Notes: generated by a model from the letters alone, not told the origin. DNA of 64,000 nt from Dehalococcoidia bacterium (GCA_964291495.2 OZ219871.1:768001-832000), one strand, 5' to 3'; shown: positions 1 through 64,000, counted from the stretch's first letter. Program-made: numbers and translations.

Positions 1-321
1 GATCGTCACGGGCAACCGCCGCTTGATCTCGCTGATCACGGAGTTCCCCGACCAATAGGACGTCCCGAAGTCCAACCGCACGGTTTCGCCAAGCCAGACC
101 GCGTACTGGATGGGAATCGGTTTGTCGATCCCCAGTTCGCGGCGCATCTCCTCAATGACTGCAGGATCGGTCTCACCCTCCAAGATGAGATCGTCACCGG
201 CGAATGCCTGTAGCAGCGCTGCGTCCCCTGGCATGAGCCGGACCAGCAGGAACAGGATCACCGAGAGCCCGAGGAGCGTCGGCAGCATCGCCACGAGCCT
301 GCGAAAGATATACCCGGTCAT
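1..321 (-). CDS. ABC peptide/nickel-type transporter permease, DppB/OppB family (N-terminal part; runs off the window)
   Basis: Manual translation from ATG at 321: MTGYIFRRLVAMLPTLLGLSVILFLLVRLMPGDAA...MRRELGIDKPIPIQYAVWLGETVRLDFGTSYWSG, the typical BPD_transp_1 N-terminus. Not in the ORF track. Confidence 0.9.
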   Translation of the reverse strand, partial: MTGYIFRRLVAMLPTLLGLSVILFLLVRLMPGDAALLQAFAGDDLILEGETDPAVIEEMRRELGIDKPIPIQYAVWLGETVRLDFGTSYWSGNSVISEIKRRLPVTI

Positions 322-404
322 CCGCGCGGCCCACCCCTCTTGAGGTTCCAGTGAGCGCCGACTGTCGCCGTCCCGTTCTCCGCCCGACGCCGAGCGGACC
401 GCAG

Positions 405-428
405 ACAAGAGCGAGCGCTCGCTCTTGT
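405..428. promoter_or_regulatory. Perfect 24-bp palindrome, candidate repressor operator
   Basis: ACAAGAGCGAGC|GCTCGCTCTTGT, in the divergent intergenic region. Confidence 0.6.
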
Positions 429-518
429 ACAACGATTGTATGTACCGAAGGAGCCCGCGCCGGTCAAGCAGCTTCCCTCACTCGCACTGCCTTGCCGCGG
501 GCCCCGCTCCGGCAGGCC

Positions 519-547
519 TTGACGCCTTCAAGTGTGGATTCTATAAC
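519..547 (+). promoter_or_regulatory. sigma70-type promoter for the SBP/ECH/CoA-transferase operon
   Basis: TTGACG (519-524), 17-nt spacer, TATAAC (542-547). Purine-rich RBS at about 600-610 before ATG 618. Confidence 0.75.
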
Positions 548-560
548 GTTTGATCATAGT

Positions 561-576
561 ATGAGCGCTCGCTCAT
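561..576. promoter_or_regulatory. Palindromic operator just downstream of the -10 box (TetR-like)
   Basis: ATGAGCG-CT-CGCTCAT. Shares the GAGCG-nn-CGCTC core with the 405-428 palindrome. Confidence 0.6.
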
Positions 577-617
577 GACTCTGCGGGTGGAGATCCCGTG
601 GAGAGGGGGGACGTAGC

Positions 618-2399
618 ATGCAGTACACGGAGTTCTCGAACTGGCTTTCGCGCCGGCGCTTTCTGACGCAGACGGCGATCGGCGGGGTCGGCCTCGGTGC
701 AGCGGCTCTGATCGGCTGTGGCGATGACGATGACGATGACGACGACGGTGCGACGCCTGCCGCTACCGCAGCGCCGGCCACTGCGGCCCCGACCGCGACG
801 CCGGCTGCCACGGCAACGCCGACCCCCGAGGCGGCGCCCAGCGGCCCCAAGAGCGGAGGCTTCCTCCGCTACATCACGCCCCCCGGCATTTCCCCCACGA
901 ACCTCGACCCGTACTACACCGACAAGCCAATCAGCAATCTGCTGTTCGGCAAGTTCGTCTACGAGTCGCTCATCGAGGTGGATTTCACGAACGCGGAGTG
1001 GCGCAGCCCCTACAACCTGGTGGGCCACCTTGCCGAGAGCTGGGAACAGCAGCCCGACAACGTCACGTTCGTATTCAAGATCCGCGGGGGCGTGCAGTTC
1101 CACAACGGAGCAACGCTCACGGCGGACGATGCTGCCTTCAGCTTCACGAGAGCGCAGGATCCGGAAGCGAACAACAACGCGTTCCGCCGCAGCGTGAGCG
1201 AGCCTGTCGAGGCGATCGATGATTCGACGCTGCGCGTGGTTGCGGACGAGCCCGATGCAGAGTTCCTCGAGGTGATCAACGGCTACATCGGGCAGGTGGC
1301 GATCATGCCGAGGAGCTTTGCGGATGGTGGCGGCGACTTCGCGCGTGAAGCCGTCGGAACGGGGCCGTTCAGACTGGCCAGCCACCAGGCGGGCTCTACC
1401 GCCCTCCTCACGCGCTTCGATGACTACTGGCAGCCGGGTCGGCCGTACCTCGACGGGATTCACATCGTGTGGGACACGGCGGACGCTACGCTGTCCGCCG
1501 CCTTCATCGCGAAGGAATCCGATGTCCTGACGCGCAATGACGGGGTCCAGGCGAAGCCGGTCCTGAACGCGAATCCCGATGCGCTCTCGGACTCGTGGGC
1601 GTCGGACTTCATCTACGGCCCGTTCTTCAACCTGACCCGCAAGCCGTTCGATGACGTCCGCGTACGGCAGGCGCTGCATCTGACGATCAACCGGGAGGAT
1701 GCGGAGGCCGTCGTCACCTTCGGTGACGGCGTCATCAGCGGGCCGATGATGATCGAGCGGGAGGGCTACACCCTGCCGCACGCCGAGCTGCTCAAGCTGC
1801 CCGGCTACCGCATGCCGAAGGACGCCGACATCGCGGAGGCGGTCAGCCTCCTCGGCGCCGCCGGCTACGGCGATGGGTTCTCGATGGACATGGGGTTCAG
1901 GAGCGACTTCGCATTCGCGGAGTCATACGCGACCAACCTCAAGCAGCAGTACGCGGAGGCGCTGAACGTCGACGTAACCATCCAACCTCTTGAGTCTGCG
2001 CTGATGAGGGAGGTGCAAACCCAGACCGGCGAGTACGACACGCTCCTCACCTCGGTCAGTGGGGTCGCGCGGCCGGGCAGCGGTGTGGCCAGGTGGCACT
2101 CCAGCCACCCCAACGCGGTTGCACAGGGGATCAACGATGCGGAGCTCGACGCGCTGATCGACGCGCAACGGGTGGCGTTCGACCCCGTCGAGCGCGGCAA
2201 AGTCTTCCAGGACATCGAGCAGCGGCTGCTCGAGCAGATGTACTTCGCGGGCATCTCCGCGGCTTCGCTGTTCCGGATGTGGCAGCCCTGGGTGCACGAC
2301 TGGCGGGACAACCGCGCTCGCTTCGCCTCGATCATGAATCCGAGCTGGATGTGGATTGACCTGGACGAGGCTCCCGGTGACCGCGCGTCGGCTCCCTGA
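618..2399 (+). CDS. ABC transporter substrate-binding protein, family 5 (Tat lipoprotein)
   Basis: SRRRFL Tat motif, LIGC lipobox, poly-Asp and Pro/Thr/Ala linker. Family-5 motifs LAESWE, FHNG..LTADD, GTGPF, PFDDVRVRQAL. Confidence 0.93.
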   Translation: MQYTEFSNWLSRRRFLTQTAIGGVGLGAAALIGCGDDDDDDDDGATPAATAAPATAAPTATPAATATPTPEAAPSGPKSGGFLRYITPPGISPTNLDPYYTDKPISNLLFGKFVYESLIEVDFTNAEWRSPYNLVGHLAESWEQQPDNVTFVFKIRGGVQFHNGATLTADDAAFSFTRAQDPEANNNAFRRSVSEPVEAIDDSTLRVVADEPDAEFLEVINGYIGQVAIMPRSFADGGGDFAREAVGTGPFRLASHQAGSTALLTRFDDYWQPGRPYLDGIHIVWDTADATLSAAFIAKESDVLTRNDGVQAKPVLNANPDALSDSWASDFIYGPFFNLTRKPFDDVRVRQALHLTINREDAEAVVTFGDGVISGPMMIEREGYTLPHAELLKLPGYRMPKDADIAEAVSLLGAAGYGDGFSMDMGFRSDFAFAESYATNLKQQYAEALNVDVTIQPLESALMREVQTQTGEYDTLLTSVSGVARPGSGVARWHSSHPNAVAQGINDAELDALIDAQRVAFDPVERGKVFQDIEQRLLEQMYFAGISAASLFRMWQPWVHDWRDNRARFASIMNPSWMWIDLDEAPGDRASAP

Positions 2400-2517
2400 G
2401 TAACCGGCCGGAGCACTCGCGAGGATGTCGGACCGCACTCACGACTTCGCTGGCGACGTCAGCGATCGTGGGCGCGGCGCACCGAGGAAGGCTCCCGCGA
2501 CGCGGGAGTGCGCGGAG

Positions 2518-3324
2518 ATGATGGTGATGGTTGGCGGCGCTGTGATCTACGAGAAGAAGGGCCGTACTGCGTACGTCACCCTGAATCGGCCGGAAGCGCT
2601 GAACGCGCTCAATCGCGAGGCCAGCGAGGCGCTGACGGCGGCAATGCTCGACTTCCGGGACGATCCGGACCTCTGGGTCGCGATCCTCACCGGCGCGGGA
2701 GACCGGGCGTTCTGCGCCGGAGCCGATATCAAGGACATGGCCCCGCGACTGCTCGGTGACGAGCCGGCGCCGAGCCCGGACCGGCCGCGGTCCGCCCAGC
2801 CGTCGTTCACGAGTCCGGAGTTCGAGTTGTGGAAGCCAGTGATCGCCGCGGTCCACGGGTACGCGCTCGGCGCCGGCGCCGAGCTCGCCCTCGCCTGCGA
2901 CATGATCGTGGCGGCGGACACCACCCAGTTTGGCATCGTCGAGGGCCGGCTCGGCTACATCGCCGCGGGCGCGGTCGTGCACCGCCTGCCTCGCCAGATC
3001 CCGCTGAAGCTGGCAATGGAGATGATCCTGACGTCGAAGCACGTCGGCGCCGAGGAGGGCTACCGGGTGGGGCTCTTCAATGAAGTGGTGTCTCGCGAGG
3101 AGTTGATGGAGGCGGCCGAGCGGCTTGCCGGCGCCATCATCGCGTGCTCACCCGTGGTCGTGCAGGCTTGTAAGCAGGGAATCATGGTAGGCCTCGAGTC
3201 GCCTCTGCGTGTTGCCCATCCGGTCAACTATGAGCTGATGGACCGCGTCGCCACGTCAGAGGACGTGCAGGAGGGCATCAGCGCCTTCCTGGAGAAGCGG
3301 GAACCGCGGTGGAAGGGTCGCTAG
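2518..3324 (+). CDS. Enoyl-CoA hydratase/isomerase (crotonase family)
   Basis: TLNRPEALNAL, AFCAGADI, KPVIAAVHGYALGAGAELALACD, AFLEKREPRWKGR. Start uncertain (2518-2542 more likely than 2425). Confidence 0.93.
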   Translation: MMVMVGGAVIYEKKGRTAYVTLNRPEALNALNREASEALTAAMLDFRDDPDLWVAILTGAGDRAFCAGADIKDMAPRLLGDEPAPSPDRPRSAQPSFTSPEFELWKPVIAAVHGYALGAGAELALACDMIVAADTTQFGIVEGRLGYIAAGAVVHRLPRQIPLKLAMEMILTSKHVGAEEGYRVGLFNEVVSREELMEAAERLAGAIIACSPVVVQACKQGIMVGLESPLRVAHPVNYELMDRVATSEDVQEGISAFLEKREPRWKGR

Positions 3325-3386
3325 GCTCCGCTCGTGCGAACTGAGGCCGGTTCGGCCCCCGCCGCGCAATCGAAGCCGGACGCCTG

Positions 3387-4607
3387 ATGCCGCTCAATCT
3401 GCTCTCCGGGGTACGTGTTCTCGAGTTTGCGGAGCTCGCCTGCGGACCGTTCTGCGGGAAGGTACTGGCCGACCTCGGCGCCGATGTGATCAAGGTCGAG
3501 CCGCCAGGGAGCGGTGACGAGGCGCGCCGGCGCGGCCCCTTTCTGAACGATGACCCCGACCCCGAAGCCAGCGTGCTCTTTCTGGCGCTGAACACCGACA
3601 AGCGCGGGATCACCCTCGACCTCACCACCGCGGATGGACGGGAGCTGCTCCTCGCACTGCTGCGGAGCGCCGACGTACTGATCGAGGACAGGGCTCGCCG
3701 GTTCTGGCTCGACCTGGAGCTACCCGTCGAGCGGCTGCACGAGGCCAACCCGGAGTTGGTCATGACCTCGATCACGCCGTTTGGCCAGACCGGAGCTCAC
3801 AGTGACTACCGGGCACATCCGATTAACGTCGAGCACGCCGGCGGGGGCGGCTATCTGAACCCCAACGGCCGCATCTCATGGGAGAGTTCGCCCGGGAGGC
3901 CACCGACGAAGCACGGGGCCTACCTCATGGAGTGCGAGATCGGCCTGAACGCCGCCCTGGCCACCATGGGCGCAGTGTGCGCCCGGCAGTTCGGCGCCGG
4001 GGGCCAGCACGTCGATTTCTCCAAGCAGGAGTCCCAGATCTCGTCCTACCGATTGCCGCTCGATCGCTACGGCGACGACGGGACGGTGCATGATCGCCTC
4101 AACGTCGGCTTCCCGAGCCTGGGCCTAATGCCTGCCAGGGACGGCTGGACGCTGCCGCTCCTCCTGGAGCAGCACATGTGGGAGAGCCTCGCGCGCCTCA
4201 TGGGCTCGCCGGACTGGACACACGAGCCGTGGTTCGACGACCCGATCCAGATGCGGGAGCGGGCGGACTTCATCAACGAGCACGTTGGGGCGTGGCTACT
4301 CGAGCAGCGAGTGGAAGAGTTCTACCATTCGGCCCAGGAGCAGGGCGTGCCGGTGGGCATGGTCGCGACGGCCAGGGATCTGGTTGAGTCGGATCAGCTG
4401 GAGGCGCGGGCGTTCTTCCGCCCAACCGATCATCCGGTCGCCGGACGCCACCCGCACCCCTCGATACCGCTCACCGTGTCCGGGCAGAGCTACGGGGCAA
4501 GTACGCCCGCACCCCTGCTGGGCCAACACAATCAGGAGGTGTACTGCGGCCTGCTGGGCTACTCGACATCCGACCTCGTACGCCTACGACAGGCCGGGGT
4601 GATCTAG
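3387..4607 (+). CDS. Class III CoA-transferase (CaiB/BaiF family), probably a non-catalytic subunit
   Basis: LSGVRVLE, LADLGADVIKVEPP, NTDKRGITLDL, APLLGQHN. No Asp at the expected catalytic position (GAYLMECEIG). Confidence 0.9.
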   Translation: MPLNLLSGVRVLEFAELACGPFCGKVLADLGADVIKVEPPGSGDEARRRGPFLNDDPDPEASVLFLALNTDKRGITLDLTTADGRELLLALLRSADVLIEDRARRFWLDLELPVERLHEANPELVMTSITPFGQTGAHSDYRAHPINVEHAGGGGYLNPNGRISWESSPGRPPTKHGAYLMECEIGLNAALATMGAVCARQFGAGGQHVDFSKQESQISSYRLPLDRYGDDGTVHDRLNVGFPSLGLMPARDGWTLPLLLEQHMWESLARLMGSPDWTHEPWFDDPIQMRERADFINEHVGAWLLEQRVEEFYHSAQEQGVPVGMVATARDLVESDQLEARAFFRPTDHPVAGRHPHPSIPLTVSGQSYGASTPAPLLGQHNQEVYCGLLGYSTSDLVRLRQAGVI

Positions 4608-4625
4608 GAGCAAGAGGCTCGACAG

Positions 4626-5828
4626 ATGAATCAGGCACTCGCGGGCATCAGAATCATCGACTTCTCGCACATGCAGGCTGGCCCGTTCTGCACGATGATC
4701 ATGGCGGCGATGGGCGCCGAGGTCATCAAGATCGAGAGCATGCAGCATATCGACCCTTACCGGCGTGCATCGCCGGAAGGGGTCGACATGAGCTTTGGAT
4801 TCAACGAGTTCAACCTCGGAAAGAAGAGCGTCCGCCTCAACCTGCGCCAGCCACGCGCGGTCGAGCTCGCCAAGGGGCTCGTCGCCCTCGGGGATGCAAC
4901 CGTCGTGAACATGCGGCCGGGCGTGATCGACCGCCTCGGGCTGGGCTACGACGAGCAGCGGCAGGTGCGTCGCGACATCATCATGGTGCACATCTCCTAC
5001 TCGGGGTGGGCCGACGGCCCGGAACGAAACTACGCCGGCTATGCGGGCACCTTCTCCGCGATCGGTGGAGCCGCCCACATCTCGGGACATCCCGATGGCC
5101 CCCCGACCGAGGATGCGATGACAGGCTGGGCCGACTGCTCCACCGGCGTCTGGGCAGCGACGGCGCTGCTGGCCGCGGTGCAGCGCCGCGAGCTCACCGG
5201 CGAAGGAGCGTTCATCGACATCTCGGCCCGAGAGGGCGTCGCCGCCCTCATCCCCGATGTCCTGCTGGATTACATCCTGACCGGCCGCGTTGCCGGCAGG
5301 AGCGGGAACCGCGACACCGCGATGGCGCCGCACAACTGCTATCCGTCGAAGGGTGCGGACCGCTGGGTCAGCATCGCGGTCGGCAGCGACGCGGAGTGGG
5401 CCGCGCTCCGCCAGGCGATGGGTAGCCCGGCCTGGGCCGAGGCGCCGCGATTCGCCACCGCCCTCGGACGGTGGCGGCACCAGGATGAACTGGACGGGCT
5501 CATCGGCGCGTGGACCGTAGAATTCACTGCGGCCGAGCTAACCGAGCGCCTGCAGGCCGTCGGCGTCGCATCCGCTCCTTCCTACGACAGCCGTGAACTG
5601 CACGATAGCGAGCACCTCCGTCAGCGCGGCTTCTGGGTGACGGTTGACCATCCCTTCGACGGCAGGCAGGTGAAAGCGGGACTACCGTGGCGCTACAACA
5701 GAACCCCGACGAGCATCACTGAGCCGGCGCCTTGGATGGGCCAGCATACAGACGAGGTGCTGCGAGACCTGCTTGGCCTGTCGGACGCCGAGATCAGCCA
5801 GCTGGTCGACGAGGGTGTCGCGTACTGA
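4626..5828 (+). CDS. Class III CoA-transferase (CaiB/BaiF family)
   Basis: LAGIRIIDFS, GAEVIKIES, NLGKKSVRLNL, GWADCSTG with catalytic Asp, APWMGQHT. Confidence 0.92.
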   Translation: MNQALAGIRIIDFSHMQAGPFCTMIMAAMGAEVIKIESMQHIDPYRRASPEGVDMSFGFNEFNLGKKSVRLNLRQPRAVELAKGLVALGDATVVNMRPGVIDRLGLGYDEQRQVRRDIIMVHISYSGWADGPERNYAGYAGTFSAIGGAAHISGHPDGPPTEDAMTGWADCSTGVWAATALLAAVQRRELTGEGAFIDISAREGVAALIPDVLLDYILTGRVAGRSGNRDTAMAPHNCYPSKGADRWVSIAVGSDAEWAALRQAMGSPAWAEAPRFATALGRWRHQDELDGLIGAWTVEFTAAELTERLQAVGVASAPSYDSRELHDSEHLRQRGFWVTVDHPFDGRQVKAGLPWRYNRTPTSITEPAPWMGQHTDEVLRDLLGLSDAEISQLVDEGVAY

Positions 5829-5919
5829 CGCTCGCCGAACCTGTGCTCGCGAGTGGACTACTCCCTCGGAGCCCCGTCGCCCGCTGCGCATCGCTAACCC
5901 CGAGCGACGAACGTGGGCC

Positions 5920-6108
5920 CACTGCTCGGGATCGACAAGAGCGAGTGCGTGGTGGCGGCGGCGGTGGATCTCTCGAGGCACCACAGGCGCGATCGAGCAA
6001 GCTCGGCGCGTCGAGGTCTCGGTCATACGAGTAGCACGACAAGATCGAGCGCGTGCCTGTGGTGGTGACGGTGGCTCTCGCGAGGCGCGGCAGGCGCGAC
6101 TGAGCAAG
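5920..6108 (+). repeat. Two tandem copies (5933-6002 degenerate; 6036-6108) of a ~73-bp repeat also at 14473-14545
   Basis: ACGACAAGATCGAGCGCGTGCC.GTGGTGGTGACGGTGGCTCTCGCGAGGCGC.GCA.GCGCGACTGAGCAAG. 3 mismatches between 6036-6108 and 14473-14545. Confidence 0.85.
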
Positions 6109-6301
6109 CCCGGCGTTTGCGGTCCCGGCCATCAATGGGCTCGACCCGCGATGGGTGGCGGATCCCGCGTCTGCGGCCCGCTTGAGTTGTCGCCGAGCCC
6201 CTCCCGCGACACGACCCGGTCGGTGACGATCGCCTCCGGCATGGGCGGTTCTCGGACGCCCGGAACGTCGCGAACGACAACGTCAGTGCCCGGCGCGCAG
6301 A

Positions 6302-7099
6302 TCAACTCCCGCCGGTGCCGATCGGCAGGCAGATCATCCGACCGGACTCGGGGTTGGTGAAGATCCTCGCTGCCACCCCGAACACGGCCCGCATCAGCTC
6401 GACGGTAAGCACCTCCGAGGGCGCGCCGTCCGCCACGATCCGGCCGCCGTCCACGACGACGACCCGGTCCGCGTAGTTCGCCGCGTGCACGAGGTCGTGG
6501 AGCACCATGACGACGGTCATGCCGCGGCTCGCGCAGAGGGACGCAACGAGGTCGAGCACCTCGAACTGGTGCCGGACATCGAGGAACGTCGTGGGCTCGT
6601 CCAGGAGCAGGGTGCTGGCGCCCTGCGCGAGCGCGAGCGCGACCCACGCGCGCTGGCGTTCGCCCCCCGAGAGCTCGTCGATGGGACGCTCCGCGAAGTC
6701 GCTCAACCCCGTGAGCGTGAGCGCTGATTCCACCGCGAGTGCGCCCTCGGCGCCGAGTCGTCCGAACAGCCCGGTATGGGGGAAGCGGCCCAACTCGACC
6801 AACTCGCGAACCGTCAGCCCCGGTGGGCTCGATGGCGATTGGGGAAGGACGGATAGCAGGCGGGCGATATCGCGAGATCCGAAGCTCCGGATGTCCTCTC
6901 CAGCGAGGAGTACGACGCCGCTCCGCGCCGGAAGCAGCCGGGCCATCGCCCGGATCACCGTGGACTTCCCCGACCCGTTCGGTCCGACGATGGCGGTGAG
7001 GGTGCCCTGTTGCAGTCCCAGGTCGAGGCCGTCGAGCACCATCCGCTGCCCGTAGCCGGCGCTGACCTCTGCCAGTCTGAGGGGGTCGACTTCGTTCAT
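6302..7099 (-). CDS. Iron-chelate ABC transporter ATP-binding protein (FecE/FhuC-like)
   Basis: GPNGSGKST, LSGGERQR, LLLDEPTTFLD, VLHDL. Confidence 0.93.
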   Translation of the reverse strand: MNEVDPLRLAEVSAGYGQRMVLDGLDLGLQQGTLTAIVGPNGSGKSTVIRAMARLLPARSGVVLLAGEDIRSFGSRDIARLLSVLPQSPSSPPGLTVRELVELGRFPHTGLFGRLGAEGALAVESALTLTGLSDFAERPIDELSGGERQRAWVALALAQGASTLLLDEPTTFLDVRHQFEVLDLVASLCASRGMTVVMVLHDLVHAANYADRVVVVDGGRIVADGAPSEVLTVELMRAVFGVAARIFTNPESGRMICLPIGTGGS

Positions 7100-8121
7100 C
7101 TGATGCTCCTCCGAAGAAGGACGATGAGTAGCGGCGCCCCGAACAGGGCCAACACGGCTCCGACGGGGAGGCCTACGCGATACGACGAGGAGGGGATTGG
7201 CGGCCTGATGGAAAGCGATTGGGCAACGAGGTCGGCCGCCAGCAGGAGCACGCAGCCGATGAGGGCGGACAGGGGCAAGACGCGGCGGGCGTCGGCGCCG
7301 GCGATAGCCCTCGCGGCGTTCGGGGCCATGAGGCCCACGAACGGGATGGCTCCCGAGACACTCACAGCCCCGGCAGCCAGTACGGCGGCCAGCCCGAAGA
7401 GCGCGACTCGAGCGGGCTGCAACGGGAGGCCGAGCGCGCGGCCGGACTCGTCGTCAAGCTGGAGCACGTTCGCTGCCCGTGCAGCCAGCAGCCCCGCCGG
7501 GATGCCGACGGCAGCCCACGGCAATGCAAGCCAGACGTCATCCCAGACGCGGCCGTTCAGCGAGCCGATGAGCCAGGCGAGGATGCTGCCAAGCGCCTGC
7601 TGAGAGCGCAGCATGACGATCGAAGTCAACGATCCAAGAATCGCGTTGACGATGACTGCCGTGAGGATCAGTCGCAGTGGATCAATGCGTCCGCGCACCG
7701 AACTCGTGAAGAGCACCAGAATCCCGCCCCCCAGGGCGCCCGCGAGCACGATGAACGGAAGCAGCCGCCCGGGTGGCGGCAGTCCCCACATGCCCGCGAG
7801 GAAGAGGACCGCAGCGAGGATTCCCCCCGCCGAGACCCCGGTGAGTCCGGGCTCGGCGAGACGGTTGCGCATGACGACCTGCAGCAATGCCCCCGAAAGA
7901 CCCAGCATGCAGCCCACCAGGAGCCCGAGAATCGCTCGAGGCAGCCGCAGCTCACGGACGATGGTCAGATCCGTGGGGTTCGTCGATCGATCCATCAGGG
8001 CGAGAACGACACGATCCGGTGGGATCCAGACCGTGCCCAGTCCCAGGTGGAGGATGAAGAGCACGGCAGCCGCGATGCTCGCGAGCAGCGTCAGAAACAC
8101 AAACGAACGCGCGGATGTCAC
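7096..8121 (-). CDS. Iron-chelate ABC permease (FecCD family)
   Basis: LRLPR, RNRLAEPGLTG, FVGLMAP, PVG motifs; multiple TM segments. Confidence 0.92.
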   Translation of the reverse strand: MTSARSFVFLTLLASIAAAVLFILHLGLGTVWIPPDRVVLALMDRSTNPTDLTIVRELRLPRAILGLLVGCMLGLSGALLQVVMRNRLAEPGLTGVSAGGILAAVLFLAGMWGLPPPGRLLPFIVLAGALGGGILVLFTSSVRGRIDPLRLILTAVIVNAILGSLTSIVMLRSQQALGSILAWLIGSLNGRVWDDVWLALPWAAVGIPAGLLAARAANVLQLDDESGRALGLPLQPARVALFGLAAVLAAGAVSVSGAIPFVGLMAPNAARAIAGADARRVLPLSALIGCVLLLAADLVAQSLSIRPPIPSSSYRVGLPVGAVLALFGAPLLIVLLRRSIR

Positions 8122-8122
8122 G

Positions 8123-9148
8123 TTAGCGGTTCAGCCCGAGGTTTGTACGGCGAAGGAGCAGGAGGATCATCGGGGCGGCCAGGAGGGTCGTGCACAGCCC
8201 CACAGGGACCTCTCGCGGATAGAGCACGACCTTGGAGAGCACGTCGGCCGCCAGTAGCAGGAGCGCTCCGATCGCCGTGGTGACCGGAAAGAGAATCCTC
8301 GCGTCCGGCCGTGCGACGATCAGGCGAGCGATGTGCGGCGTGAGCAGCCCAACCCAGGCGATGGGCCCGGCGACGGCCACAATGCTCCCGACGAGCAACG
8401 CGGCCAGTGCGATGAAGACGAGGCGCATGCGCTTCGCCTGCATCCCCAGCGACGAGGCGACATCCTCGTGCAGTTGCAGCACATTGGCGCCTCGAGCGAG
8501 GAGGAACGCTGCGGGAATCCCCACAATCACCCACGGCCACACGAGCCCGACATGGTCCCATGTCCTGTTCGAGAGGTTGCCGACCGTGAAGAGGAAGTAG
8601 ACCTGCACCGCACCCGATGAGGCCGCGAGACTGATCACCGCGAGGATGATCCCCTGGAGGAGCGCCGCAACCGCGACGCCGATCAGCGCGGCTTCCACCG
8701 GTGTTCGCGCCCCCCGCGATGCCGCGAGGACGATCAGGCCGCCGCCGAGGCCCCCGGCAAGCGCCACGACGGGATGAAGTGCGAACAGGATCGGTGCGTT
8801 CAGCAGCAGGATCACCGCCATCGCCAGCGATGCGCCCGCCGACACGCCGAGCAGCTCCGGCGAGGCAAGCGGATTCCTGAGCACGAACTGCAGGATGGCC
8901 CCGGCGAGCCCGAGCGCCGCGCCGGAGAACAGCGCCAGGATCAGTCGCGGCACTCGCAGCTCACGGACCACGAGCCGATCGATCCGGTCGCCGGACTCGC
9001 CCGTCAGGATCCCGGGAAGATGCCCGGGCGCCACCATCGGCTCACCCGTGCTCAGGTGGGCCACGGCGAGGCCGGCGAGCGCCGCGACGATCGCTCCGGC
9101 GACGAGTACCCGGGGCCAGCCCGGAGCCGCGACCCGGGCTGCACTCAA
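8123..9148 (-). CDS. Iron-chelate ABC permease (FecCD family)
   Basis: LRVPR, RNPLASPELLG, GPIAWVGLLTPH, EVPVG. Confidence 0.92.
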   Translation of the reverse strand: MSAARVAAPGWPRVLVAGAIVAALAGLAVAHLSTGEPMVAPGHLPGILTGESGDRIDRLVVRELRVPRLILALFSGAALGLAGAILQFVLRNPLASPELLGVSAGASLAMAVILLLNAPILFALHPVVALAGGLGGGLIVLAASRGARTPVEAALIGVAVAALLQGIILAVISLAASSGAVQVYFLFTVGNLSNRTWDHVGLVWPWVIVGIPAAFLLARGANVLQLHEDVASSLGMQAKRMRLVFIALAALLVGSIVAVAGPIAWVGLLTPHIARLIVARPDARILFPVTTAIGALLLLAADVLSKVVLYPREVPVGLCTTLLAAPMILLLLRRTNLGLNR

Positions 9149-10284
9149 GGCAGAGGCGCCGGGAATACCTCCGGGTAGATCTTCGGCATCGCCTCGTCAA
9201 GCGCGACGGTCGTGCCGCGAATGCCCCGGGACGTGCCCCAGACGAAGAAGTCCACCTCGTACACCTCGCCGTTCTGGACCGCCTTGAGCTCGCTCCAGAT
9301 CGCGTTGTCAGCGAGCTGCTCGGACACCGGCTGCGGGGGCACAGGCCCGAACCCGAACGTCTGGACGAAGATCACGTCGGGATCGATGCTCAGCAACTGC
9401 TCCACGGAGAAGCTCGGGAACTCGCCGTGGATACAGCCGGGGAAGTCCAGGCCGTACGTCGCTGCGCGACCCAGCGCATCGATGGGCGGCGTGCACAGGG
9501 TATCGGCCCCGATGTTGACATCGGACCCGAACACGACCATGACGGACCGCTTCGTGGTGACTCCCGCAACGTATTGCTCGAGCCGGGATTCGAATGCCGC
9601 CGCCGCGGCCGCGGCCTCGTCTTCCATGCCGAGGAGTGTTCCGATTTCCACGACATGCGCGAGCATCCCGTCGACGCCGATCGGGTTGACGATGAAGAGC
9701 GGGGCGATGCTCGCGAGGCCCGGGCGCAGGGCGTCATGAACGGCGGAGAGCCCGATCACGATGTCGGGTTCCGCCTGAGCGATGTCTTCCAGACTTGGCT
9801 CAAAGAACGAGCCGCCTATGGCTCCGATCTCGCTCTCGTCCGGTCCCCAGTAGTTGGCGTCCTTGTGGAGCAGGTCGTTCGCAGCGATCGGCTTGACCCC
9901 GAGCACGAACATCGTATCGACGCAGAGCCCCGTGAGGCAGACAACACGGACCGCCGGCGCCTCCAGCGTGACCGTCTCGCCTGTCGCGTCTTCGACGGTG
10001 ATGGGCTGGGCAGGCGTCGCCGCAGGGGTTGCGGCCGCAGTCGCAGTCGCAGTCGGCGAGGCGGTCGGTGTCGCGGGCGCGGCTGTTGCAGCCGCCGTCG
10101 GCGAAGCGGTCGGAGTCGCGGGTGCGGGCGTTGCAGTCGCCGCCGGCGAAGCGGCAGCGGGAGTCGTGGGCGCTGCTGTTGCAACGGGTGTGGTGCTCTC
10201 GTCGCCATCCCCGTCGCAGGCCACGGCCAGTGACAGTGCCACGGCCGCCACGAGCGTAAGCGCCATTCGTCGAAGCATCTTCAC
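9145..10284 (-). CDS. Iron-siderophore/cobalamin-type SBP lipoprotein (Peripla_BP_2)
   Basis: Lipobox LAVAC, Ala/Thr/Pro linker, RVVCL, EPSLEDIAQAEPD, WSELKAVQNGEVYEV. Confidence 0.9.
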   Translation of the reverse strand: MKMLRRMALTLVAAVALSLAVACDGDGDESTTPVATAAPTTPAAASPAATATPAPATPTASPTAAATAAPATPTASPTATATAAATPAATPAQPITVEDATGETVTLEAPAVRVVCLTGLCVDTMFVLGVKPIAANDLLHKDANYWGPDESEIGAIGGSFFEPSLEDIAQAEPDIVIGLSAVHDALRPGLASIAPLFIVNPIGVDGMLAHVVEIGTLLGMEDEAAAAAAAFESRLEQYVAGVTTKRSVMVVFGSDVNIGADTLCTPPIDALGRAATYGLDFPGCIHGEFPSFSVEQLLSIDPDVIFVQTFGFGPVPPQPVSEQLADNAIWSELKAVQNGEVYEVDFFVWGTSRGIRGTTVALDEAMPKIYPEVFPAPLP

Positions 10285-10297
10285 GTTCTTTCCATGC

Positions 10298-10342
10298 GAT
10301 ACCTAGTCTCAGTGGCACCGTATCATATTGAGACCCTGTATC
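10298..10342. promoter_or_regulatory. Imperfect inverted repeat in the divergent iron-uptake promoter region
   Basis: GATACCTAGTCTCA-N17-TGAGACCCTGTATC (11/14 arm match), in a locally AT-richer stretch. Confidence 0.4.
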
Positions 10343-10468
10343 GTATCCGCTCGCGCCGAGCTTTCCGGCGAGCCTCCAGAAGGGCGCGGTAACGCGGATG
10401 GCGCCTGTCACGGGCCTGGGCCTGTGCCGCCACGGGCGGCGGAGGCGCGGAGACCACATGCACCACCC

Positions 10469-12201
10469 ATGATGATCCACAGGCGAATCGTGGGGCTGAC
10501 TGTTGGCGTGCGTCGGCTCCTGGCCCTCTCCATTGCGCTTGGCCTTGCCATCTCCGCGACCTGGGTCGCCCAGGGGGTGCTCGTCGCGCTGATCGTGCGG
10601 CGAATCCTCGATGGCGGTGACTGGACGGCGATCGCCGGGTTCGTCGCCGCCGTCGGCGGCCTGACCTTGCTTCGAGCGGCACTGATCTTCGCCCGCGAGG
10701 TTCTGGCGAAGCAGGTCGCAGCCGCCGTCAAGACCAGGCTGCGCGGCCGGCTGTTCGCTCAACTGCTCCTGCTTGGACCCGGCTACCTGGAGCACACGGA
10801 GACGGGCACGGTGCAGTCGGCCCTGGTCGATGGTGTCGAGGCGCTCGAGACGTATGTTGGCTACTACCTGCCCCAGGCCGTGGTGTCGGTCGTCGTTCCG
10901 ATCTGCATTGTCGGCTTCATCGTGCTTCTCGACCCGCTCATCGGCGGCGTTGTCCTGGCCTTTGCGCTGGCCGTCCCGCTGATTCCGCGAATCTGGGACC
11001 GCGTCCTGGGCGAGTACGGCCAGCGGCACTGGGCCGCGTACTCGTCGCTGGATGCCCGGTTTGTCGACTCCATGCAGGGCATGGTCACGCTGAAGGCGCT
11101 CAACGCCAGCGAACGGCGAGGGGAGGAGCTCCGCAACGCCAGCCGGGCGCTCTACCAGGCCACCATGGCGCAGCTTTCGATCTCGATGATCCGCAACGGG
11201 CTGGTCGGATTCGCGATGAGCGGCGGTGTCGCGCTCGCCGTCGCCATCGGAAGCTTCCAGGTGGCCGCCGGCGAACTGGGGATCGCCGCACTGCTGATGA
11301 TCCTCTTCCTCTCGGCCGAGTGCTTTCGGCCGCTCGTCGAACTGGATACCTACTGGCATGCCGGCTACATGGGCATCTCGGCCTCGACGGGCATCTTCGA
11401 GTTGCTCGATACCGAACCGGGGGTTGATGACGTGGCCGCCGCGCGGACCGGCGTCGCCACGGCGCCCGGCGGAGCGATCGCCCTCCACGACGTGACGTTT
11501 CGCTACTCCAACAACGCCCGCCCGGCTGTCGAGGATGTATCGCTGGAGATTCGCGAGGGCGAGACGGTCGCGATCGTCGGCGGCTCCGGCGCCGGCAAGA
11601 CCACGGTCGCATCGCTCCTGCTCCGGTTCTTTGATCCGCAGGAGGGCCGGCTGAGATTCGGCGAAACTGACTTCCGTGACATCCCCCTGGACGACCTGCG
11701 GAAGTCCATCGGCTACGTCTCCCAGGACACGTACCTGTTCTATGGGACGATCGAGGACAACCTCCGCATCGGCCGGCCCGACGCCACGCCGGAAGCGATC
11801 CGGGATGCAGCCGGGACGGCGAACATCCACGCCTTCATCCAGTCGCTTCCGGATGGCTACGAGACGATCGTCGGCGAGCGCGGCGCGAAGCTCTCGGGAG
11901 GCGAACGCCAGCGCATCGCCATCGCCCGCGCTCTCCTGAAGGATGCGCCCGTGCTCATCCTTGATGAGGCTACCTCGAACCTCGACGGCGCGAACGAGGC
12001 AGCGATCCGGGAGGCGCTTGGCTCGCTCACCCGAGGGCGGACGACCGTCGTCATCGCCCATCGCCTCTCATCGGTCGTCCACGCGGACCGCATCGTGGTC
12101 CTCGATAACGGCCGGGTCGCGGAGTCCGGCCGTCATGGGGAGCTCGTGTCGCGCGACGGCCACTACGCGCAGCTGGTTCGCGCACAGCGGGAGGGTGCGG
12201 C

Positions 12202-12205
<4 letters not shown>
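10469..12205 (+). CDS. ABC exporter-fold TMD+NBD protein (IrtA/YbtP/CydD-like)
   Basis: N-terminal TM domain, then GGSGAGKT, LSGGERQR, ILDEATSNLD, IAHR. Start reassigned to ATG 10469. Confidence 0.9.
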
Positions 12206-14013
<1,808 letters not shown>

Positions 14014-14028
14014 GCACTTCGGGCTGTG

Positions 14029-14349
14029 CTAGCGATAGCCCGCCCGGGGTGGGTCCGGCATCGCGGCGAAGTGTCGCTCTACCCGACCTGTCAGCAGCAT
14101 CGCGGCAATCACGACAAGCCACAGCACGAAGGCGATACCGCTGATCCGGTGCACGATCGTTGCGGCATCGACCCAGATGAACTGCATCGCGATGCCGAGC
14201 GCCAGCGAACCCGGCGCAATGCGCCGGATCGCGCCGCCGGCCTTCCACTGTCGCTGCGCCGCCGCCAGCAGCGCCAGTCCCGCGGCCGCGAACCCTGCCG
14301 CGCCGGTGATCCAGCGGACGTTCGCGACCGCCTCGGTCGAGGCATCCAC
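14029..14349 (-). pseudogene. Small 3-TM membrane protein, probably a C-terminal gene fragment
   Basis: Three hydrophobic segments, no convincing RBS, about 120 bp from the 73-bp repeat. Confidence 0.4.
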
Positions 14350-14460
14350 GACGCTGAGGGCGGCGGCCTCCGACGCAGCCGGCTCAGATCCGGGTCGAGG
14401 TGCCCCCGATCGAGCCGGGAATAGCGCGAGATTCTGTCACCATTGCACGAACATCGGCAT

Positions 14461-14545
14461 CACTGCTCCGGAACGACAAGATCGAGCGCGTGCCGGTGGT
14501 GGTGACGGTGGCTCTCGCGAGGCGCAGCAAGCGCGACTGAGCAAG
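14461..14545 (+). repeat. Third copy of the ~73-bp repeat
   Basis: Matches 6036-6108. Upstream CACTGCTC also matches copy 1 at 5920. Confidence 0.85.
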
Positions 14546-14597
14546 TGGCCGGAGATTCGGTCCCGCATGGTGGGCCTGGACGTACGTACTGCGGCCG

Positions 14598-16016
14598 CTA
14601 CGCCTCCTCGCCGCCCGGTGCGTCGTCCGGCGGCGCCTGGAGGTGCCAGTCCGTCGCCTGCTGATAGGCATGGCCCATGCGTACGAGTAGCGCTTCGGCG
14701 AATGGCGCCCCGACGATCTGCGCGGACAGCGGCAGCCCGAGCTCGGACGAGAACCCCGACGGCAGCGCGAGCGCGGGATACCCGAGCAGGTTGAACGGCG
14801 CCGCGTAGCTCGGCTGCGTCAGCCGCCGGTTCACGTCGGGCGGCGGGTATGCGGCCGCCGGCTCGTGGGTCATCGGCACGACGAGCACGTCGACGTCCGC
14901 CATCACGCGCGCGGCCTGCCTCGCGTACCAGCTGCGAAAGCGCTGCGCCTGGACGTAGTCGGCCGCCGAACAGAGGGCGGCGCGGCTGATCATGCCCCGC
15001 GCGCCCTTGCCGTACTCGGTCCAGCGCTCGCTCCCCATGTCCATGCGGTGGTAGGCGAAGGCCTCGCAGAGCATCGTCAGGCTGTTCGCCTCCTTCGCGA
15101 TGTCCGAGTGCGGGAGCTTCACCTCGACGATCTCCGCGCCGAGGCCGGCGAGCGTGTCGATCACCGCCTCGGTCGCCAACCGCACCTCCGCGTCGAGCTC
15201 CTCGTGGTCGAAGAAGTACTCGCGCGGGACGCCCATCCGCAGCCCCGCGACCCCGCCCTCGACGCCCGCGAGGTAGTCCTCGGTGGGTTCGGCCGACGCG
15301 GTGGGGTCGCGCGGGTCGTGGCCGGCGATGACGTTGAGGATCGCGCCGCAGTCGTAGGCCGAGCGGGCCATCGGGCCGATCGAGTCGAGCGTGTAGCCGA
15401 GGGGGACGCAGCCCCACTTCGGGACGCGGCCGTAGGTGACCTTGAGGCCGCTGTGCCCGCAGTAGGCGGCGGGGAAGCGCACGGAACCCCCGGTGTCGGT
15501 CCCGAGCCCGCCGAGCACCATGCCGGTGGAGACGGCGATGCCCGTGCCCGACGACGACCCGCCTGGACTGCGGTCCAGCCGCCACGGGTTCCGCGGGATC
15601 GGGAACGGCTTCTCCCCGTCCGGCGCGCCGAGGGCGAATTCGGAGAGCACGAGCTTGCCCATCATGACCGCGCCGGCGTCGCGGACGCGTTCGGCGACGG
15701 CCGAGTCGTAGCCCTCGCCCCATGCGCGGTCGAGGATGAGCGAGTTGGCCGTCGTCGGCTGGTCCTTCGTGGCGAGGATGTCCTTGAGCCCGAACGGGAT
15801 GCCCTGCAGTGGCCCGCGGTCCAGGCCCGCCGCGAGGTCGGCGTCGGCCTGCTCGGCCTGCTGCAGCGCGCCCGCCTCGTTGACCGCGATGAACGCGCCG
15901 AGACGCTCGTCGAGCGCGGCGATGCGCTCCAGCGCCTCTTCGGTCAGCTCGACGCTGCTCGCCTCGCCGCTGCGGAGCGCCGCGGCGGCCGATTCGATGG
16001 TGCGGGGTGTGGTCAT
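14598..16016 (-). CDS. Amidase signature family enzyme
   Basis: GPLQGIPFGLKD (Lys), PGGSSSG, GTDTGGSVRFPAAYCG (Ser-cisSer-Lys triad intact). Confidence 0.94.
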   Translation of the reverse strand: MTTPRTIESAAAALRSGEASSVELTEEALERIAALDERLGAFIAVNEAGALQQAEQADADLAAGLDRGPLQGIPFGLKDILATKDQPTTANSLILDRAWGEGYDSAVAERVRDAGAVMMGKLVLSEFALGAPDGEKPFPIPRNPWRLDRSPGGSSSGTGIAVSTGMVLGGLGTDTGGSVRFPAAYCGHSGLKVTYGRVPKWGCVPLGYTLDSIGPMARSAYDCGAILNVIAGHDPRDPTASAEPTEDYLAGVEGGVAGLRMGVPREYFFDHEELDAEVRLATEAVIDTLAGLGAEIVEVKLPHSDIAKEANSLTMLCEAFAYHRMDMGSERWTEYGKGARGMISRAALCSAADYVQAQRFRSWYARQAARVMADVDVLVVPMTHEPAAAYPPPDVNRRLTQPSYAAPFNLLGYPALALPSGFSSELGLPLSAQIVGAPFAEALLVRMGHAYQQATDWHLQAPPDDAPGGEEA

Positions 16017-16017
16017 C

Positions 16018-16221
16018 TCACTCACCCTTCGCCGGCGGGACGGGCGTGAAGATCAGCGCGGGCTCCTCGTAGCGGACCTCCTCGATGTAGAGCTTGTCGA
16101 CCAGCTCGCGCAGCGTCGGATAGCCGTCGACGAGCGACTGGAACTCCTCGTCGCTGACGGGCAGTCCCGCCGCGTCGACGAGCGCGCGGACCGTCGCTTC
16201 GACGTTGTCTGGTACGGGCAT
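16018..16221 (-). CDS. Small acidic amidase-partner protein (GatC/AtzG-like)
   Basis: 67 aa, ends EEPALIFTP. GGAGG RBS. Stop abuts the amidase start. Confidence 0.7.
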   Translation of the reverse strand: MPVPDNVEATVRALVDAAGLPVSDEEFQSLVDGYPTLRELVDKLYIEEVRYEEPALIFTPVPPAKGE

Positions 16222-16346
16222 TGGGACCCCCTCCTGTGCACGTGGCCGCAGAGCGATGCGCGCAGCATAGCGGCGCGCCCCGCGGCCCTCCCCGGATGCG
16301 TTCGTCTACTCGGTCGCGGCGCCCTCCGCCTCGTCGGCAGCGAAGA

Positions 16347-17241
16347 TCACTTCGGGGGCCGAGGCCACCATCCAGCCGCCGTTACGGGGTGGCGGCGTGC
16401 GAGGATCCCCTCCATCCGCGCGCGGATGGCGTGGTCGGCCCGGTCGGGGTGCGTGAGGATGTAGAACCTCTCGTCGCGCACGGCCGCGACGACCTGCGCC
16501 GCGACATCGGCAGGGTCCATGCCCTCCTTGAACTCGCCAGCGGCAACGGCGCCGCCCGCTGCGTCTCTCGCGGCCGTCGGCGAGCGGAGCGCTTCGCCTT
16601 CGCGGCCCGGCCGGGGCGACGCCGCCATCCGGATGCGCGTCGCCACGGGGCCCGGGCAGAGCACGGACACACCCACCGCGCTGCCGGCCAGCTGCCGCGC
16701 GAGCGTCTCCGTGAGCGCGACGACCGCGTGCTTCGTCGCCGCGTAGATGCCGTAGTGCTCACGCGTGACCAGACCCAGGTCCGAGCCGGTGTTGACCAGA
16801 TGACCCTCCTCCTGCTCGATCAGGACCGGGACGAACGTCCGGATGCCGTGCACGACGCCCCAGAGGTTCACGTCGAACAGCCAGCTGAAGGCGTCGTGCG
16901 ACTGCTCCCAGAGCCGCAGGCCGAGGCCGGCCTCGGCGGGGTCCCCGGTCGGAGTTCACGGTGACGCCGGCGTTGTTGCAGACGAGGTGGATCGCCCCGA
17001 ACGCCTCGAGCGCCTCGTCGCGCAGTCGCTCGACTGCTGCCGCGTCGCTGACGTCGGTCACGACGCCGATCACGTCGCTTCCCTGCTCACGCAGCTCGTG
17101 TACGGCGAGGTCCAGTGCGGGCTCCTCGACATCGGCGAGGACGACCCGCATGCCCTCGGCGGCACTCCGTTCGGCGATAGCGCGACCGATGCCGCTGGCG
17201 CCCCCGGTCACGACGGCCACGCGTCCCTCAAGCTCCCGCAC
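16347..17241 (-). pseudogene. Short-chain dehydrogenase/reductase with a frameshift near 16950
   Basis: VVTGGASGIG...NNAGV in one frame; WLFDVNLWGVVHG...YAATK in another. One extra base reconciles them. Confidence 0.85.
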
Positions 17242-17284
17242 GTCACCCTCCATCCGTAGCGTCACCGCGCAACCTCCAACACCC

Positions 17285-17330
17285 TTAACACACCCCGCGG
17301 GCACCCGGTGTTCATATTGCGCAATCGCGC
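17285..17330 (-). promoter_or_regulatory. 46-bp promoter/operator block shared with 25433-25478
   Basis: TTAACACACCCCGC.GGCACCCGGTGTTCA.ATT.CGCAA.CGCGC (+ strand) upstream of both the SDR and SBP genes. Confidence 0.75.
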
Positions 17331-17344
17331 CTCCGGCCCCTTCC

Positions 17345-17410
17345 CGTCATTCCGGCGAAAGCCGGAATCCAGGCGCGCCGGACCACCCGCGCGACCCGAG
17401 AGCCCCGAGC
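17345..17410. repeat. REP-like family A (CGTCATTCCGGCGAAAGCCGGAATCCAGGCGCG); other copies at 25549, 29221 (inverted), 30263
   Basis: Hairpin ATTCCGGC-GAAA-GCCGGAAT recurring in intergenic regions. Confidence 0.85.
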
Positions 17411-17479
17411 GAAGCGCTAGGGATACTCGCGGACGACGTCGACCACCTCCCCGGAGGGAGGAGGGATGGCGCTCGCTGC

Positions 17480-19264
17480 CTACGGATCCGGCTGACGGAC
17501 GACCAGGCGCTGGTTCGCCTCGACGTCGGTGATCACGGTTTCGCTGCCGTCGGGCCACTGCACACGCAGCTCGTCGACCGTGTCATGCCCCAGTCCGAAG
17601 ATCTGCTCCGTCGGATTCTGCGACACGAAATTGCTGGCGATACTGATCTCCCGCAGCTGTGTGACGCCCCCCGCCGAGAGCATGATGCGGCTGCCCGCGG
17701 CCTCCGTATTCGGCGCCCGGCCCTCGAGCCGGACACTGAGGAAGCTGCCGCCGCTGGCATCGTTTCGCCAGAGGTTCGCGCCGGTAAACGTCAGCTCCAG
17801 AATGTCGATATCGCCGTCGCCGTCGAAGTCGGCGCAGACGACGCCGCGTCCTTCACCGCTATCGTCCAACCCCAGCTCGGCGGCGTTCTCCTCGAACTGC
17901 CCGGAGCCGTCGGACACGAACACCCGGCTCTTGTCCGCCTCGAACTCGTTGGCGTAGCGATCGGCGAATGGATATCCATTGGTGTGATAGATATCGAGAT
18001 CTCCATCGTTCTCGATGTCGAGGAAACAGGACGCCCAGCCCCAGCCCCCATCGGCAACGCCGGCCTCGTCCGTTGCGTCCGTGAACACTCCCCCGTCGTT
18101 TCGGTACAGCCGGTTGCCGATGGCCCGGCGCAAACTCCCCTTCATGAGGATGCTCGACACAAACCAGTCGAGGTCCCCGTCGTGATCGTAGTCGCCCAGC
18201 GCGGATCCCATTCCGTTGTCATCGGTCAGCACCTCTACATCGGTCGCGTTGCGGAACGTGCCGTCCCGGTTGTTGACGAAGTAGTGGGTGTGGTTGTAGT
18301 CCCCGACGCTCAGGATGTCGGGGTACAGGTCGTCGTCGATGCGTGCGAACGAGGGGGTGAACGTGTGGTCCCAGAACCGCAGCGAGATCAGCGGATCGGG
18401 CAGGGTCAGGATGCTCGGTGAAATCCCTGCCTCGACGCTGACGCTGGTGAAGCGAATACCGCTCGCGTCCGAGTCGTTCCGCCACAGGTGCTCGGTATCC
18501 CCGGGCTCGCTGTAATCGCGCTCCGTACCCCAGTGGGAGATGAACAGATCGAGGTCGCCATCCAGATCGTAGTCGCCGAACGCCGCCCCGACACTCTGTT
18601 CGGAGCGCATCGCATCGAGGCCGGATCCCGCAGTGACGTCAAGAAAGACCCCGGCGCCCTCGTTCCTGAAGATCAGGCACGGGTCGCCCTCGAGGCCGCC
18701 GAGGAACAGGTCGAGATCGCCGTCACCGTCCATGTCGGCGAACATCGGTCCCGCATGGCGGTAGTTCTCGTTCGCGGACTTCGTGTTGGCCAGCCCCGCC
18801 GCCGCCGCAACCTCCTCGAAGGTCAGATTGCCGAGGTTGCGGTAGAGCAGGTTCGGGCCAATGTCTCCCCGGACGATGAATACGTCGATGTCTCCATCGC
18901 CGTCGTAGTCACCGGCCGCGACACCGCCGGGAGCGTATGTCCGATCCAGGTCGAAGCGCCCCAGGGGGGCCAGGAAGCCGGGGGCATAGGCGATGCCGGA
19001 GGCTGCCGTCACGTTGACGAAGTGCGTCGTCGGCGGCTCCTGACCACCGCAGGCGGTGATCAGGAGCGCCACGGCCAGCGCAATGCAGGATCGCTGCCGG
19101 GAGCTGTTCCAGGAGGCGCTCGCCTGGGCTCCCTGCCGCGCCACGCGTCGCACGGCTCTGCGAATCGCCAACAGTCCGTCCCCTGTCCCATGGCTGTTGC
19201 GCGGTCCCGGGTGTGCGGAGAGCGTCCATTGTAGGGACTGTGACGCGTACCCCGTTTGCACCAT
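17480..19264 (-). CDS. CRTAC1-like lipoprotein: FG-GAP/VCBS repeats + C-terminal ASPIC/UnbV domain
   Basis: Repeated GDYDGDGDID/DMDGDGDLD Ca-binding motifs, C-terminal FGLG...VQWPDG, lipobox ITAC. True start probably about 19150. Confidence 0.88.
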   Translation of the reverse strand: MVQTGYASQSLQWTLSAHPGPRNSHGTGDGLLAIRRAVRRVARQGAQASASWNSSRQRSCIALAVALLITACGGQEPPTTHFVNVTAASGIAYAPGFLAPLGRFDLDRTYAPGGVAAGDYDGDGDIDVFIVRGDIGPNLLYRNLGNLTFEEVAAAAGLANTKSANENYRHAGPMFADMDGDGDLDLFLGGLEGDPCLIFRNEGAGVFLDVTAGSGLDAMRSEQSVGAAFGDYDLDGDLDLFISHWGTERDYSEPGDTEHLWRNDSDASGIRFTSVSVEAGISPSILTLPDPLISLRFWDHTFTPSFARIDDDLYPDILSVGDYNHTHYFVNNRDGTFRNATDVEVLTDDNGMGSALGDYDHDGDLDWFVSSILMKGSLRRAIGNRLYRNDGGVFTDATDEAGVADGGWGWASCFLDIENDGDLDIYHTNGYPFADRYANEFEADKSRVFVSDGSGQFEENAAELGLDDSGEGRGVVCADFDGDGDIDILELTFTGANLWRNDASGGSFLSVRLEGRAPNTEAAGSRIMLSAGGVTQLREISIASNFVSQNPTEQIFGLGHDTVDELRVQWPDGSETVITDVEANQRLVVRQPDP

Positions 19265-19313
19265 GCGATTACGGGTCTACTCGAGGGCGCTCGCTCCGGC
19301 TGTGCCGGAGTCC

Positions 19314-19484
19314 CCCTCACCCTAACCCTCTCCCGCCGGGGGAGAGGGGACCGGAGTCCGGCTCCCTCTCCCCTCGCGGGAGAGGGCGGGGGGTGAGGGG
19401 GCCCGCGCGACAGCGCGGCCAGCGCGGCCAGTCAGGTCCGGAGTCCCCCTCACCCTAACCCTCTCCCGCCGGGGGAGAGGGGAC
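19314..19484. repeat. Cluster of REP-like family B hairpins (CCCTCACCCTAACCCTCTCCC...GGGAGAGGG); copies also near 21488, 23502, 25639, 27315, 29128, 30353-30546
   Basis: Recurrent CCCTCTCCC/GGGAGAGGG stem flanked by CCCTCACCC or GGGTGAGGG. Confidence 0.85.
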
Positions 19485-19516
19485 CGGAGGGAGGAGACCC
19501 GAGGCAAGAGGGGCCG

Positions 19517-20452
19517 CTAGCCGATGCACGCCGCGGGGCAGTTCACGGATCTGTTGCGGGTGCGCGGGTCGAGGGCGAAGCGCAGGCCGTCGCCGACGAG
19601 GTTGAAGCAGACCGCGGTGATGCCGATCACGAGGCCCGGCACGGTCGCGATGTGCGGCGCCACGCCGAGCAGCGTCCGGCCCTCGGCGGTCATCAAGCCC
19701 CACTCCGGCGTCGGCGGGCTGATGCCGAGGCCGAGGAAGCCCAGACCAGCGACGAAGATGATCACCAGCCCGATCAGCGTCGAGGAGTAGACCAGCACGG
19801 ACGGGAAGGCGCCGGGCGCGATGTGCACCAGCATCAGCCGCAGCGGCGTCGCCCCGGTCGCCCGCGCCGCGTCCACGAAGTCGCGGCCGCGTTGCTCGCG
19901 GACGGCGATGTAAGCGACGCGGGTGATCGGCGCCACCAGCACGGCGACGACGACGAGCGCGAGGCTGGGGTACGAGTTGCCCACGAGGATCGCGACCACG
20001 ATCGCGAGCACCACCGTCGGGAACGCGTAGAGCATGTCCACGAGGCGCATCAGGGTGGTCCCCACGAGGCCGCCGACATACCCGGCGACGAGGGCGAGCG
20101 CCATGCTGATCGCCATCGCGAGCGCGACCGGGATGACGGCGAGCGGGATCGAGGTCCGGCCGCCCCAGATCAGGCGACTGAGTATGTCGCGGCCCTGGCC
20201 GTCGAGACCCAGCAAGCGACCCTCCGTCCCGTACCCCTGAAGCCGCAGCGAGGATTCCGTTTCGTACGGATCGAAGGGGGCAACGATCGGCGCGGCGATC
20301 GCCGCGGCGATGATGATCAGCAGCACGATGCCCGCAATGACCGCGAAGCGATCCTTGCGGAACGCCCTCCAGGTCACGGCGATCCAATGCTCACTGCCGG
20401 CCTTCACGAGCTCAGGACCTGCCTCGCGCCCTTCCCGTCCGGCTACCGGCAT
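19517..20452 (-). CDS. ABC peptide permease, DppC-like, copy 1
   Basis: LGLDGQGRDILSRLIWGGRTS, DFVDAARATGA, LGLGISPPTPEWG. Confidence 0.92.
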   Translation of the reverse strand: MPVAGREGREAGPELVKAGSEHWIAVTWRAFRKDRFAVIAGIVLLIIIAAAIAAPIVAPFDPYETESSLRLQGYGTEGRLLGLDGQGRDILSRLIWGGRTSIPLAVIPVALAMAISMALALVAGYVGGLVGTTLMRLVDMLYAFPTVVLAIVVAILVGNSYPSLALVVVAVLVAPITRVAYIAVREQRGRDFVDAARATGATPLRLMLVHIAPGAFPSVLVYSSTLIGLVIIFVAGLGFLGLGISPPTPEWGLMTAEGRTLLGVAPHIATVPGLVIGITAVCFNLVGDGLRFALDPRTRNRSVNCPAACIG

Positions 20453-20468
20453 CGCATGGGCTCCGATC

Positions 20469-21428
20469 TCATTCCAGCCGCACGCGAGGATCAAGCAGAC
20501 TCTGGGCAACGTCCGCGATGAGGGTCATCAAGACGAAGGTGGCCGCGACGAGCATCGTAATGGCCAGGATGGCTGCCGTTTCGCGCGACGCGACCACCCC
20601 GAGGAGCAGGCCGCCGAGGCCCGGCCAGGCGAAGACCACCTCGACGAAGACCGTACCGCTGATCAGGTAGCCGAACTGCAGCGTCACGATGTTGATGGCC
20701 GTCGGTGCAATGTTGCGCGCCGCGTGCCGCCGGATCACGGCCCGCTCGTGCAAGCCCTTCGCCCTCGCCGTGCGGATGTAGTCCTGCTGCATCACCTCGA
20801 TCATCGCGGAGCGCACGAGCCGCGAGATCACCGCGGTCGGCACCGCGGCGAGGGTGAGCGCCGGCAGGATCAGGTGCAGCCCGAGATCGCGGAGCCCGCC
20901 TGGATTCCGGGTATCCCACATCCCGGCGGCGGGCAGCCAGTCCAGGTGCAGGGCGAAGAGGGCGATCAACATCAGGCCGAGCCAGTACTGGGGCACGCTC
21001 GCCGCCAGAACCGACAGCGTCGTGATCGATCGGTCGGCCAGGCTGTTGGGCCTGGTCCCGGCGAACACGCCGGCTCCCACTCCAAGCGCCGTGCTCGGCA
21101 CGAAGGCGGCCACGGCCAGCACCAGGGTGTTCTTCAGCGCGTCCCACACGAGCTCCGCGACAGGGGCCCTGTAAATGACGCCGTATCCGAAGTCGCCCCG
21201 GACGAAATCGCCGAGCCAGACGACATATCGCTCATACCAGGGCCGGTTCAGCCCCATCTCCTCCCTGAGTTGCTCGAGCGCCTCCGGGTTTCTCGAGGCC
21301 CCCCACACGCCGAGGATTTCGCTCGCCAGGTCTCCGGGGAGGATGGCGACCAGCATGTAGGTCAGGGCGCTGATACCCCAGAGGACCAGGAGCGTGACTG
21401 CCAACCGCCGGGCGAGGAACCGTCCCAA
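20469..21428 (-). CDS. ABC peptide permease, DppB-like, copy 1
   Basis: LPGD, GDFG, QDYIRTARAKGL, VEVVFAWPGLG. Confidence 0.92.
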   Translation of the reverse strand: MGRFLARRLAVTLLVLWGISALTYMLVAILPGDLASEILGVWGASRNPEALEQLREEMGLNRPWYERYVVWLGDFVRGDFGYGVIYRAPVAELVWDALKNTLVLAVAAFVPSTALGVGAGVFAGTRPNSLADRSITTLSVLAASVPQYWLGLMLIALFALHLDWLPAAGMWDTRNPGGLRDLGLHLILPALTLAAVPTAVISRLVRSAMIEVMQQDYIRTARAKGLHERAVIRRHAARNIAPTAINIVTLQFGYLISGTVFVEVVFAWPGLGGLLLGVVASRETAAILAITMLVAATFVLMTLIADVAQSLLDPRVRLE

Positions 21429-21557
21429 CTACACACCTCCGGGCGCGCGCGACGCTCTGCCTGACTCCTCCGGCTGCGCCGGAGTCCCCCTCCCCCTCAC
21501 CCTCTCCCGCCGGGGGAGAGGGGACCGGAGGGAGGAGACCCGAGGCGAGAGGGGCCG

Positions 21558-22466
21558 CTAGCCGATGTTGCGGGTGCGCGGGTCGAGGGCGAAGCGCAGG
21601 CCGTCGCCGACGAGGTTGAAGCAGACCGCGGTGATGCCGATCACGAGGCCCGGCACGGTCGCGATGTGCGGCGCCACGCCGAGCAGCGTCCGGCCCTCGG
21701 CGGTCATCAAGCCCCACTCCGGCGTCGGCGGGCTGATGCCGAGGCCGAGGAAGCCCAGACCAGCGACGAAGATGATCACCAGCCCGATCAGCGTCGAGGA
21801 GTAGACCAGCACGGACGGGAAGGCGCCGGGCGCGATGTGCACCAGCATCAGCCGCAGCGGCGTCGCCCCGGTCGCCCGCGCGGCGTCCACGAAGTCGCGG
21901 CCGCGTTGCTCGCGGACGGCGATGTAGGCGACGCGGGTGATCGGCGCCACCAGCACGGCGACGACGACGAGCGCGAGGCTGGGGTACGAGTTGCCCACGA
22001 GGATCGCGACCACGATCGCGAGCACCACCGTCGGGAACGCGTAGAGCATGTCCACGAGGCGCATCAGGGTGGTCCCGACGAGGCCGCCGACATACCCGGC
22101 GACGAGGGCGAGCGCCATGCTGATCGCCATCGCGAGCGCGACCGGGATGACGGCGAGCGGGATCGAGGTCCGGCCGCCCCAGATCAGGCGACTGAGTATG
22201 TCGCGGCCCTGGCCGTCGAGACCCAGCAAGCGACCCTCCGTCCCGTACCCCTGAAGCCGCAGCGAGCTTTCCGTTTCGTACGGATCGAAGGGGGCAACGA
22301 TCGGCGCGGCGATCGCCGCGGCGATGATGATCAGCAGCACGATGCCCGCAATGACCGCGAAGCGATCCTTGCGGAACGCCCTCCAGGTCACGGCGATCCA
22401 ATGCTCACTGCCGGCCTTCACGAGCTCAGGACCTGCCTCGCGCCCTTCCCGTCCGGCTACCGGCAT
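21558..22466 (-). CDS. ABC peptide permease, DppC-like, copy 2
   Basis: Same protein as copy 1 except a 9-aa shorter C-terminus. Confidence 0.92.
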   Translation of the reverse strand: MPVAGREGREAGPELVKAGSEHWIAVTWRAFRKDRFAVIAGIVLLIIIAAAIAAPIVAPFDPYETESSLRLQGYGTEGRLLGLDGQGRDILSRLIWGGRTSIPLAVIPVALAMAISMALALVAGYVGGLVGTTLMRLVDMLYAFPTVVLAIVVAILVGNSYPSLALVVVAVLVAPITRVAYIAVREQRGRDFVDAARATGATPLRLMLVHIAPGAFPSVLVYSSTLIGLVIIFVAGLGFLGLGISPPTPEWGLMTAEGRTLLGVAPHIATVPGLVIGITAVCFNLVGDGLRFALDPRTRNIG

Positions 22467-22482
22467 CGCATGGGCTCCGATC

Positions 22483-23442
22483 TCATTCCAGCCGCACGCG
22501 AGGATCAAGCAGACTCTGGGCAACGTCCGCGATGAGGGTCATCAAGACGAAGGTGGCCGCGACGAGCATCGTAATGGCCAGGATGGCTGCCGTTTCGCGC
22601 GACGCGACCACCCCGAGGAGCAGGCCGCCGAGGCCCGGCCAGGCGAAGACCACCTCGACGAAGACCGTACCGCTGATCAGGTAGCCGAACTGCAGCGTCA
22701 CGATGTTGATGGCCGTCGGTGCAATGTTGCGCGCCGCGTGCCGCCGGATCACGGCCCGCTCGTGCAAGCCCTTCGCCCTCGCCGTGCGGATGTAGTCCTG
22801 CTGCATCACCTCGATCATCGCGGAGCGCACGAGCCGCGAGATCACCGCGGTCGGCACCGCGGCGAGGGTGAGCGCCGGCAGGATCAGGTGCAGCCCGAGA
22901 TCGCGGAGCCCGCCTGGATTCCGGGTATCCCACATCCCGGCGGCGGGCAGCCAGTCCAGGTGCAGGGCGAAGAGGGCGATCAACATCAGGCCGAGCCAGT
23001 ACTGGGGCACGCTCGCCGCCAGAACCGACAGCGTCGTGATCGATCGGTCGGCCAGGCTGTTGGGCCTGGTCCCGGCGAACACGCCGGCTCCCACTCCAAG
23101 CGCCGTGCTCGGCACGAAGGCGGCCACGGCCAGCACCAGGGTGTTCTTCAGCGCGTCCCACACGAGCTCCGCGACAGGGGCCCTGTAAATGACGCCGTAT
23201 CCGAAGTCGCCCCGGACGAAATCGCCGAGCCAGACGACATATCGCTCATACCAGGGCCGGTTCAGCCCCATCTCCTCCCTGAGTTGCTCGAGCACCTCCG
23301 GGCTTCTCGAGTTCGCCCACACGCCGAGGATTTCGCTCGCCAGGTCTCCGGGGAGGATGGCGACCAGCATGTAGGTCAGGGCGCTGATACCCCAGAGGAC
23401 CAGGAGCGTGACTGCCAACCGCCGGGCGAGGAACCGTCCCAA
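22483..23442 (-). CDS. ABC peptide permease, DppB-like, copy 2
   Basis: Same as copy 1 except WANSRSPEV versus WGASRNPEA. Confidence 0.92.
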   Translation of the reverse strand: MGRFLARRLAVTLLVLWGISALTYMLVAILPGDLASEILGVWANSRSPEVLEQLREEMGLNRPWYERYVVWLGDFVRGDFGYGVIYRAPVAELVWDALKNTLVLAVAAFVPSTALGVGAGVFAGTRPNSLADRSITTLSVLAASVPQYWLGLMLIALFALHLDWLPAAGMWDTRNPGGLRDLGLHLILPALTLAAVPTAVISRLVRSAMIEVMQQDYIRTARAKGLHERAVIRRHAARNIAPTAINIVTLQFGYLISGTVFVEVVFAWPGLGGLLLGVVASRETAAILAITMLVAATFVLMTLIADVAQSLLDPRVRLE

Positions 23443-23625
23443 CTACACACCTCCGGGCGCGCGCGACGCTCTGCCTGACTCCTCCGGCTGCGCCGGAGTC
23501 CCCCTCACCCTCACCCGCCAGGGGAGAGGGGACCGGAGACCCCCTCACCCCGAGGGTGAGGGGGTCGGTGCCAGAAGCGCGGCGCGCCGGCCGCGCCGCC
23601 GGGACTCGCCCCTGCTTCAGCCGAT

Positions 23626-25380
23626 CTACGCGTCCTCCAGCCAGACGATGCTCATGTCGTTCCACTGGGCAGCCACGTGGACGAAGCCCTGGACCTCGTC
23701 CCGCATGCCGATGGGCGCCGAGTCGTGGACGACCGGCAGCGCGTACGCCTGATCCATAACGAGGCGGTTCGCGTCGCGATACAGTTCGTTGGCAGCGTCC
23801 GGGTCGGTCTCGAACTGGGCCCGATCGAGGATGTCCAGGGCTTCGTCCCCGATGGCCTCAGGCATGGAATTCCACACGCCGACGTTGAGGCCGAAGACGT
23901 TGCCCCACCAGTTAACGGCCATCCCCCACGACCCGCTGGCGGACGCGCCATCTGTATACAGGTCGGGCCACATGGAGCCGAAGGCATTCCACTCCACAAT
24001 TTCCGCGCCCATGTTGAAGCCGATCTCGGCGTACTTGCTCTGCATCCACTGCGCCATCTGAACGGGCAGAAGGTTGCCCGAGCCGGCAGAGGGGAACCAC
24101 CACGTGTCCTCGATGCTCTCCACCCCGGCCGCGGACAGGAGCTTCTTTGCCTCGGCCGGGTCGTAGGCGTACGAGACGTAGTCGGGGTCGAACGCGGGCT
24201 GGCCGGGCACGTTGGGCCCATACGCCGGAATCACGGTGTCCCGCAACAGGTCCGTTGCGATTCCCGGCCTGTCCATCCCATGTTGCAGCGCCTGCCGCAC
24301 CCGCAGATCCTGGAAACTCTCGTTCCGCGGGTTCATGGTGATCCACCAGATGTGCGGTACCAGTCCCTGCACGACCTTGAAGCCCTGATCCAGCAGCTGC
24401 GGGATCGAGTCCGGTGGCACCACCCAGATGATGTCGGCCTCGCCGGTCTGCAGCGCCGTCACACGCGTCGCCGGCTCGCCCCGGGGGATCATGATGAGCC
24501 GGTCGAGGAAGGCCTTATCGCCCCAGTAATCCTCGTTGCGGTCAAACACGAGGCGCTCATCCTCGACGCGCTCGTTGAACTTGAACGGGCCGGAGGCGAC
24601 GGGGGCGTTCGCGAATTCCTCGTTCCCAACCTTCTCGACTTGCGTCGGGCTGCAGATGTAGTTGCCGAAGATGCTCTGGGTCCAGAGGTTCAGGAAGTCA
24701 GGGAAGAAGCGGTTGTTGACCATCTTGATCGTGTAGTCGTCGACCACCTCAACGCGGTCGGTATGCTGGTGCAGCTGCGGATGCCCCCAGCCGGAGACCT
24801 GGGTGAAGGAGATGTCCGTATCTTCCCTCCAGAACCGGTCATAGTTGCGATTGACCGCTTCCGCGTTGACGTCAGTCCCGTCGTGAAACTTGGCGCCCCT
24901 GCGGAGCTTGAAGGTGTACTCCAAGCCGTCGTCGCTGACCTCCATGCTTTCGGCAAGCTTCATGACTATGGGCTGCAGCGGATCGGTATAGTCCGGCTGC
25001 CTGGTGTGGGGTGGGACCGTGAGGTCGGCCTCGATCAGCTTGTCCGACATCTGATCTTTCGTGCGATGCGTCACCCAGTTGCCGACCGAATGCGGATCAC
25101 TGTTGCCGATCCAGCTTTCCATCGCCCAGACGAGCGTGCCGCCGGACTTCGGACCGGCCGGCGCCTCGGTGGGCGTGGGGGTCGGCTCGGCGGTCGCCGC
25201 GGCGGTCGCCGCGGCGGGCGTCGCGGTTGCGGCAGCGGGGGCCTGCGTGGCGGCGGGCGCCGGCGCGTCGTCGTCGTCGTCGCCTGTGCATCCGATAAGT
25301 GCGGCGCCGGCGACGCCGGCGACGCCGATCGCTCCTGCTCTCAGAAAGCCCCGGCGGCTCAGGCCTGACCAGTCGCTCAT
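23626..25380 (-). CDS. ABC transporter substrate-binding protein, family 5 (Tat lipoprotein)
   Basis: MSDWSGLSRRGFL Tat motif, LIGC, KFHDGT, SGPFKF, FQDLRVRQAL. Confidence 0.93.
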   Translation of the reverse strand: MSDWSGLSRRGFLRAGAIGVAGVAGAALIGCTGDDDDDAPAPAATQAPAAATATPAAATAAATAEPTPTPTEAPAGPKSGGTLVWAMESWIGNSDPHSVGNWVTHRTKDQMSDKLIEADLTVPPHTRQPDYTDPLQPIVMKLAESMEVSDDGLEYTFKLRRGAKFHDGTDVNAEAVNRNYDRFWREDTDISFTQVSGWGHPQLHQHTDRVEVVDDYTIKMVNNRFFPDFLNLWTQSIFGNYICSPTQVEKVGNEEFANAPVASGPFKFNERVEDERLVFDRNEDYWGDKAFLDRLIMIPRGEPATRVTALQTGEADIIWVVPPDSIPQLLDQGFKVVQGLVPHIWWITMNPRNESFQDLRVRQALQHGMDRPGIATDLLRDTVIPAYGPNVPGQPAFDPDYVSYAYDPAEAKKLLSAAGVESIEDTWWFPSAGSGNLLPVQMAQWMQSKYAEIGFNMGAEIVEWNAFGSMWPDLYTDGASASGSWGMAVNWWGNVFGLNVGVWNSMPEAIGDEALDILDRAQFETDPDAANELYRDANRLVMDQAYALPVVHDSAPIGMRDEVQGFVHVAAQWNDMSIVWLEDA

Positions 25381-25432
25381 GTGATGCCTCCGTCTCGCGC
25401 GCGGCGAACCTCGCCAACTCTGAACGCAATAG

Positions 25433-25478
25433 TTAACACACCCCGCAGGCACCCGGTGTTCACATTACGCAACCGCGC
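25433..25478 (-). promoter_or_regulatory. Second copy of the 46-bp promoter/operator block
   Basis: See 17285-17330; 4 mismatches. Confidence 0.75.
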
Positions 25479-25747
25479 CACCGGTTCCGCCCTCGGTGCT
25501 TCGGCGCGCCCGCAGCCCCCCTTCTTCGTCATTCCGGAGCCCCTTCTCCGTCATTCGGGCGAACGCTGGAATCCAGGCGCGCCGGACCGCCCGCGCGACC
25601 CCGAGCGCCCCGATGGCGCGACGACACTCGGGGGGGCGCCCTCACCCTGACCCTCTCCCTCGGGGAGGGGGATTGGATGGAGCACGTACGAACTGCAGAG
25701 GGCTAGTCCGGCTCCGTCTCCCTGGGGACCGGAGGGAGGGGGGAGGG

Positions 25748-27142
25748 CTAGCTGGTGCTCAGTTCGACGCGTCCGTTCGGGCCCTCGAGGGTGGCCCAGA
25801 GGCGGGGCTCGGGGCCGGGCGTGACTTCCAGATCGGCGGCGAGGCCGAGGACGTCAAGCTGGGAGCGAATCAACTCCGGCTCCGGATGCTCGCCGCGGAA
25901 CGCCACCAGCTTCACGCCGCCGGGCGAGGTTGCCGCCGGGTGCTCCTCCGTCTCACTCCAGTCGACCAGCCTCGGGAAGAGATCGCCAAGGGGCCCATCG
26001 ATGGCGGCGACCTTCCAGCGCAGCGAGCCGCGGTCGGGGCGGTCCACTCCCGCCCGCCGTACCGGGCCGAAGTCCGCGCCGGCGGCGCGTGCCGCCTCGA
26101 CACACTGGTCGAAGTTCCGCACCCGCGCGGACCACCCACGGAGCGAGGGGTGGTCCAGGCCGCTGGTGTTCACGTCCAGCTCCGTGTCGGGGCCGATCAC
26201 GAGGAGGTAGGACCCGCCGTCGATAGAGAGCACGGCGGTGCCCCTGCCCCCCTCGCCGAGGGCGGGCCGCACGCCGAGCCGTTCCTCAAGCTCGTCGATC
26301 ACCGGCTCCAGGTCCGGGGTCCAGTACGCGATCGAGTCAATCGCCGGAATGCTCCAGCGGTGCAAACCGGGCCGTGCGCGCCGCGCCGCGATGTCGCTCG
26401 CGCCCGCGGAGAGGGCCTCGGCGACGCTCGCGATGCGGGGCGTGGAGGCGCTGCCGATCGGCATCGAGCAGCTGAGCGCCCCGATCACGTGCCCTTCGCC
26501 GTCATGCACGGCGACGGCGACGGAGGCGACCTCCGGGTCGCCTTCGGCGAGCTCGATCGCATGGCCCCGGACGATCGTCTCGGCGAGTTCCTTGACGAAC
26601 TCTTCCAGCGACCTCCCCCCCGGGGTGGTTCGGCGCTGCCAGCCCAGCGGGAGCACGGCGTCGCGCTCGGCCGGCGACATCGCGGCGAGGATCGCGCGGC
26701 CGGCCGCGCTCGAGGTGTAGCGAACCACGGTACCGGGCTCGAGGGTGATTCTGAGCGGACCCTCGCTCGGCGCCTCGCTCCAGACCACCATCACGCTGCC
26801 GATCACGGGGATGCCTAGCGAGACGGTCTCGCCCAGCTCCTCGACGAGCATCTCGATGACGGGGCGGGCGGCGACCTCGAGGGCGCTCGCCGCGACGGCG
26901 AGGCGGGCGTAGCGGGTGAGGCGCAGGCCGAGGGCGTAGCGCCCGCCGTCGCGCTCCTGGTCGAGGAAGCCGCGGTCGCGCAGCGTCGCGGCGAGGCGGC
27001 TTGCGGTGGAGTGGGAGACCTCGAGCTCGTCGGCGATCTCGCGGATGCCGAGGAGCCGGCGCTCGCGGGCGAGCGCCTCGATGATCGCGAGTCCGCGGTC
27101 GAGCGACTGCACGCGAGCGGTGCGGTGCACGGGTCGTCCCAT
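25748..27142 (-). CDS. IclR-family regulator fused to a C-terminal VOC/glyoxalase-like domain
   Basis: VQSLDRGLAIIEAL HTH, YALG, SAAGRAILA, VASVAVAV; then IDSIAY..LEERLGV...GRGT...LRW...FPRLVDW..HPA (Glyoxalase_3-like). Confidence 0.85.
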   Translation of the reverse strand: MGRPVHRTARVQSLDRGLAIIEALARERRLLGIREIADELEVSHSTASRLAATLRDRGFLDQERDGGRYALGLRLTRYARLAVAASALEVAARPVIEMLVEELGETVSLGIPVIGSVMVVWSEAPSEGPLRITLEPGTVVRYTSSAAGRAILAAMSPAERDAVLPLGWQRRTTPGGRSLEEFVKELAETIVRGHAIELAEGDPEVASVAVAVHDGEGHVIGALSCSMPIGSASTPRIASVAEALSAGASDIAARRARPGLHRWSIPAIDSIAYWTPDLEPVIDELEERLGVRPALGEGGRGTAVLSIDGGSYLLVIGPDTELDVNTSGLDHPSLRGWSARVRNFDQCVEAARAAGADFGPVRRAGVDRPDRGSLRWKVAAIDGPLGDLFPRLVDWSETEEHPAATSPGGVKLVAFRGEHPEPELIRSQLDVLGLAADLEVTPGPEPRLWATLEGPNGRVELSTS

Positions 27143-27244
27143 CCTGCGTCGAAGCGGGCGAGATCCGGTCGGCACGGCGCCGCGGACACCCGGCCCGCCG
27201 GGACCTGTGTAGTGCAAGACCATTTTGCAAGCGTGGCGGGCGCT

Positions 27245-27287
27245 GCGATCTCACAATGCGCAACGCAAAGCCGCATTGTGAGATCGC
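27245..27287. promoter_or_regulatory. Perfect 16-bp inverted repeat (11-nt spacer) upstream of iclR, candidate double operator
   Basis: GCGATCTCACAATGCG-N11-CGCATTGTGAGATCGC. Confidence 0.75.
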
Positions 27288-27408
27288 CAGTTCTGGCAAG
27301 GGCGGCTCCGGTTCCCTCGCCCCGAGGCGGAGGGTTAGGGTGAGGGAGCGCGGGCCGACCCCGCTCGACGCGGCGTTTCGCAAGCCCGCGGGAAGTCGAA
27401 GATAGGCC

Positions 27409-29088
27409 ATGGCAATGCCGCGAGTTCGCGCGTGGTGGCCGGGAGCGGTCGCGGGACTCGTGGCCGCGGCGCTGGCGCTGGCCGTCGGCGAGCTCGTCGC
27501 GCGGCTCCTCGAGGGCGAGTCGCTGGTGCGAGCGATCGGCGACGTGGTCGTCGACAGTTCCCCGCGCGCCGTCTCCGGCGTGGCGATCGAAACCTTCGGC
27601 ACGAACAACAAGCCCGCGCTGCTCAGCGGCGTCGTCGCCCTCTCGCTGTTGCTGGGCGCGCTGCTGGGTCCGCTCGCGATGCGCTACCGCGCGATCGGTG
27701 TCGGCGCCATGGCGGCCTTCGCCCTCGCCGGCGGCCTCGCGGCGGCGCGCGATCCGTTCACCTCGCCCGCGCAGGCCTGGACCACCGCGGCGGCCGCCGG
27801 CGGCGCCGGCATCGCGACGCTGCTCTGGCTGCTGCGGATGGCGAACGAGGGCGACGTCGACGCCCGCGCCGCGCCTCCTGATCCTCGCCTGAAGCGCCCG
27901 GGGCGCAGGCGCTTCCTGCAGTTCGCCGGCGGCGGGCTGGCGGTGGCGGCCCTCTCCGTGCCCCTGGGGCGGCGCCTGATCGAACCGGCGGGCGATGTCG
28001 ACGCGCAGCGCGCGGCAATCGTGCTGCCGCCGCCGAGTACCCCCGCGCCGAGTACCCCCACGCCGGCCTCGGAGGAGGCGACGCCGCAGCCCCCGCCGGA
28101 CGCTCCCACGCCGGCGTCGCGGGAGCCGACGCCCGAGCCCTCGCCGGCCGTCCAGAGCGGCCCCGCCTCGGTCCCCGGCATCTCGCCGCTCGTCACACCG
28201 AACAGCGAGTTCTACCGCATCGACACCAGGCTCTCGGTCCCCCGCATCGACAGCGCGCGGTGGCGGCTCCGGATTACCGGGATGGTCGAGCGGCCGGCCG
28301 AGTTCACGTTCGACGAGCTGCTCGCGATGGACCTGCGCGAGGAGGTGAGCACCCTCGCCTGTGTCTCGAACGAAGTCGGCGGGGATCTCGTCGGGACCGC
28401 CTACTGGCTCGGTGTCCCGCTACCGGCGCTGCTGCGCGGAGCGGGCGTCCAGGCCGATGCGACGCAGGTGATCGGGCGCTCCGTCGATGGGTTCACCGTC
28501 GGCTTCCCGACGGACGTCGCGCTCGATGGGCGTGAATCGCTGGTGGTGTTCGGCATGAACGGCGAGCCGCTGCCCGCCGACCACGGGTTCCCCGCCCGCC
28601 TGATCGTCCCCGGGCTCTACGGCTACGTCTCCGCCACGAAGTGGCTCGGCGAAATCGAGCTCTCGAGGCTCGACAGCTTCGACGCCTACTGGGTGTACCG
28701 GGGCTGGCCCCAGCAGGCGCCGATCAAGCTGCAGTCGCGCATCGACGTACCGCGCGGCGGACAATCGCTCGCGCCCGGCAAGATGCGCATCGCGGGCGTC
28801 GCCTGGGGCGGGCTGAGCGGCGTCAGCGGCGTTCAGGTGCGGGTGAGCCGGCGGTCTACGGGCGGGGAGCGTTCGGAAGGCGCATGGACCGACGCCGAAC
28901 TTGGCGAGGAGCTGTCCGATAGCAGCTGGCGCCAGTGGGTGGCCGACTGGGTCGCCAGCGAGGGCGTCTTCGACCTCGAGGTGCGCGCAATCGATCGCAG
29001 CGGCATGGTGCAGACGGCCGAGGAGGCCCCGCCCTTCCCCGACGGCGCGACCGGACACCACTCGATTCGGGTACGAATCCGGGCATAG
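27409..29088 (+). CDS. Membrane-anchored molybdopterin-dependent oxidoreductase (sulfite oxidase family)
   Basis: FYRID, TLACVSNEVGG (Mo-ligand Cys), MNGEPLPADHGFPARLIVPGLYG, SATKWL; internal RRRFL. Confidence 0.92.
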   Translation: MAMPRVRAWWPGAVAGLVAAALALAVGELVARLLEGESLVRAIGDVVVDSSPRAVSGVAIETFGTNNKPALLSGVVALSLLLGALLGPLAMRYRAIGVGAMAAFALAGGLAAARDPFTSPAQAWTTAAAAGGAGIATLLWLLRMANEGDVDARAAPPDPRLKRPGRRRFLQFAGGGLAVAALSVPLGRRLIEPAGDVDAQRAAIVLPPPSTPAPSTPTPASEEATPQPPPDAPTPASREPTPEPSPAVQSGPASVPGISPLVTPNSEFYRIDTRLSVPRIDSARWRLRITGMVERPAEFTFDELLAMDLREEVSTLACVSNEVGGDLVGTAYWLGVPLPALLRGAGVQADATQVIGRSVDGFTVGFPTDVALDGRESLVVFGMNGEPLPADHGFPARLIVPGLYGYVSATKWLGEIELSRLDSFDAYWVYRGWPQQAPIKLQSRIDVPRGGQSLAPGKMRIAGVAWGGLSGVSGVQVRVSRRSTGGERSEGAWTDAELGEELSDSSWRQWVADWVASEGVFDLEVRAIDRSGMVQTAEEAPPFPDGATGHHSIRVRIRA

Positions 29089-29285
29089 GGCAAACCCCGC
29101 GTCATTGACGGCGAAGCCCGATCCGGTCCCCTCTCCCCGCGGGAGAGGGCGGAGGGTGAGGGAGGCGCTCGCCGAAGCCCCGAGGGCGCAACGAGGCAAT
29201 CGCGGATGGCAACCGCCGGCGCGCCTGGATTCCGGCTTTCGCCGGAATGACGGGAGGGGGGAGCCGGAATGACGGGAGGGGTGGG

Positions 29286-29349
29286 TCTCGCAATGTGAAA
29301 CGACCCGCGCTCCTGGTCACATATGCTCAGCCTCCCCGGAGGTGTCGAC
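29286..29349 (+). promoter_or_regulatory. Operator + TATGCT -10 + RBS block, duplicated at 29993-30055
   Basis: TCTCGCAATGTGAAACGAC...TCACATATGCTC...CCGGAGGTGTCGACGTGCC versus TCTCGTAATGCGAAACGAC...TCACCTATGCTC...CCGGAGCTGTCGGCGTGCC. Confidence 0.7.
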
Positions 29350-29907
29350 GTGCCAATCTACGAGTACGCATGCGCCGAGTGCGGGTCCGGCTTCGAGCTG
29401 CTGCGGCCCATGCGGGACGCCGGGCGCAGTCAGCCCTGTCCCGAGTGCGACGCCGAAGCGGGTCCGACGGTCCCCACACGCTGGAACGCCTACACGTACC
29501 GCGATGGCAACCCTCGCCTGCTGCCGGACAACGGCAAGTTCCGGCACCTGGGCCACGAGGTGTCAAAGCCGTACACCGGCGGCACCGGCAGCCCCTTGCA
29601 GCACCCGGAGGTCACGAAGCCGCAGCCGACCCGGGCCCCGAGCGTCGAGGAGGCCGAGCAGTACGCGCACAAGCGCGAGCTGCAGCGCAACGCCGACCTC
29701 GAGCGCGGCGGGATCGTCGAGCGGACAGAGGTCGAGGGGGAACGGCGCGAGTTCCTGCGCCGCCTGCGCGCGCCCGCCGCGTCGCAACGAGACGCGCGCG
29801 TCACGAGGCGCATCGCTGCTGATACCGAACGCAAGGACGCCGCCGTGAAGCAGCAGCTGCGGACGGAGGCGAAGTTGCGCCAACAGCGCCACAAGGAAAC
29901 CCGCTAG
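29350..29907 (+). CDS. FmdB-family zinc-ribbon protein with a long charged C-terminal extension
   Basis: MPIYEYACAECG...FE...CPEC; GGAGG RBS before GTG 29350. Confidence 0.85.
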   Translation: MPIYEYACAECGSGFELLRPMRDAGRSQPCPECDAEAGPTVPTRWNAYTYRDGNPRLLPDNGKFRHLGHEVSKPYTGGTGSPLQHPEVTKPQPTRAPSVEEAEQYAHKRELQRNADLERGGIVERTEVEGERREFLRRLRAPAASQRDARVTRRIAADTERKDAAVKQQLRTEAKLRQQRHKETR

Positions 29908-30588
29908 ACCGGACACTCCCATTGCGCTTGTGGCGCCGGCCGCAATGCGCAGCGGCGACGCGACCGAGGCGCCCGACAAGAAACTCGCGGCATCTCGTAA
30001 TGCGAAACGACGCGGTCACCCCATCACCTATGCTCGGTCCTCCGGAGCTGTCGGCGTGCCTGCCGAACGTCAGCGGCGTGCGGAGGTAGCGGTCCGCACG
30101 CAGCGCTTCGGGCAGAGCCGCCAGACGGCCCCCCACCCCCCCGTTGAACGAGGCCCAGCCTGCCCGGGCCTCGTTCAACCTGCCCGGCGTACGCCTCATG
30201 GTGAGGGCGCCGGCAGGTTGCGCAAACGGTCTCCCTGGGGGAGGGGAGCGGAGCCCCTTCTCCGTCATTCCGGCGAAAGCCGGAATCCAGGCGCGGCGGA
30301 CCACCCGCGCGCCCCGACAGCCCCGATGGCGCGACGACACTCCGGCGAGGCGCCCTCACCCTCACCCTCTCCCTCTCGGGAGACCTTTGCGAAACTCGCA
30401 CAAGCCCGATCCGGCCCCCTCTCCCTGGGGAGAGGGCGGGGGTGAGGGGGGAGACTCCCGCGCGCCTCCGAAAGCTCCGATGGCGCAACGCAATCCCGGA
30501 GGCGGACCCTCCCTCACCCTAACCCTCTCCCTCGGGGAGAGGGGACCGGAGGGATGCGCTCGCTGCCCCACTCGCGGCCTGAGCCGGG

Positions 30589-32226
30589 TCAGTCGCCGTC
30601 GGTCGACGGAGTGTCGAGCACGAACCAGCGCCCTTCCCAGGAACGCCCCATGGCGAAGGTGACCGCCAGCTCGTGCGAGCCCCCGTCACGGACCGCCCCG
30701 GTTCGGTAGTCGACGAACTCGTACTCGACCGTGCCGATCGCCTTGAACCCGTGGCTGGCCGTGGTCTGCATGTTGCCCAGCCAGACCGCGATCAACTCCA
30801 GCTCGTCCACGTGATACGTCGCCACGCGCACCTCGGTCCCGTCCTGCCCGGCGGCGACCACATCGAGCAGCCGGAACAGTCGGTTGCCGTGGTTGACCGC
30901 GCTGAGCCAGCCCGCCTCGCCGCGTCGCAGGGCCTCCGACTCGATGGCCAGGTTCTGGCCGAGCATGGCGGCGATGGCATCGGCCTCGGCCTGGGTCGGG
31001 TTGCCGAGGATGACCTGGCCCTCACCGAGCGTTGGCGACGGCATGGCGAACGGCTCGATCGCCGGCAGCTCGGCCAGATCCATGATCTCGCCCTCGCCCG
31101 GCACGTCCACCGCGCTGCGCGCCGGGGAGCCGGCGAGGACGATCGCGCCCGCCGCCAGCGCCACGGCCGGCGCCGCCAGCAGCAGGAACGCGCGCGATCG
31201 GCGGCGAGGCGCCCTCGCCTCGGGGACGGGCGGAGCGGCTTCGGCGTCCGCGGCGACGGGCGGGCCGAACCGATCGAAGGCGGGTCGCAGCGCGCACAGC
31301 AGGACCAGGCCGGCGAGCAGGCCGACCTTGGCGCCGAACTCGTCGGTCGCCGGCGCGATCAGCAGGGTCGACACGAGCGCCACGCCCACCGCGAACGCCA
31401 CCCGAGACCTCGGTGCAACGGGGATCGTCCGCGGGTCGGTGATCATGAAGAACAGGAAGATCAGCGTCTCGGGTGAGCTGACCACGACCCACCAGAAGTC
31501 GCCGTCGCAGACCGGATCGACCGACCAGCGCGCCGTCATGCAGTGCCCGGACGCGGCCAGGACCCCCAGGCCCGCCGCCAGCGCCAGCCAGAACGCCGCG
31601 CCCATGGCCAGCAGCGCCAGGCGCGAGGTGATGAGCACACCGCCGATCAGGATCACGCCGTAGGCCAACGCCATCCACGGCGACAGCGGGGCCCACCAGA
31701 AGTCGAGCGGCTCGACCCGGTTGCTGCCGAGCAGTACGAACGCCGCGACGAGCGCCACGTTGGACGGGTTGAGCAGGTGGGTTCCGCCATAGCGGATCGC
31801 GTACTTCGAGAGCATGGCGCCGCCGCTGACCGCGGCGAACAGCGCCACGTCGCCGGTCGCCCAGTAGTCGCCGTGCTCGGTGCCGATCACGCGGAAGATC
31901 AGGGCGATGCCGCTCCCGGTCAGCATGGCGCTCGCCGGCCAGACCAGCCGCTGTTCGCGAACGAAGATCCAGACCACCTCGATCAGCGCGCTGACCAGGA
32001 TCGCCACGAGGATCTGCGGCACCGACACGGCGAAGTCGAGCGCGACCTGGCCGAGCACGTGGATCGTGATGATCACCGCCGCGAGGTGGAGCCTCGCGTC
32101 CCGGATGCTCGGGAGCACCACCGGATACGAGCGGCTGCCGACCCGGAGCCGGCGCTCCGGCGAGGCGGCGCCGGCCGCGAGCGCCTCGTGCGGCGGGGCG
32201 GCGGTCGGCGGGGCGTAGAGCGACAC
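30589..32226 (-). CDS. RnfD/NqrB/UnbU-like membrane protein with a C-terminal soluble domain
   Basis: PASAMLTG, SKYAIR..GTHLLNPSN, FLFFMITDPRTIP; about 10 TM segments. Confidence 0.75.
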   Translation of the reverse strand: MSLYAPPTAAPPHEALAAGAASPERRLRVGSRSYPVVLPSIRDARLHLAAVIITIHVLGQVALDFAVSVPQILVAILVSALIEVVWIFVREQRLVWPASAMLTGSGIALIFRVIGTEHGDYWATGDVALFAAVSGGAMLSKYAIRYGGTHLLNPSNVALVAAFVLLGSNRVEPLDFWWAPLSPWMALAYGVILIGGVLITSRLALLAMGAAFWLALAAGLGVLAASGHCMTARWSVDPVCDGDFWWVVVSSPETLIFLFFMITDPRTIPVAPRSRVAFAVGVALVSTLLIAPATDEFGAKVGLLAGLVLLCALRPAFDRFGPPVAADAEAAPPVPEARAPRRRSRAFLLLAAPAVALAAGAIVLAGSPARSAVDVPGEGEIMDLAELPAIEPFAMPSPTLGEGQVILGNPTQAEADAIAAMLGQNLAIESEALRRGEAGWLSAVNHGNRLFRLLDVVAAGQDGTEVRVATYHVDELELIAVWLGNMQTTASHGFKAIGTVEYEFVDYRTGAVRDGGSHELAVTFAMGRSWEGRWFVLDTPSTDGD

Positions 32227-32658
32227 GGCTGGTTCCTTCGTCCAGCGCCGCCTCGCGCCAGCTCTCACGGTCGAAGCGACCGAAGGCCCCGCTCGAACGG
32301 CATGAGCGTAAGCCTATTGGTCCGGGTGGGCCGTGCGCATTCCCGTCGTCTCACAGTGTGAATCGTGGCCGGGGATCTGCGCACTCCGGGCTGGGTACGC
32401 TGCGAGCCGGGACACCGTTCCGTAGTGCGAAACCGGGCGCGGAGGGGGGGTGATAGCGTGGAGCCCGGAGAGACCCGACCAGCGGAGGGAAGAGGCGAGG
32501 ACGACTTCCTCGACGGCCTGGACGTGCTCCCCGGCTTCTCCTGCGCGGTGCGCGCCGTCTTCGGGGGGTAGACGCGCGGGCCTCGGGCACGAGCCCGGCG
32601 GCCGGACGAAGTGCATGCAGGCGCCTCGCCTCAACAGGAACAGGGGAGGGAACACACG

Positions 32659-33771
32659 GTGAAGATCACCGACGTCACGGTCACCGAACTCCGGGCCACG
32701 CCGGATCGGGAGCCACCCGCCGCGGCCGGCCGATTCATCATCCAGGTCCACACCGACGAGGGGCTGACCGGCATCGCGGAAGGCAAGGGCAACGCCGCCG
32801 TGACCCGGACCTACCTCCACGAGCTGATCAAGCCCTTGATCGTCGGCATGGACCCGCTGCGCCCGCGCGGGATCTGGGAGGCGCTGCGCCTGGGCGTTGT
32901 GTTGTTGACCCGCTTCCCCACGCAGGTCGTCGGACCCATCGACGTCGCCTGCTGGGACATCGTGGGCAAGGCCGCCGGGCTCCCGTTGCACGCGCTCCTG
33001 GGCGGCGCGCTCCGCACCGAGATCCCCCTCTACTGGAGCCGGGGCAACGGGTGGCGCAAGAATCCAGAGGAGATGCTGGAGGAGGTCCAGGAGGGATACG
33101 AGCGGGGCTTCCGCGCCTTCAAGATCCGGATGGATTGGCGCGACAACCGGCAGGACGGCGACCCGGCCAAGGACTTCGCCATCTTCCAGCGTTGCCGCGA
33201 GTGGCTGCCCGACGATGTCCCGCTGAGCTTCGACGCCAACTGCGGCTATTCCGTGCCCACCGCCATCGAGCAGGGGCGCCGCTTCGAGGAGTTGGGCATC
33301 GCCCACTTCGAGGAGCCGCTGCCGCACTACGACCTGCCGGGGCTGCGCCAGGTCGTCGACGCGCTCGACTGCGCCGTCTCCACCGGCGAGGGCGAGACCT
33401 CGTCCTGGCGGTTCCGCGACCTGATCCAGATCGGCAATCCCGACATCCTCCAGCCCGACGTGATCATCGTGGGCGGCCTGACCGAGATGCTGCGCGTCTT
33501 CGAGCTGGCCGTCGTGCACAACAAGGTGCTCATGCCGCACAGCCCGAACATCGGGCCCAACGCGGCGGCCAGCCTGCACGCCTACAGCACGGTCACCAAC
33601 GCCGTCCGGCCGCACGAGTTCTCGGAGGAGTTCACCGGCCCCGCCGAGGTGGTCGGCGAGATCTACCAGGAGCCCCTCATCCCGGAAGGCGGCGTGATCC
33701 GGCTGCCGGACCGGCCCGGGCTGGGCCTAGAGATCGACCAGGCCGCCCTGCGCAAGGCCGCGGTCGATTAG
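32659..33771 (+). CDS. Mandelate racemase/muconate lactonizing enzyme family (enolase superfamily)
   Basis: MKITDV, TDEGLTG, DVACWDIVGK, AFKIR, DANC, FEEP, TGE, QPD, PH, PGLG. Confidence 0.92.
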   Translation: MKITDVTVTELRATPDREPPAAAGRFIIQVHTDEGLTGIAEGKGNAAVTRTYLHELIKPLIVGMDPLRPRGIWEALRLGVVLLTRFPTQVVGPIDVACWDIVGKAAGLPLHALLGGALRTEIPLYWSRGNGWRKNPEEMLEEVQEGYERGFRAFKIRMDWRDNRQDGDPAKDFAIFQRCREWLPDDVPLSFDANCGYSVPTAIEQGRRFEELGIAHFEEPLPHYDLPGLRQVVDALDCAVSTGEGETSSWRFRDLIQIGNPDILQPDVIIVGGLTEMLRVFELAVVHNKVLMPHSPNIGPNAAASLHAYSTVTNAVRPHEFSEEFTGPAEVVGEIYQEPLIPEGGVIRLPDRPGLGLEIDQAALRKAAVD

Positions 33772-33909
33772 ACACAGCCCCGGCGAACAGCCCGCGCATC
33801 CTCACGACCGGCGCACGTCGGCCGCCGACGAGCCTCACGCATCACTCTGGGGGCGCGGGTGGAGGCGGCACTGCCACCTCGCTGGTGCGGAACCAGACGC
33901 CGGCGGGTC

Positions 33910-33955
33910 GGCGGGCACGTAGCGGATGGCGGGCACGTAGCGGATGGCGGGCACG
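33910..33955 (+). repeat. 18-bp tandem repeat, about 2.5 copies
   Basis: (GGCGGGCACGTAGCGGAT)2 GGCGGGCACG. Confidence 0.9.
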
Positions 33956-34049
33956 ATCCGCTCGCCGGCGGCGCCGCGGAAGCCAACTCGACGCGACCGT
34001 CCGCCAGACGCCGGATGCGGACCTTGCCGATGGCCACGCGCGGAGCGTA

Positions 34050-35027
34050 GAGCAGATCAAGCTGGGCCTCGGCGTGGTGATCCTGCCGTACCACCATCCG
34101 GCCAGGGTTGCGGAGCGGGTCGCCATGCTGGACCACCTCTCGGACGGACGCGTGGACTTCGGAACAGGTCGTTCAGGCACCTACGAGCTCACGGGTTTGG
34201 GAGTCGACCCTCGAGACTCGCGCGGGATGTGGGAGGAATCGCTCACTATGATTCCCAGGATCTGGGATTCCGATTGGTTCTCCTGGGAGGGCCGCTACTG
34301 GAGTATGCCGCCGCGGCAGGTGCTGCCCAAGCCCTACCAGAAACCGCACCCGCCGATCTGGGTCGCCGCCCAGCAGCCGGCAACCTTCGACATCGCAGCC
34401 GAGAAGGGCATCGGAGTCCTGGCGTTGGGCTCCAGCACTCCGAGCACTCTGGAGCCCTTCGTGCGGGCATACAAGGAAAAGGTCCGGGACGCCGACCCCG
34501 TGGGCGACTTCGTGAACGACCGGTGGGCCAGCGCCACGTTCGGTATCTGTATGGAAGACAACAAGGAGGCCCGTGAGCTGGCTGCGAAGTCCATCAGGAC
34601 CTTCTTCGGCCCCGGCAAGCCGTACATCGATCAGAAGCAGGAGATCTACAAGCAGCTTCTGGAACAGTGGGGTGGTGTGCCCAATCATCTCGAGGTTGAC
34701 TTCAACAGGGTCTTGAAGGGCGAACGCAACCCCCATCTCGAGGATTCCTTCGACCTCGCAGGCGGAGGCTCGATCCACCAGTCCATGATCGAACGGCTGG
34801 ACGCCGACACACTCGCCGATCGAGCGGTAACGATCGCGGGCGACCCCGACAGTTGCATCGAGGCCTTGAAGAAGCACGAGGCCACTGGCATCGACCAGTT
34901 GATGATCATGATGCAGACGGAGACCATCCCCCACGAACAGGTGATGAAGTCGATCGAGCTCTTCGGCAAGTACGTGCTCCCGGAATTCAAACGGTCCGCC
35001 GCGGCGCCCGCGGAGGCCACGGCGTAG
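34050..35027 (+). pseudogene. LLM-class flavin-dependent oxidoreductase lacking its N-terminus
   Basis: Homology starts at EQIKLGLGVVILPYHHPARVAERVAMLDHLSDGRVDFGTGRS; PKPYQKPHPPIWVA. The N-terminal region with the EHH motif and a start codon is absent. Confidence 0.8.
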
Positions 35028-35296
35028 CCGCCTCGAGCTGATCGGGGCTCGAGAAGGTGGGGATGGCGGACGACGGATTCACGCCGGACTGGGACGCGCT
35101 GACCGAGGACGGAGCGTCAGGCGAGCTTGAGGGCGCGATCCCGCACAAAATAGGTAGAGTTGGCGAGGATTTTTCTCACCACTGCACGAACATGGGCATC
35201 GACGCTCGACATTCACAAACCTGAGCGGGCGTACGTGCCCTTCCGGAGGACGTTTGCGCGGCCAGTCAGCGCCGCCACCCGCAAGTCCTGAGGCAA

Positions 35297-35314
35297 TCTC
35301 TCTCTCTCTCTCTC
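35297..35314. repeat. (TC)9 microsatellite
   Basis: TCTCTCTCTCTCTCTCTC. Confidence 0.9.
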
Positions 35315-35494
35315 GCTGGATTGCCGGCATGACGACGTGCTCGTGCAAGTAGGGTGCGCTCCGGTTCTGCGTGGAGCTGTCTCTCTGAGCGACCGAGAAC
35401 CCGTGCGCCGCTAACCTCGACTACACTTGAGACCCCGGCTACCAGTAGCGCGTCGTGCGCTGCACCACTGGTGATCACCCACTACAGAGATGGC

Positions 35495-36607
35495 ATGCCT
35501 GTGTCCAGCGACCGTAGCGAGCCGAACGAACTCGGGTCAGTCGATATCGAGTGGGGCGTCGATATGGACACGATGTCCTTCACACCCACGGTATCCGGCG
35601 CCTCCGGTCAGGCGATCAACTACCGGGGCCGTTGCCAGGGTTGTTGGGGAAGCTTGGTTGGCAGGGTCGACGAACACCATGTCTGGACGGGGATAAGGTG
35701 CCGCGTGTGTGCGGAGACTGTCGTAGGCACGAAGGCTGCTGAGGAGGAGCGCAGGCTATCGATGGAGCTCTTTGGCAACGTCTTCAGGATGGAGTTCGGT
35801 TCGGACTCGGCCTACGAGGAGGGTCCGTTCGCCTTCAAGGTGTTCCCTAGCCTAGATCGGTTGACCGAGGAAGAACTCCGATATCGAGTCGCCGCCGCCA
35901 CTTCAAGGATTACCCGGAGCCAAGCTCGGTCTCACCTCACGAGGAAGGCGTTCCCGCTCGGTTCGGCCGGCTGGCTCTTCCTTCAAGCCAAAGTCTTGGT
36001 GTCGGGAGCGCCCGCCGAGCCTAGCCTCCGCACGCGGTTAACTGTCGGCTTTCCACAGGTAGACTTTAACGATGACGGTGCAGTTGCTGCGCGGTTTGAT
36101 ACAGCAAGAATGAGCCAAGACCCTGACTCCGACAGGCAAACTATGCTCAGTGTACTGGGGTCCAACATGCGCGATGCCATGGTGTCCGCCTTCTGTTGTG
36201 AACTCGCCATGAAGGCGATCTGCCTTACCTTCGAGGACATCGCGCCCAAGTCCCATGACCTCCATGAACTCTTCACCCATCTTCCCGAACAGAGCCAGGC
36301 TCGAGTCAAGGCAGACTACTCGGAGATTGAGGCGGTGCTCCTGAGAGAGCGACAGACTTTCGGGGCGTGGAGATACTTCGAGAGGGATTCCGAGGCCAGG
36401 GGGATGGGCGCCATGATCAATCCAATCAAGGCATCGGAGCTGAGCCGGGCCGCGAGAGTGATCCTCGACGAGGCGGAAATCATGGGCCTCAGTGGGAGAA
36501 TCTCGCTAGACACGCGACAACGAGTACAAGAAGCCCACGGATCGCGGAGGTACGACAACACAGTCGACGCAAGTGTACGGGGCACCGAGCGGCCACCTAG
36601 ACCCTAA
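35495..36607 (+). CDS. Zn-ribbon + HEPN-like domain protein
   Basis: CQGC-x17-CRVC; C-terminal AFCCELAMKA...SHDLHELF...FGAWRY pattern. Start uncertain (35495 or 35563). Confidence 0.6.
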   Translation: MPVSSDRSEPNELGSVDIEWGVDMDTMSFTPTVSGASGQAINYRGRCQGCWGSLVGRVDEHHVWTGIRCRVCAETVVGTKAAEEERRLSMELFGNVFRMEFGSDSAYEEGPFAFKVFPSLDRLTEEELRYRVAAATSRITRSQARSHLTRKAFPLGSAGWLFLQAKVLVSGAPAEPSLRTRLTVGFPQVDFNDDGAVAARFDTARMSQDPDSDRQTMLSVLGSNMRDAMVSAFCCELAMKAICLTFEDIAPKSHDLHELFTHLPEQSQARVKADYSEIEAVLLRERQTFGAWRYFERDSEARGMGAMINPIKASELSRAARVILDEAEIMGLSGRISLDTRQRVQEAHGSRRYDNTVDASVRGTERPPRP

Positions 36608-36684
36608 TCATCTCCCGATGCCCAGCTGTCGAGGCCCCTAGCGAGACTGGCCAGCAGATCCGTGTCGCGGATTGCGATCCAACG

Positions 36685-38175
36685 TCACGCTTCCAGCCAC
36701 TCGTCAGCGAGTGCCTCAGCATGCTCAGGTCTTCCCGCCAGAATGAGTCCTACAGCTTCCCGATACGGGGCGAGCGCCCCGTCCATACTCCTTGGGTGCT
36801 GGACGACTAGGCGAGCTATGTCGCCTGGCTCGAGCTTCAGTAGACCCTGCGGATATTGCCGGACCAACTGGGCCCTCGATTCGGACGTAGTTGAGGAGAG
36901 CATCGCCAGGCACCAAGCGGCCTGCTCATCAGGGCTCGTGATCCCAGGGAACCGCACACCGTAAAGCGTATTCGAGGCTGTGAGCCCCGACTTGCGATTA
37001 AGCGCCACCCAGGGCCTCGCGACCGACATGCCCGTTACGAAGCCGTCGAACGGTTCGGGGATCGGGACGCGATACCAAGGATCGCGGTCTCTGACCTTCA
37101 TGGCCTCCCGACGGCACCCGCCTTCGTCCTCAGGAAGGTCCAGGTATGCGCGAACAGCTGCGTGCGAGAGATCTTCCTCCTCCGGCCAAAAGAGCCACAC
37201 ACGCTCGCCGGCATCCCAAAGCCCAGTCCAAGCATCTTCGTCGATCTCCGAGCCGATGATGTGCTGTGCCTTGGATACGACCGGTCTGAGGACGGAGCGC
37301 GGGAGCCCGAGCGCGAGTCGCTGGGTCTCGTTGAGCAGGAAGAAACGTGCATCCCCGGTTACAGCGCCGACGCGGATCTGAGCGATTTCGCCAAACCGGA
37401 CCTGGTTTTCAGCGAGACACGACTCGGTGGAGCGCAGCCCACTACTGGTCACCGCCAAGTCGGGCGTGCAGACGGCTTGGCTTAGTGCAGACAATGTCCG
37501 ATGTCTGATCACTTGTGCTCTGCGCCGGGGCTCTCGTCCGAAACCGCGGCCAACGAGCAAGACGGAACCGTCGGCGACTGTCTCGAACATCGGGACGGAG
37601 ACGCGGTGCACGTCGAGTTCCTCGAATGATGACTCACAAATGCTCCTGAGTGGGCTGGCGTAGTTCGCGTACTCCCAGGCAGCCGGCAGGATGTAGGCCA
37701 GAGATCCGCCAGGCTTCAGCAGTCGCATGCCGGCAACGAGGAAGGCCACCCAGTAGTTGGCTGTCGCCGAAATGCCGAACCCGTCGAGTCGTGTCTCTAG
37801 GGCCGGGCGTGACAGAGCCTCCTCGAGCTCGCGAAGCCGCACGAAAGGAGGATTGGCTATAACGCGATCAAACCGCCGGTCGGTCCGCTGCGCCCAGCTC
37901 AAGAAATCAGTACCTAGCAGGTTCTCCACGCCGATGCTGTTCAGCGTAGGTAGGTCTGCCTGCAAGTCGATAGCCAAGATCGATTCGGCGGGAACACCTG
38001 CTCGAAGAACGGCGGCAATGAGCTGACCGGACCCTGCGCTCGGGTCGAGCCAAGAGGCGGCTTCTGCCGGGCCCACGGCCCGGACCAAGGCGTCGGCCAG
38101 AAGATCAGGGGTGTCCGCCATGCCCTTGTCCGGCGGGACGGCGACAGTTCGTCGTTCCCGCTCTGCGCTACTCAT
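36685..38175 (-). CDS. N6-adenine DNA methyltransferase, gamma class (Eco57I/PaeR7I-like)
   Basis: Motif I LDPSAGSG before motif IV ANPPF; LLKPGGSLAYILP; long C-terminal TRD. Confidence 0.88.
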   Translation of the reverse strand: MSSAERERRTVAVPPDKGMADTPDLLADALVRAVGPAEAASWLDPSAGSGQLIAAVLRAGVPAESILAIDLQADLPTLNSIGVENLLGTDFLSWAQRTDRRFDRVIANPPFVRLRELEEALSRPALETRLDGFGISATANYWVAFLVAGMRLLKPGGSLAYILPAAWEYANYASPLRSICESSFEELDVHRVSVPMFETVADGSVLLVGRGFGREPRRRAQVIRHRTLSALSQAVCTPDLAVTSSGLRSTESCLAENQVRFGEIAQIRVGAVTGDARFFLLNETQRLALGLPRSVLRPVVSKAQHIIGSEIDEDAWTGLWDAGERVWLFWPEEEDLSHAAVRAYLDLPEDEGGCRREAMKVRDRDPWYRVPIPEPFDGFVTGMSVARPWVALNRKSGLTASNTLYGVRFPGITSPDEQAAWCLAMLSSTTSESRAQLVRQYPQGLLKLEPGDIARLVVQHPRSMDGALAPYREAVGLILAGRPEHAEALADEWLEA

Positions 38176-38938
38176 CATCCCAGGACGCATTCCAGAGAGA
38201 GTCGAGCACGCTCTTGTTGTCGCGAACCGCCGCCAAGGCCTCCCCAAAATATCCTTCCAGCAAGTGGCTCTGGGACACTCTCAGGGAACCCGTCCAAGCG
38301 GGTTCCCGCCGGATATTCTTGTAAGCGTCTGGGTAGAACGTCGCTGCGACAAGCTCGGACGCAAGGACTAGGTCCATCGGCATATGGAGCATCCGTGGCA
38401 CGGAGAGTGCTTCCGGGAACCAATGCAGTTCATCGGGCCGCGCGTTGCCGCCGACCTGAAGGTGGTAGTGCGGACCAGCCTGGCCCGAGTTCGCGAGGTC
38501 AAAGTGAACCCTCAGCATGACACGGCCGGTGTCGGGGTTGGTCTTGTGTTCTAGAGCGGGTGCATCCCACTCCTTTCTGAAGTAGACCTGGGGCTCAAGG
38601 CTCCACACGCGTATGACGACGCGCAGATCAACCGGCCGTTCGGCCGGTTCCTCCTCCCAATAGGCGCTCAAGAAGAGGTCGACACGGACATCGAGGCCGT
38701 TCACCATCGTCTTCGCGAATCTCAGGGGGTTGTTGGGACCTATTCGGAATCCCCACGGGCGCGTTGGCCTCTCACGCCGCCCCTGCTGTTGGCTCACGTC
38801 GAACGCCTCCTTGGACTCAAGCAGCATCGACTTCGCTTGTACGATCACAGCCCCGGCGCCGTCATCGAGAATCGGTCGGAATCGGCTGTCGATGGTTTCC
38901 AGGCTCTGCTGAACCTGACCCGCGGTGATCCCCATCAA
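38168..38938 (-). CDS. Hypothetical protein with RVHFD...GPHYHLQVGG...PRMLHMPMD motif
   Basis: 256-aa ORF overlapping both neighbours; protein-like composition. Confidence 0.8.
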   Translation of the reverse strand: MMGITAGQVQQSLETIDSRFRPILDDGAGAVIVQAKSMLLESKEAFDVSQQQGRRERPTRPWGFRIGPNNPLRFAKTMVNGLDVRVDLFLSAYWEEEPAERPVDLRVVIRVWSLEPQVYFRKEWDAPALEHKTNPDTGRVMLRVHFDLANSGQAGPHYHLQVGGNARPDELHWFPEALSVPRMLHMPMDLVLASELVAATFYPDAYKNIRREPAWTGSLRVSQSHLLEGYFGEALAAVRDNKSVLDSLWNASWDDE

Positions 38939-40002
38939 ATGGCAGCCCGGATCTCTTCCAGGCGAGCCCTGCTTGCTGCCTCAACATACATTTCTTCGAC
39001 TTCATTGCTCTCGCGGATGGCTCTGAATGAGACGCGCGCTTCCTCCATTACAGGAGGTCGCGCATCCGGCTGATAGGGGAGCGAGGTTTCGATTCGGACG
39101 GGAACGCCGAGCACATGACACACCGTGTCGGCAGGACTACTGCCAGTCTCCTCGTCAGCGGACGGATCTAGCTCTAGGTCAAGGCTCTGGCCCGCAGCAA
39201 GGCGAAACCCCTCGCGCACTCCCCGTGCCGGATCTATGGATGCACACAATCGGCTCGCGATGTTGAAGAGAGAGTGCCGCCACCACCGCTGCTGCTCTTC
39301 CGAGAAGGGCCCTCGGTAGGTGGCGGGCTGCAGCAACACTTGGACAGCGTGCTGCCTGAAGCTCTCCAGCGAGATGCCAAGCGCTGTCGCTGCGTGTAGA
39401 TCGTCGTATAGGACTCCGGGATAGCGGAGAAGAACCGAGCGAAGCCAGTGGGCAACCTCGAACACTCTCCATCCGTCGCCTGGCGGTAGCGCCTCCAGGG
39501 CGTACCTCTGGCCAGCTTCATCTGTGTCGAGAAGTTCCAGCAGCGCCGACGCGGAGTGTTCCGGGGTACTACGCAGCGTTTGATACCCTCGGGCAAGCGA
39601 AACCAACCGCGCATGAGTACCGTCCGCGTCAGTCTCAAGCTCGGTGTCCTTGAACATGATGTCATCGAATGCCGCCCCGGTTAGGACGGTACGCTCCATT
39701 TGTGTCCACTTTCCAAGATTGCTTCTAGTAAGCAATACAATGGGTAAGTCCGGCTTTATCTCCCTTATTCGGGCGGCCAATGTCATCCCAAGGTACGGTG
39801 CGAAAGTTCCGTTTTCCTGTTTCGTATCCAACTCGTAATCAACAAGGAATAGATCTGCGTCGGCGTCAAGTAGAGGAGACATATCGAGATCAATCGGAGG
39901 TGCGAGAGGAATGACTTCAAAGTCACCAGCACAGATTCTCTCAATCAGCGCTGGAAGTGTAGTTCTGTCCTGATCGTCGACTAAGACTAGGTTGAACGTC
40001 AT
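38935..40002 (-). CDS. Response-regulator receiver domain + uncharacterised C-terminal domain
   Basis: LVLVDDQ, FLVDYEL (phosphoacceptor Asp), VLLT, MFK. No recognisable HTH output domain. Confidence 0.82.
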   Translation of the reverse strand: MTFNLVLVDDQDRTTLPALIERICAGDFEVIPLAPPIDLDMSPLLDADADLFLVDYELDTKQENGTFAPYLGMTLAARIREIKPDLPIVLLTRSNLGKWTQMERTVLTGAAFDDIMFKDTELETDADGTHARLVSLARGYQTLRSTPEHSASALLELLDTDEAGQRYALEALPPGDGWRVFEVAHWLRSVLLRYPGVLYDDLHAATALGISLESFRQHAVQVLLQPATYRGPFSEEQQRWWRHSLFNIASRLCASIDPARGVREGFRLAAGQSLDLELDPSADEETGSSPADTVCHVLGVPVRIETSLPYQPDARPPVMEEARVSFRAIRESNEVEEMYVEAASRARLEEIRAAI

Positions 40003-42224
40003 GAATGTCCTCTAAGCGGCGCTACGACCTCGACGGTAGTTCGCCAAGGACTAGATGATGGTACGATCTCAACATCGCCGCCCCAAGCCTCTGCCAAGTC
40101 ACGGACTATCTTAAGGCCAAGACCGGTTCCTATCCCCAAAATAGGATCTGGCTGGCTCGTGGTAAAGAAAGGTTCAAATACAACATCCCTATTCTCGGGA
40201 GGGATGCCAACACCGGTGTCATGCACTCTGAGCGTGAACGTATCCTTCGTCATTTCCGCCTCCACGCGCACCCGACGCTCTGGGACGCCCTCCCGGACTG
40301 CCTTAAACGAGTTCGTCAGAAGGTTGAGCAGTACCGCGTACATCTCGGGCTCGTAGAGAGATGGTGTGCGCACAGCTGGTGGCACCTCGTTCTCTAGAGT
40401 GATGCTGAAGTGGTCTAAGTACTTGGCGAAGCCTCGCTCCAAGTTCTCGACCAACGGACGAACGGCGCGCGATCGCGGTCGTGTACGGGCTTCCGGGGCC
40501 AACAAGAGCCCTACCAGCGAGCCCTGGTCGAACGCCATCGTTGACCAAGACCGAAGATCGTCGAGTGCTTCCTGATAGCCGTCGAGATGTTCAGGCGGCA
40601 CATGGGTCGCGAGCAGCTCAAAGGCATCGCCAATTTCTCGGAGTTGCCTTGCCATGGTGCGAAGCATGTGATCGAAGACGACCACGGTGGTGCCGGCCGA
40701 AGCGAGTACGCGCAGCATCGACAGCTCCGAGGCTTGCGCGGCTGTCTCCTGGCGGAGGAGCGCCTCGGCCTCGTCGAGGGATGTCTCGATGGCTCGCCTT
40801 GCCTCATCGGGGATGGCCGCCTCGTGAACGACCGCACTCCGCAGGGACTGTAGAGCCTGGGCCACGCTCGCAGCTCCGTCCGAGTCGCCCGTCTCCCGTG
40901 GCCGATCGCGAGCTACCGCCGCCGCCTCGCGTGCGCGGCAGACCGTCATCCAGTCGATACCGTCTCGCACGAACTGCTTGAGCTGCTGAAAGCTGTCGTT
41001 TTGGACCAGCCGATCTCGGCCGATGCTCACCGCCAAGCCGGGGTTGTTCTCCCGGGAGATGGACACGGAGCCGAACAACTGCATATTGCCCGGCAACGAC
41101 AGCATTGGTCGATCGAGCCCTCCCGCTTCCGTCTCAAGCCACTTGGGAAGTTGAGCCTGCCTCCTGGCACGCTCTTGATCGAGGTCCAGCCAGTCGTCTC
41201 CCGGCGAACCGTATGAGAATACCTGGAAGCCGTCCAAGTAGACCCTGACCCCGCCTCTCGCACGTCCCAGGTCTCTCGCTTCCCTCAGGTTGTACCCTGA
41301 GCCCCTGAAACGCCCCCCCTGGTAGACCATCATTCGGATAGTGAAGGCGACTCTATGCAGGTCGGGAAACGAGCGCTCGTGCGGTTTGTGCTGAAGCAGA
41401 ATGTCAGTGTCAAGGAGATTGAGTTCATACTGGGGTTCCCCTCGATCGGTCACCGTGCCGGTGAGCAGCGCCCAAGCTGCTTCTAGGAACGGCTCCCCGA
41501 TGGCCCCCTCGAATCTTGGAAACTCTGGCGCGAGGATCTGTACCTCGAATCCTGGGTCAGCTTCATGGTCGTGATTCCGACGTACGTACCCGCCAAGTTC
41601 ATCCAGGTTCATCAAGTCACGGAACTCAGCCTGAAGCTCGGCCAGGTCCCCTTCGGTCCAACCATCTTTGAGTCCACTAAGGCGTAGGCTCGTTCCAGTT
41701 GGAAGCTCGTCATCGAGGAGCTCACGCGTAACGCTCGATGTCACATCGGCTAGATCGCGACCAGGCTCGAAGTCCTCCCAGTTGAACTCGGCCCTGATGC
41801 GCTCGGAGCCGCCCGACACGCTTGAAGTCGATTCGAGGGACAACCGAGACGCCAGCCGTCCACATGCGAATCGCCCTATGCCCTTCGCGCCAGTCCTCGG
41901 CCTGCCGAATCGCGTCGACCGCGCGTTTATCGTTGCATCGTTCGTCGCGATCCGCATCCAGCCCCGCTTCAGGGCCTCCAGAGTCATGCCCGAACCGTCG
42001 TCGAGCACCTCGATCGAACCCCGTGGACCTTTCACGTCCTCGAAACTCACAACGACCTCGGTCGCGTCGGCGTCGTAGGCGTTCTTGAGCAGCTCAGCGA
42101 GAGCCACCGAGCGGCGAGCGACCAGCCGTTCCCCCAACTCGATGAGCAGCGCAGCGTCGACATCGAAAGCTAGGCTGGTGGTTTCGCCTTCAGGCATCTT
42201 CTGTCCAGCCCTACGCGAAGTCAT
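39999..42224 (-). CDS. MORC/MutL-like GHKL ATPase fused to a histidine kinase
   Basis: N-terminal ELLKNAYDADA, DDGSGM, GAKGIGRFA, GTS. C-terminal H-box VFDHML, NLLTNS, DTGVGI, FEPFFTT, GTGLGL. No TM segments. Confidence 0.88.
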   Translation of the reverse strand: MTSRRAGQKMPEGETTSLAFDVDAALLIELGERLVARRSVALAELLKNAYDADATEVVVSFEDVKGPRGSIEVLDDGSGMTLEALKRGWMRIATNDATINARSTRFGRPRTGAKGIGRFACGRLASRLSLESTSSVSGGSERIRAEFNWEDFEPGRDLADVTSSVTRELLDDELPTGTSLRLSGLKDGWTEGDLAELQAEFRDLMNLDELGGYVRRNHDHEADPGFEVQILAPEFPRFEGAIGEPFLEAAWALLTGTVTDRGEPQYELNLLDTDILLQHKPHERSFPDLHRVAFTIRMMVYQGGRFRGSGYNLREARDLGRARGGVRVYLDGFQVFSYGSPGDDWLDLDQERARRQAQLPKWLETEAGGLDRPMLSLPGNMQLFGSVSISRENNPGLAVSIGRDRLVQNDSFQQLKQFVRDGIDWMTVCRAREAAAVARDRPRETGDSDGAASVAQALQSLRSAVVHEAAIPDEARRAIETSLDEAEALLRQETAAQASELSMLRVLASAGTTVVVFDHMLRTMARQLREIGDAFELLATHVPPEHLDGYQEALDDLRSWSTMAFDQGSLVGLLLAPEARTRPRSRAVRPLVENLERGFAKYLDHFSITLENEVPPAVRTPSLYEPEMYAVLLNLLTNSFKAVREGVPERRVRVEAEMTKDTFTLRVHDTGVGIPPENRDVVFEPFFTTSQPDPILGIGTGLGLKIVRDLAEAWGGDVEIVPSSSPWRTTVEVVAPLRGHS

Positions 42225-42355
42225 GATGGCTGTCGCAAGACTACCTCACGGACGGCACTGCTTCTTCGCGAGCGATAATCGCTGACTTGCTCTCGCAGTA
42301 TACTCTTTGCCGTGCCTACGACCGCAGCTCCTCCCCATAGCACGAGGCATCTAGG

Positions 42356-43396
42356 ATGACGACTGCCCAAACTCAGTCCCACCTCCAGCGGCATCAGCTC
42401 GAAGCCTGGGTTCCCGACGGGCTGGGCGGGTTCAGCGATGAGCAGACCGCCATCCCGAGCATTGCCCGTGATCCCGAACTCACCGCGAGGATCTCTGATG
42501 CGGTGGAGCGTATCCCCACCTCACACCGACTCTACCTCGGTGACTCGCGCGACCTTTCGGAGATCGAGTCGGGCAGCGTGCATCTCGTCCTAACATCGCC
42601 GCCGTACTGGACACTGAAGGAATACAGGGACTCCGCTGGTCAATTGGGATCGGTCGTCGACTACGAGCGCTTCCTCTCCGAACTCGATCGTGTGTGGCGC
42701 GAGTGCTTCAGGTTGCTCGCCCCTGGGGGGCGCCTCGTTTGCGTCGTGGGCGATGTTCTGCTGTCCCGCCGACGGAACAACGGCCGGCACGTGGTCGTCC
42801 CGCTGCACGCGTCGATCCAGACCCACTGCCGTAGCCTAGGTTTCGACAACCTTGCCCCGATTATCTGGCACAAGATAGGGAACGCCGATTACGAGGCCGG
42901 CGGCGGCGGCTTCCTCGGGAAGCCGTACGAACCGAACGCCATCGTCAAGAACGACATCGAACATATCCTCTTTCAACGCAAGCCAGGCGGGTACCGGAGT
43001 CCCTCATTCGCCATGCGGCTGATGTCGGTCATTCCGGCGGAGGATCATCGAAGGTGGTTCCGGCAGGTGTGGACGGATGTGACCGGGGCCTCCACCAAGC
43101 TGCACCCGGCCCCGTTCCCCCTGGAGCTGGCAGACCGGCTGGTCCGCATGTTCAGCTTCGTCGGCGATACGGTGCTCGATCCCTTCCTCGGTACGGGCAC
43201 GACGAGCCTGGCCGCGTCGCGCAGTGGACGTAACAGCGTAGGCGTGGAGATAGCTGACGACTACCTCAACCTTGCCGCAGCCTCCTTGCGGCAAGAGGCG
43301 CTCCATCCCCACCGACGGATGGAGATTGAGGTCACCGAGCTGGGTAGCGCTAGTGCAGTCCCCGATCTCACGGATGAGGAAGTCCTGTCACCATGA
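42356..43396 (+). CDS. Site-specific DNA methyltransferase, beta class (probably N4-cytosine)
   Basis: TSPPY before HPAPFP and LDPFLGTGTT. Confidence 0.92.
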   Translation: MTTAQTQSHLQRHQLEAWVPDGLGGFSDEQTAIPSIARDPELTARISDAVERIPTSHRLYLGDSRDLSEIESGSVHLVLTSPPYWTLKEYRDSAGQLGSVVDYERFLSELDRVWRECFRLLAPGGRLVCVVGDVLLSRRRNNGRHVVVPLHASIQTHCRSLGFDNLAPIIWHKIGNADYEAGGGGFLGKPYEPNAIVKNDIEHILFQRKPGGYRSPSFAMRLMSVIPAEDHRRWFRQVWTDVTGASTKLHPAPFPLELADRLVRMFSFVGDTVLDPFLGTGTTSLAASRSGRNSVGVEIADDYLNLAAASLRQEALHPHRRMEIEVTELGSASAVPDLTDEEVLSP

Positions 43397-44328
43397 ACCC
43401 GCAGCCGCGTCCGTTCCGGGACGCCGTTGAGTACTTCTGGAGGAGCAGGAAGCGGTTCGAAGGCGACGAGAGCGTTGCATTCGCCGGCCGCCGGCAGGAG
43501 GTTGTGGGCGGCAGTCACTTCAACGAATTCCTCGCGACGCTGCGCGAACTGTTGATATCGGCCGACGTGCCGCAGGAGTCCGTGTTCTATCGCCGACGCC
43601 TTACGTTACTTCCGGGCTACTTCCGCGCCACGAAGATGTGGGACCTGCTGGTTGTTTCCGACGGGGAGCTCCAAGCGGTCGTCGAGTTGAAGGCTCAGGT
43701 TGGACCGTCATTTGGGAACAACGCGAACAATCGGGCAGAGGAGGCGTTGGGGAACGCGGTCGACCTCTGGACCGCGTATCGCGACGGCGCGTACAGCGCG
43801 AACCCCGCGCCCTGGGTGGGGTACCTGTTCTTGCTGGAGGATTGTGACGCGACTCGGCGTCCCCTCCGGACCGACGAACCTCACTTTCCCGTTCTCGGGG
43901 ACTTCCGGGGCGCCTCCTACGCGAAGCGGTATGAGTTCCTCCTCCGCCGCATGGTGATCGAGCGCCACTACTCCTCGGCCTGTCTGCTGCTGTCCGAGCC
44001 CCGCCTCGCAGCAAACGACCGTAACTACACAGAGCCCGCGCCCGACTTGAGCGCCGCTAGGTTCATCGATGGACTATTGCGCCGTTGCTCCCCGCTCGTA
44101 GGGCTAGGAGGAGCTCCATCGAAGACAGGCAATGGTGCCCTGAGGGCGGCGTCAACGATCTGGTCGCTCGGCGGAGCCTTTGTCGTCCTGCGAGAGACGG
44201 GCGTGCCCACGTCGGGAGTGTGCCAGGAGAGACTGGTGGGCGGCCGGGGCACACGTCTGCCAAGACGACTTTCGCAGGGGTGGCGGGGTACATACCACTC
44301 CGCTACTACGACGCAAGGGAGTAGATAA
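43393..44328 (+). CDS. XhoI/PaeR7I-family type II restriction endonuclease
   Basis: LPGYFRATKMWDLLV, ELKAQVGPSFGNNANNRAEEALG, PWVGY, SYAKRY. ATGA overlap with the MTase. The last ~75 aa look non-homologous. Confidence 0.88.
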   Translation: MNPQPRPFRDAVEYFWRSRKRFEGDESVAFAGRRQEVVGGSHFNEFLATLRELLISADVPQESVFYRRRLTLLPGYFRATKMWDLLVVSDGELQAVVELKAQVGPSFGNNANNRAEEALGNAVDLWTAYRDGAYSANPAPWVGYLFLLEDCDATRRPLRTDEPHFPVLGDFRGASYAKRYEFLLRRMVIERHYSSACLLLSEPRLAANDRNYTEPAPDLSAARFIDGLLRRCSPLVGLGGAPSKTGNGALRAASTIWSLGGAFVVLRETGVPTSGVCQERLVGGRGTRLPRRLSQGWRGTYHSATTTQGSR

Positions 44329-44752
44329 TGATCCCAAGGAAGAGCGCCCCGAACATCATGGGCATAATCGTCTCTACCACCGAGAGTTTCCAATACCGAT
44401 TGCTCTTAGTGCCCGCCGATTCCGGGTCCCACTCCATCGTGAAGAACTGATACGGCAAGCGCGTCTCCATGTCGTGAAGCACGCGAAACTTCTCTGTGTT
44501 GAGTTGCCGGTACGATCGGAGAACGATGTACCACGACGCCGACACGATCAGACCACAAATTCCGATCGCGAGGATCACGATGGCATCGAGCGTCCGGTCC
44601 TCGCTGAATCTGATGAGGGTTCCGAGGAATACTACGAGAGCCACAGCGATGCTGACGTGAAGTCGGTTGGCTCCTTCTCGTCGTTGACTCACGCGGTCGG
44701 TGAGCTCAGCGTGGAGCTTGTATAGGTCCACATACGTGTCGGTCTCTGTCAC
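44306..44752 (-). CDS. Small 3-TM membrane protein (RipA/octameric-membrane-protein-like), putative effector
   Basis: YKL..E.TDRVSQRR..AN, 2 TM segments, W...SYRQLN..KF..LHDME.RLP, terminal TM. GTG start overlaps the TIR stop (GTGA). Confidence 0.72.
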   Translation of the reverse strand: MTETDTYVDLYKLHAELTDRVSQRREGANRLHVSIAVALVVFLGTLIRFSEDRTLDAIVILAIGICGLIVSASWYIVLRSYRQLNTEKFRVLHDMETRLPYQFFTMEWDPESAGTKSNRYWKLSVVETIMPMMFGALFLGIIIYSLAS

Positions 44753-45159
44753 ACGAGTTCTCGGATGCCCTTGACGATGCTCTCGGTGTTCCATCCAACG
44801 ACTTTGTCAGCCGTTTCCCGCACTCTGTCCGAGATGCGTTGGTTAGCCCAGGGCCGTACGGCGAGCACCGGCTTCTCTGACGTGAAACCGTTCTTTGCGA
44901 GGTCGAGCTCAATGTTGATCCACTTGCTGTAGGTGGCATAGACGCCCGCTAAGACAACCACGACCTGACAAGGGGCCATCTGCCTGCGAATCGCGTTGCG
45001 CAGTTCGGTCTGGTTCCTCGCATTGTGAATCGGGTCCTCTGGGGGGACCGAGTAGTCTCTGAACGAGAAATAGCGCCGTCGGTCGAGGAGGTTGATGAAT
45101 CGATCGTACGAATCGCTGTGACGCCACGAGTGACTGACGAACAGATTGTATGTGTTCAC
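44749..45159 (-). CDS. Stand-alone TIR domain protein (MTH538/DUF1863, ThsB-like)
   Basis: LFVSHSW, DYSVP, VVVVLAG, SKWINIEL (catalytic Glu position), KPVLAV, VGWN. Confidence 0.88.
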   Translation of the reverse strand: MNTYNLFVSHSWRHSDSYDRFINLLDRRRYFSFRDYSVPPEDPIHNARNQTELRNAIRRQMAPCQVVVVLAGVYATYSKWINIELDLAKNGFTSEKPVLAVRPWANQRISDRVRETADKVVGWNTESIVKGIRELV

Positions 45160-45550
45160 TGCTTCTTTCTCCCGTGCCCTGCCTTGTGCCTCAAGGGTCA
45201 GTACTGCTCGGTAAGCTGCGCCAGCCGCGCCCTCGATTCCTCGATGCTCGGCGTTCGGCGAAACCGACCTGCTTCAGACAATCATGTCCTGGGGCGGAGC
45301 GCCTGCCCAATCCCGTCTGCCTCATGGGTCGCAGTCTCCCTGAATGGACAGCCAGCCACAATCACGGCCTCCACCAATGCCACCGGGTCACGGGCGCACG
45401 ATGGCGCTGCTCCCGACCCATCTAGACGCCCTGCGGGCCCAGCCATGCTGGATATCCCGCGAGGACATCCATGGCACGCAAGAAGGCTGCCGCACATCGA
45501 AGGAGGGGAGGGCACCGCCGTCGGCGATGCCCTCCCTCTTGCGTGTCGGG

Positions 45551-47791
45551 CTAGCCTCTCTCGCCGACCCGCTCCGCCTCGCGCTCCCGCTTCAGTGCCC
45601 ACTCGAACAGGGAGAGCGTTGGGGCTTCGTCCCGGCGCTTGCGCGGCGGCTCCTCCGGCTCCGCGGCCATGAACTCCGCCCACGAGAACAGCGTGCGCTG
45701 CGGCCCCGAGTCCACGATAGCCTCGACGGCCACCGTGTCCGCGACCGGCTCCGGCTCGGGCGCGTGCCAGCCCTCGTCGACCAGCAGCGCCTCGGCCTCA
45801 GCCGCGACCTGCCGCGCCTGCTCGAAGAACGACTCGACCGAGCCGGCCTCCTCCTCGCCCGCGACGATCTTCCTCGCCAGGGCGATCAGGAGGTCGTCAC
45901 CGTCGTCCCCGTAGGCGGCGAGGCCGTCCTCCGGCAGCTCCCCCTCGACGGCGAGCGACGACTGGAGCTTCTGCGCCACGAGCTTGAGGGCGTCGGCCTG
46001 GAGGGTGTTCCGGTAGGCCATGAAGACGACCTGGACGGGCTCGCTCTGCCCGATCCGCCAGGAACGCCGTGACGCCTGCCGCATGGTGTAGACGGAGTAG
46101 TCCGTCTCGTACCAGCAGATCGTCGGGAACTCCACGAGATCGAGACCCGTCTGCACCAGCCGCGGGTGGCAGACGAGCACGTCGACGCCCTCCTCGACGC
46201 GCTTCGCCACCCACGCCTCGCGGCGCTCGGGCGGCACCGCGTCGGCCTTCATCACCGCGACCCGGAAGCCGTGGCGGGAGAGGAACTCCTCCATCCGCCC
46301 GGTGATGTCGCGCGTGCCCGTGTGCGTGGCGTAGACGAGCACCCGGCGTCCAGCCAGCCGCTCGGCGGCCACGAGGTCGACGAGCGCCCGCTCCTTCGGG
46401 TAGAGCCGGTCCTCGGGAAGCGGCGGCACCTGCACGAGCAGCTCCTCCGACTCCGGGTCGAAGACGGTCTCGCCCTGCGTGCAGCCGTCGGGGTAGGCGA
46501 GCAGCGTCTGCAGGTAGGTGGCGAGCAGCCGCCGCGAGCCCTTCGAGAGGGCGTCGGCGAGCGCTGCCCTGAGCGCCCCGTAGAGCTCGTCGTAGCCCGC
46601 GCGCTGCGAGAGCCCATTCCCGTCCGGCTCCGTATCCATCGAGGAGAGCAGCACGCGCTCCTCGTAGGGCGGAAGGCCCGAGGCGACGTCGGAGAGCCGC
46701 AAGAAGACGCTGTTCCCGATGAGGTGGAAGAGCGCGGCGGGGGCGAGCCCCGGCCGCTCGCGCACCACCTTGCGGTAGCGCTTGCGGCGGCTCGTGCGCC
46801 CGTCCTCGAAGGAGTCCGGGTCGTCTTTGCCGATGGTGTGCTCGACGAAGCCGTAGCGCTCGATCCAGCGGCTCTCCTCGGAGCGCCCGAACTCCGTGCG
46901 GATCTCCGGGCTGAACCGGTAGAGCAGGTGGAAGAGCGTCGAGGAGTAGCCTCCCATCAGGGTGCCCGAGAGCGAGAGCGACTTGCCGCAGGCGTCGGCG
47001 AGGACGCCGGCGGCGATGCCCTGGGCGGAGCCTCGCGCCTTGAACTCGTGGACCTCGTCGCCGATCAGCAGCTCGAAGAAGCCCCTCAGGCGGTGCTTCA
47101 CGTAGTCGCTGAGCGGGTAGCGCTTCGGTCCCGAGTTGTCGGCCTGCCAGAGGGCGGAGCCGCACTCGCCGCAGGTGCGCTTGCGGCGGGCGAGGTCGCG
47201 GCCAAGCAGCGGGACGCCGTCCTTGTCCACGACCTGCTCGTGGCAGTCCGGGCAGCAGGGCACCCGCAAGGGCTCGCCCGTCTCCTCGTCGCGCACGAGC
47301 CGGCCGCCGGACGTGGCCCAGCGCTGCACCACGGCGGGCTGCCAGCGGTACGAGAGCTTGGCGCGCTCGCGCGACATGATCGCGAAGAGCGGACCGGGGC
47401 CTGCCATGGCGCGCAGGCGCTCGAGGTCGGTGATCGAGGCGACGATGACGGCGCGGGCGCCGGGCACCGTCTCCTCGACCTCGCGCTTCCACTTGCGGGT
47501 CAGATGCGGGGGGCAGAGCACGAGCACCCGGCGGAAGCCGGCCATGTGGGCCGCCGAGGCGGCGATGAAGGTCTTGCCTGTGCCCATCTCGCCGACGACC
47601 GTGGTGCCGCGCTGCGCCTCAAGCGAGAGCGCCGCGCCGCGGATGGCATCGGCCTGCGCGCCCAGTGGGGCGCGCAGCAGGCGGGGGAGTGGGCGGCCCT
47701 GCTCCGAGGGCCGGTAGCGGGGCGGGTAGGACTCCACCACCCGCCGGGCGATGGCGTCACGGTAGGTGTCGATGAATTCGGCCAGGTCCAT
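45551..47791 (-). CDS. SF2 (SNF2/DEAD-like) helicase with Zn fingers, ICE backbone
   Basis: GEMGTGKT, DEVHE, LSGT, TGLDL, QASRRSWRIGQ; CPDC/CGEC. Confidence 0.9.
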   Translation of the reverse strand: MDLAEFIDTYRDAIARRVVESYPPRYRPSEQGRPLPRLLRAPLGAQADAIRGAALSLEAQRGTTVVGEMGTGKTFIAASAAHMAGFRRVLVLCPPHLTRKWKREVEETVPGARAVIVASITDLERLRAMAGPGPLFAIMSRERAKLSYRWQPAVVQRWATSGGRLVRDEETGEPLRVPCCPDCHEQVVDKDGVPLLGRDLARRKRTCGECGSALWQADNSGPKRYPLSDYVKHRLRGFFELLIGDEVHEFKARGSAQGIAAGVLADACGKSLSLSGTLMGGYSSTLFHLLYRFSPEIRTEFGRSEESRWIERYGFVEHTIGKDDPDSFEDGRTSRRKRYRKVVRERPGLAPAALFHLIGNSVFLRLSDVASGLPPYEERVLLSSMDTEPDGNGLSQRAGYDELYGALRAALADALSKGSRRLLATYLQTLLAYPDGCTQGETVFDPESEELLVQVPPLPEDRLYPKERALVDLVAAERLAGRRVLVYATHTGTRDITGRMEEFLSRHGFRVAVMKADAVPPERREAWVAKRVEEGVDVLVCHPRLVQTGLDLVEFPTICWYETDYSVYTMRQASRRSWRIGQSEPVQVVFMAYRNTLQADALKLVAQKLQSSLAVEGELPEDGLAAYGDDGDDLLIALARKIVAGEEEAGSVESFFEQARQVAAEAEALLVDEGWHAPEPEPVADTVAVEAIVDSGPQRTLFSWAEFMAAEPEEPPRKRRDEAPTLSLFEWALKREREAERVGERG

Positions 47792-47979
47792 GGTGTGTGT
47801 CTCCTTCTCCTGTGAGGGACGACACCGGGTCCTGGACGCACTACCCCCATCCCCGTGCAGCAGGGGAAGGTTGAGTGTAAGAAGCCATGGAACCGTCCCC
47901 CTTTCTGTGGTCGGTGCGAGGCCCGCCGCTCCGGTAGGGGAGACGGCGGGTCTCGTGTGAGTGCCGCTCGTGCGAGCGG

Positions 47980-49017
47980 TCAGGCGGCGATGTCAGTGAT
48001 CTCGCCGAGATCGAGGTCGAGCGCGACGACGGTCGTGCGCAGCCGCTCCCGGTAGACCTCCTTCGCGCGCGTGGTCTCGACGAGCAGCATCTCCTTCGAG
48101 GTGCGGCCCTTCACGAGGATGCGCCCGTCCTCGCCCTCGAGCTGGAGGTTGTCGAGGAAGCCGGCCGCCACCAGCATCGCCAGGTGCCCGCGCCGCAGCG
48201 GCATGAGCGGCCTGGTGCGCTGGTCTTCCGCCGGCCAGAGCGCGTCGGTGACGGTCGTGCTGACCCAGAGCCCGGAGCGGCGCGACTCCTCGGCCGCCGC
48301 CACGGGGTCGACCGTGCGGGTGGCGAAGAGCACCTCCCCGTCCGCCGTCGCTGGGGCGTTGTAGACCGGGTAGCGATGCGGGTGCAGCTCATCGAGGTTC
48401 CCCTCGATCGCCTCCTGCAGCGCCACGGCCGCGTACTGGTCGTACATCGCCTCCGCCTTGCGGATGCCGGTTACGACCACCTGGTCGAAGGCCTCGCGCT
48501 CCGGCTCGGGGAAGGCCCAGACGCGCAGGCTCCGGTAGTGCGAGGCGAGGTAGCGGGCGCACTCCGCCAGCCGCCGCCTGGGCACCACGAACACCAGCAG
48601 CCCCTGCTCGCAGAGGTAGCGCGTGCAGTGCCGGAGGAAACGCATCTCGACGCGCTTCTCCTCCTCCCCCGAGTCATCGTCGTACGGCGGGTTCAGGTAG
48701 AGCAGCCCGAAGGCCCCGTTGGCGATCGCGGTCTGGAAGAGGTCCGTGCCCAGCGCGTGGTCGAGGCGCGCTTCCGCTTCCTTGGCGCGCTCGGCGTGGA
48801 GCTCCACCCCGAAGGTCTCCACCGAGGCCCCGTCGGGGCGCCCGATGCGCGAGGCGAGGTCGGCCAGCGCCTCCCCGGCCCCGCAGCAGGGGTCGAGGAT
48901 GCGCAGCGTGGTCTCGCCCCGCGTGACCGTGCGAGCCTGCATGAGGCTCGCGACCAGCTCGACGACCCGAGGCGGCGTCGGGTAGAAGCCTCCCTTGAAC
49001 TGCGCGGCCAGTCTCAT
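47980..49017 (-). CDS. Class I SAM-dependent (m6A) methyltransferase, DUF6094-like
   Basis: GFYPTP, LDPCCGAG, YLNPPY, RPLMPLRRGHLA. Confidence 0.85.
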   Translation of the reverse strand: MRLAAQFKGGFYPTPPRVVELVASLMQARTVTRGETTLRILDPCCGAGEALADLASRIGRPDGASVETFGVELHAERAKEAEARLDHALGTDLFQTAIANGAFGLLYLNPPYDDDSGEEEKRVEMRFLRHCTRYLCEQGLLVFVVPRRRLAECARYLASHYRSLRVWAFPEPEREAFDQVVVTGIRKAEAMYDQYAAVALQEAIEGNLDELHPHRYPVYNAPATADGEVLFATRTVDPVAAAEESRRSGLWVSTTVTDALWPAEDQRTRPLMPLRRGHLAMLVAAGFLDNLQLEGEDGRILVKGRTSKEMLLVETTRAKEVYRERLRTTVVALDLDLGEITDIAA

Positions 49018-49679
49018 CTCGTGTCTCCTTTCGCTCCGTTCATTCGGATGTGCTGCGCGCCCTCATCGGGCGGCAGCGTGAGCAGTCCCGAGCCGACCGC
49101 CACCGAGAGGTCTTCCCGGAGGGCCTCGGCGTCGGGTGTGCAGCGCCAGGCGTGGACGCCCGACGCCTGCAGCGCCGAGATCTCGCCCTTCGCCAACCCC
49201 CGCCGCCACAGCCACTCCGCCCAGCTGCGGTGCAGCGGGAGGGGACTGCGGCGGTCGAGGAAGCGGTGGTGCAGGGCGGGCGCCTCCGCCTCGCCGGGGG
49301 CGAGCAGCAGGAAGGCGTCCCGCTCGAAGGCGTACTCCGCCATGCGCGTGTAGACCATGGCGTGCCAGCCCCCGCTCACCGGCAGGCGGGCGATCTTCGT
49401 GGTCCACGTGCCGATGGTCTCGTGCGGGACCTCGCAGCGGTGGAAGCCGCCCGAGAGCGCGAGCCCGTTGGCGCCGGCGAGCAGGTGGGCGCTCTCCGGC
49501 GGTCGCTTGAGGAGGGCGGCCCAGATCGCCTTGAGGGCGGACTGGGCGCCGACCATGGAGAGGAACCAGAGGCCCCCCGAGTCGGGGTCGCGGGCGAAGG
49601 CGTCGGCCGTGGCCGAGAATCCGCCCGCGCTGATCGTGTACAGGTCGTCCGGGTTGATGGCGGCGTCGGCCGCGAGCAT
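49014..49679 (-). CDS. Hypothetical protein, ICE backbone
   Basis: AGGAG RBS; LWFLSMVG, PLHRSWAEWLW; ATGA overlap with the MTase. Confidence 0.8.
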   Translation of the reverse strand: MLAADAAINPDDLYTISAGGFSATADAFARDPDSGGLWFLSMVGAQSALKAIWAALLKRPPESAHLLAGANGLALSGGFHRCEVPHETIGTWTTKIARLPVSGGWHAMVYTRMAEYAFERDAFLLLAPGEAEAPALHHRFLDRRSPLPLHRSWAEWLWRRGLAKGEISALQASGVHAWRCTPDAEALREDLSVAVGSGLLTLPPDEGAQHIRMNGAKGDTR

Positions 49680-49743
49680 CTGCTGTCTCCTTCCGGTAGG
49701 GGATGGGTGGGTGCGCGGGGCGGGAGCCCGTGTGCCGCGGCGC

Positions 49744-50241
49744 TCAGAAGAGGCCGCGGTCCTTGAGGCTGACGGCGCTGCCCGGCCCGCCGATCACGAC
49801 GTGGTCGAGGAGGGTGACGCCGAGCAGCTTCGCCGCCTCGGCGAGGTCCTTCGTGACCCTGATGTCATCGGGACTGGGCGTTGGGTCACCCGACGGGTGG
49901 TTGTGGGCCACGATGATGTTGGGGGCGGCGACCACCACCGCCGGGCGCAGCACCTCGGCCGGCCTGACGACGCTGGAATAGGCGTTGCCCTGGTAGATCA
50001 CCCGCTGCCCCACGACGCGGTTCTTGCGGTCCAGCAGCAGCACCCGCACCTGCTCCTGCGCGAGCGCTCCCATCTCCGGCCCCAGCAGCCGCTGCACGGC
50101 CTGCGGGGAGCAGAGGGCGGGGGCGTCGGGGTCGCGCTCCGGGAGCGTCTCGACCTCGTAGCGCACCGCCAGCTCGCCGAGGACGTGCAGGTTCTGGCGC
50201 AGGGCCTCCAGCACGGCGTCGGCGTGCCCCGGGGCGCTCAC
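49744..50241 (-). CDS. radC: RadC-like JAB domain protein
   Basis: QEQVRVLLLD, AHNHPSGDPTPSPDD, LLDHVVIG. Start reassigned to GTG 50241. Confidence 0.92.
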   Translation of the reverse strand: MSAPGHADAVLEALRQNLHVLGELAVRYEVETLPERDPDAPALCSPQAVQRLLGPEMGALAQEQVRVLLLDRKNRVVGQRVIYQGNAYSSVVRPAEVLRPAVVVAAPNIIVAHNHPSGDPTPSPDDIRVTKDLAEAAKLLGVTLLDHVVIGGPGSAVSLKDRGLF

Positions 50242-50774
50242 GCCGCCACCTCCACGGGGATCGCCTGCCCCAGCGGGCAGATGCAGTCCTCGTGGTCGGG
50301 TGAGTGCTCGTCGTCGCAGTCGAGGCAGTTGCCGCAGTTGCTGCAGGCCACGCGCTGGTGGGCGGCATCGCGGGCATGCCGCCGCGCGACCGTCGCCTCC
50401 CAGCAGCAGTTGCGCTCGCAGTTGTCGCCGTGGTCGTCCTCGGAGACCACGCCGTCCCGCTCGCACTCGCGGCAGTGGGTGCCCCCGGGGATGACGGGGT
50501 AGCCGCAGCCCGCGCAGTCCCCGCCGTACTCGCCATGCGCCTCGAGCTCGCGCCGCACGATCGCCGTGGCGAGGGGGTTGCCGCCGGGTCCATCGGACTC
50601 GGCGACGTAGTGCCAGGCCCACCTCGCCCCGAGGTCGGCCCAGTCGTTCGTGCGGTAGGACCAGCGGTCGCAGGTGCAGTGGCCGTTGAAGGGCTCGTCG
50701 CCCTCCAGCAGGGTCATGACCAGCGTGTGCGCGCTCCAGGTCGGGAGTGCGTCGCGTTCGGTGTTGGTCGCCAT
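50238..50774 (-). CDS. Cys/His-rich, multi-Zn-finger hypothetical protein
   Basis: HCTC..H, CAGC..CREC, CERNCC, CSNCGNCLDC, HEDCIC; AAGGAG RBS. Confidence 0.75.
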   Translation of the reverse strand: MATNTERDALPTWSAHTLVMTLLEGDEPFNGHCTCDRWSYRTNDWADLGARWAWHYVAESDGPGGNPLATAIVRRELEAHGEYGGDCAGCGYPVIPGGTHCRECERDGVVSEDDHGDNCERNCCWEATVARRHARDAAHQRVACSNCGNCLDCDDEHSPDHEDCICPLGQAIPVEVAA

Positions 50775-50817
50775 CTTCGGTTCTCCTTCGTGGTCTTGCC
50801 GTTCGGGTGGAACGAGA

Positions 50818-50848
50818 GCGGGGCCGCCCCCGTGAGGGAGCGGCCCCG
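50818..50848. repeat. GC hairpin motif repeated in ICE backbone intergenic regions (also 51376-51402, 52265-52291, 53995-54022)
   Basis: GCGGGGCCGCCCC-loop-GG(G)A(G)CGGCCCC. Confidence 0.75.
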
Positions 50849-50891
50849 TTGTGCGCCCGCGCTCAGGCGGGCGGCGTGTTGCGTGCCGTGG

Positions 50892-51296
50892 CTAGAAGGG
50901 CTGGTCGTCCGCGACCCCGGCGGCGGCCGCCTCGCGGCTGCCGTTGCCGTTGGAGCGGCCGTTGCCGCCGTTGCCGTTCGAGTCGAGGAAGATGATCTCC
51001 TGCGCGTGCACCTCGGTGCGGTAGACGCGCTCGCCGTCCTCGCGCTCGTAGCTGTTCTGCGCTAGCGAGCCCGCGACGAACACCCTGTTGCCCTTCTGGA
51101 CGTACTCGGAGACGGCCTCGGCGAGCTTTCCCCAGCAGACGACGTTGTGCCAGTCGGCCTCGGTCTCGCCGTTCTGGCGGCGACGGTCGGTCGCCAGCCT
51201 GAGCTGGCAGACGGCGGTGCCGTTCTGGCTGTACTTGAGGTCCGGCTCGACGCCGACCCGGCCCAGCAGCTCGACGCGGTTCATGGTGCGTGACAT
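50892..51296 (-). CDS. ssb: Single-stranded DNA-binding protein
   Basis: MNRVELLGRVG, WHNVVCWGKLAE, KGNRVFVAG, acidic tail DDQPF. Confidence 0.95.
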   Translation of the reverse strand: MSRTMNRVELLGRVGVEPDLKYSQNGTAVCQLRLATDRRRQNGETEADWHNVVCWGKLAEAVSEYVQKGNRVFVAGSLAQNSYEREDGERVYRTEVHAQEIIFLDSNGNGGNGRSNGNGSREAAAAGVADDQPF

Positions 51297-51494
51297 TTCA
51301 AATCTCCTTCTTGTGGTAGTGGTTGGTGTCACTTGTGGGGGTAGCGGTGAGACCGCCACCCGGGCGTAGACGACTGCGGGGCCGCCCCGGAGGACGGCCC
51401 CGTTCGCGCTCCCCCTCGGGGAGCGGCTCTTCAAGCCTGGGTCTGATGCTGCGCTCGATAGGCGCCTCCTTCCTTCGGTGGATTGCCGGGCCGC

Positions 51495-52226
51495 TCAGGC
51501 GGCCTGCGGCGTTTCCGTCAGGCCGTCCTCCCGCAGCTTGCGGGCGGCGGCCTCGACCAGCGGGGTGAGGGTCGCGGCGGGCAGCTCGTCGAGGTCGCGG
51601 CCGGTGCGCTCGCGCACGGCCGACCGCACCTTCGCCTCGTCGAAGCCGCGGCGCGCGCTCAGGTCGATGAGCGTCGTCCGCAGCGAGGGCGCGAGGTCGC
51701 CCGCCGCGCCGTCGCCGTAAAGCCCGTTGCCGAACTGGTCGCCGTAGCTCCTGAGCGCCCGCTTGAGCGCGTCCGTCACCGCTCCTTTCCAGGCGGTCTC
51801 GTGGCCCTCGACGGTCTCCTCGGCGACGGCCTGGAAGCCCGTGTCGGTGCGCGGCTGCGAGCCGGGGACGGTGACCCGCACGGTGGCGGCGTAGGCCCGC
51901 CAGGGCTTCGCCTCCCCCGTCTCCTGGTCGACGCTCTCGCCCTCGCGGAGGACGACCTCGCCGACGAGGTCGTATCCCCAGCCGCCGTAGCCGAAGACGC
52001 GGTTGGCCTGCTCGATGGCCGTGCGGCCCTCGAGGTAGGCGAAGCTGCGGCCCTTGCGCCCCCGGCGGTGCGAGACGAGCCCCTCGTCGAGGGGGTCGGC
52101 CAGCTTCGTGGTGACGGCGGGCGGGAGGCTCTCCCACATCAGGTCGGGCTCGCGGATCGGCTCGGAGTGGGCGCCGTTGGCGCTCGCCCCGTTCCGGCGG
52201 CCGTTGAGGGTGGTGGTCTCTGCCAT
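51495..52226 (-). CDS. Rad52/Rad22-family single-strand annealing protein
   Basis: AYLEG..AIEQANRVFGYGGW, KGAVTDALKRALRSYGDQFGNGLY. Start ATG 52226 with AAGGAG RBS. Confidence 0.9.
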   Translation of the reverse strand: MAETTTLNGRRNGASANGAHSEPIREPDLMWESLPPAVTTKLADPLDEGLVSHRRGRKGRSFAYLEGRTAIEQANRVFGYGGWGYDLVGEVVLREGESVDQETGEAKPWRAYAATVRVTVPGSQPRTDTGFQAVAEETVEGHETAWKGAVTDALKRALRSYGDQFGNGLYGDGAAGDLAPSLRTTLIDLSARRGFDEAKVRSAVRERTGRDLDELPAATLTPLVEAAARKLREDGLTETPQAA

Positions 52227-52425
52227 GTGTCTCTCCTTCGTGTGCATTGCCTCGGTGGACTGGTGCGGGCCGCCCCGCGCGGGGAGGCCCGTGCGCGGGG
52301 CGGAGCCCCGTCGGTCATGCGTCATCGCGCCTCCCCTCAGGTCGGCGGTTGATCGGCGGGCACGCGCAACCGGCCCGGCTCGAAACGAGCCGGGCTGTCG
52401 GTGCCTGCCGGGTGGGATGGGTGGG

Positions 52426-53472
52426 TCAGCGGGCGGCGCGGGCCGCCCGTTCGAGCAGGCGCAGGAAGGTCCCGCGCCCGTGTGGACTGGTGGCCAGGTC
52501 GGCCACGTCCGCGACGCCCTCGGGCAGCATGACGGCGGCGGCGCGGCGGCCCAGCAGGGAGCCCAGCGCCGCCGTGGCCTCGCGCCCGGCCTTGTCGTCG
52601 TCGAAGGCGAGGAAGACGCGGGGGCAGCCGCGCAGGGCGGCGGCCACGCGCTCCATCCCCTGTGTCCCCAGGGCGGCGCAGGCGGGGAGGCCCCACTCGC
52701 TGAGCAGGAGCCAGTCGAAGACGCCTTCCGCGACGACCGCCCACGGCGGCGCGGGGCCGAGTCGCCCGAGCCCGAGCACGGGCTTGGGGCCGGGCAGGGC
52801 CTGGAAGCGCGGCGAGCGCTCCGGGTCCGTGGCCCGCCCCGCCAGCCAGCGGACGCGGCCAGCGGCGATCTCGGGGACGGTGACCATGCCCGCGAAGCGC
52901 TCTCTACCGCGCTCCAGGAACAGCCCGCTCTCGCGGACCCGCCCGCTGGCGAAACCGGCGGAGGCGAGCGCCTCACGCAGCCCGCCCCCCGGTGCGTAGC
53001 CGAGGCCGAGCCGCAGAGCGGCGTCGATGCCGATGCCCCGCGAGGCGAGGTAGGCACGCGCCTCGCGGCTGCGGCGGAGTTGCCCGGCGTAGTGCCGCGC
53101 AGCCGCCTTCAGTAGCGCCGGGTCGGGCGGCGCAACCGCGAGGCGGTCGCGCCGCTCACGGGCCGAGTGGCGGACGGGGGCGGTGGTGGGAGGCGCGGCG
53201 TCGAGCCTGCGGATCGCCTCCGGCAGGCTCAGGTCTTCGATGCGCCGGATGAAGTCCAGCACATCTCCGCCCTCGCCGCAGCCGAAGCAGTACCACCGCT
53301 CGGTGTCGGCGTAGACCGTGAAGCTGCCCTCGGCCTCCTCGTGGAAGGGGCAGACGCCCTGGCGGACGCGGCCCCGGCCGCGCAGCCGCACGCCCGACGC
53401 CTCCACGACGTCGCCCAGCGGGTGGCGCTCCTTGAGCGCCGCGAGGTCCACCGTCGCGTGCGCGGCGGTCAC
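52426..53472 (-). CDS. DNA primase (CHC2 zinc finger + Toprim)
   Basis: CPFH..SF..WYCFGC, YLASRGI, VAEGVFD, AFDDDKAG, DVAD. Confidence 0.9.
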   Translation of the reverse strand: MTAAHATVDLAALKERHPLGDVVEASGVRLRGRGRVRQGVCPFHEEAEGSFTVYADTERWYCFGCGEGGDVLDFIRRIEDLSLPEAIRRLDAAPPTTAPVRHSARERRDRLAVAPPDPALLKAAARHYAGQLRRSREARAYLASRGIGIDAALRLGLGYAPGGGLREALASAGFASGRVRESGLFLERGRERFAGMVTVPEIAAGRVRWLAGRATDPERSPRFQALPGPKPVLGLGRLGPAPPWAVVAEGVFDWLLLSEWGLPACAALGTQGMERVAAALRGCPRVFLAFDDDKAGREATAALGSLLGRRAAAVMLPEGVADVADLATSPHGRGTFLRLLERAARAAR

Positions 53473-53936
53473 TGCGAGCCGCCCTTCGCGAGGGGCCGCA
53501 GGCCCCGCAGGCTGCGCCGCGAGACGAGTTTGCCCGGCTCCCAGCGCATCCCCAGGACGGCCAGCACTTCCAGCGCCCCGCCCGGGTGCGGGGCGAGGAC
53601 GGCGGCCCGCCCCGTGCCTGGGCTGTAGACCAGCGCCTCGCGTCCGGCGAAGCGTCTGCGCGCCACGTCGATCCACTCGGCGAAGGCCCAGCGCGTCTCG
53701 CGCTCCGTGGCCTGCTTGAACTCCGCGCCGGCGAGGACCGCCAGCGCGCCGTCGAGGTCGCCCAGTTGCCTCAGCCGCCGCGCCTCGTGGACGCTGGCGG
53801 CGACGCCCTGCCCGCGCTCCGGGGGTGCTCCGAGGAGCGCCTCGAAGACGCGGTCGACCAGTTCCTCGAGGCTGCGTCCGGGCGGGTCTCCCGCCGTCGC
53901 CGCAGCCGTGCTCATCGTCGTCGTTGCCATCGTCAT
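53469..53936 (-). CDS. Hypothetical protein
   Basis: AAGGAGG RBS before ATG 53936; GTGA overlap with the primase. Confidence 0.75.
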   Translation of the reverse strand: MTMATTTMSTAAATAGDPPGRSLEELVDRVFEALLGAPPERGQGVAASVHEARRLRQLGDLDGALAVLAGAEFKQATERETRWAFAEWIDVARRRFAGREALVYSPGTGRAAVLAPHPGGALEVLAVLGMRWEPGKLVSRRSLRGLRPLAKGGSQ

Positions 53937-54061
53937 CTCGTGCCTCCTTTTGGCGTTGTGTCGTGTCGGTGTCGTGCGCCCTCGCGGGCATGAAGCGGGG
54001 CCGCCCCCGGAGGGACGGCCCCATGTCTCGTGGTGGCCGGGCGGGCCGAGGCCCGCGGTCG

Positions 54062-54544
54062 TCAGGACCGGAACGCCCTCCTCGCCCTGCCGGGGAGGCC
54101 GGCGAGGAGCGCCGCGGCGACGCCGAGGGCGCCCACGTTCGCGGCGGCCGTCTCCAGGCCCTGACCGAGCAGCAGCGGCGCGGCCAGCAGCAGGGCGCCT
54201 CCCGCGACGAGCGCGAGCCCGCGTCCCGGCCACCGCCTGCGCGGAGCCCTGGCCGAGGTCTCTGCCACCGCCTCGTAGGCCGTCCAGATGGGCAGTCCGA
54301 CGACGCCCTCGAGGGCGGTCACGATATGGCCGCGCGTGCAGCCGCCGGTGTGACAGCGCACGTCGATGCCGTTGCCGTCGGGTCGCTGGCGGAACGCCAG
54401 CCCGCCGGGCTCGTCGCCCCCGTGGCAGATGGCGCTGCTCGTCCTGAACCAGCCCCGCTCGAAGCTCACTTCGTGCGGGACGAGGCTCGCGATGCGGCCC
54501 GCGCTCGGTCCCGTGTACCGCTGCGTGCCGGCGCGCATCTCCAT
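54062..54544 (-). CDS. Primase-type Zn-binding domain + C-terminal hydrophobic helices
   Basis: ICHGGD.PGGL...VRCHTGGC; two hydrophobic segments; GGGAG RBS. Confidence 0.65.
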   Translation of the reverse strand: MEMRAGTQRYTGPSAGRIASLVPHEVSFERGWFRTSSAICHGGDEPGGLAFRQRPDGNGIDVRCHTGGCTRGHIVTALEGVVGLPIWTAYEAVAETSARAPRRRWPGRGLALVAGGALLLAAPLLLGQGLETAAANVGALGVAAALLAGLPGRARRAFRS

Positions 54545-55262
54545 CGCGTCTCCCTGTGCTGCGTGCATTCCGTGACCTCCTTCGTCACTGCGTGCTCGTT
54601 GCTCGTGCTGGTGACCCGCGTCGGCATCCGGTGCACAGGTCATGGCTGGCTTGCTACTGGACTCACTCCGTCCACGGTTGGATGCCGAACCGGGGAAAGG
54701 GTGGCTGGGCCGCGCGCGTGCGAAGCGGCCGGCCTGCGAGTGACTCGCGAACCGGCTCGTCGTGAGGTGCGGCGGACGTGAGGAACCGGACGGGTGCGGG
54801 ACACACCTCGCCCAGGGACTCCGGGGTCGAGTTGCTGAACGCATCTCGCCCGCGGCATCCCGACCTTTGAAGCGGCGTCGGGGGAGCAATGCTCGACCCG
54901 TCCGTCACTTCCCGCGGCGGGAAGGCGGGTCTCCCTCACTGGCCGGCCGTCAGGAGAGCAGGGCTCGATCCGTTCCGGTCGTCCGGGTCCGGGATGGACC
55001 CTCCAGGTTCTATGGCGTGAAACCTGGCAAAGCCTGAAACCGATCCGAGTGTCGCCCACCGCCCGTGCCGAGGGAAGGGGTTTCGGGCCCCAGGGGCCAA
55101 AGTGTTCACTCCGGTTCAACAGGAATGCGACAACGCTTCGACTCTGGGCCTCTTGAGAGCCGCACACCGCGGTTGCGCTATCTCGGCGATGTCGGTCGAC
55201 GCGCAGATACTTCTCGGCGTAGAACGCGTGGGATGGCCAGTCACAGAAGCCGGGAGCGTGAG

Positions 55263-55883
55263 ATGTCAGCGCTGATCAAGCACCTGCAGGACTTCAACAG
55301 GAAGGAGCGCTTCATCCTCCTCCGCGAAGCGCTCGGCGCGGACACGTTCACGCTCGGTGACGACTTTCGTGAGCGCCTTCGAACGACGATAGACGTGGCG
55401 ATTCCCCCAGACGCCTTCGTCGCGATGGACTACCACCTCGACTGGCTGCAGATGGCCCTCTACTTCGCGGCCACACCTTCGCCGCCGTCCCCGATTCCGA
55501 ACGACGACCTGTTCATGGCCAACCCGGAAGACATCGACCTGCTCGTCGCGTTCGACGGCGATGACACGACGCACATCGTGCTGATCGAGGCGAAGATGGA
55601 GACCGGGTGGATTACCGAGCAACTCGACTCAAAGGCCCAGCGACTGGGGCGGATCTTCGGGGCTGGTCGGCCAGGTGCGGACTTGGCGACGCCTCATTTG
55701 GTGCTGGCGTCGCCGAAGAAGTCGGAGCGAGCCCTAGCCAGCGCGTGGCCTGAGTCGCTGGCCCGACGCGGTGCGCCTCGTTGGATGGTGTTGCCGCGAC
55801 CGCCTGGGCTTCAGAAGGTGACGCGATGTACCGTTGAGAAGAAGCAGTCCAAAGCGGGGCGTTACCTCAAGATTCACTCGTAG
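55263..55883 (+). CDS. Putative PD-(D/E)xK nuclease
   Basis: NPEDIDLLVAF...VLIEAK..TGW...QL; GGGAG RBS. Confidence 0.65.
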   Translation: MSALIKHLQDFNRKERFILLREALGADTFTLGDDFRERLRTTIDVAIPPDAFVAMDYHLDWLQMALYFAATPSPPSPIPNDDLFMANPEDIDLLVAFDGDDTTHIVLIEAKMETGWITEQLDSKAQRLGRIFGAGRPGADLATPHLVLASPKKSERALASAWPESLARRGAPRWMVLPRPPGLQKVTRCTVEKKQSKAGRYLKIHS

Positions 55884-55900
55884 CGTCCAGCGAGTGGGCG

Positions 55901-56647
55901 CTACTTCCTCCACAGCCCGATGGTGAGCACGCGGCGCACCCAGCGCCAGAACACCGCCCGTCTTCGCTCCGCCCGCGCGTCGGCCAGCGACTGCTGCCGA
56001 CGCCGTAGCTCGTCCCGGCGGTCGAAGCGATCCCAGGGGTACGCGGCCGGCGGCAGCGTCAGTTCGTGCTCCCCGATGAGCGCGAGTTCCAGCTCCCGCA
56101 TGCGCTGCCAGGCCGTGGCCCTCGTCACACGGTCCTTGCCCTCGACGTGCTCGACGCGTACCCGTCGCCACTCCGCGATGAGGGGCGTCGCCTCGCCGTA
56201 GACCAGCTCCTCGCCGACCTCCGGTTCCAGCGTCACGAGCTGAGGGTAGGCCCGCCGAGAACCTGTGGCTGCTGGCTGCTCCATGGGAACCGTCGGTGCC
56301 GCTGAGCCCGAACCGGGAAAGGGTCTGTCCGCGCCATGTAGCTCCGCTGCCAGCGCGTCCACGCGCTCCTCGAGGCCTCTGAACTGGCGCGCGAGTTCAG
56401 CGGTGTCCGCTCCCTGCCGGCTGGCCGACTCGCGGCTCTCGGACAGCAGGTGCAGCTCCAGTGCGTCGCGCATGCGTGCGGTGAGCCTGCCGGATGCCAG
56501 GGCTCTGCTCAGTGTCCGGGCGCTGACGCCCAGTAGCTCCGCCGTCTCCTGCCGGCCCCCGGTTCCGATGAGCTCGTGGAGCAGGGCCAGCAGCCTCTCG
56601 TCCCCCGCCTTCTCGTCGGTCCCGCCCGCTCCTTCTCCCTCGTTCAT
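55901..56647 (-). CDS. HTH + coiled-coil protein, candidate regulator of the element
   Basis: RQETAELLGVSARTLSRAL; divergent from the tra operon. Confidence 0.7.
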   Translation of the reverse strand: MNEGEGAGGTDEKAGDERLLALLHELIGTGGRQETAELLGVSARTLSRALASGRLTARMRDALELHLLSESRESASRQGADTAELARQFRGLEERVDALAAELHGADRPFPGSGSAAPTVPMEQPAATGSRRAYPQLVTLEPEVGEELVYGEATPLIAEWRRVRVEHVEGKDRVTRATAWQRMRELELALIGEHELTLPPAAYPWDRFDRRDELRRRQQSLADARAERRRAVFWRWVRRVLTIGLWRK

Positions 56648-56837
56648 GGCTGGGCCTGGACCGGCGTTCTGTCCCTTCCCGTGGAACGAGCCCTTAGGCC
56701 GAGGTGTTCACACGAGACATCCTGTAGGGGCGCTTTTCCCCTGTAGTGCCTTGTCCTCAGGGGCGGTGGCCAGACTGTCACCAACGTCGATCTCCTGTAC
56801 AGGCCAATGACATCACGGGCGGGGTCTCGCGGGTGAG

Positions 56838-56880
56838 GTCCCGCAGGGGACTACATCGGTGAAGTCCCCCTCGGGGGACT
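56838..56880. promoter_or_regulatory. Paired palindromes upstream of the tra operon
   Basis: GTCCCGCAGGGGACT (56838-56852) and AGTCCCCC-TC-GGGGGACT (56863-56880). Confidence 0.5.
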
Positions 56881-56952
56881 GCCCTTCGCCGTCCCTCCCA
56901 CGACACTCCGCGCTCCGAAGAACACCAGCTTCTTCTTCGCGCGGAGGCGTCC

Positions 56953-57576
56953 ATGAGGCGGCAACCAGGAACGACGACCGATAGGGCGAGGCGGCTGCGG
57001 ACGCTGGCGGCGGCCCTGCTGCTGGTGGCGCTCGCGGCCGTCCCGTCGAGCGGCACAGCCCTCGCCCAGGAGCCGCCCGACCCCTACTCGCCCATCGTCC
57101 TCGTCAATGAGGACGAGGAGTTCATCGAGCGCAAGAAGGACGGGCGCTTCATCGCCCGTCCCGTCTTCGACCGGGAGCTGCCCGCCGTCTACTACGGCGT
57201 GCGCGACGGCGACACGGGCGAGTGGATCGCGCCGATGTTCCGCGTGCGCGGCGGCGAGAAGGAGCGCCGCGACGGCTGGGAGTACAGCTTCGAGTACCCC
57301 TTCGAGGAGGGCCAGACGGAGCTCGACCCCGAGCGCCCCTACCTGCTCGTCATCCTCGGACGCAGCTGGGCGGTGGACACCCCGCAGGCCTTCTACGCGG
57401 TGATCCCCATCCACGAGCCGGGCGGCATCTGGAACAAGGTGCTGCGCGCGCTCGACCCCCCGCGCTGGGGCAGGGCCGCTGCCGGCTGGGTGATCGAGGG
57501 TGCGCACGGGACGCTCTGCGGCGTCGTCGAGCGCGCCGCCGGCTCGGACGCCGACGCCTGCGAGGCGACCCCGTGA
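56953..57576 (+). CDS. Secreted hypothetical protein, first gene of the tra operon
   Basis: GGAGG RBS, signal peptide ending ALA-Q, C-terminal Cys pair. Confidence 0.8.
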   Translation: MRRQPGTTTDRARRLRTLAAALLLVALAAVPSSGTALAQEPPDPYSPIVLVNEDEEFIERKKDGRFIARPVFDRELPAVYYGVRDGDTGEWIAPMFRVRGGEKERRDGWEYSFEYPFEEGQTELDPERPYLLVILGRSWAVDTPQAFYAVIPIHEPGGIWNKVLRALDPPRWGRAAAGWVIEGAHGTLCGVVERAAGSDADACEATP

Positions 57577-58556
57577 GTGACATCTTCACGGGCACGCCGG
57601 CCGGCCTCACCTACGACCACGAGATCGTGCGCCAGGCGTGGACGGCGGTCTGGATCATCGCCTCGGGCGCGCTCGTCGTGATCATCGGCTGGATGGGGCT
57701 GAGCCTCATCATGGGCGACCACCTCGGACGGGCGCAGGCGGGCTGGCGCGAGCTGGTGCCGCGGCTCGGCCTGGGGCTGGTGGCCGCCGCCTCCTCGCTC
57801 TGGTGGTGCGCGCTCGTCATCGACGTGGCCGACGCCGTCTCCGGCTTCATCGCCGTGGAGCTGGGCGTGACCGCCGGCGACATGCTGCGCTCGACACTCC
57901 AGACCCTGCTCACCGCCGTGGCGGTCGGCAGCGTGGGGATGGCCCTGCTGCTCGCGCTGCTCTACCTCATCTACGCCTTCTTCGTGCTCTACCTCGTCGT
58001 GCAGATGGTGCTGCGCCTGGCGCTGATCGACATCCTGCTGGCGCTGGCGCCGATCGCGCTCGGGCTCTGGATCCTCCCCCACACCGCGGGCTGGGGCCGG
58101 CACTGGCTGCGGCTCTTCATGACGACCGTCTTCCAGCAGGCGATCCAGCTCGTGGCGCTGGCGCTCGGCATCGGCTTCCTCAACGAGTACGCCGCGATCG
58201 GCGGCGCCGACGCCGTCCAGGACCTCGTCTGGAAGCTCCTGATGGCGCTGGCGTTCATCTACCTGGCGACGCGGGTGCCCTCGATGCTCGGCAACGCCGG
58301 CACCTTCGATGCCTGGCTGCACACCCTCTACTTCGGCATGTCCCTGCCCGGCTCGATGGTCCGCTCGGCGCGCTCCGTGGGGCTGCTGCTGGGCGGGGGA
58401 GCGGCGGGCGGACCGGTGGGTGCGGCAGTCGCCGCCGGCGCTGCCGGTGGCGTGGCCTCGGCGGCCACCTCCGGCCTGCGCTCGGCAGCGGAGCTGGCGA
58501 CCCCCTCGGGCGGCGGCGAAGCGGCCGGCGGCGCGCCGCGGAGCAGCAGCGAGTAG
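57573..58556 (+). CDS. VirB6/TrbL-like polytopic membrane protein
   Basis: Multiple TM segments; RLALIDILLALAPIAL..WILPHT.GW...W; Gly/Ala-rich tail. Confidence 0.8.
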   Translation: MSDIFTGTPAGLTYDHEIVRQAWTAVWIIASGALVVIIGWMGLSLIMGDHLGRAQAGWRELVPRLGLGLVAAASSLWWCALVIDVADAVSGFIAVELGVTAGDMLRSTLQTLLTAVAVGSVGMALLLALLYLIYAFFVLYLVVQMVLRLALIDILLALAPIALGLWILPHTAGWGRHWLRLFMTTVFQQAIQLVALALGIGFLNEYAAIGGADAVQDLVWKLLMALAFIYLATRVPSMLGNAGTFDAWLHTLYFGMSLPGSMVRSARSVGLLLGGGAAGGPVGAAVAAGAAGGVASAATSGLRSAAELATPSGGGEAAGGAPRSSSE

Positions 58557-58689
58557 CGACAAGCACGACGACAGCCGGGCGCGGTCAGCCCGCGCCCGTT
58601 CGGCGACGCGACGGAGGTGGGAGATGTGCCGGTAGGCGAACGGACCGAGGACCCGAGAGACCAACCACGACACGCAAGGAGCGAAACAC

Positions 58690-58971
58690 GTGGAAGACCT
58701 GACTCAGACCATCTCCAATCTGGTGGGCATCCTGCTCGGGGTCGTCGGCGCGATCGGCGTCGGCTTCTTCATCTACGGGGCCTACCTCTACCTCACCGCC
58801 TCGGGCGCGCCGCACCAGATGGAGCGGGGCAAGAGCGCGATGATGACCGCCCTCGCCGGCGTCGTGCTGGCGATGGTGGCCTTCGGCGTCGTCGAACTCG
58901 TGATGGACGCCGTGGTCGACCCGGTGGTCGACATCGACGACATCCCCGACCCCGAGACCACGGGCGGGTAG
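58690..58971 (+). CDS. VirB2/TrbC-like pilin
   Basis: Two TM segments around GAYLYLTASG.P.QMERGK; AAGGAG RBS. Confidence 0.82.
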   Translation: MEDLTQTISNLVGILLGVVGAIGVGFFIYGAYLYLTASGAPHQMERGKSAMMTALAGVVLAMVAFGVVELVMDAVVDPVVDIDDIPDPETTGG

Positions 58972-58980
58972 GGGCTCCCC

Positions 58981-60726
58981 ATGCGACCACACGAGGTCCC
59001 CACCCACGTGCAGGCCGAGGACCGCGTCCTGCTGTGGTTCACCTTCCCCCAGATCGTGGCGATGACGGCGGTCTGCGCCCTCGCCTACGGTATCTACCAC
59101 TACGCCCCCGTCGGTCCCTCCGGGGTGCGCATGGCTGCCGCCGCGCTCTTCGGGCTCGTTGGGCTCGCCGCGATCGCCGGGCGCATCGGAGGCAGGCGGC
59201 TGCCGCTCGTGGCCGCCGACCTGCTGCGCTTCGGGCTGGGGGCGCGGCGCTACGCCGGGCCTCCGGCCCAGCTGGTGCGAAGCGAGCCGCCCGCGCCCGT
59301 GCAGCCCGCGGAGCGCGGGCCGGGCCCATTGCGGCTGCTCGCGCGGCGGGTCCTGCGCAGGACCCGCCGCGTGACGAAGCGACGGAAGGAGGGGGAGCGC
59401 CGCAACGGGCGCAGGCCCCTTCGTCCCCACCGCCGCTTTCGCCGGTGCCTGCGGAAGCAGGACGAGCGGATCGAGCACGACAGGCAGGCAACGACCCCTG
59501 AGGGCCCCCGGCAGCGGCCGCGGCGGCGCGGGTTTTGGAAGGCCTTCCTGCTCGCGGCCGTCGCGGCGCTGGTGGTGCTCACCGCGCTGCCACTCACGGC
59601 GGCCCTCGCCCAGGACCCGGGCCAGGAGGGCTGGCTCTCGGAGGAGATCGAGTTCCAGCCGCCGCCGGCGCTGCCGGGGCGGAGGCTCTTCGTCGAAGGA
59701 CTGACCGTCACCGGACAGCGCGCCGAGGTCGTCCTGCGGGCGGCCACCGACCTGCAGCTCACGGTGCGGGCCTACGGCGGCCCCGCAGGCCGCACGGTCC
59801 GCACCCACGCGAGCGCCTCGCTCGACCAGGGCGAGCAGGCGAGCTACGACCTGCCCCTGGACGGCCCAGCGCCGTCGCTCGTCTTCTCCTGGCAGGACGA
59901 GCTGGGGCTGGCCGGGGCGGTCAGCCTCGACGGGGGGCGGCTCCCATGGCCGCTACCCGAGGGTCGCGGTGAGCTGTGCGTGTTGCACGTCGTCTCGCTC
60001 GGCTGGAGCGCAGGGGCCGTCGAGGGCGTCGTGGCTTCGGAGTGCGTGAGCGCCACCGAGGAGGCGGTCGTCCTGCAGACGGTCGCCGGACACGCCGACG
60101 TCACCACGACGGCGCTGCTCGAGGCAGAGGTCGCCTCGATCACCGGGACCGTCACGGTCGCGTCCGCTGCGTCGGAGACGAGCGTGGCCTTCGTGGCCGG
60201 AGGCGAGACCAGCTTCCGGGTGCCGGTAGGGGCGGGCGAGGGCATCCACGCCCTCGCCGTGGCGGTGAGCCTCGAGGCGGCGCTGCGCATCCCGCTGCCG
60301 CCGCTGGTGGAGCTCACCCACCATCCGCAGCGCACCGAGCACCTCACCGAGACGGCGGTGGTGAACATCCCCGCCTTCGGCGACACGGTGACCGAGACGG
60401 TGGCCATCCCCAACGAGGACGGCACCTTCACGGAGCACGTCGTGACGGCCGGCTGCCATGTCCCGGCGTCGACCGTTCGCCAGGACGTCGTCTTCACCGT
60501 CGTCCACCCCGAACGCGTCGAGGCCGCGGTCACGGCGCGGGCGCCGCTCGCGCGCAGCCGGGAGGAGAGCCAGGCCCTCGCCTCCAGCGTCTGGGCCGAC
60601 GACCCGTACGTACCGCTCGCCGTCCCGGAGCCCGAACCCGAGCCCGACCCGGTCACCCAGACCACCGCCGGCAGCGGCGAGCTCGGCGACTGGTTCGAGC
60701 AGCTCGGGTGGGAGTGGCCGTGGTGA
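58981..60726 (+). CDS. PrgI-like (VirB3-like) N-terminus fused to a large putative extracellular domain
   Basis: HEVPTHVQAEDRVLLWFTFPQ + 2 TM segments + GGRRL; Arg-rich linker; second hydrophobic signal-like segment; Val/Thr-rich domain. Confidence 0.72.
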   Translation: MRPHEVPTHVQAEDRVLLWFTFPQIVAMTAVCALAYGIYHYAPVGPSGVRMAAAALFGLVGLAAIAGRIGGRRLPLVAADLLRFGLGARRYAGPPAQLVRSEPPAPVQPAERGPGPLRLLARRVLRRTRRVTKRRKEGERRNGRRPLRPHRRFRRCLRKQDERIEHDRQATTPEGPRQRPRRRGFWKAFLLAAVAALVVLTALPLTAALAQDPGQEGWLSEEIEFQPPPALPGRRLFVEGLTVTGQRAEVVLRAATDLQLTVRAYGGPAGRTVRTHASASLDQGEQASYDLPLDGPAPSLVFSWQDELGLAGAVSLDGGRLPWPLPEGRGELCVLHVVSLGWSAGAVEGVVASECVSATEEAVVLQTVAGHADVTTTALLEAEVASITGTVTVASAASETSVAFVAGGETSFRVPVGAGEGIHALAVAVSLEAALRIPLPPLVELTHHPQRTEHLTETAVVNIPAFGDTVTETVAIPNEDGTFTEHVVTAGCHVPASTVRQDVVFTVVHPERVEAAVTARAPLARSREESQALASSVWADDPYVPLAVPEPEPEPDPVTQTTAGSGELGDWFEQLGWEWPW

Positions 60727-60803
60727 GGCGGGTAACGACCGCCCTGCTCTTCGGCGGGGTCGCGCTGGTCACGACCGGCGCGGCTCCGGCCGAGGAGCGG
60801 GCC

Positions 60804-61040
60804 ATGCTCGACGCCTTCGACGAGGCACTCACGGCGATGGCCTACGCCGCCGCCGGGCTGGCCGTCTTTGCCGTCGTCTGGGCGGGCTTCCTGCTCATGG
60901 CCGAGGGCGGCGAGGAGCGTGGCGGCGGACGCGCCCGCAGCGCCGTCGTGCTGGCCCTCGCGGGGCTCGCGCTCGTGCTCTCGGCGAAGGGCGTGGCGGC
61001 CCTGCTGCGCGCGGGCGTCGTCCCCTTCCCCATTCACTGA
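60804..61040 (+). CDS. Second pilin-like protein
   Basis: Two TM segments, WAGFLLMAEGG...RARSAVVLALAG; GAGGAG RBS. Confidence 0.7.
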   Translation: MLDAFDEALTAMAYAAAGLAVFAVVWAGFLLMAEGGEERGGGRARSAVVLALAGLALVLSAKGVAALLRAGVVPFPIH

Positions 61041-61061
61041 AGGCGCAAGGAGCGCATCCTG

Positions 61062-63362
61062 ATGAGACGGCTACTCGAACTGAAGAAGCGCGCGGCGGCG
61101 GTCCTGCCCGGCCGGGACGCCGCCTCCCCACCGCATCCCGACGCCGGGCCTGCGCCCGGCCCGTATCCGCCTGAGCCCGAGGGCCCGGCTCCCAGGCCGC
61201 CGGCCGAGCTGCCCCTCGCCTTCATGCTCTCGCACCTCGAGAACGACGGGCCGGTGCGGCTCGACGGCGTCAAGCTCGGCGTCTGCGAGGTGCTCGGCCT
61301 GGAACTGGACGAGCCCCGCCTGGGGGCCCTCGCTGGCGCCCTCAACGCCTGTGACTTCCCCCTCCAGCTGCTCGTGCGCCAGCACCCGCCCGGCCTCGGA
61401 CAGCTGCGCGCCGACCTCGAAGCGGCCGAGCCCGAGGACCTGCCCCCGCGCACGCGCGCGGCGGCGCAGTCGCTCAGGCGGCTGCTGGGCGAGCTGGAGG
61501 GCCGCGAGGGCATCCTCGACCGCCGCTTCTACGCCGTCTGCGAGCTCGACCGCGCCGATGAGCTGCGGTCGCTGCTGCAGCGCGCCGGGCTCTCGGTGCA
61601 TCCGCTCGCCGGGCGCCAGCTGCGCATGCTCCTGCTCGCCTCCGCCCTCGGCGGCTCCCCCAGGGAGATCGACGAGGAGGCGGAGGTGGAGGTCGAGGTC
61701 AACCGCCGCGACATTCGCGCCGGCGACCACCTCACGCGCTCGCTCCACCTCGGCAAGTGGCCTCGCTCGCTCGCCCCCGGATTCCTCCAGAGCCTGATGG
61801 CTGCGGGCGTGCCCATGGACCTCTCCCTGCATCTCGGGCCGATCCCGGCAGCCGAGGCGGCGCGCACCCTGGAGTGGCAGAAGGTGCGCTTCGAGTCGGC
61901 GCGCAGCCTCTCCCTTCGACGCGGGCGCTCGATGTCGTCGGAAGCGGAGATCGCCCTCGAGGACGTGATGCGCCTGCGCGACGAGGTGCAACGCGGCCGC
62001 GAGCGCCTCTTCCACGCCTCCCTCTCCCTCACGCTGCACGCCCCCGACGAGGCGTCCCTCGCCGAGATCACGCAGACCGCACGGGCACACTTCGCCGCCA
62101 CGCTGGGCAAGCTCGACGCCCTCCCCTTCCGCCAGCGCGAGGGTCTGCTCTCCACGCTGCCGCTCGCCCTGAACGCCGTTGCCGTGTGGCGCACGCTCGA
62201 CACCTCGTCGCTCGCCCGCCTCTACCCCTTCTCACCGCCGGACCTCGACACGCGCGGCGGCGACCTGCGCGGCATCGACATGCGGGCCTCGTCACCTGTC
62301 GTCTACGACCCCTGGGACGGCACCCATCTCAACGCCAACACCGCCGTGCTCGCGCGCTCCGGCTCCGGCAAGTCCTTCGCGACGAAGCTGGGCGTGCTGC
62401 GCGGCCTCTGCCGCGGCATCGTCGCCTACGTGATCGATCCCGAGGGCGAGTACGCCGACATGGCGCGCGCGGCGGGCGGGCGCGTGCTCTCCCCGGGCGT
62501 GGCCGGCCAGGGCATGAACCCCTTCGTCATCGACCGGGGCGACCCCGAGGAGCTGCTGCTGCGCATCGGCAGCCTGAGACGGCTGATCGAGGTGATGATC
62601 GGAGAGTCCCTCGGCGCGGAGCGGCGCGCCGCTCTCGACCACGCCCTCGCCGCCTACTACGCACAGCCGCGCGAGCGCACCGGCTTCCGCGACTTCTTCG
62701 CCTACCTCCGGGACAGCGAGGAGGGCGATCCCGGTCTCGCCGGGCTGCTGCGCCCCTTCGCCACCGGCAGCCTGCGCCACCTGCTCTCCGATGAGGGCGA
62801 CGACCTGCTCACGAACGAGGCGCTCGTCACCGTCTTCGACCTGCGGCTGCTGGAGCCCGAGCTGCGCCCCGCCGCTGCGATGGTCTGCACCGAGACGGTC
62901 TGGGCCGCGGCGGCGCGCGACCCGAAGCCGCGCCTGCTGGTCGTCGACGAGGTGTGGTCGATCATGCAGCACCCAGAGGGCGCCGCCTTCATGGTCTCGA
63001 TGGCGAAGCGGGCGCGGAAACACCGGCTCGGGCTGCAGTTCATCACGCAGGACGTGCAGGACCTCCTCTCGGAGGATCCCTCGCGCGCCATCACCGGCCA
63101 CAGCGGGCGCGCCCTGCTCCAGAACGCCGCCTTCAAGCTCCTGCTCCAGCAGGACGCCGCCGCCATCTCGACGGTCGGTGACGCCTTCGACCTGCCGGAG
63201 GAGCTGCAGCGCTGGCTGCTCTCCTGCCCGCGCGGCGACGGCCTGCTGCTCGCCCGCAGCAACCGCTTCCCGATCCGCATCGAGGCGACGCCCGAGGAGG
63301 CCGAGCTGATCGAGTGGCGGCCCGGCTCCCACCGGCCGAGCGCAGGCGAGGCCGGCGGCTGA
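61062..63362 (+). CDS. virB4: VirB4-like type IV secretion ATPase
   Basis: NANTAVLARSGSGKSF, VIDPEGEY, MNPF, LLVVDEVW, KRARK, ITQD. Confidence 0.92.
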   Translation: MRRLLELKKRAAAVLPGRDAASPPHPDAGPAPGPYPPEPEGPAPRPPAELPLAFMLSHLENDGPVRLDGVKLGVCEVLGLELDEPRLGALAGALNACDFPLQLLVRQHPPGLGQLRADLEAAEPEDLPPRTRAAAQSLRRLLGELEGREGILDRRFYAVCELDRADELRSLLQRAGLSVHPLAGRQLRMLLLASALGGSPREIDEEAEVEVEVNRRDIRAGDHLTRSLHLGKWPRSLAPGFLQSLMAAGVPMDLSLHLGPIPAAEAARTLEWQKVRFESARSLSLRRGRSMSSEAEIALEDVMRLRDEVQRGRERLFHASLSLTLHAPDEASLAEITQTARAHFAATLGKLDALPFRQREGLLSTLPLALNAVAVWRTLDTSSLARLYPFSPPDLDTRGGDLRGIDMRASSPVVYDPWDGTHLNANTAVLARSGSGKSFATKLGVLRGLCRGIVAYVIDPEGEYADMARAAGGRVLSPGVAGQGMNPFVIDRGDPEELLLRIGSLRRLIEVMIGESLGAERRAALDHALAAYYAQPRERTGFRDFFAYLRDSEEGDPGLAGLLRPFATGSLRHLLSDEGDDLLTNEALVTVFDLRLLEPELRPAAAMVCTETVWAAAARDPKPRLLVVDEVWSIMQHPEGAAFMVSMAKRARKHRLGLQFITQDVQDLLSEDPSRAITGHSGRALLQNAAFKLLLQQDAAAISTVGDAFDLPEELQRWLLSCPRGDGLLLARSNRFPIRIEATPEEAELIEWRPGSHRPSAGEAGG

Positions 63363-63394
63363 CCGGCCGCCGCCTCCAAGGAAAGGACCTTCCC

Positions 63395-64000
63395 ATGCGA
63401 CTCAACCCTCTCCGCCTCTTCCGCCGCTCGGAGCCTGAGCCTCCCGTCCTGCTGGCGGTCACGCCGCCGCGCAGCGGCGAGCGCACCGTGCTCGCCGTCG
63501 AGAACCTGCTCGGCTCCATCGCCGTGCCGGAGCCGTTCTCGCTCGAGCTCGCCGGCGACAGCGACGGCGTCACGCTCATGGCGCGCTGCCTCGACGGCGA
63601 GGTCGTGCGCGGCCAGATCGCCTCCCACTACCCGCAGGCCCGCATCCACCAGCTGGAGCCGGACGAGGATCCCCTGCTCCTCGGCGAGGGCGAGCAGGCC
63701 TGGGCCATGACGCTGCGCTCCGGCGGACCCGAGTACCTGCCCCTGCGCGTCTTCCGCGACGACGACCTGCTCGACCCCGGCTCCGACCCCCTCCTCTCCC
63801 TGCTCGGCGCGCTCTCGTCGCTCCGCGAGGGCGAGCGCATCGTGGCGCGGCTGCTGCTGCGCTCGCTCGGCCCGGACTGGTCCGAGGCCCACCAGGTCAG
63901 GGCCCACGAGCGGCCCGTGCGGGAGCCGCACGACTCCGCCTACACGAGCCAGGTCCGCCAGCACCGCAACGACGGCGTGATGATGGCCGTGCTCGGCGCC
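63395..64000 (+). CDS. Probable type IV coupling protein (VirD4/TraD-like), N-terminal part; runs off the window
   Basis: Open from ATG 63395 with AAGGA RBS: MRLNPLRLF...PFSLEL...QIASHYPQARI...YLPLRVF...DPLLSLLGALS. Call rests on position after virB4; ATPase motifs are not in the window. Confidence 0.6.
   Translation, partial: MRLNPLRLFRRSEPEPPVLLAVTPPRSGERTVLAVENLLGSIAVPEPFSLELAGDSDGVTLMARCLDGEVVRGQIASHYPQARIHQLEPDEDPLLLGEGEQAWAMTLRSGGPEYLPLRVFRDDDLLDPGSDPLLSLLGALSSLREGERIVARLLLRSLGPDWSEAHQVRAHERPVREPHDSAYTSQVRQHRNDGVMMAVLGA

Follow-up and report, generated by a model that had tools for sequence, protein, structure and literature searches.

The window analysed here is a 64,000-nucleotide stretch of a Dehalococcoidia bacterium genome (GCA_964291495.2 OZ219871.1:768001-832000). 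Between positions 36685 and 44328 it carries a cassette of four minus-strand genes, a divergent spacer and two plus-strand neighbours:

39999-42224, minus strand: gene 1, GHKL ATPase–histidine kinase, 741 aa
38935-40002, minus strand: gene 2, receiver protein, 355 aa
38168-38938, minus strand: gene 3, without a recognised family or fold, 256 aa (255 if translation begins at the ATG at 38935)
36685-38247 (longest ORF), minus strand: gene 4, predicted Eco57I-type gamma methylase, 520 aa
42225-42355: divergent spacer of 131 bp between gene 1 and the beta methylase
42356-43396, plus strand: predicted beta-class methylase, neighbour outside the cassette, 346 aa
43393-44328, plus strand: predicted XhoI-family endonuclease, neighbour outside the cassette, 311 aa

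The first-pass annotation of this stretch had placed all six open reading frames, the spacer and a palindrome within it correctly. The cassette genes are tightly packed. The kinase and receiver genes join through an ATGA overlap, and the receiver gene meets gene 3 at TGATG, or overlaps it by 4 nt if gene 3 begins at a TTG start. The gene 4 ORF overlaps gene 3 as well, by an implied 80 nt when the longest ORF is taken; since relatives of gene 4 align only from residue 11-23, its translation probably begins at the ATG at 38178 or 38175, which leaves an overlap of 8-11 nt. The beta methylase and XhoI endonuclease genes overlap by 4 nt.

Gene 1 encodes, in order, an N-terminal MORC/MutL-like GHKL ATPase, a conserved middle region (aa ~190-480), a DHp helix with His519 and a kinase catalytic domain. 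Pfam recognises HATPase_c_3 at aa 40-135 (2.9e-21) and HATPase_c at aa 627-738 (4.1e-28), and a gene 1 profile matches MutL (9n2k) over positions 33-99 at 7.5e-7 and HK853 (2c2a) over positions 511-715 at 5e-19. PADLOC matches the protein only via its GHKL N-terminus. His519 is invariant in 17/17 aligned relatives. The same alignment shows intact N, G1, F and G2 boxes, with Asn638, D669xGxG, F683/F686 and the G697 GTGLG motif (GxGTGxGL) invariant. The N-terminal Bergerat-fold motifs are likewise invariant: Glu44/Asn48/Asp51 (ExxxN), Asp75/Gly77/Gly79 (DxGxG) and Gly112/Lys114/Gly115/Gly117 (GxxGxG). The protein is soluble, and no hydrophobic segment was found in it. The domain matches, His519 and the missing hydrophobic segment all agree with the earlier description of a soluble protein with two GHKL domains and an H-box.

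Gene 2 combines a receiver domain (residues 1 to ~147) with a conserved domain of ~208 aa. The window protein has no Pfam match, and PF00072 is matched weakly by 12 of 30 family members. Its AF2 model (pLDDT 85.4) adopts a receiver fold by VIA (Z 15.7, rmsd 3.1, 131 aligned, residues 1-152) and aligns with the MtrA receiver in Foldseek (TMt 0.79). Asp55, Thr92 and Lys118 are invariant across 30 sequences and Asp10 nearly so, which upholds the first reading of an intact receiver. Almost all of the 141 relatives are unnamed proteins of ~355 aa. By eye, residues ~200-227, within the region 148-355, resemble a helix-turn-helix; such a stretch would suit an effector and a transcription factor equally. 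The first-pass description of the output domain as non-HTH did not find confirmation.

Gene 3 has a conserved core (R139..R143.H145.D147 ... H159.Q.GG ... E170 ... P181-R182), with His159 and Gly163 conserved in 100% of 141 family sequences. Searches of Pfam, PADLOC, NCBIfam and PDB sequences returned zero matches. The AF2 model is confident (pLDDT 92, pTM 0.89), but it matches no solved structure: comparisons gave a best E of 0.34 (Foldseek PDB), a best E of 0.075 in BFVD and 0/48,161 chains at Z 5 or more in VIA. Because no known fold was found, any role for gene 3 is a guess. The family itself counts 1,109 clusters at E<=0.001, and one natural 608-aa fusion (P0293) joins gene 2 to gene 3. 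A DUF2290 assignment, raised by a protein atlas (feature score 0.89 to a cluster with 15% of its members in that family), was rejected: PF10053 was matched by 0/28 aligned family members at E<=10. Neither gene 2 nor gene 3 matches PADLOC models of known or candidate defence systems, and profiles from Pfam, PADLOC and NCBIfam reveal no nuclease or other effector domain in any of the four cassette proteins.

Gene 4 is a predicted gamma-class N6-adenine DNA methyltransferase with a C-terminal target-recognition domain. It matches Pfam Eco57I (PF07669, 1.6e-11) and PADLOC MTase_II (6.8e-49), and the Pfam model M_Eco57I_C at 9.6e-06 (25.6 bits, slightly below the 27-bit cut-off); AGSG precedes NPPF in the motif order.

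The beta methylase matches Pfam N6_N4_Mtase (PF01555, 6.6e-36, 124.8 bits against a cut-off of 26.7), with SPPY followed by FLGTG, and the endonuclease matches Pfam XhoI (PF04555, 5.1e-69, 232 bits against a 25-bit cut-off) and PADLOC REase_II (6.4e-75). As judged from these matches, 42356-44328 appears to be an ordinary type II restriction-modification pair of beta-class methylase and XhoI-family endonuclease, separate from the cassette. The spacer between the two units holds the palindrome AGTATACT at 42297-42304 and an inverted repeat AGCGAT/ATCGCT at 42271-42283. A single 8-bp palindrome in 131 bp is close to chance level (roughly 0.5 expected by our own arithmetic), and a consensus sigma-70 promoter scan of 42225-42355 returned zero sites.

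Via the receiver protein, 21 related loci were collected. The kinase gene lies directly upstream of the receiver gene in 19 of them (L013 is without it, and L015 is cut by a contig end), and gene 3 lies directly downstream, also in 19/21 (L006 is cut, and L013 is without it). Of the 18 loci that extend far enough, 17 have an Eco57I-type methylase adjoining gene 3; the eighteenth, L015, carries a different methylase. The methylase is convergent in 5 of the 17 Eco57I-type cases (L007, L009, L011, L014, L021) and so is not always co-transcribed with the cassette. Frameshifted copies occur at L010 and L021, and no other genes recur among the loci. The four minus-strand genes thus hold up as a real, conserved unit, with the domains and order that the first-pass annotation had given: MORC-like GHKL and histidine kinase, receiver, third protein and m6A-type methylase. 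The XhoI pair accompanies the cassette at only one of the 21 loci, L002, which is also the sole other locus with such a divergent layout and which conserves a block spanning the palindrome. There, two transposase genes interrupt the beta methylase and the endonuclease is spread over two frames, with all four cassette genes left intact.

Represented among the loci are Chloroflexota, Acidobacteriota, Desulfobacterota, Planctomycetota, WOR-3 and Pseudomonadota, at least six bacterial phyla, together with three methanogen MAGs. Cultured Hymenobacter, Halomicrobium, Paraburkholderia and Rhizobium carry more distant versions on plasmids. The layout is the same on the Hymenobacter and Halomicrobium plasmids, where hhalign gave gene 3 probabilities of 97 and 96 and gene 2 a probability of 96.7. 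The XhoI pair was absent from seven inspected plasmid loci. The window's genome has one copy of the cassette; a search of 60 other related genomes, 18 of them of the same genus, yielded none. GC content is 0.55-0.64 in the cassette and ~0.71 in the flanks. The distribution is patchy, and to all appearances both systems lie back to back on a horizontally acquired low-GC island.

Defence genes occur in some of these surroundings. Those within the window are a ThsB-like TIR gene and the XhoI pair; L005 has a type I restriction-modification system and HEC-01; other flanks hold type III (L009), type IIG (L004) and PDC-S05 (L012) genes, and the Hymenobacter plasmid has a Piwi-domain gene. This context is anecdotal, with clear defence genes in about 5 of the 19 flanks scanned. 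An MBL-fold hydrolase gene comes after the receiver gene in distant cassettes of Burkholderia and Pseudanabaena, and in that of Rhizobium a gene for a GIY-YIG nuclease follows; these genes are hints at what may be an effector slot.

The closest described relative is the HEF_HK / Response_reg_2 pair, reported computationally beside restriction-modification genes (Bellieny-Rabelo, Pretorius and Moleleki 2021, PMC8011034). As described in that article, the pair shares with our cassette a soluble kinase-like protein with HATPase_c_3, a DHp with a core His and HATPase_c, a neighbouring receiver-like protein that lacks any known domain in its C-terminal part, and a nearby methylase gene in a restriction-modification neighbourhood. 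The possibility that the locus matches an already described system, raised in the first-pass annotation, is therefore borne out at the level of architecture but not at that of families. PF19191 (HEF_HK) was matched by 0/7 family kinases and PF19192 (Response_reg_2) by 0/30 aligned receiver-family and 0/5 further locus-derived members, all at E<=10, and neither model has a match in the window's genome. A distant Paraburkholderia plasmid kinase reached 0.0079 against HEF_HK (17.1 bits, below the 24.1-bit cut-off). The methylase differs too, being Eco57I-type N6-adenine here whereas C5-cytosine with Vsr is stressed in PMC8011034; the Results and Discussion of that article mention neither a conserved third gene nor archaea, though its Fig. 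1 lists unnamed orthologous groups. The article proposes a paraMORC ATPase origin for the pair. The paraMORC/MORC operons themselves (Iyer, Abhiman and Aravind 2008, PMC2292703) likewise hold DNA methylases together with a protein whose N-terminal GHKL ATPase keeps its ATP-binding motifs, and an ATP-driven DNA clamp or looper role in restriction was proposed for paraMORC in that article. The operons it describes carry helicases and recognisable nucleases, whereas our cassette has neither, and the passages that a term search retrieved from it contain no "receiver", "two-component" or kinase fusion.

Gene 1 resembles the type II restriction enzymes BbrUII/HgiDII in its first ~170 residues (NCBIfam NF050001, 4.8e-17; 61.7 bits, far below the 550-bit cut-off and in the N-terminal domain only) and matches PADLOC REase_II PDLC03419 at 2.9e-11; beyond the GHKL domain it is a histidine kinase, unlike the BbrUII/HgiDII nuclease. 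All PADLOC matches for the cassette are to restriction or methylase models.

In Pgl/BREX type 2 and MADS, a methylase marks self and protein phosphorylation operates in the restriction arm; their kinases are of the Ser/Thr type and their gene sets far larger. The logic of our cassette resembles theirs, with a His-Asp relay in place of Ser/Thr-type kinases. The cassette belongs to neither family, and the MAD2 matches are at domain level: MAD2 (NCBIfam) gave 11.6 bits against a 720-bit cut-off, for the methylase only, PADLOC mad2 matched part of the methylase at 1.9e-14, BREX-6 PglX gave 9.2 bits against a cut-off of 900, and the other MADS models had zero matches to the cassette proteins. Detocs likewise turns a histidine kinase and a receiver-effector protein against phage instead of using them to regulate genes. 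Its parts are a TPR sensor kinase, a buffer receiver and a nucleosidase effector, and it is not known to include a methylase or a GHKL sensor. We found in the literature no experimental work on such a kinase/receiver cassette, and the earlier remark that no mechanism is established in print for such a system holds.

How the two units relate, and what the cassette does, can be read in several ways. The first-pass annotation had taken the six genes as a single system in which signalling may gate restriction; on this reading the XhoI-family endonuclease would be under phosphorelay control. The shared 131-bp divergent spacer and the back-to-back layout at L002, conserved block included, would suit this reading, but we consider it very improbable: the XhoI pair is absent from the 20 other loci and the seven plasmid loci, at L002 it is disrupted by the two transposase genes and the frame break beside an intact cassette, and it has a methylase of its own. 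Its companion observation, that one endonuclease with two methylases is odd, disappears because the gamma methylase is the cassette's own. We regard as possible, though unlikely, that the cassette is a two-component switch only, whose kinase and receiver time or tune the methylase or neighbouring restriction genes, controller-like, with no restriction arm. The HTH-like segment of gene 2, the palindrome block conserved upstream of the operon in one comparable locus and the lack of a recognisable nuclease domain are consistent with such a role, and a regulatory role was speculated for the related HEF_HK family (PMC8011034). A simple regulator, however, needs no conserved MORC-like ATPase, the invariant Arg/His/Asp/Glu residues of gene 3 look enzyme-like, in related cassettes the gene 3 slot, or the place after it, is taken by an MBL hydrolase or GIY-YIG nuclease, and 20 of the 21 loci have no endonuclease gene to regulate.

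A role outside defence seems improbable to us: either an epigenetic or chromosome-organising module (methylase and MORC-like compactor under a phosphorelay) or an addiction module that stabilises a mobile element. Plasmids and islands, with toxin-antitoxin and transposase genes alongside, fit such a module, as does the failure to identify a nuclease, and eukaryotic MORCs act on chromatin (PMC8011034); the patchy distribution over two domains of life and the frequent restriction-modification neighbours, however, are typical of defence genes.

We favour, at slightly better than even confidence, two separate systems: the XhoI pair, and at 36685-42224 a methylation-based defence operon driven by a His-Asp phosphorelay. 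The scheme that we infer is provisional as to its role in defence, which way the signal runs, whether methylation status is sensed and which protein acts as effector. The Eco57I-type methylase would mark host DNA at N6-adenine, and the MORC/MutL-like GHKL ATPase of gene 1 would clamp or scan DNA. Unmarked DNA met by gene 1 would switch on the fused kinase core, leading to autophosphorylation of His519, and the phosphoryl group would pass from His519 to Asp55 of gene 2. Phosphorylated gene 2, together with gene 3, would then execute the response, with DNA cleavage or another block to the invader most likely. Genes 1-4 appear, on this comparative evidence, to be a self-contained, autonomous mobile operon of many bacteria and archaea, one that probably defends its hosts against foreign DNA.

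All six open reading frames reported in the first-pass annotation, together with the 131-bp spacer and its palindrome, were recovered, and all six lie within a stretch of low GC content (0.55–0.64 from about 34000 to 45500, vs ~0.71 around it). The features are as follows:

36685–38247, minus strand: gene 4, an Eco57I-type gamma-class methylase
38168–38938, minus strand: gene 3, a protein of 256 aa
38935–40002, minus strand: gene 2, a receiver protein of 355 aa
39999–42224, minus strand: gene 1, a GHKL ATPase fused to a histidine kinase, 741 aa
42271–42283: inverted repeat AGCGAT/ATCGCT, within the 131-bp spacer between the cassette and the XhoI pair
42297–42304: palindrome AGTATACT, within the same spacer
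42356–43396, plus strand: beta-class methylase of the XhoI pair
43393–44328, plus strand: XhoI-family endonuclease

The four minus-strand genes form a cassette that is real, widespread and uncharacterised. Its genes, their conserved order, the conserved residues and its independence of the XhoI pair are shown here; the defence role and each mechanistic step proposed below are inferred. The genes are tightly packed head to tail. Genes 1 and 2 share an ATGA, genes 2 and 3 share a TGATG, and the probable start of gene 4 is an ATG, at 38178 or 38175, which gives an overlap of 8–11 nt with the end of gene 3. None of the four cassette proteins contains a hydrophobic segment. One 8-bp palindrome in a 131-bp spacer is about what chance would give; a consensus promoter scan found no site in the spacer, and promoter and terminator counts equalled the level of shuffled sequence. 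Since the palindrome-containing block is kept in the otherwise diverged spacer of L002, the one related locus with its own XhoI pair, this comparison of two sequences is suggestive of a shared promoter or operator.

The domain composition of gene 1 is seen in Pfam matches to HATPase_c_3 at residues 40–135 (2.9e-21) and HATPase_c at residues 627–738 (4.1e-28). Aligning 17 relatives shows no variation in the N-terminal Bergerat ATP-binding motifs (Glu44/Asn48/Asp51, Asp75/Gly77/Gly79 and Gly112/Lys114/Gly115/Gly117), in His519, which lies in a predicted DHp helix, or in the kinase-domain boxes N, G1, F and G2. The family profile matches MutL (9n2k) at the N-terminus (7.5e-7) and the DHp and catalytic domains of HK853 (2c2a) over positions 511–715 (5e-19). 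The first ~170 residues are akin to the N-terminus of restriction enzymes of the BbrUII/HgiDII family at the domain level only (61.7 bits vs a 550-bit cut-off). In phage records, GHKL matches were partial only.

The gene 2 protein of the window has no Pfam match of its own, and 12 of 30 relatives weakly match the receiver family PF00072. Its AlphaFold model (pLDDT 85.4) adopts a receiver fold over roughly the first 150 residues (VIA-align Z 15.7, rmsd 3.1, 131 aligned; Foldseek TMt up to 0.79), with Asp55, Thr92 and Lys118 invariant and Asp10 nearly so. By these residues, gene 2 qualifies as a competent receiver rather than a pseudo-receiver. The description of the output domain as “non-HTH” in the first-pass annotation is not endorsed here, because residues around 200–227 look, by eye, like a helix-turn-helix. 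Conservation is high over the ~208 residues beyond the receiver domain, where numerous Pro, Trp, Arg, Asp and Cys positions do not vary. A protein atlas search with residues 148–355 returned no usable match, and fold searches with the whole model gave lists filled by receiver domains. We found 141 relatives, nearly all ~355 aa and unnamed. PDB sequence and profile searches with genes 2 and 3 gave marginal matches only, the best being the response regulator 3a0u (E 0.044).

Gene 3 has no match in Pfam, PADLOC, NCBIfam or PDB sequences. Its predicted structure is confident (pLDDT 92, pTM 0.89). Fold searches nonetheless found nothing above background, whether by Foldseek in the PDB (best E 0.34) or among the predicted viral structures of BFVD (best E 0.075). 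With VIA-align, none of 48,161 chains reached a Z of at least 5; the best (Z 4.7, rmsd 3.7, 48 residues) covers a helical hairpin only, and the method's own note gives 7–8 as the typical best Z for models with no clear match. DUF2290, a lead from the protein atlas, was rejected as the family of gene 3 after testing. A profile search of 1.84 billion representatives retrieved 1,109 clusters at E ≤ 0.001, 139 of them at E ≤ 1e-30; among the 150 best-scoring of the 1,109, most are stand-alone proteins of ~250 aa. Among 141 diverse members, conservation is 100% at His159 and Gly163, 99% at Gly164, Pro181 and Arg182, and 89–96% at Arg139, Arg143, Asp125, Asp147, His145 and Glu170, a pattern that fits a putative catalytic or phosphate-binding site. 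The gene 3 family is large, at ~1,100 clusters when grouped at 50% identity, and its confidently predicted structure resembles none that has been solved. A natural fusion of 608 aa (P0293) joins a gene 2 part (residues 1–360, hhalign probability 100) to a gene 3 part (379–604). The C-terminal domain of gene 2 and gene 3 probably work together; the predicted complex of the two proteins scored 0.00, a value that says nothing either way about binding.

Scanning one genome per species for the gene 2 pattern yielded 21 loci, which come from several phyla of bacteria and from three methanogen MAGs. The kinase gene lies directly upstream of gene 2 on the same strand in 19 of the 21 (L013 has no kinase, and L015 is cut by a contig end), and gene 3 directly downstream in 19 of the 21 (L006 is cut, and L013 has no gene 3). 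An Eco57I-type methylase adjoins gene 3 in 17 of the 18 loci that reach that far, L015 having instead an N6_N4 methylase with a MerR-type HTH; 12 of the 17 methylases are co-directional and five convergent (L007, L009, L011, L014 and L021). All-against-all clustering of every ORF in the loci gave no other recurring gene. Cassette copies with broken frames occur in L010 and L021. L013 is the only related locus in which a receiver-like protein (8001–9053) stands without kinase, gene 3 and methylase. The company of large Hsp70-like, GrpE-like and double-zinc-ribbon proteins, together with the missing cassette partners, suggests that this protein was recruited to a different system.

The first-pass annotation had read all six genes as one signalling-gated restriction-modification system. 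The four-gene half of that reading holds across the loci and the six-gene half does not, as an XhoI endonuclease and its methylase sit beside the cassette in only 1 of the 21 loci (L002). In that locus two transposase genes, of the DDE_Tnp_1 and IS1595 types, interrupt the XhoI-partner methylase, and the endonuclease falls in two frames, while the four-gene cassette beside them is intact. In the window, the XhoI-family endonuclease (5.1e-69) overlaps its own methylase gene by 4 nt. That methylase is beta-class, with the motif order SPPY, then FLGTG; SPPY is commoner in N4-cytosine than in N6-adenine methylases. Gene 4 (PF07669, 1.6e-11; PADLOC MTase_II, 6.8e-49) has the gamma order of AGSG, then NPPF, and was considered and rejected as a second methylase for XhoI. 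The pair stands beside the cassette as an independent unit.

More distant cassettes were found on plasmids of cultured organisms; gene 1 has matches in 90 records. A tblastn search of plasmids with gene 3 gave no match at E ≤ 0.001, and its plasmid relatives are visible by profile comparison only. The gene orders are:

Hymenobacter: the kinase, proteins of 367 and 289 aa, then an N6 methylase
Halomicrobium: the kinase and a “response regulator”, then an ORF absent from the listed annotation (tied to gene 3 by profile) and a divergent N6 methylase
Paraburkholderia: an HTH gene and an Eco57I-type methylase, then the kinase and proteins of 355 and 225 aa
Rhizobium: a divergent methylase, then the kinase, proteins of 376 and 235 aa and a GIY-YIG nuclease
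Burkholderia and Pseudanabaena: the kinase, then a shorter receiver-like protein (called “response regulator” in the Burkholderia annotation only) and an MBL-fold hydrolase

By profile comparison, homology is confirmed for gene 3 (probability 97 in Hymenobacter, 96 in Halomicrobium) and for gene 2 in Hymenobacter (96.7). The evidence is weaker for Rhizobium (40 and 56), and the comparison fails for the third genes of Paraburkholderia and Clavibacter and for the Burkholderia receiver. The Halomicrobium gene 3 relative (NZ_CP044130.1, L023:10382–11191) is a 269-aa ORF, not in the listed annotation, that comes immediately behind the “response regulator” gene (E 5e-9 at an hhalign probability of 96). 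On the Hymenobacter plasmid (NZ_CP014303.1, L024, locus 222–5859), the cassette directly adjoins a Piwi-domain (prokaryotic Argonaute-like) gene and a gene for a 1,118-aa DNA methyltransferase. In Burkholderia and Pseudanabaena (L025 and L027), the receiver-like protein is ~228 aa and the MBL-fold metallo-hydrolase replaces the gene 3 family; the Pseudanabaena hydrolase gene is interrupted by an IS982 transposase.

The window's genome (3.08 Mb, 93.7% complete) carries one cassette copy, and gene 2 was not found in 60 other related genomes, 18 of them from the same genus. This absence, combined with the GC dip, points to horizontal acquisition. Of the flanks, 95 of 111 ORFs of at least 200 aa were scanned against PADLOC; the 16 left out were four identified ORFs of L002, five convergent methylases, six ORFs of L013 and one methylase of L015. 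Clear matches were to type IIG restriction-modification (L004), type I restriction-modification and HEC-01 (L005), type III restriction-modification (L009) and PDC-S05 (L012), with weaker ones in L011, L017, L018 and L019. The remaining scanned flanks gave no PADLOC match, a descriptive count over the 95 ORFs.

Other genes lie close by in the window. At the right edge of the island, two overlapping genes (44306–45159, minus strand) encode a ThsB-like TIR protein (136 aa; PF08937, 2.2e-16; PADLOC ThsB, 3.7e-10) and an 8xMP family membrane protein (162 aa; PF24838, 5.5e-33) with a strongly hydrophobic segment (KD19 2.34). Together they may act as a small defence pair of TIR protein and membrane effector; a ThsA-type gene was not seen. 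Left of the cassette, a 417-aa ORF (35354–36607, plus strand) has only a marginal HEPN match (E 0.033) and no counterpart in the 21 related loci. Just outside the island, at normal GC (45551–49017, minus strand), an SF2 helicase-like gene with weak ResIII and Helicase_C matches precedes a gene for a DUF6094-family methyltransferase (8.6e-30); the two may form another DNA-modification or defence pair.

The closest described system is that of Bellieny-Rabelo et al. 2021 (PMC8011034), which comprises a kinase-like family (HATPase_c_3, HEF_HK and HATPase_c) and a receiver-like family (Response_reg_2) of architecture identical to that of our kinase and receiver. In 91.6% of 644 regions the two families are reported as linked, with an enrichment close to restriction-modification genes, foremost C5 methylases and Vsr; the authors speculated on a regulatory role. 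Unlike those families, the window proteins and their relatives match neither PF19191 (HEF_HK) nor PF19192 (Response_reg_2); the distant Paraburkholderia kinase alone reaches HEF_HK, below cut-off. PF19192 was not found in 401 sampled genomes of the window's phylum, a result that is little informative as control genomes also gave none. The Results and Discussion of that paper make no mention of gene 3, an Eco57I-type methylase or archaea, all features of the cassette; a gene 3 counterpart may lie among its unnamed orthologous groups. The paraMORC operons of Iyer et al. 2008 are, in the passages retrieved, described without a receiver or two-component element (PMC2292703). No PADLOC model of a known or candidate system matches gene 2 or gene 3, and the literature searched, which lies largely outside the subscription journals, held no experimental study of such a cassette.

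We read the cassette as a methylation-marked defence module, in which a restriction arm would be driven by a His-Asp phosphorelay from a MORC-like sensor, the putative effector being either the C-terminal domain of gene 2 or the novel-fold gene 3. A bolder version, conceivable though we consider it rather unlikely, would make this the first defence system to pass methylation-based self/non-self discrimination through a classical His-Asp phosphorelay: a MORC-like DNA clamp would detect unmethylated DNA and phosphorylate the receiver, and the receiver would then activate the 256-aa HxQxGG protein as an effector, perhaps a nuclease, whose fold is entirely new, in a module common to bacteria and archaea.

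Prokaryotic MORC-like ATPases are the presumed ancestors of the eukaryotic MORC chromatin silencers. With such an ATPase joined straight to a histidine kinase, phosphorylation should serve as a read-out of the sensor's state and give a tractable assay. At four genes and ~5.5 kb the cassette is compact; it is also widespread, occurs on plasmids of bacteria that can be cultured, and is missing from the PADLOC library searched. These traits make it a good candidate for testing by standard phage challenge. If the defence reading is true, methylation-based immunity would gain the phosphorelay as a third signalling chemistry, the other two being the Ser/Thr kinases of Pgl and MADS and the ATP-driven motors that classical restriction enzymes use.
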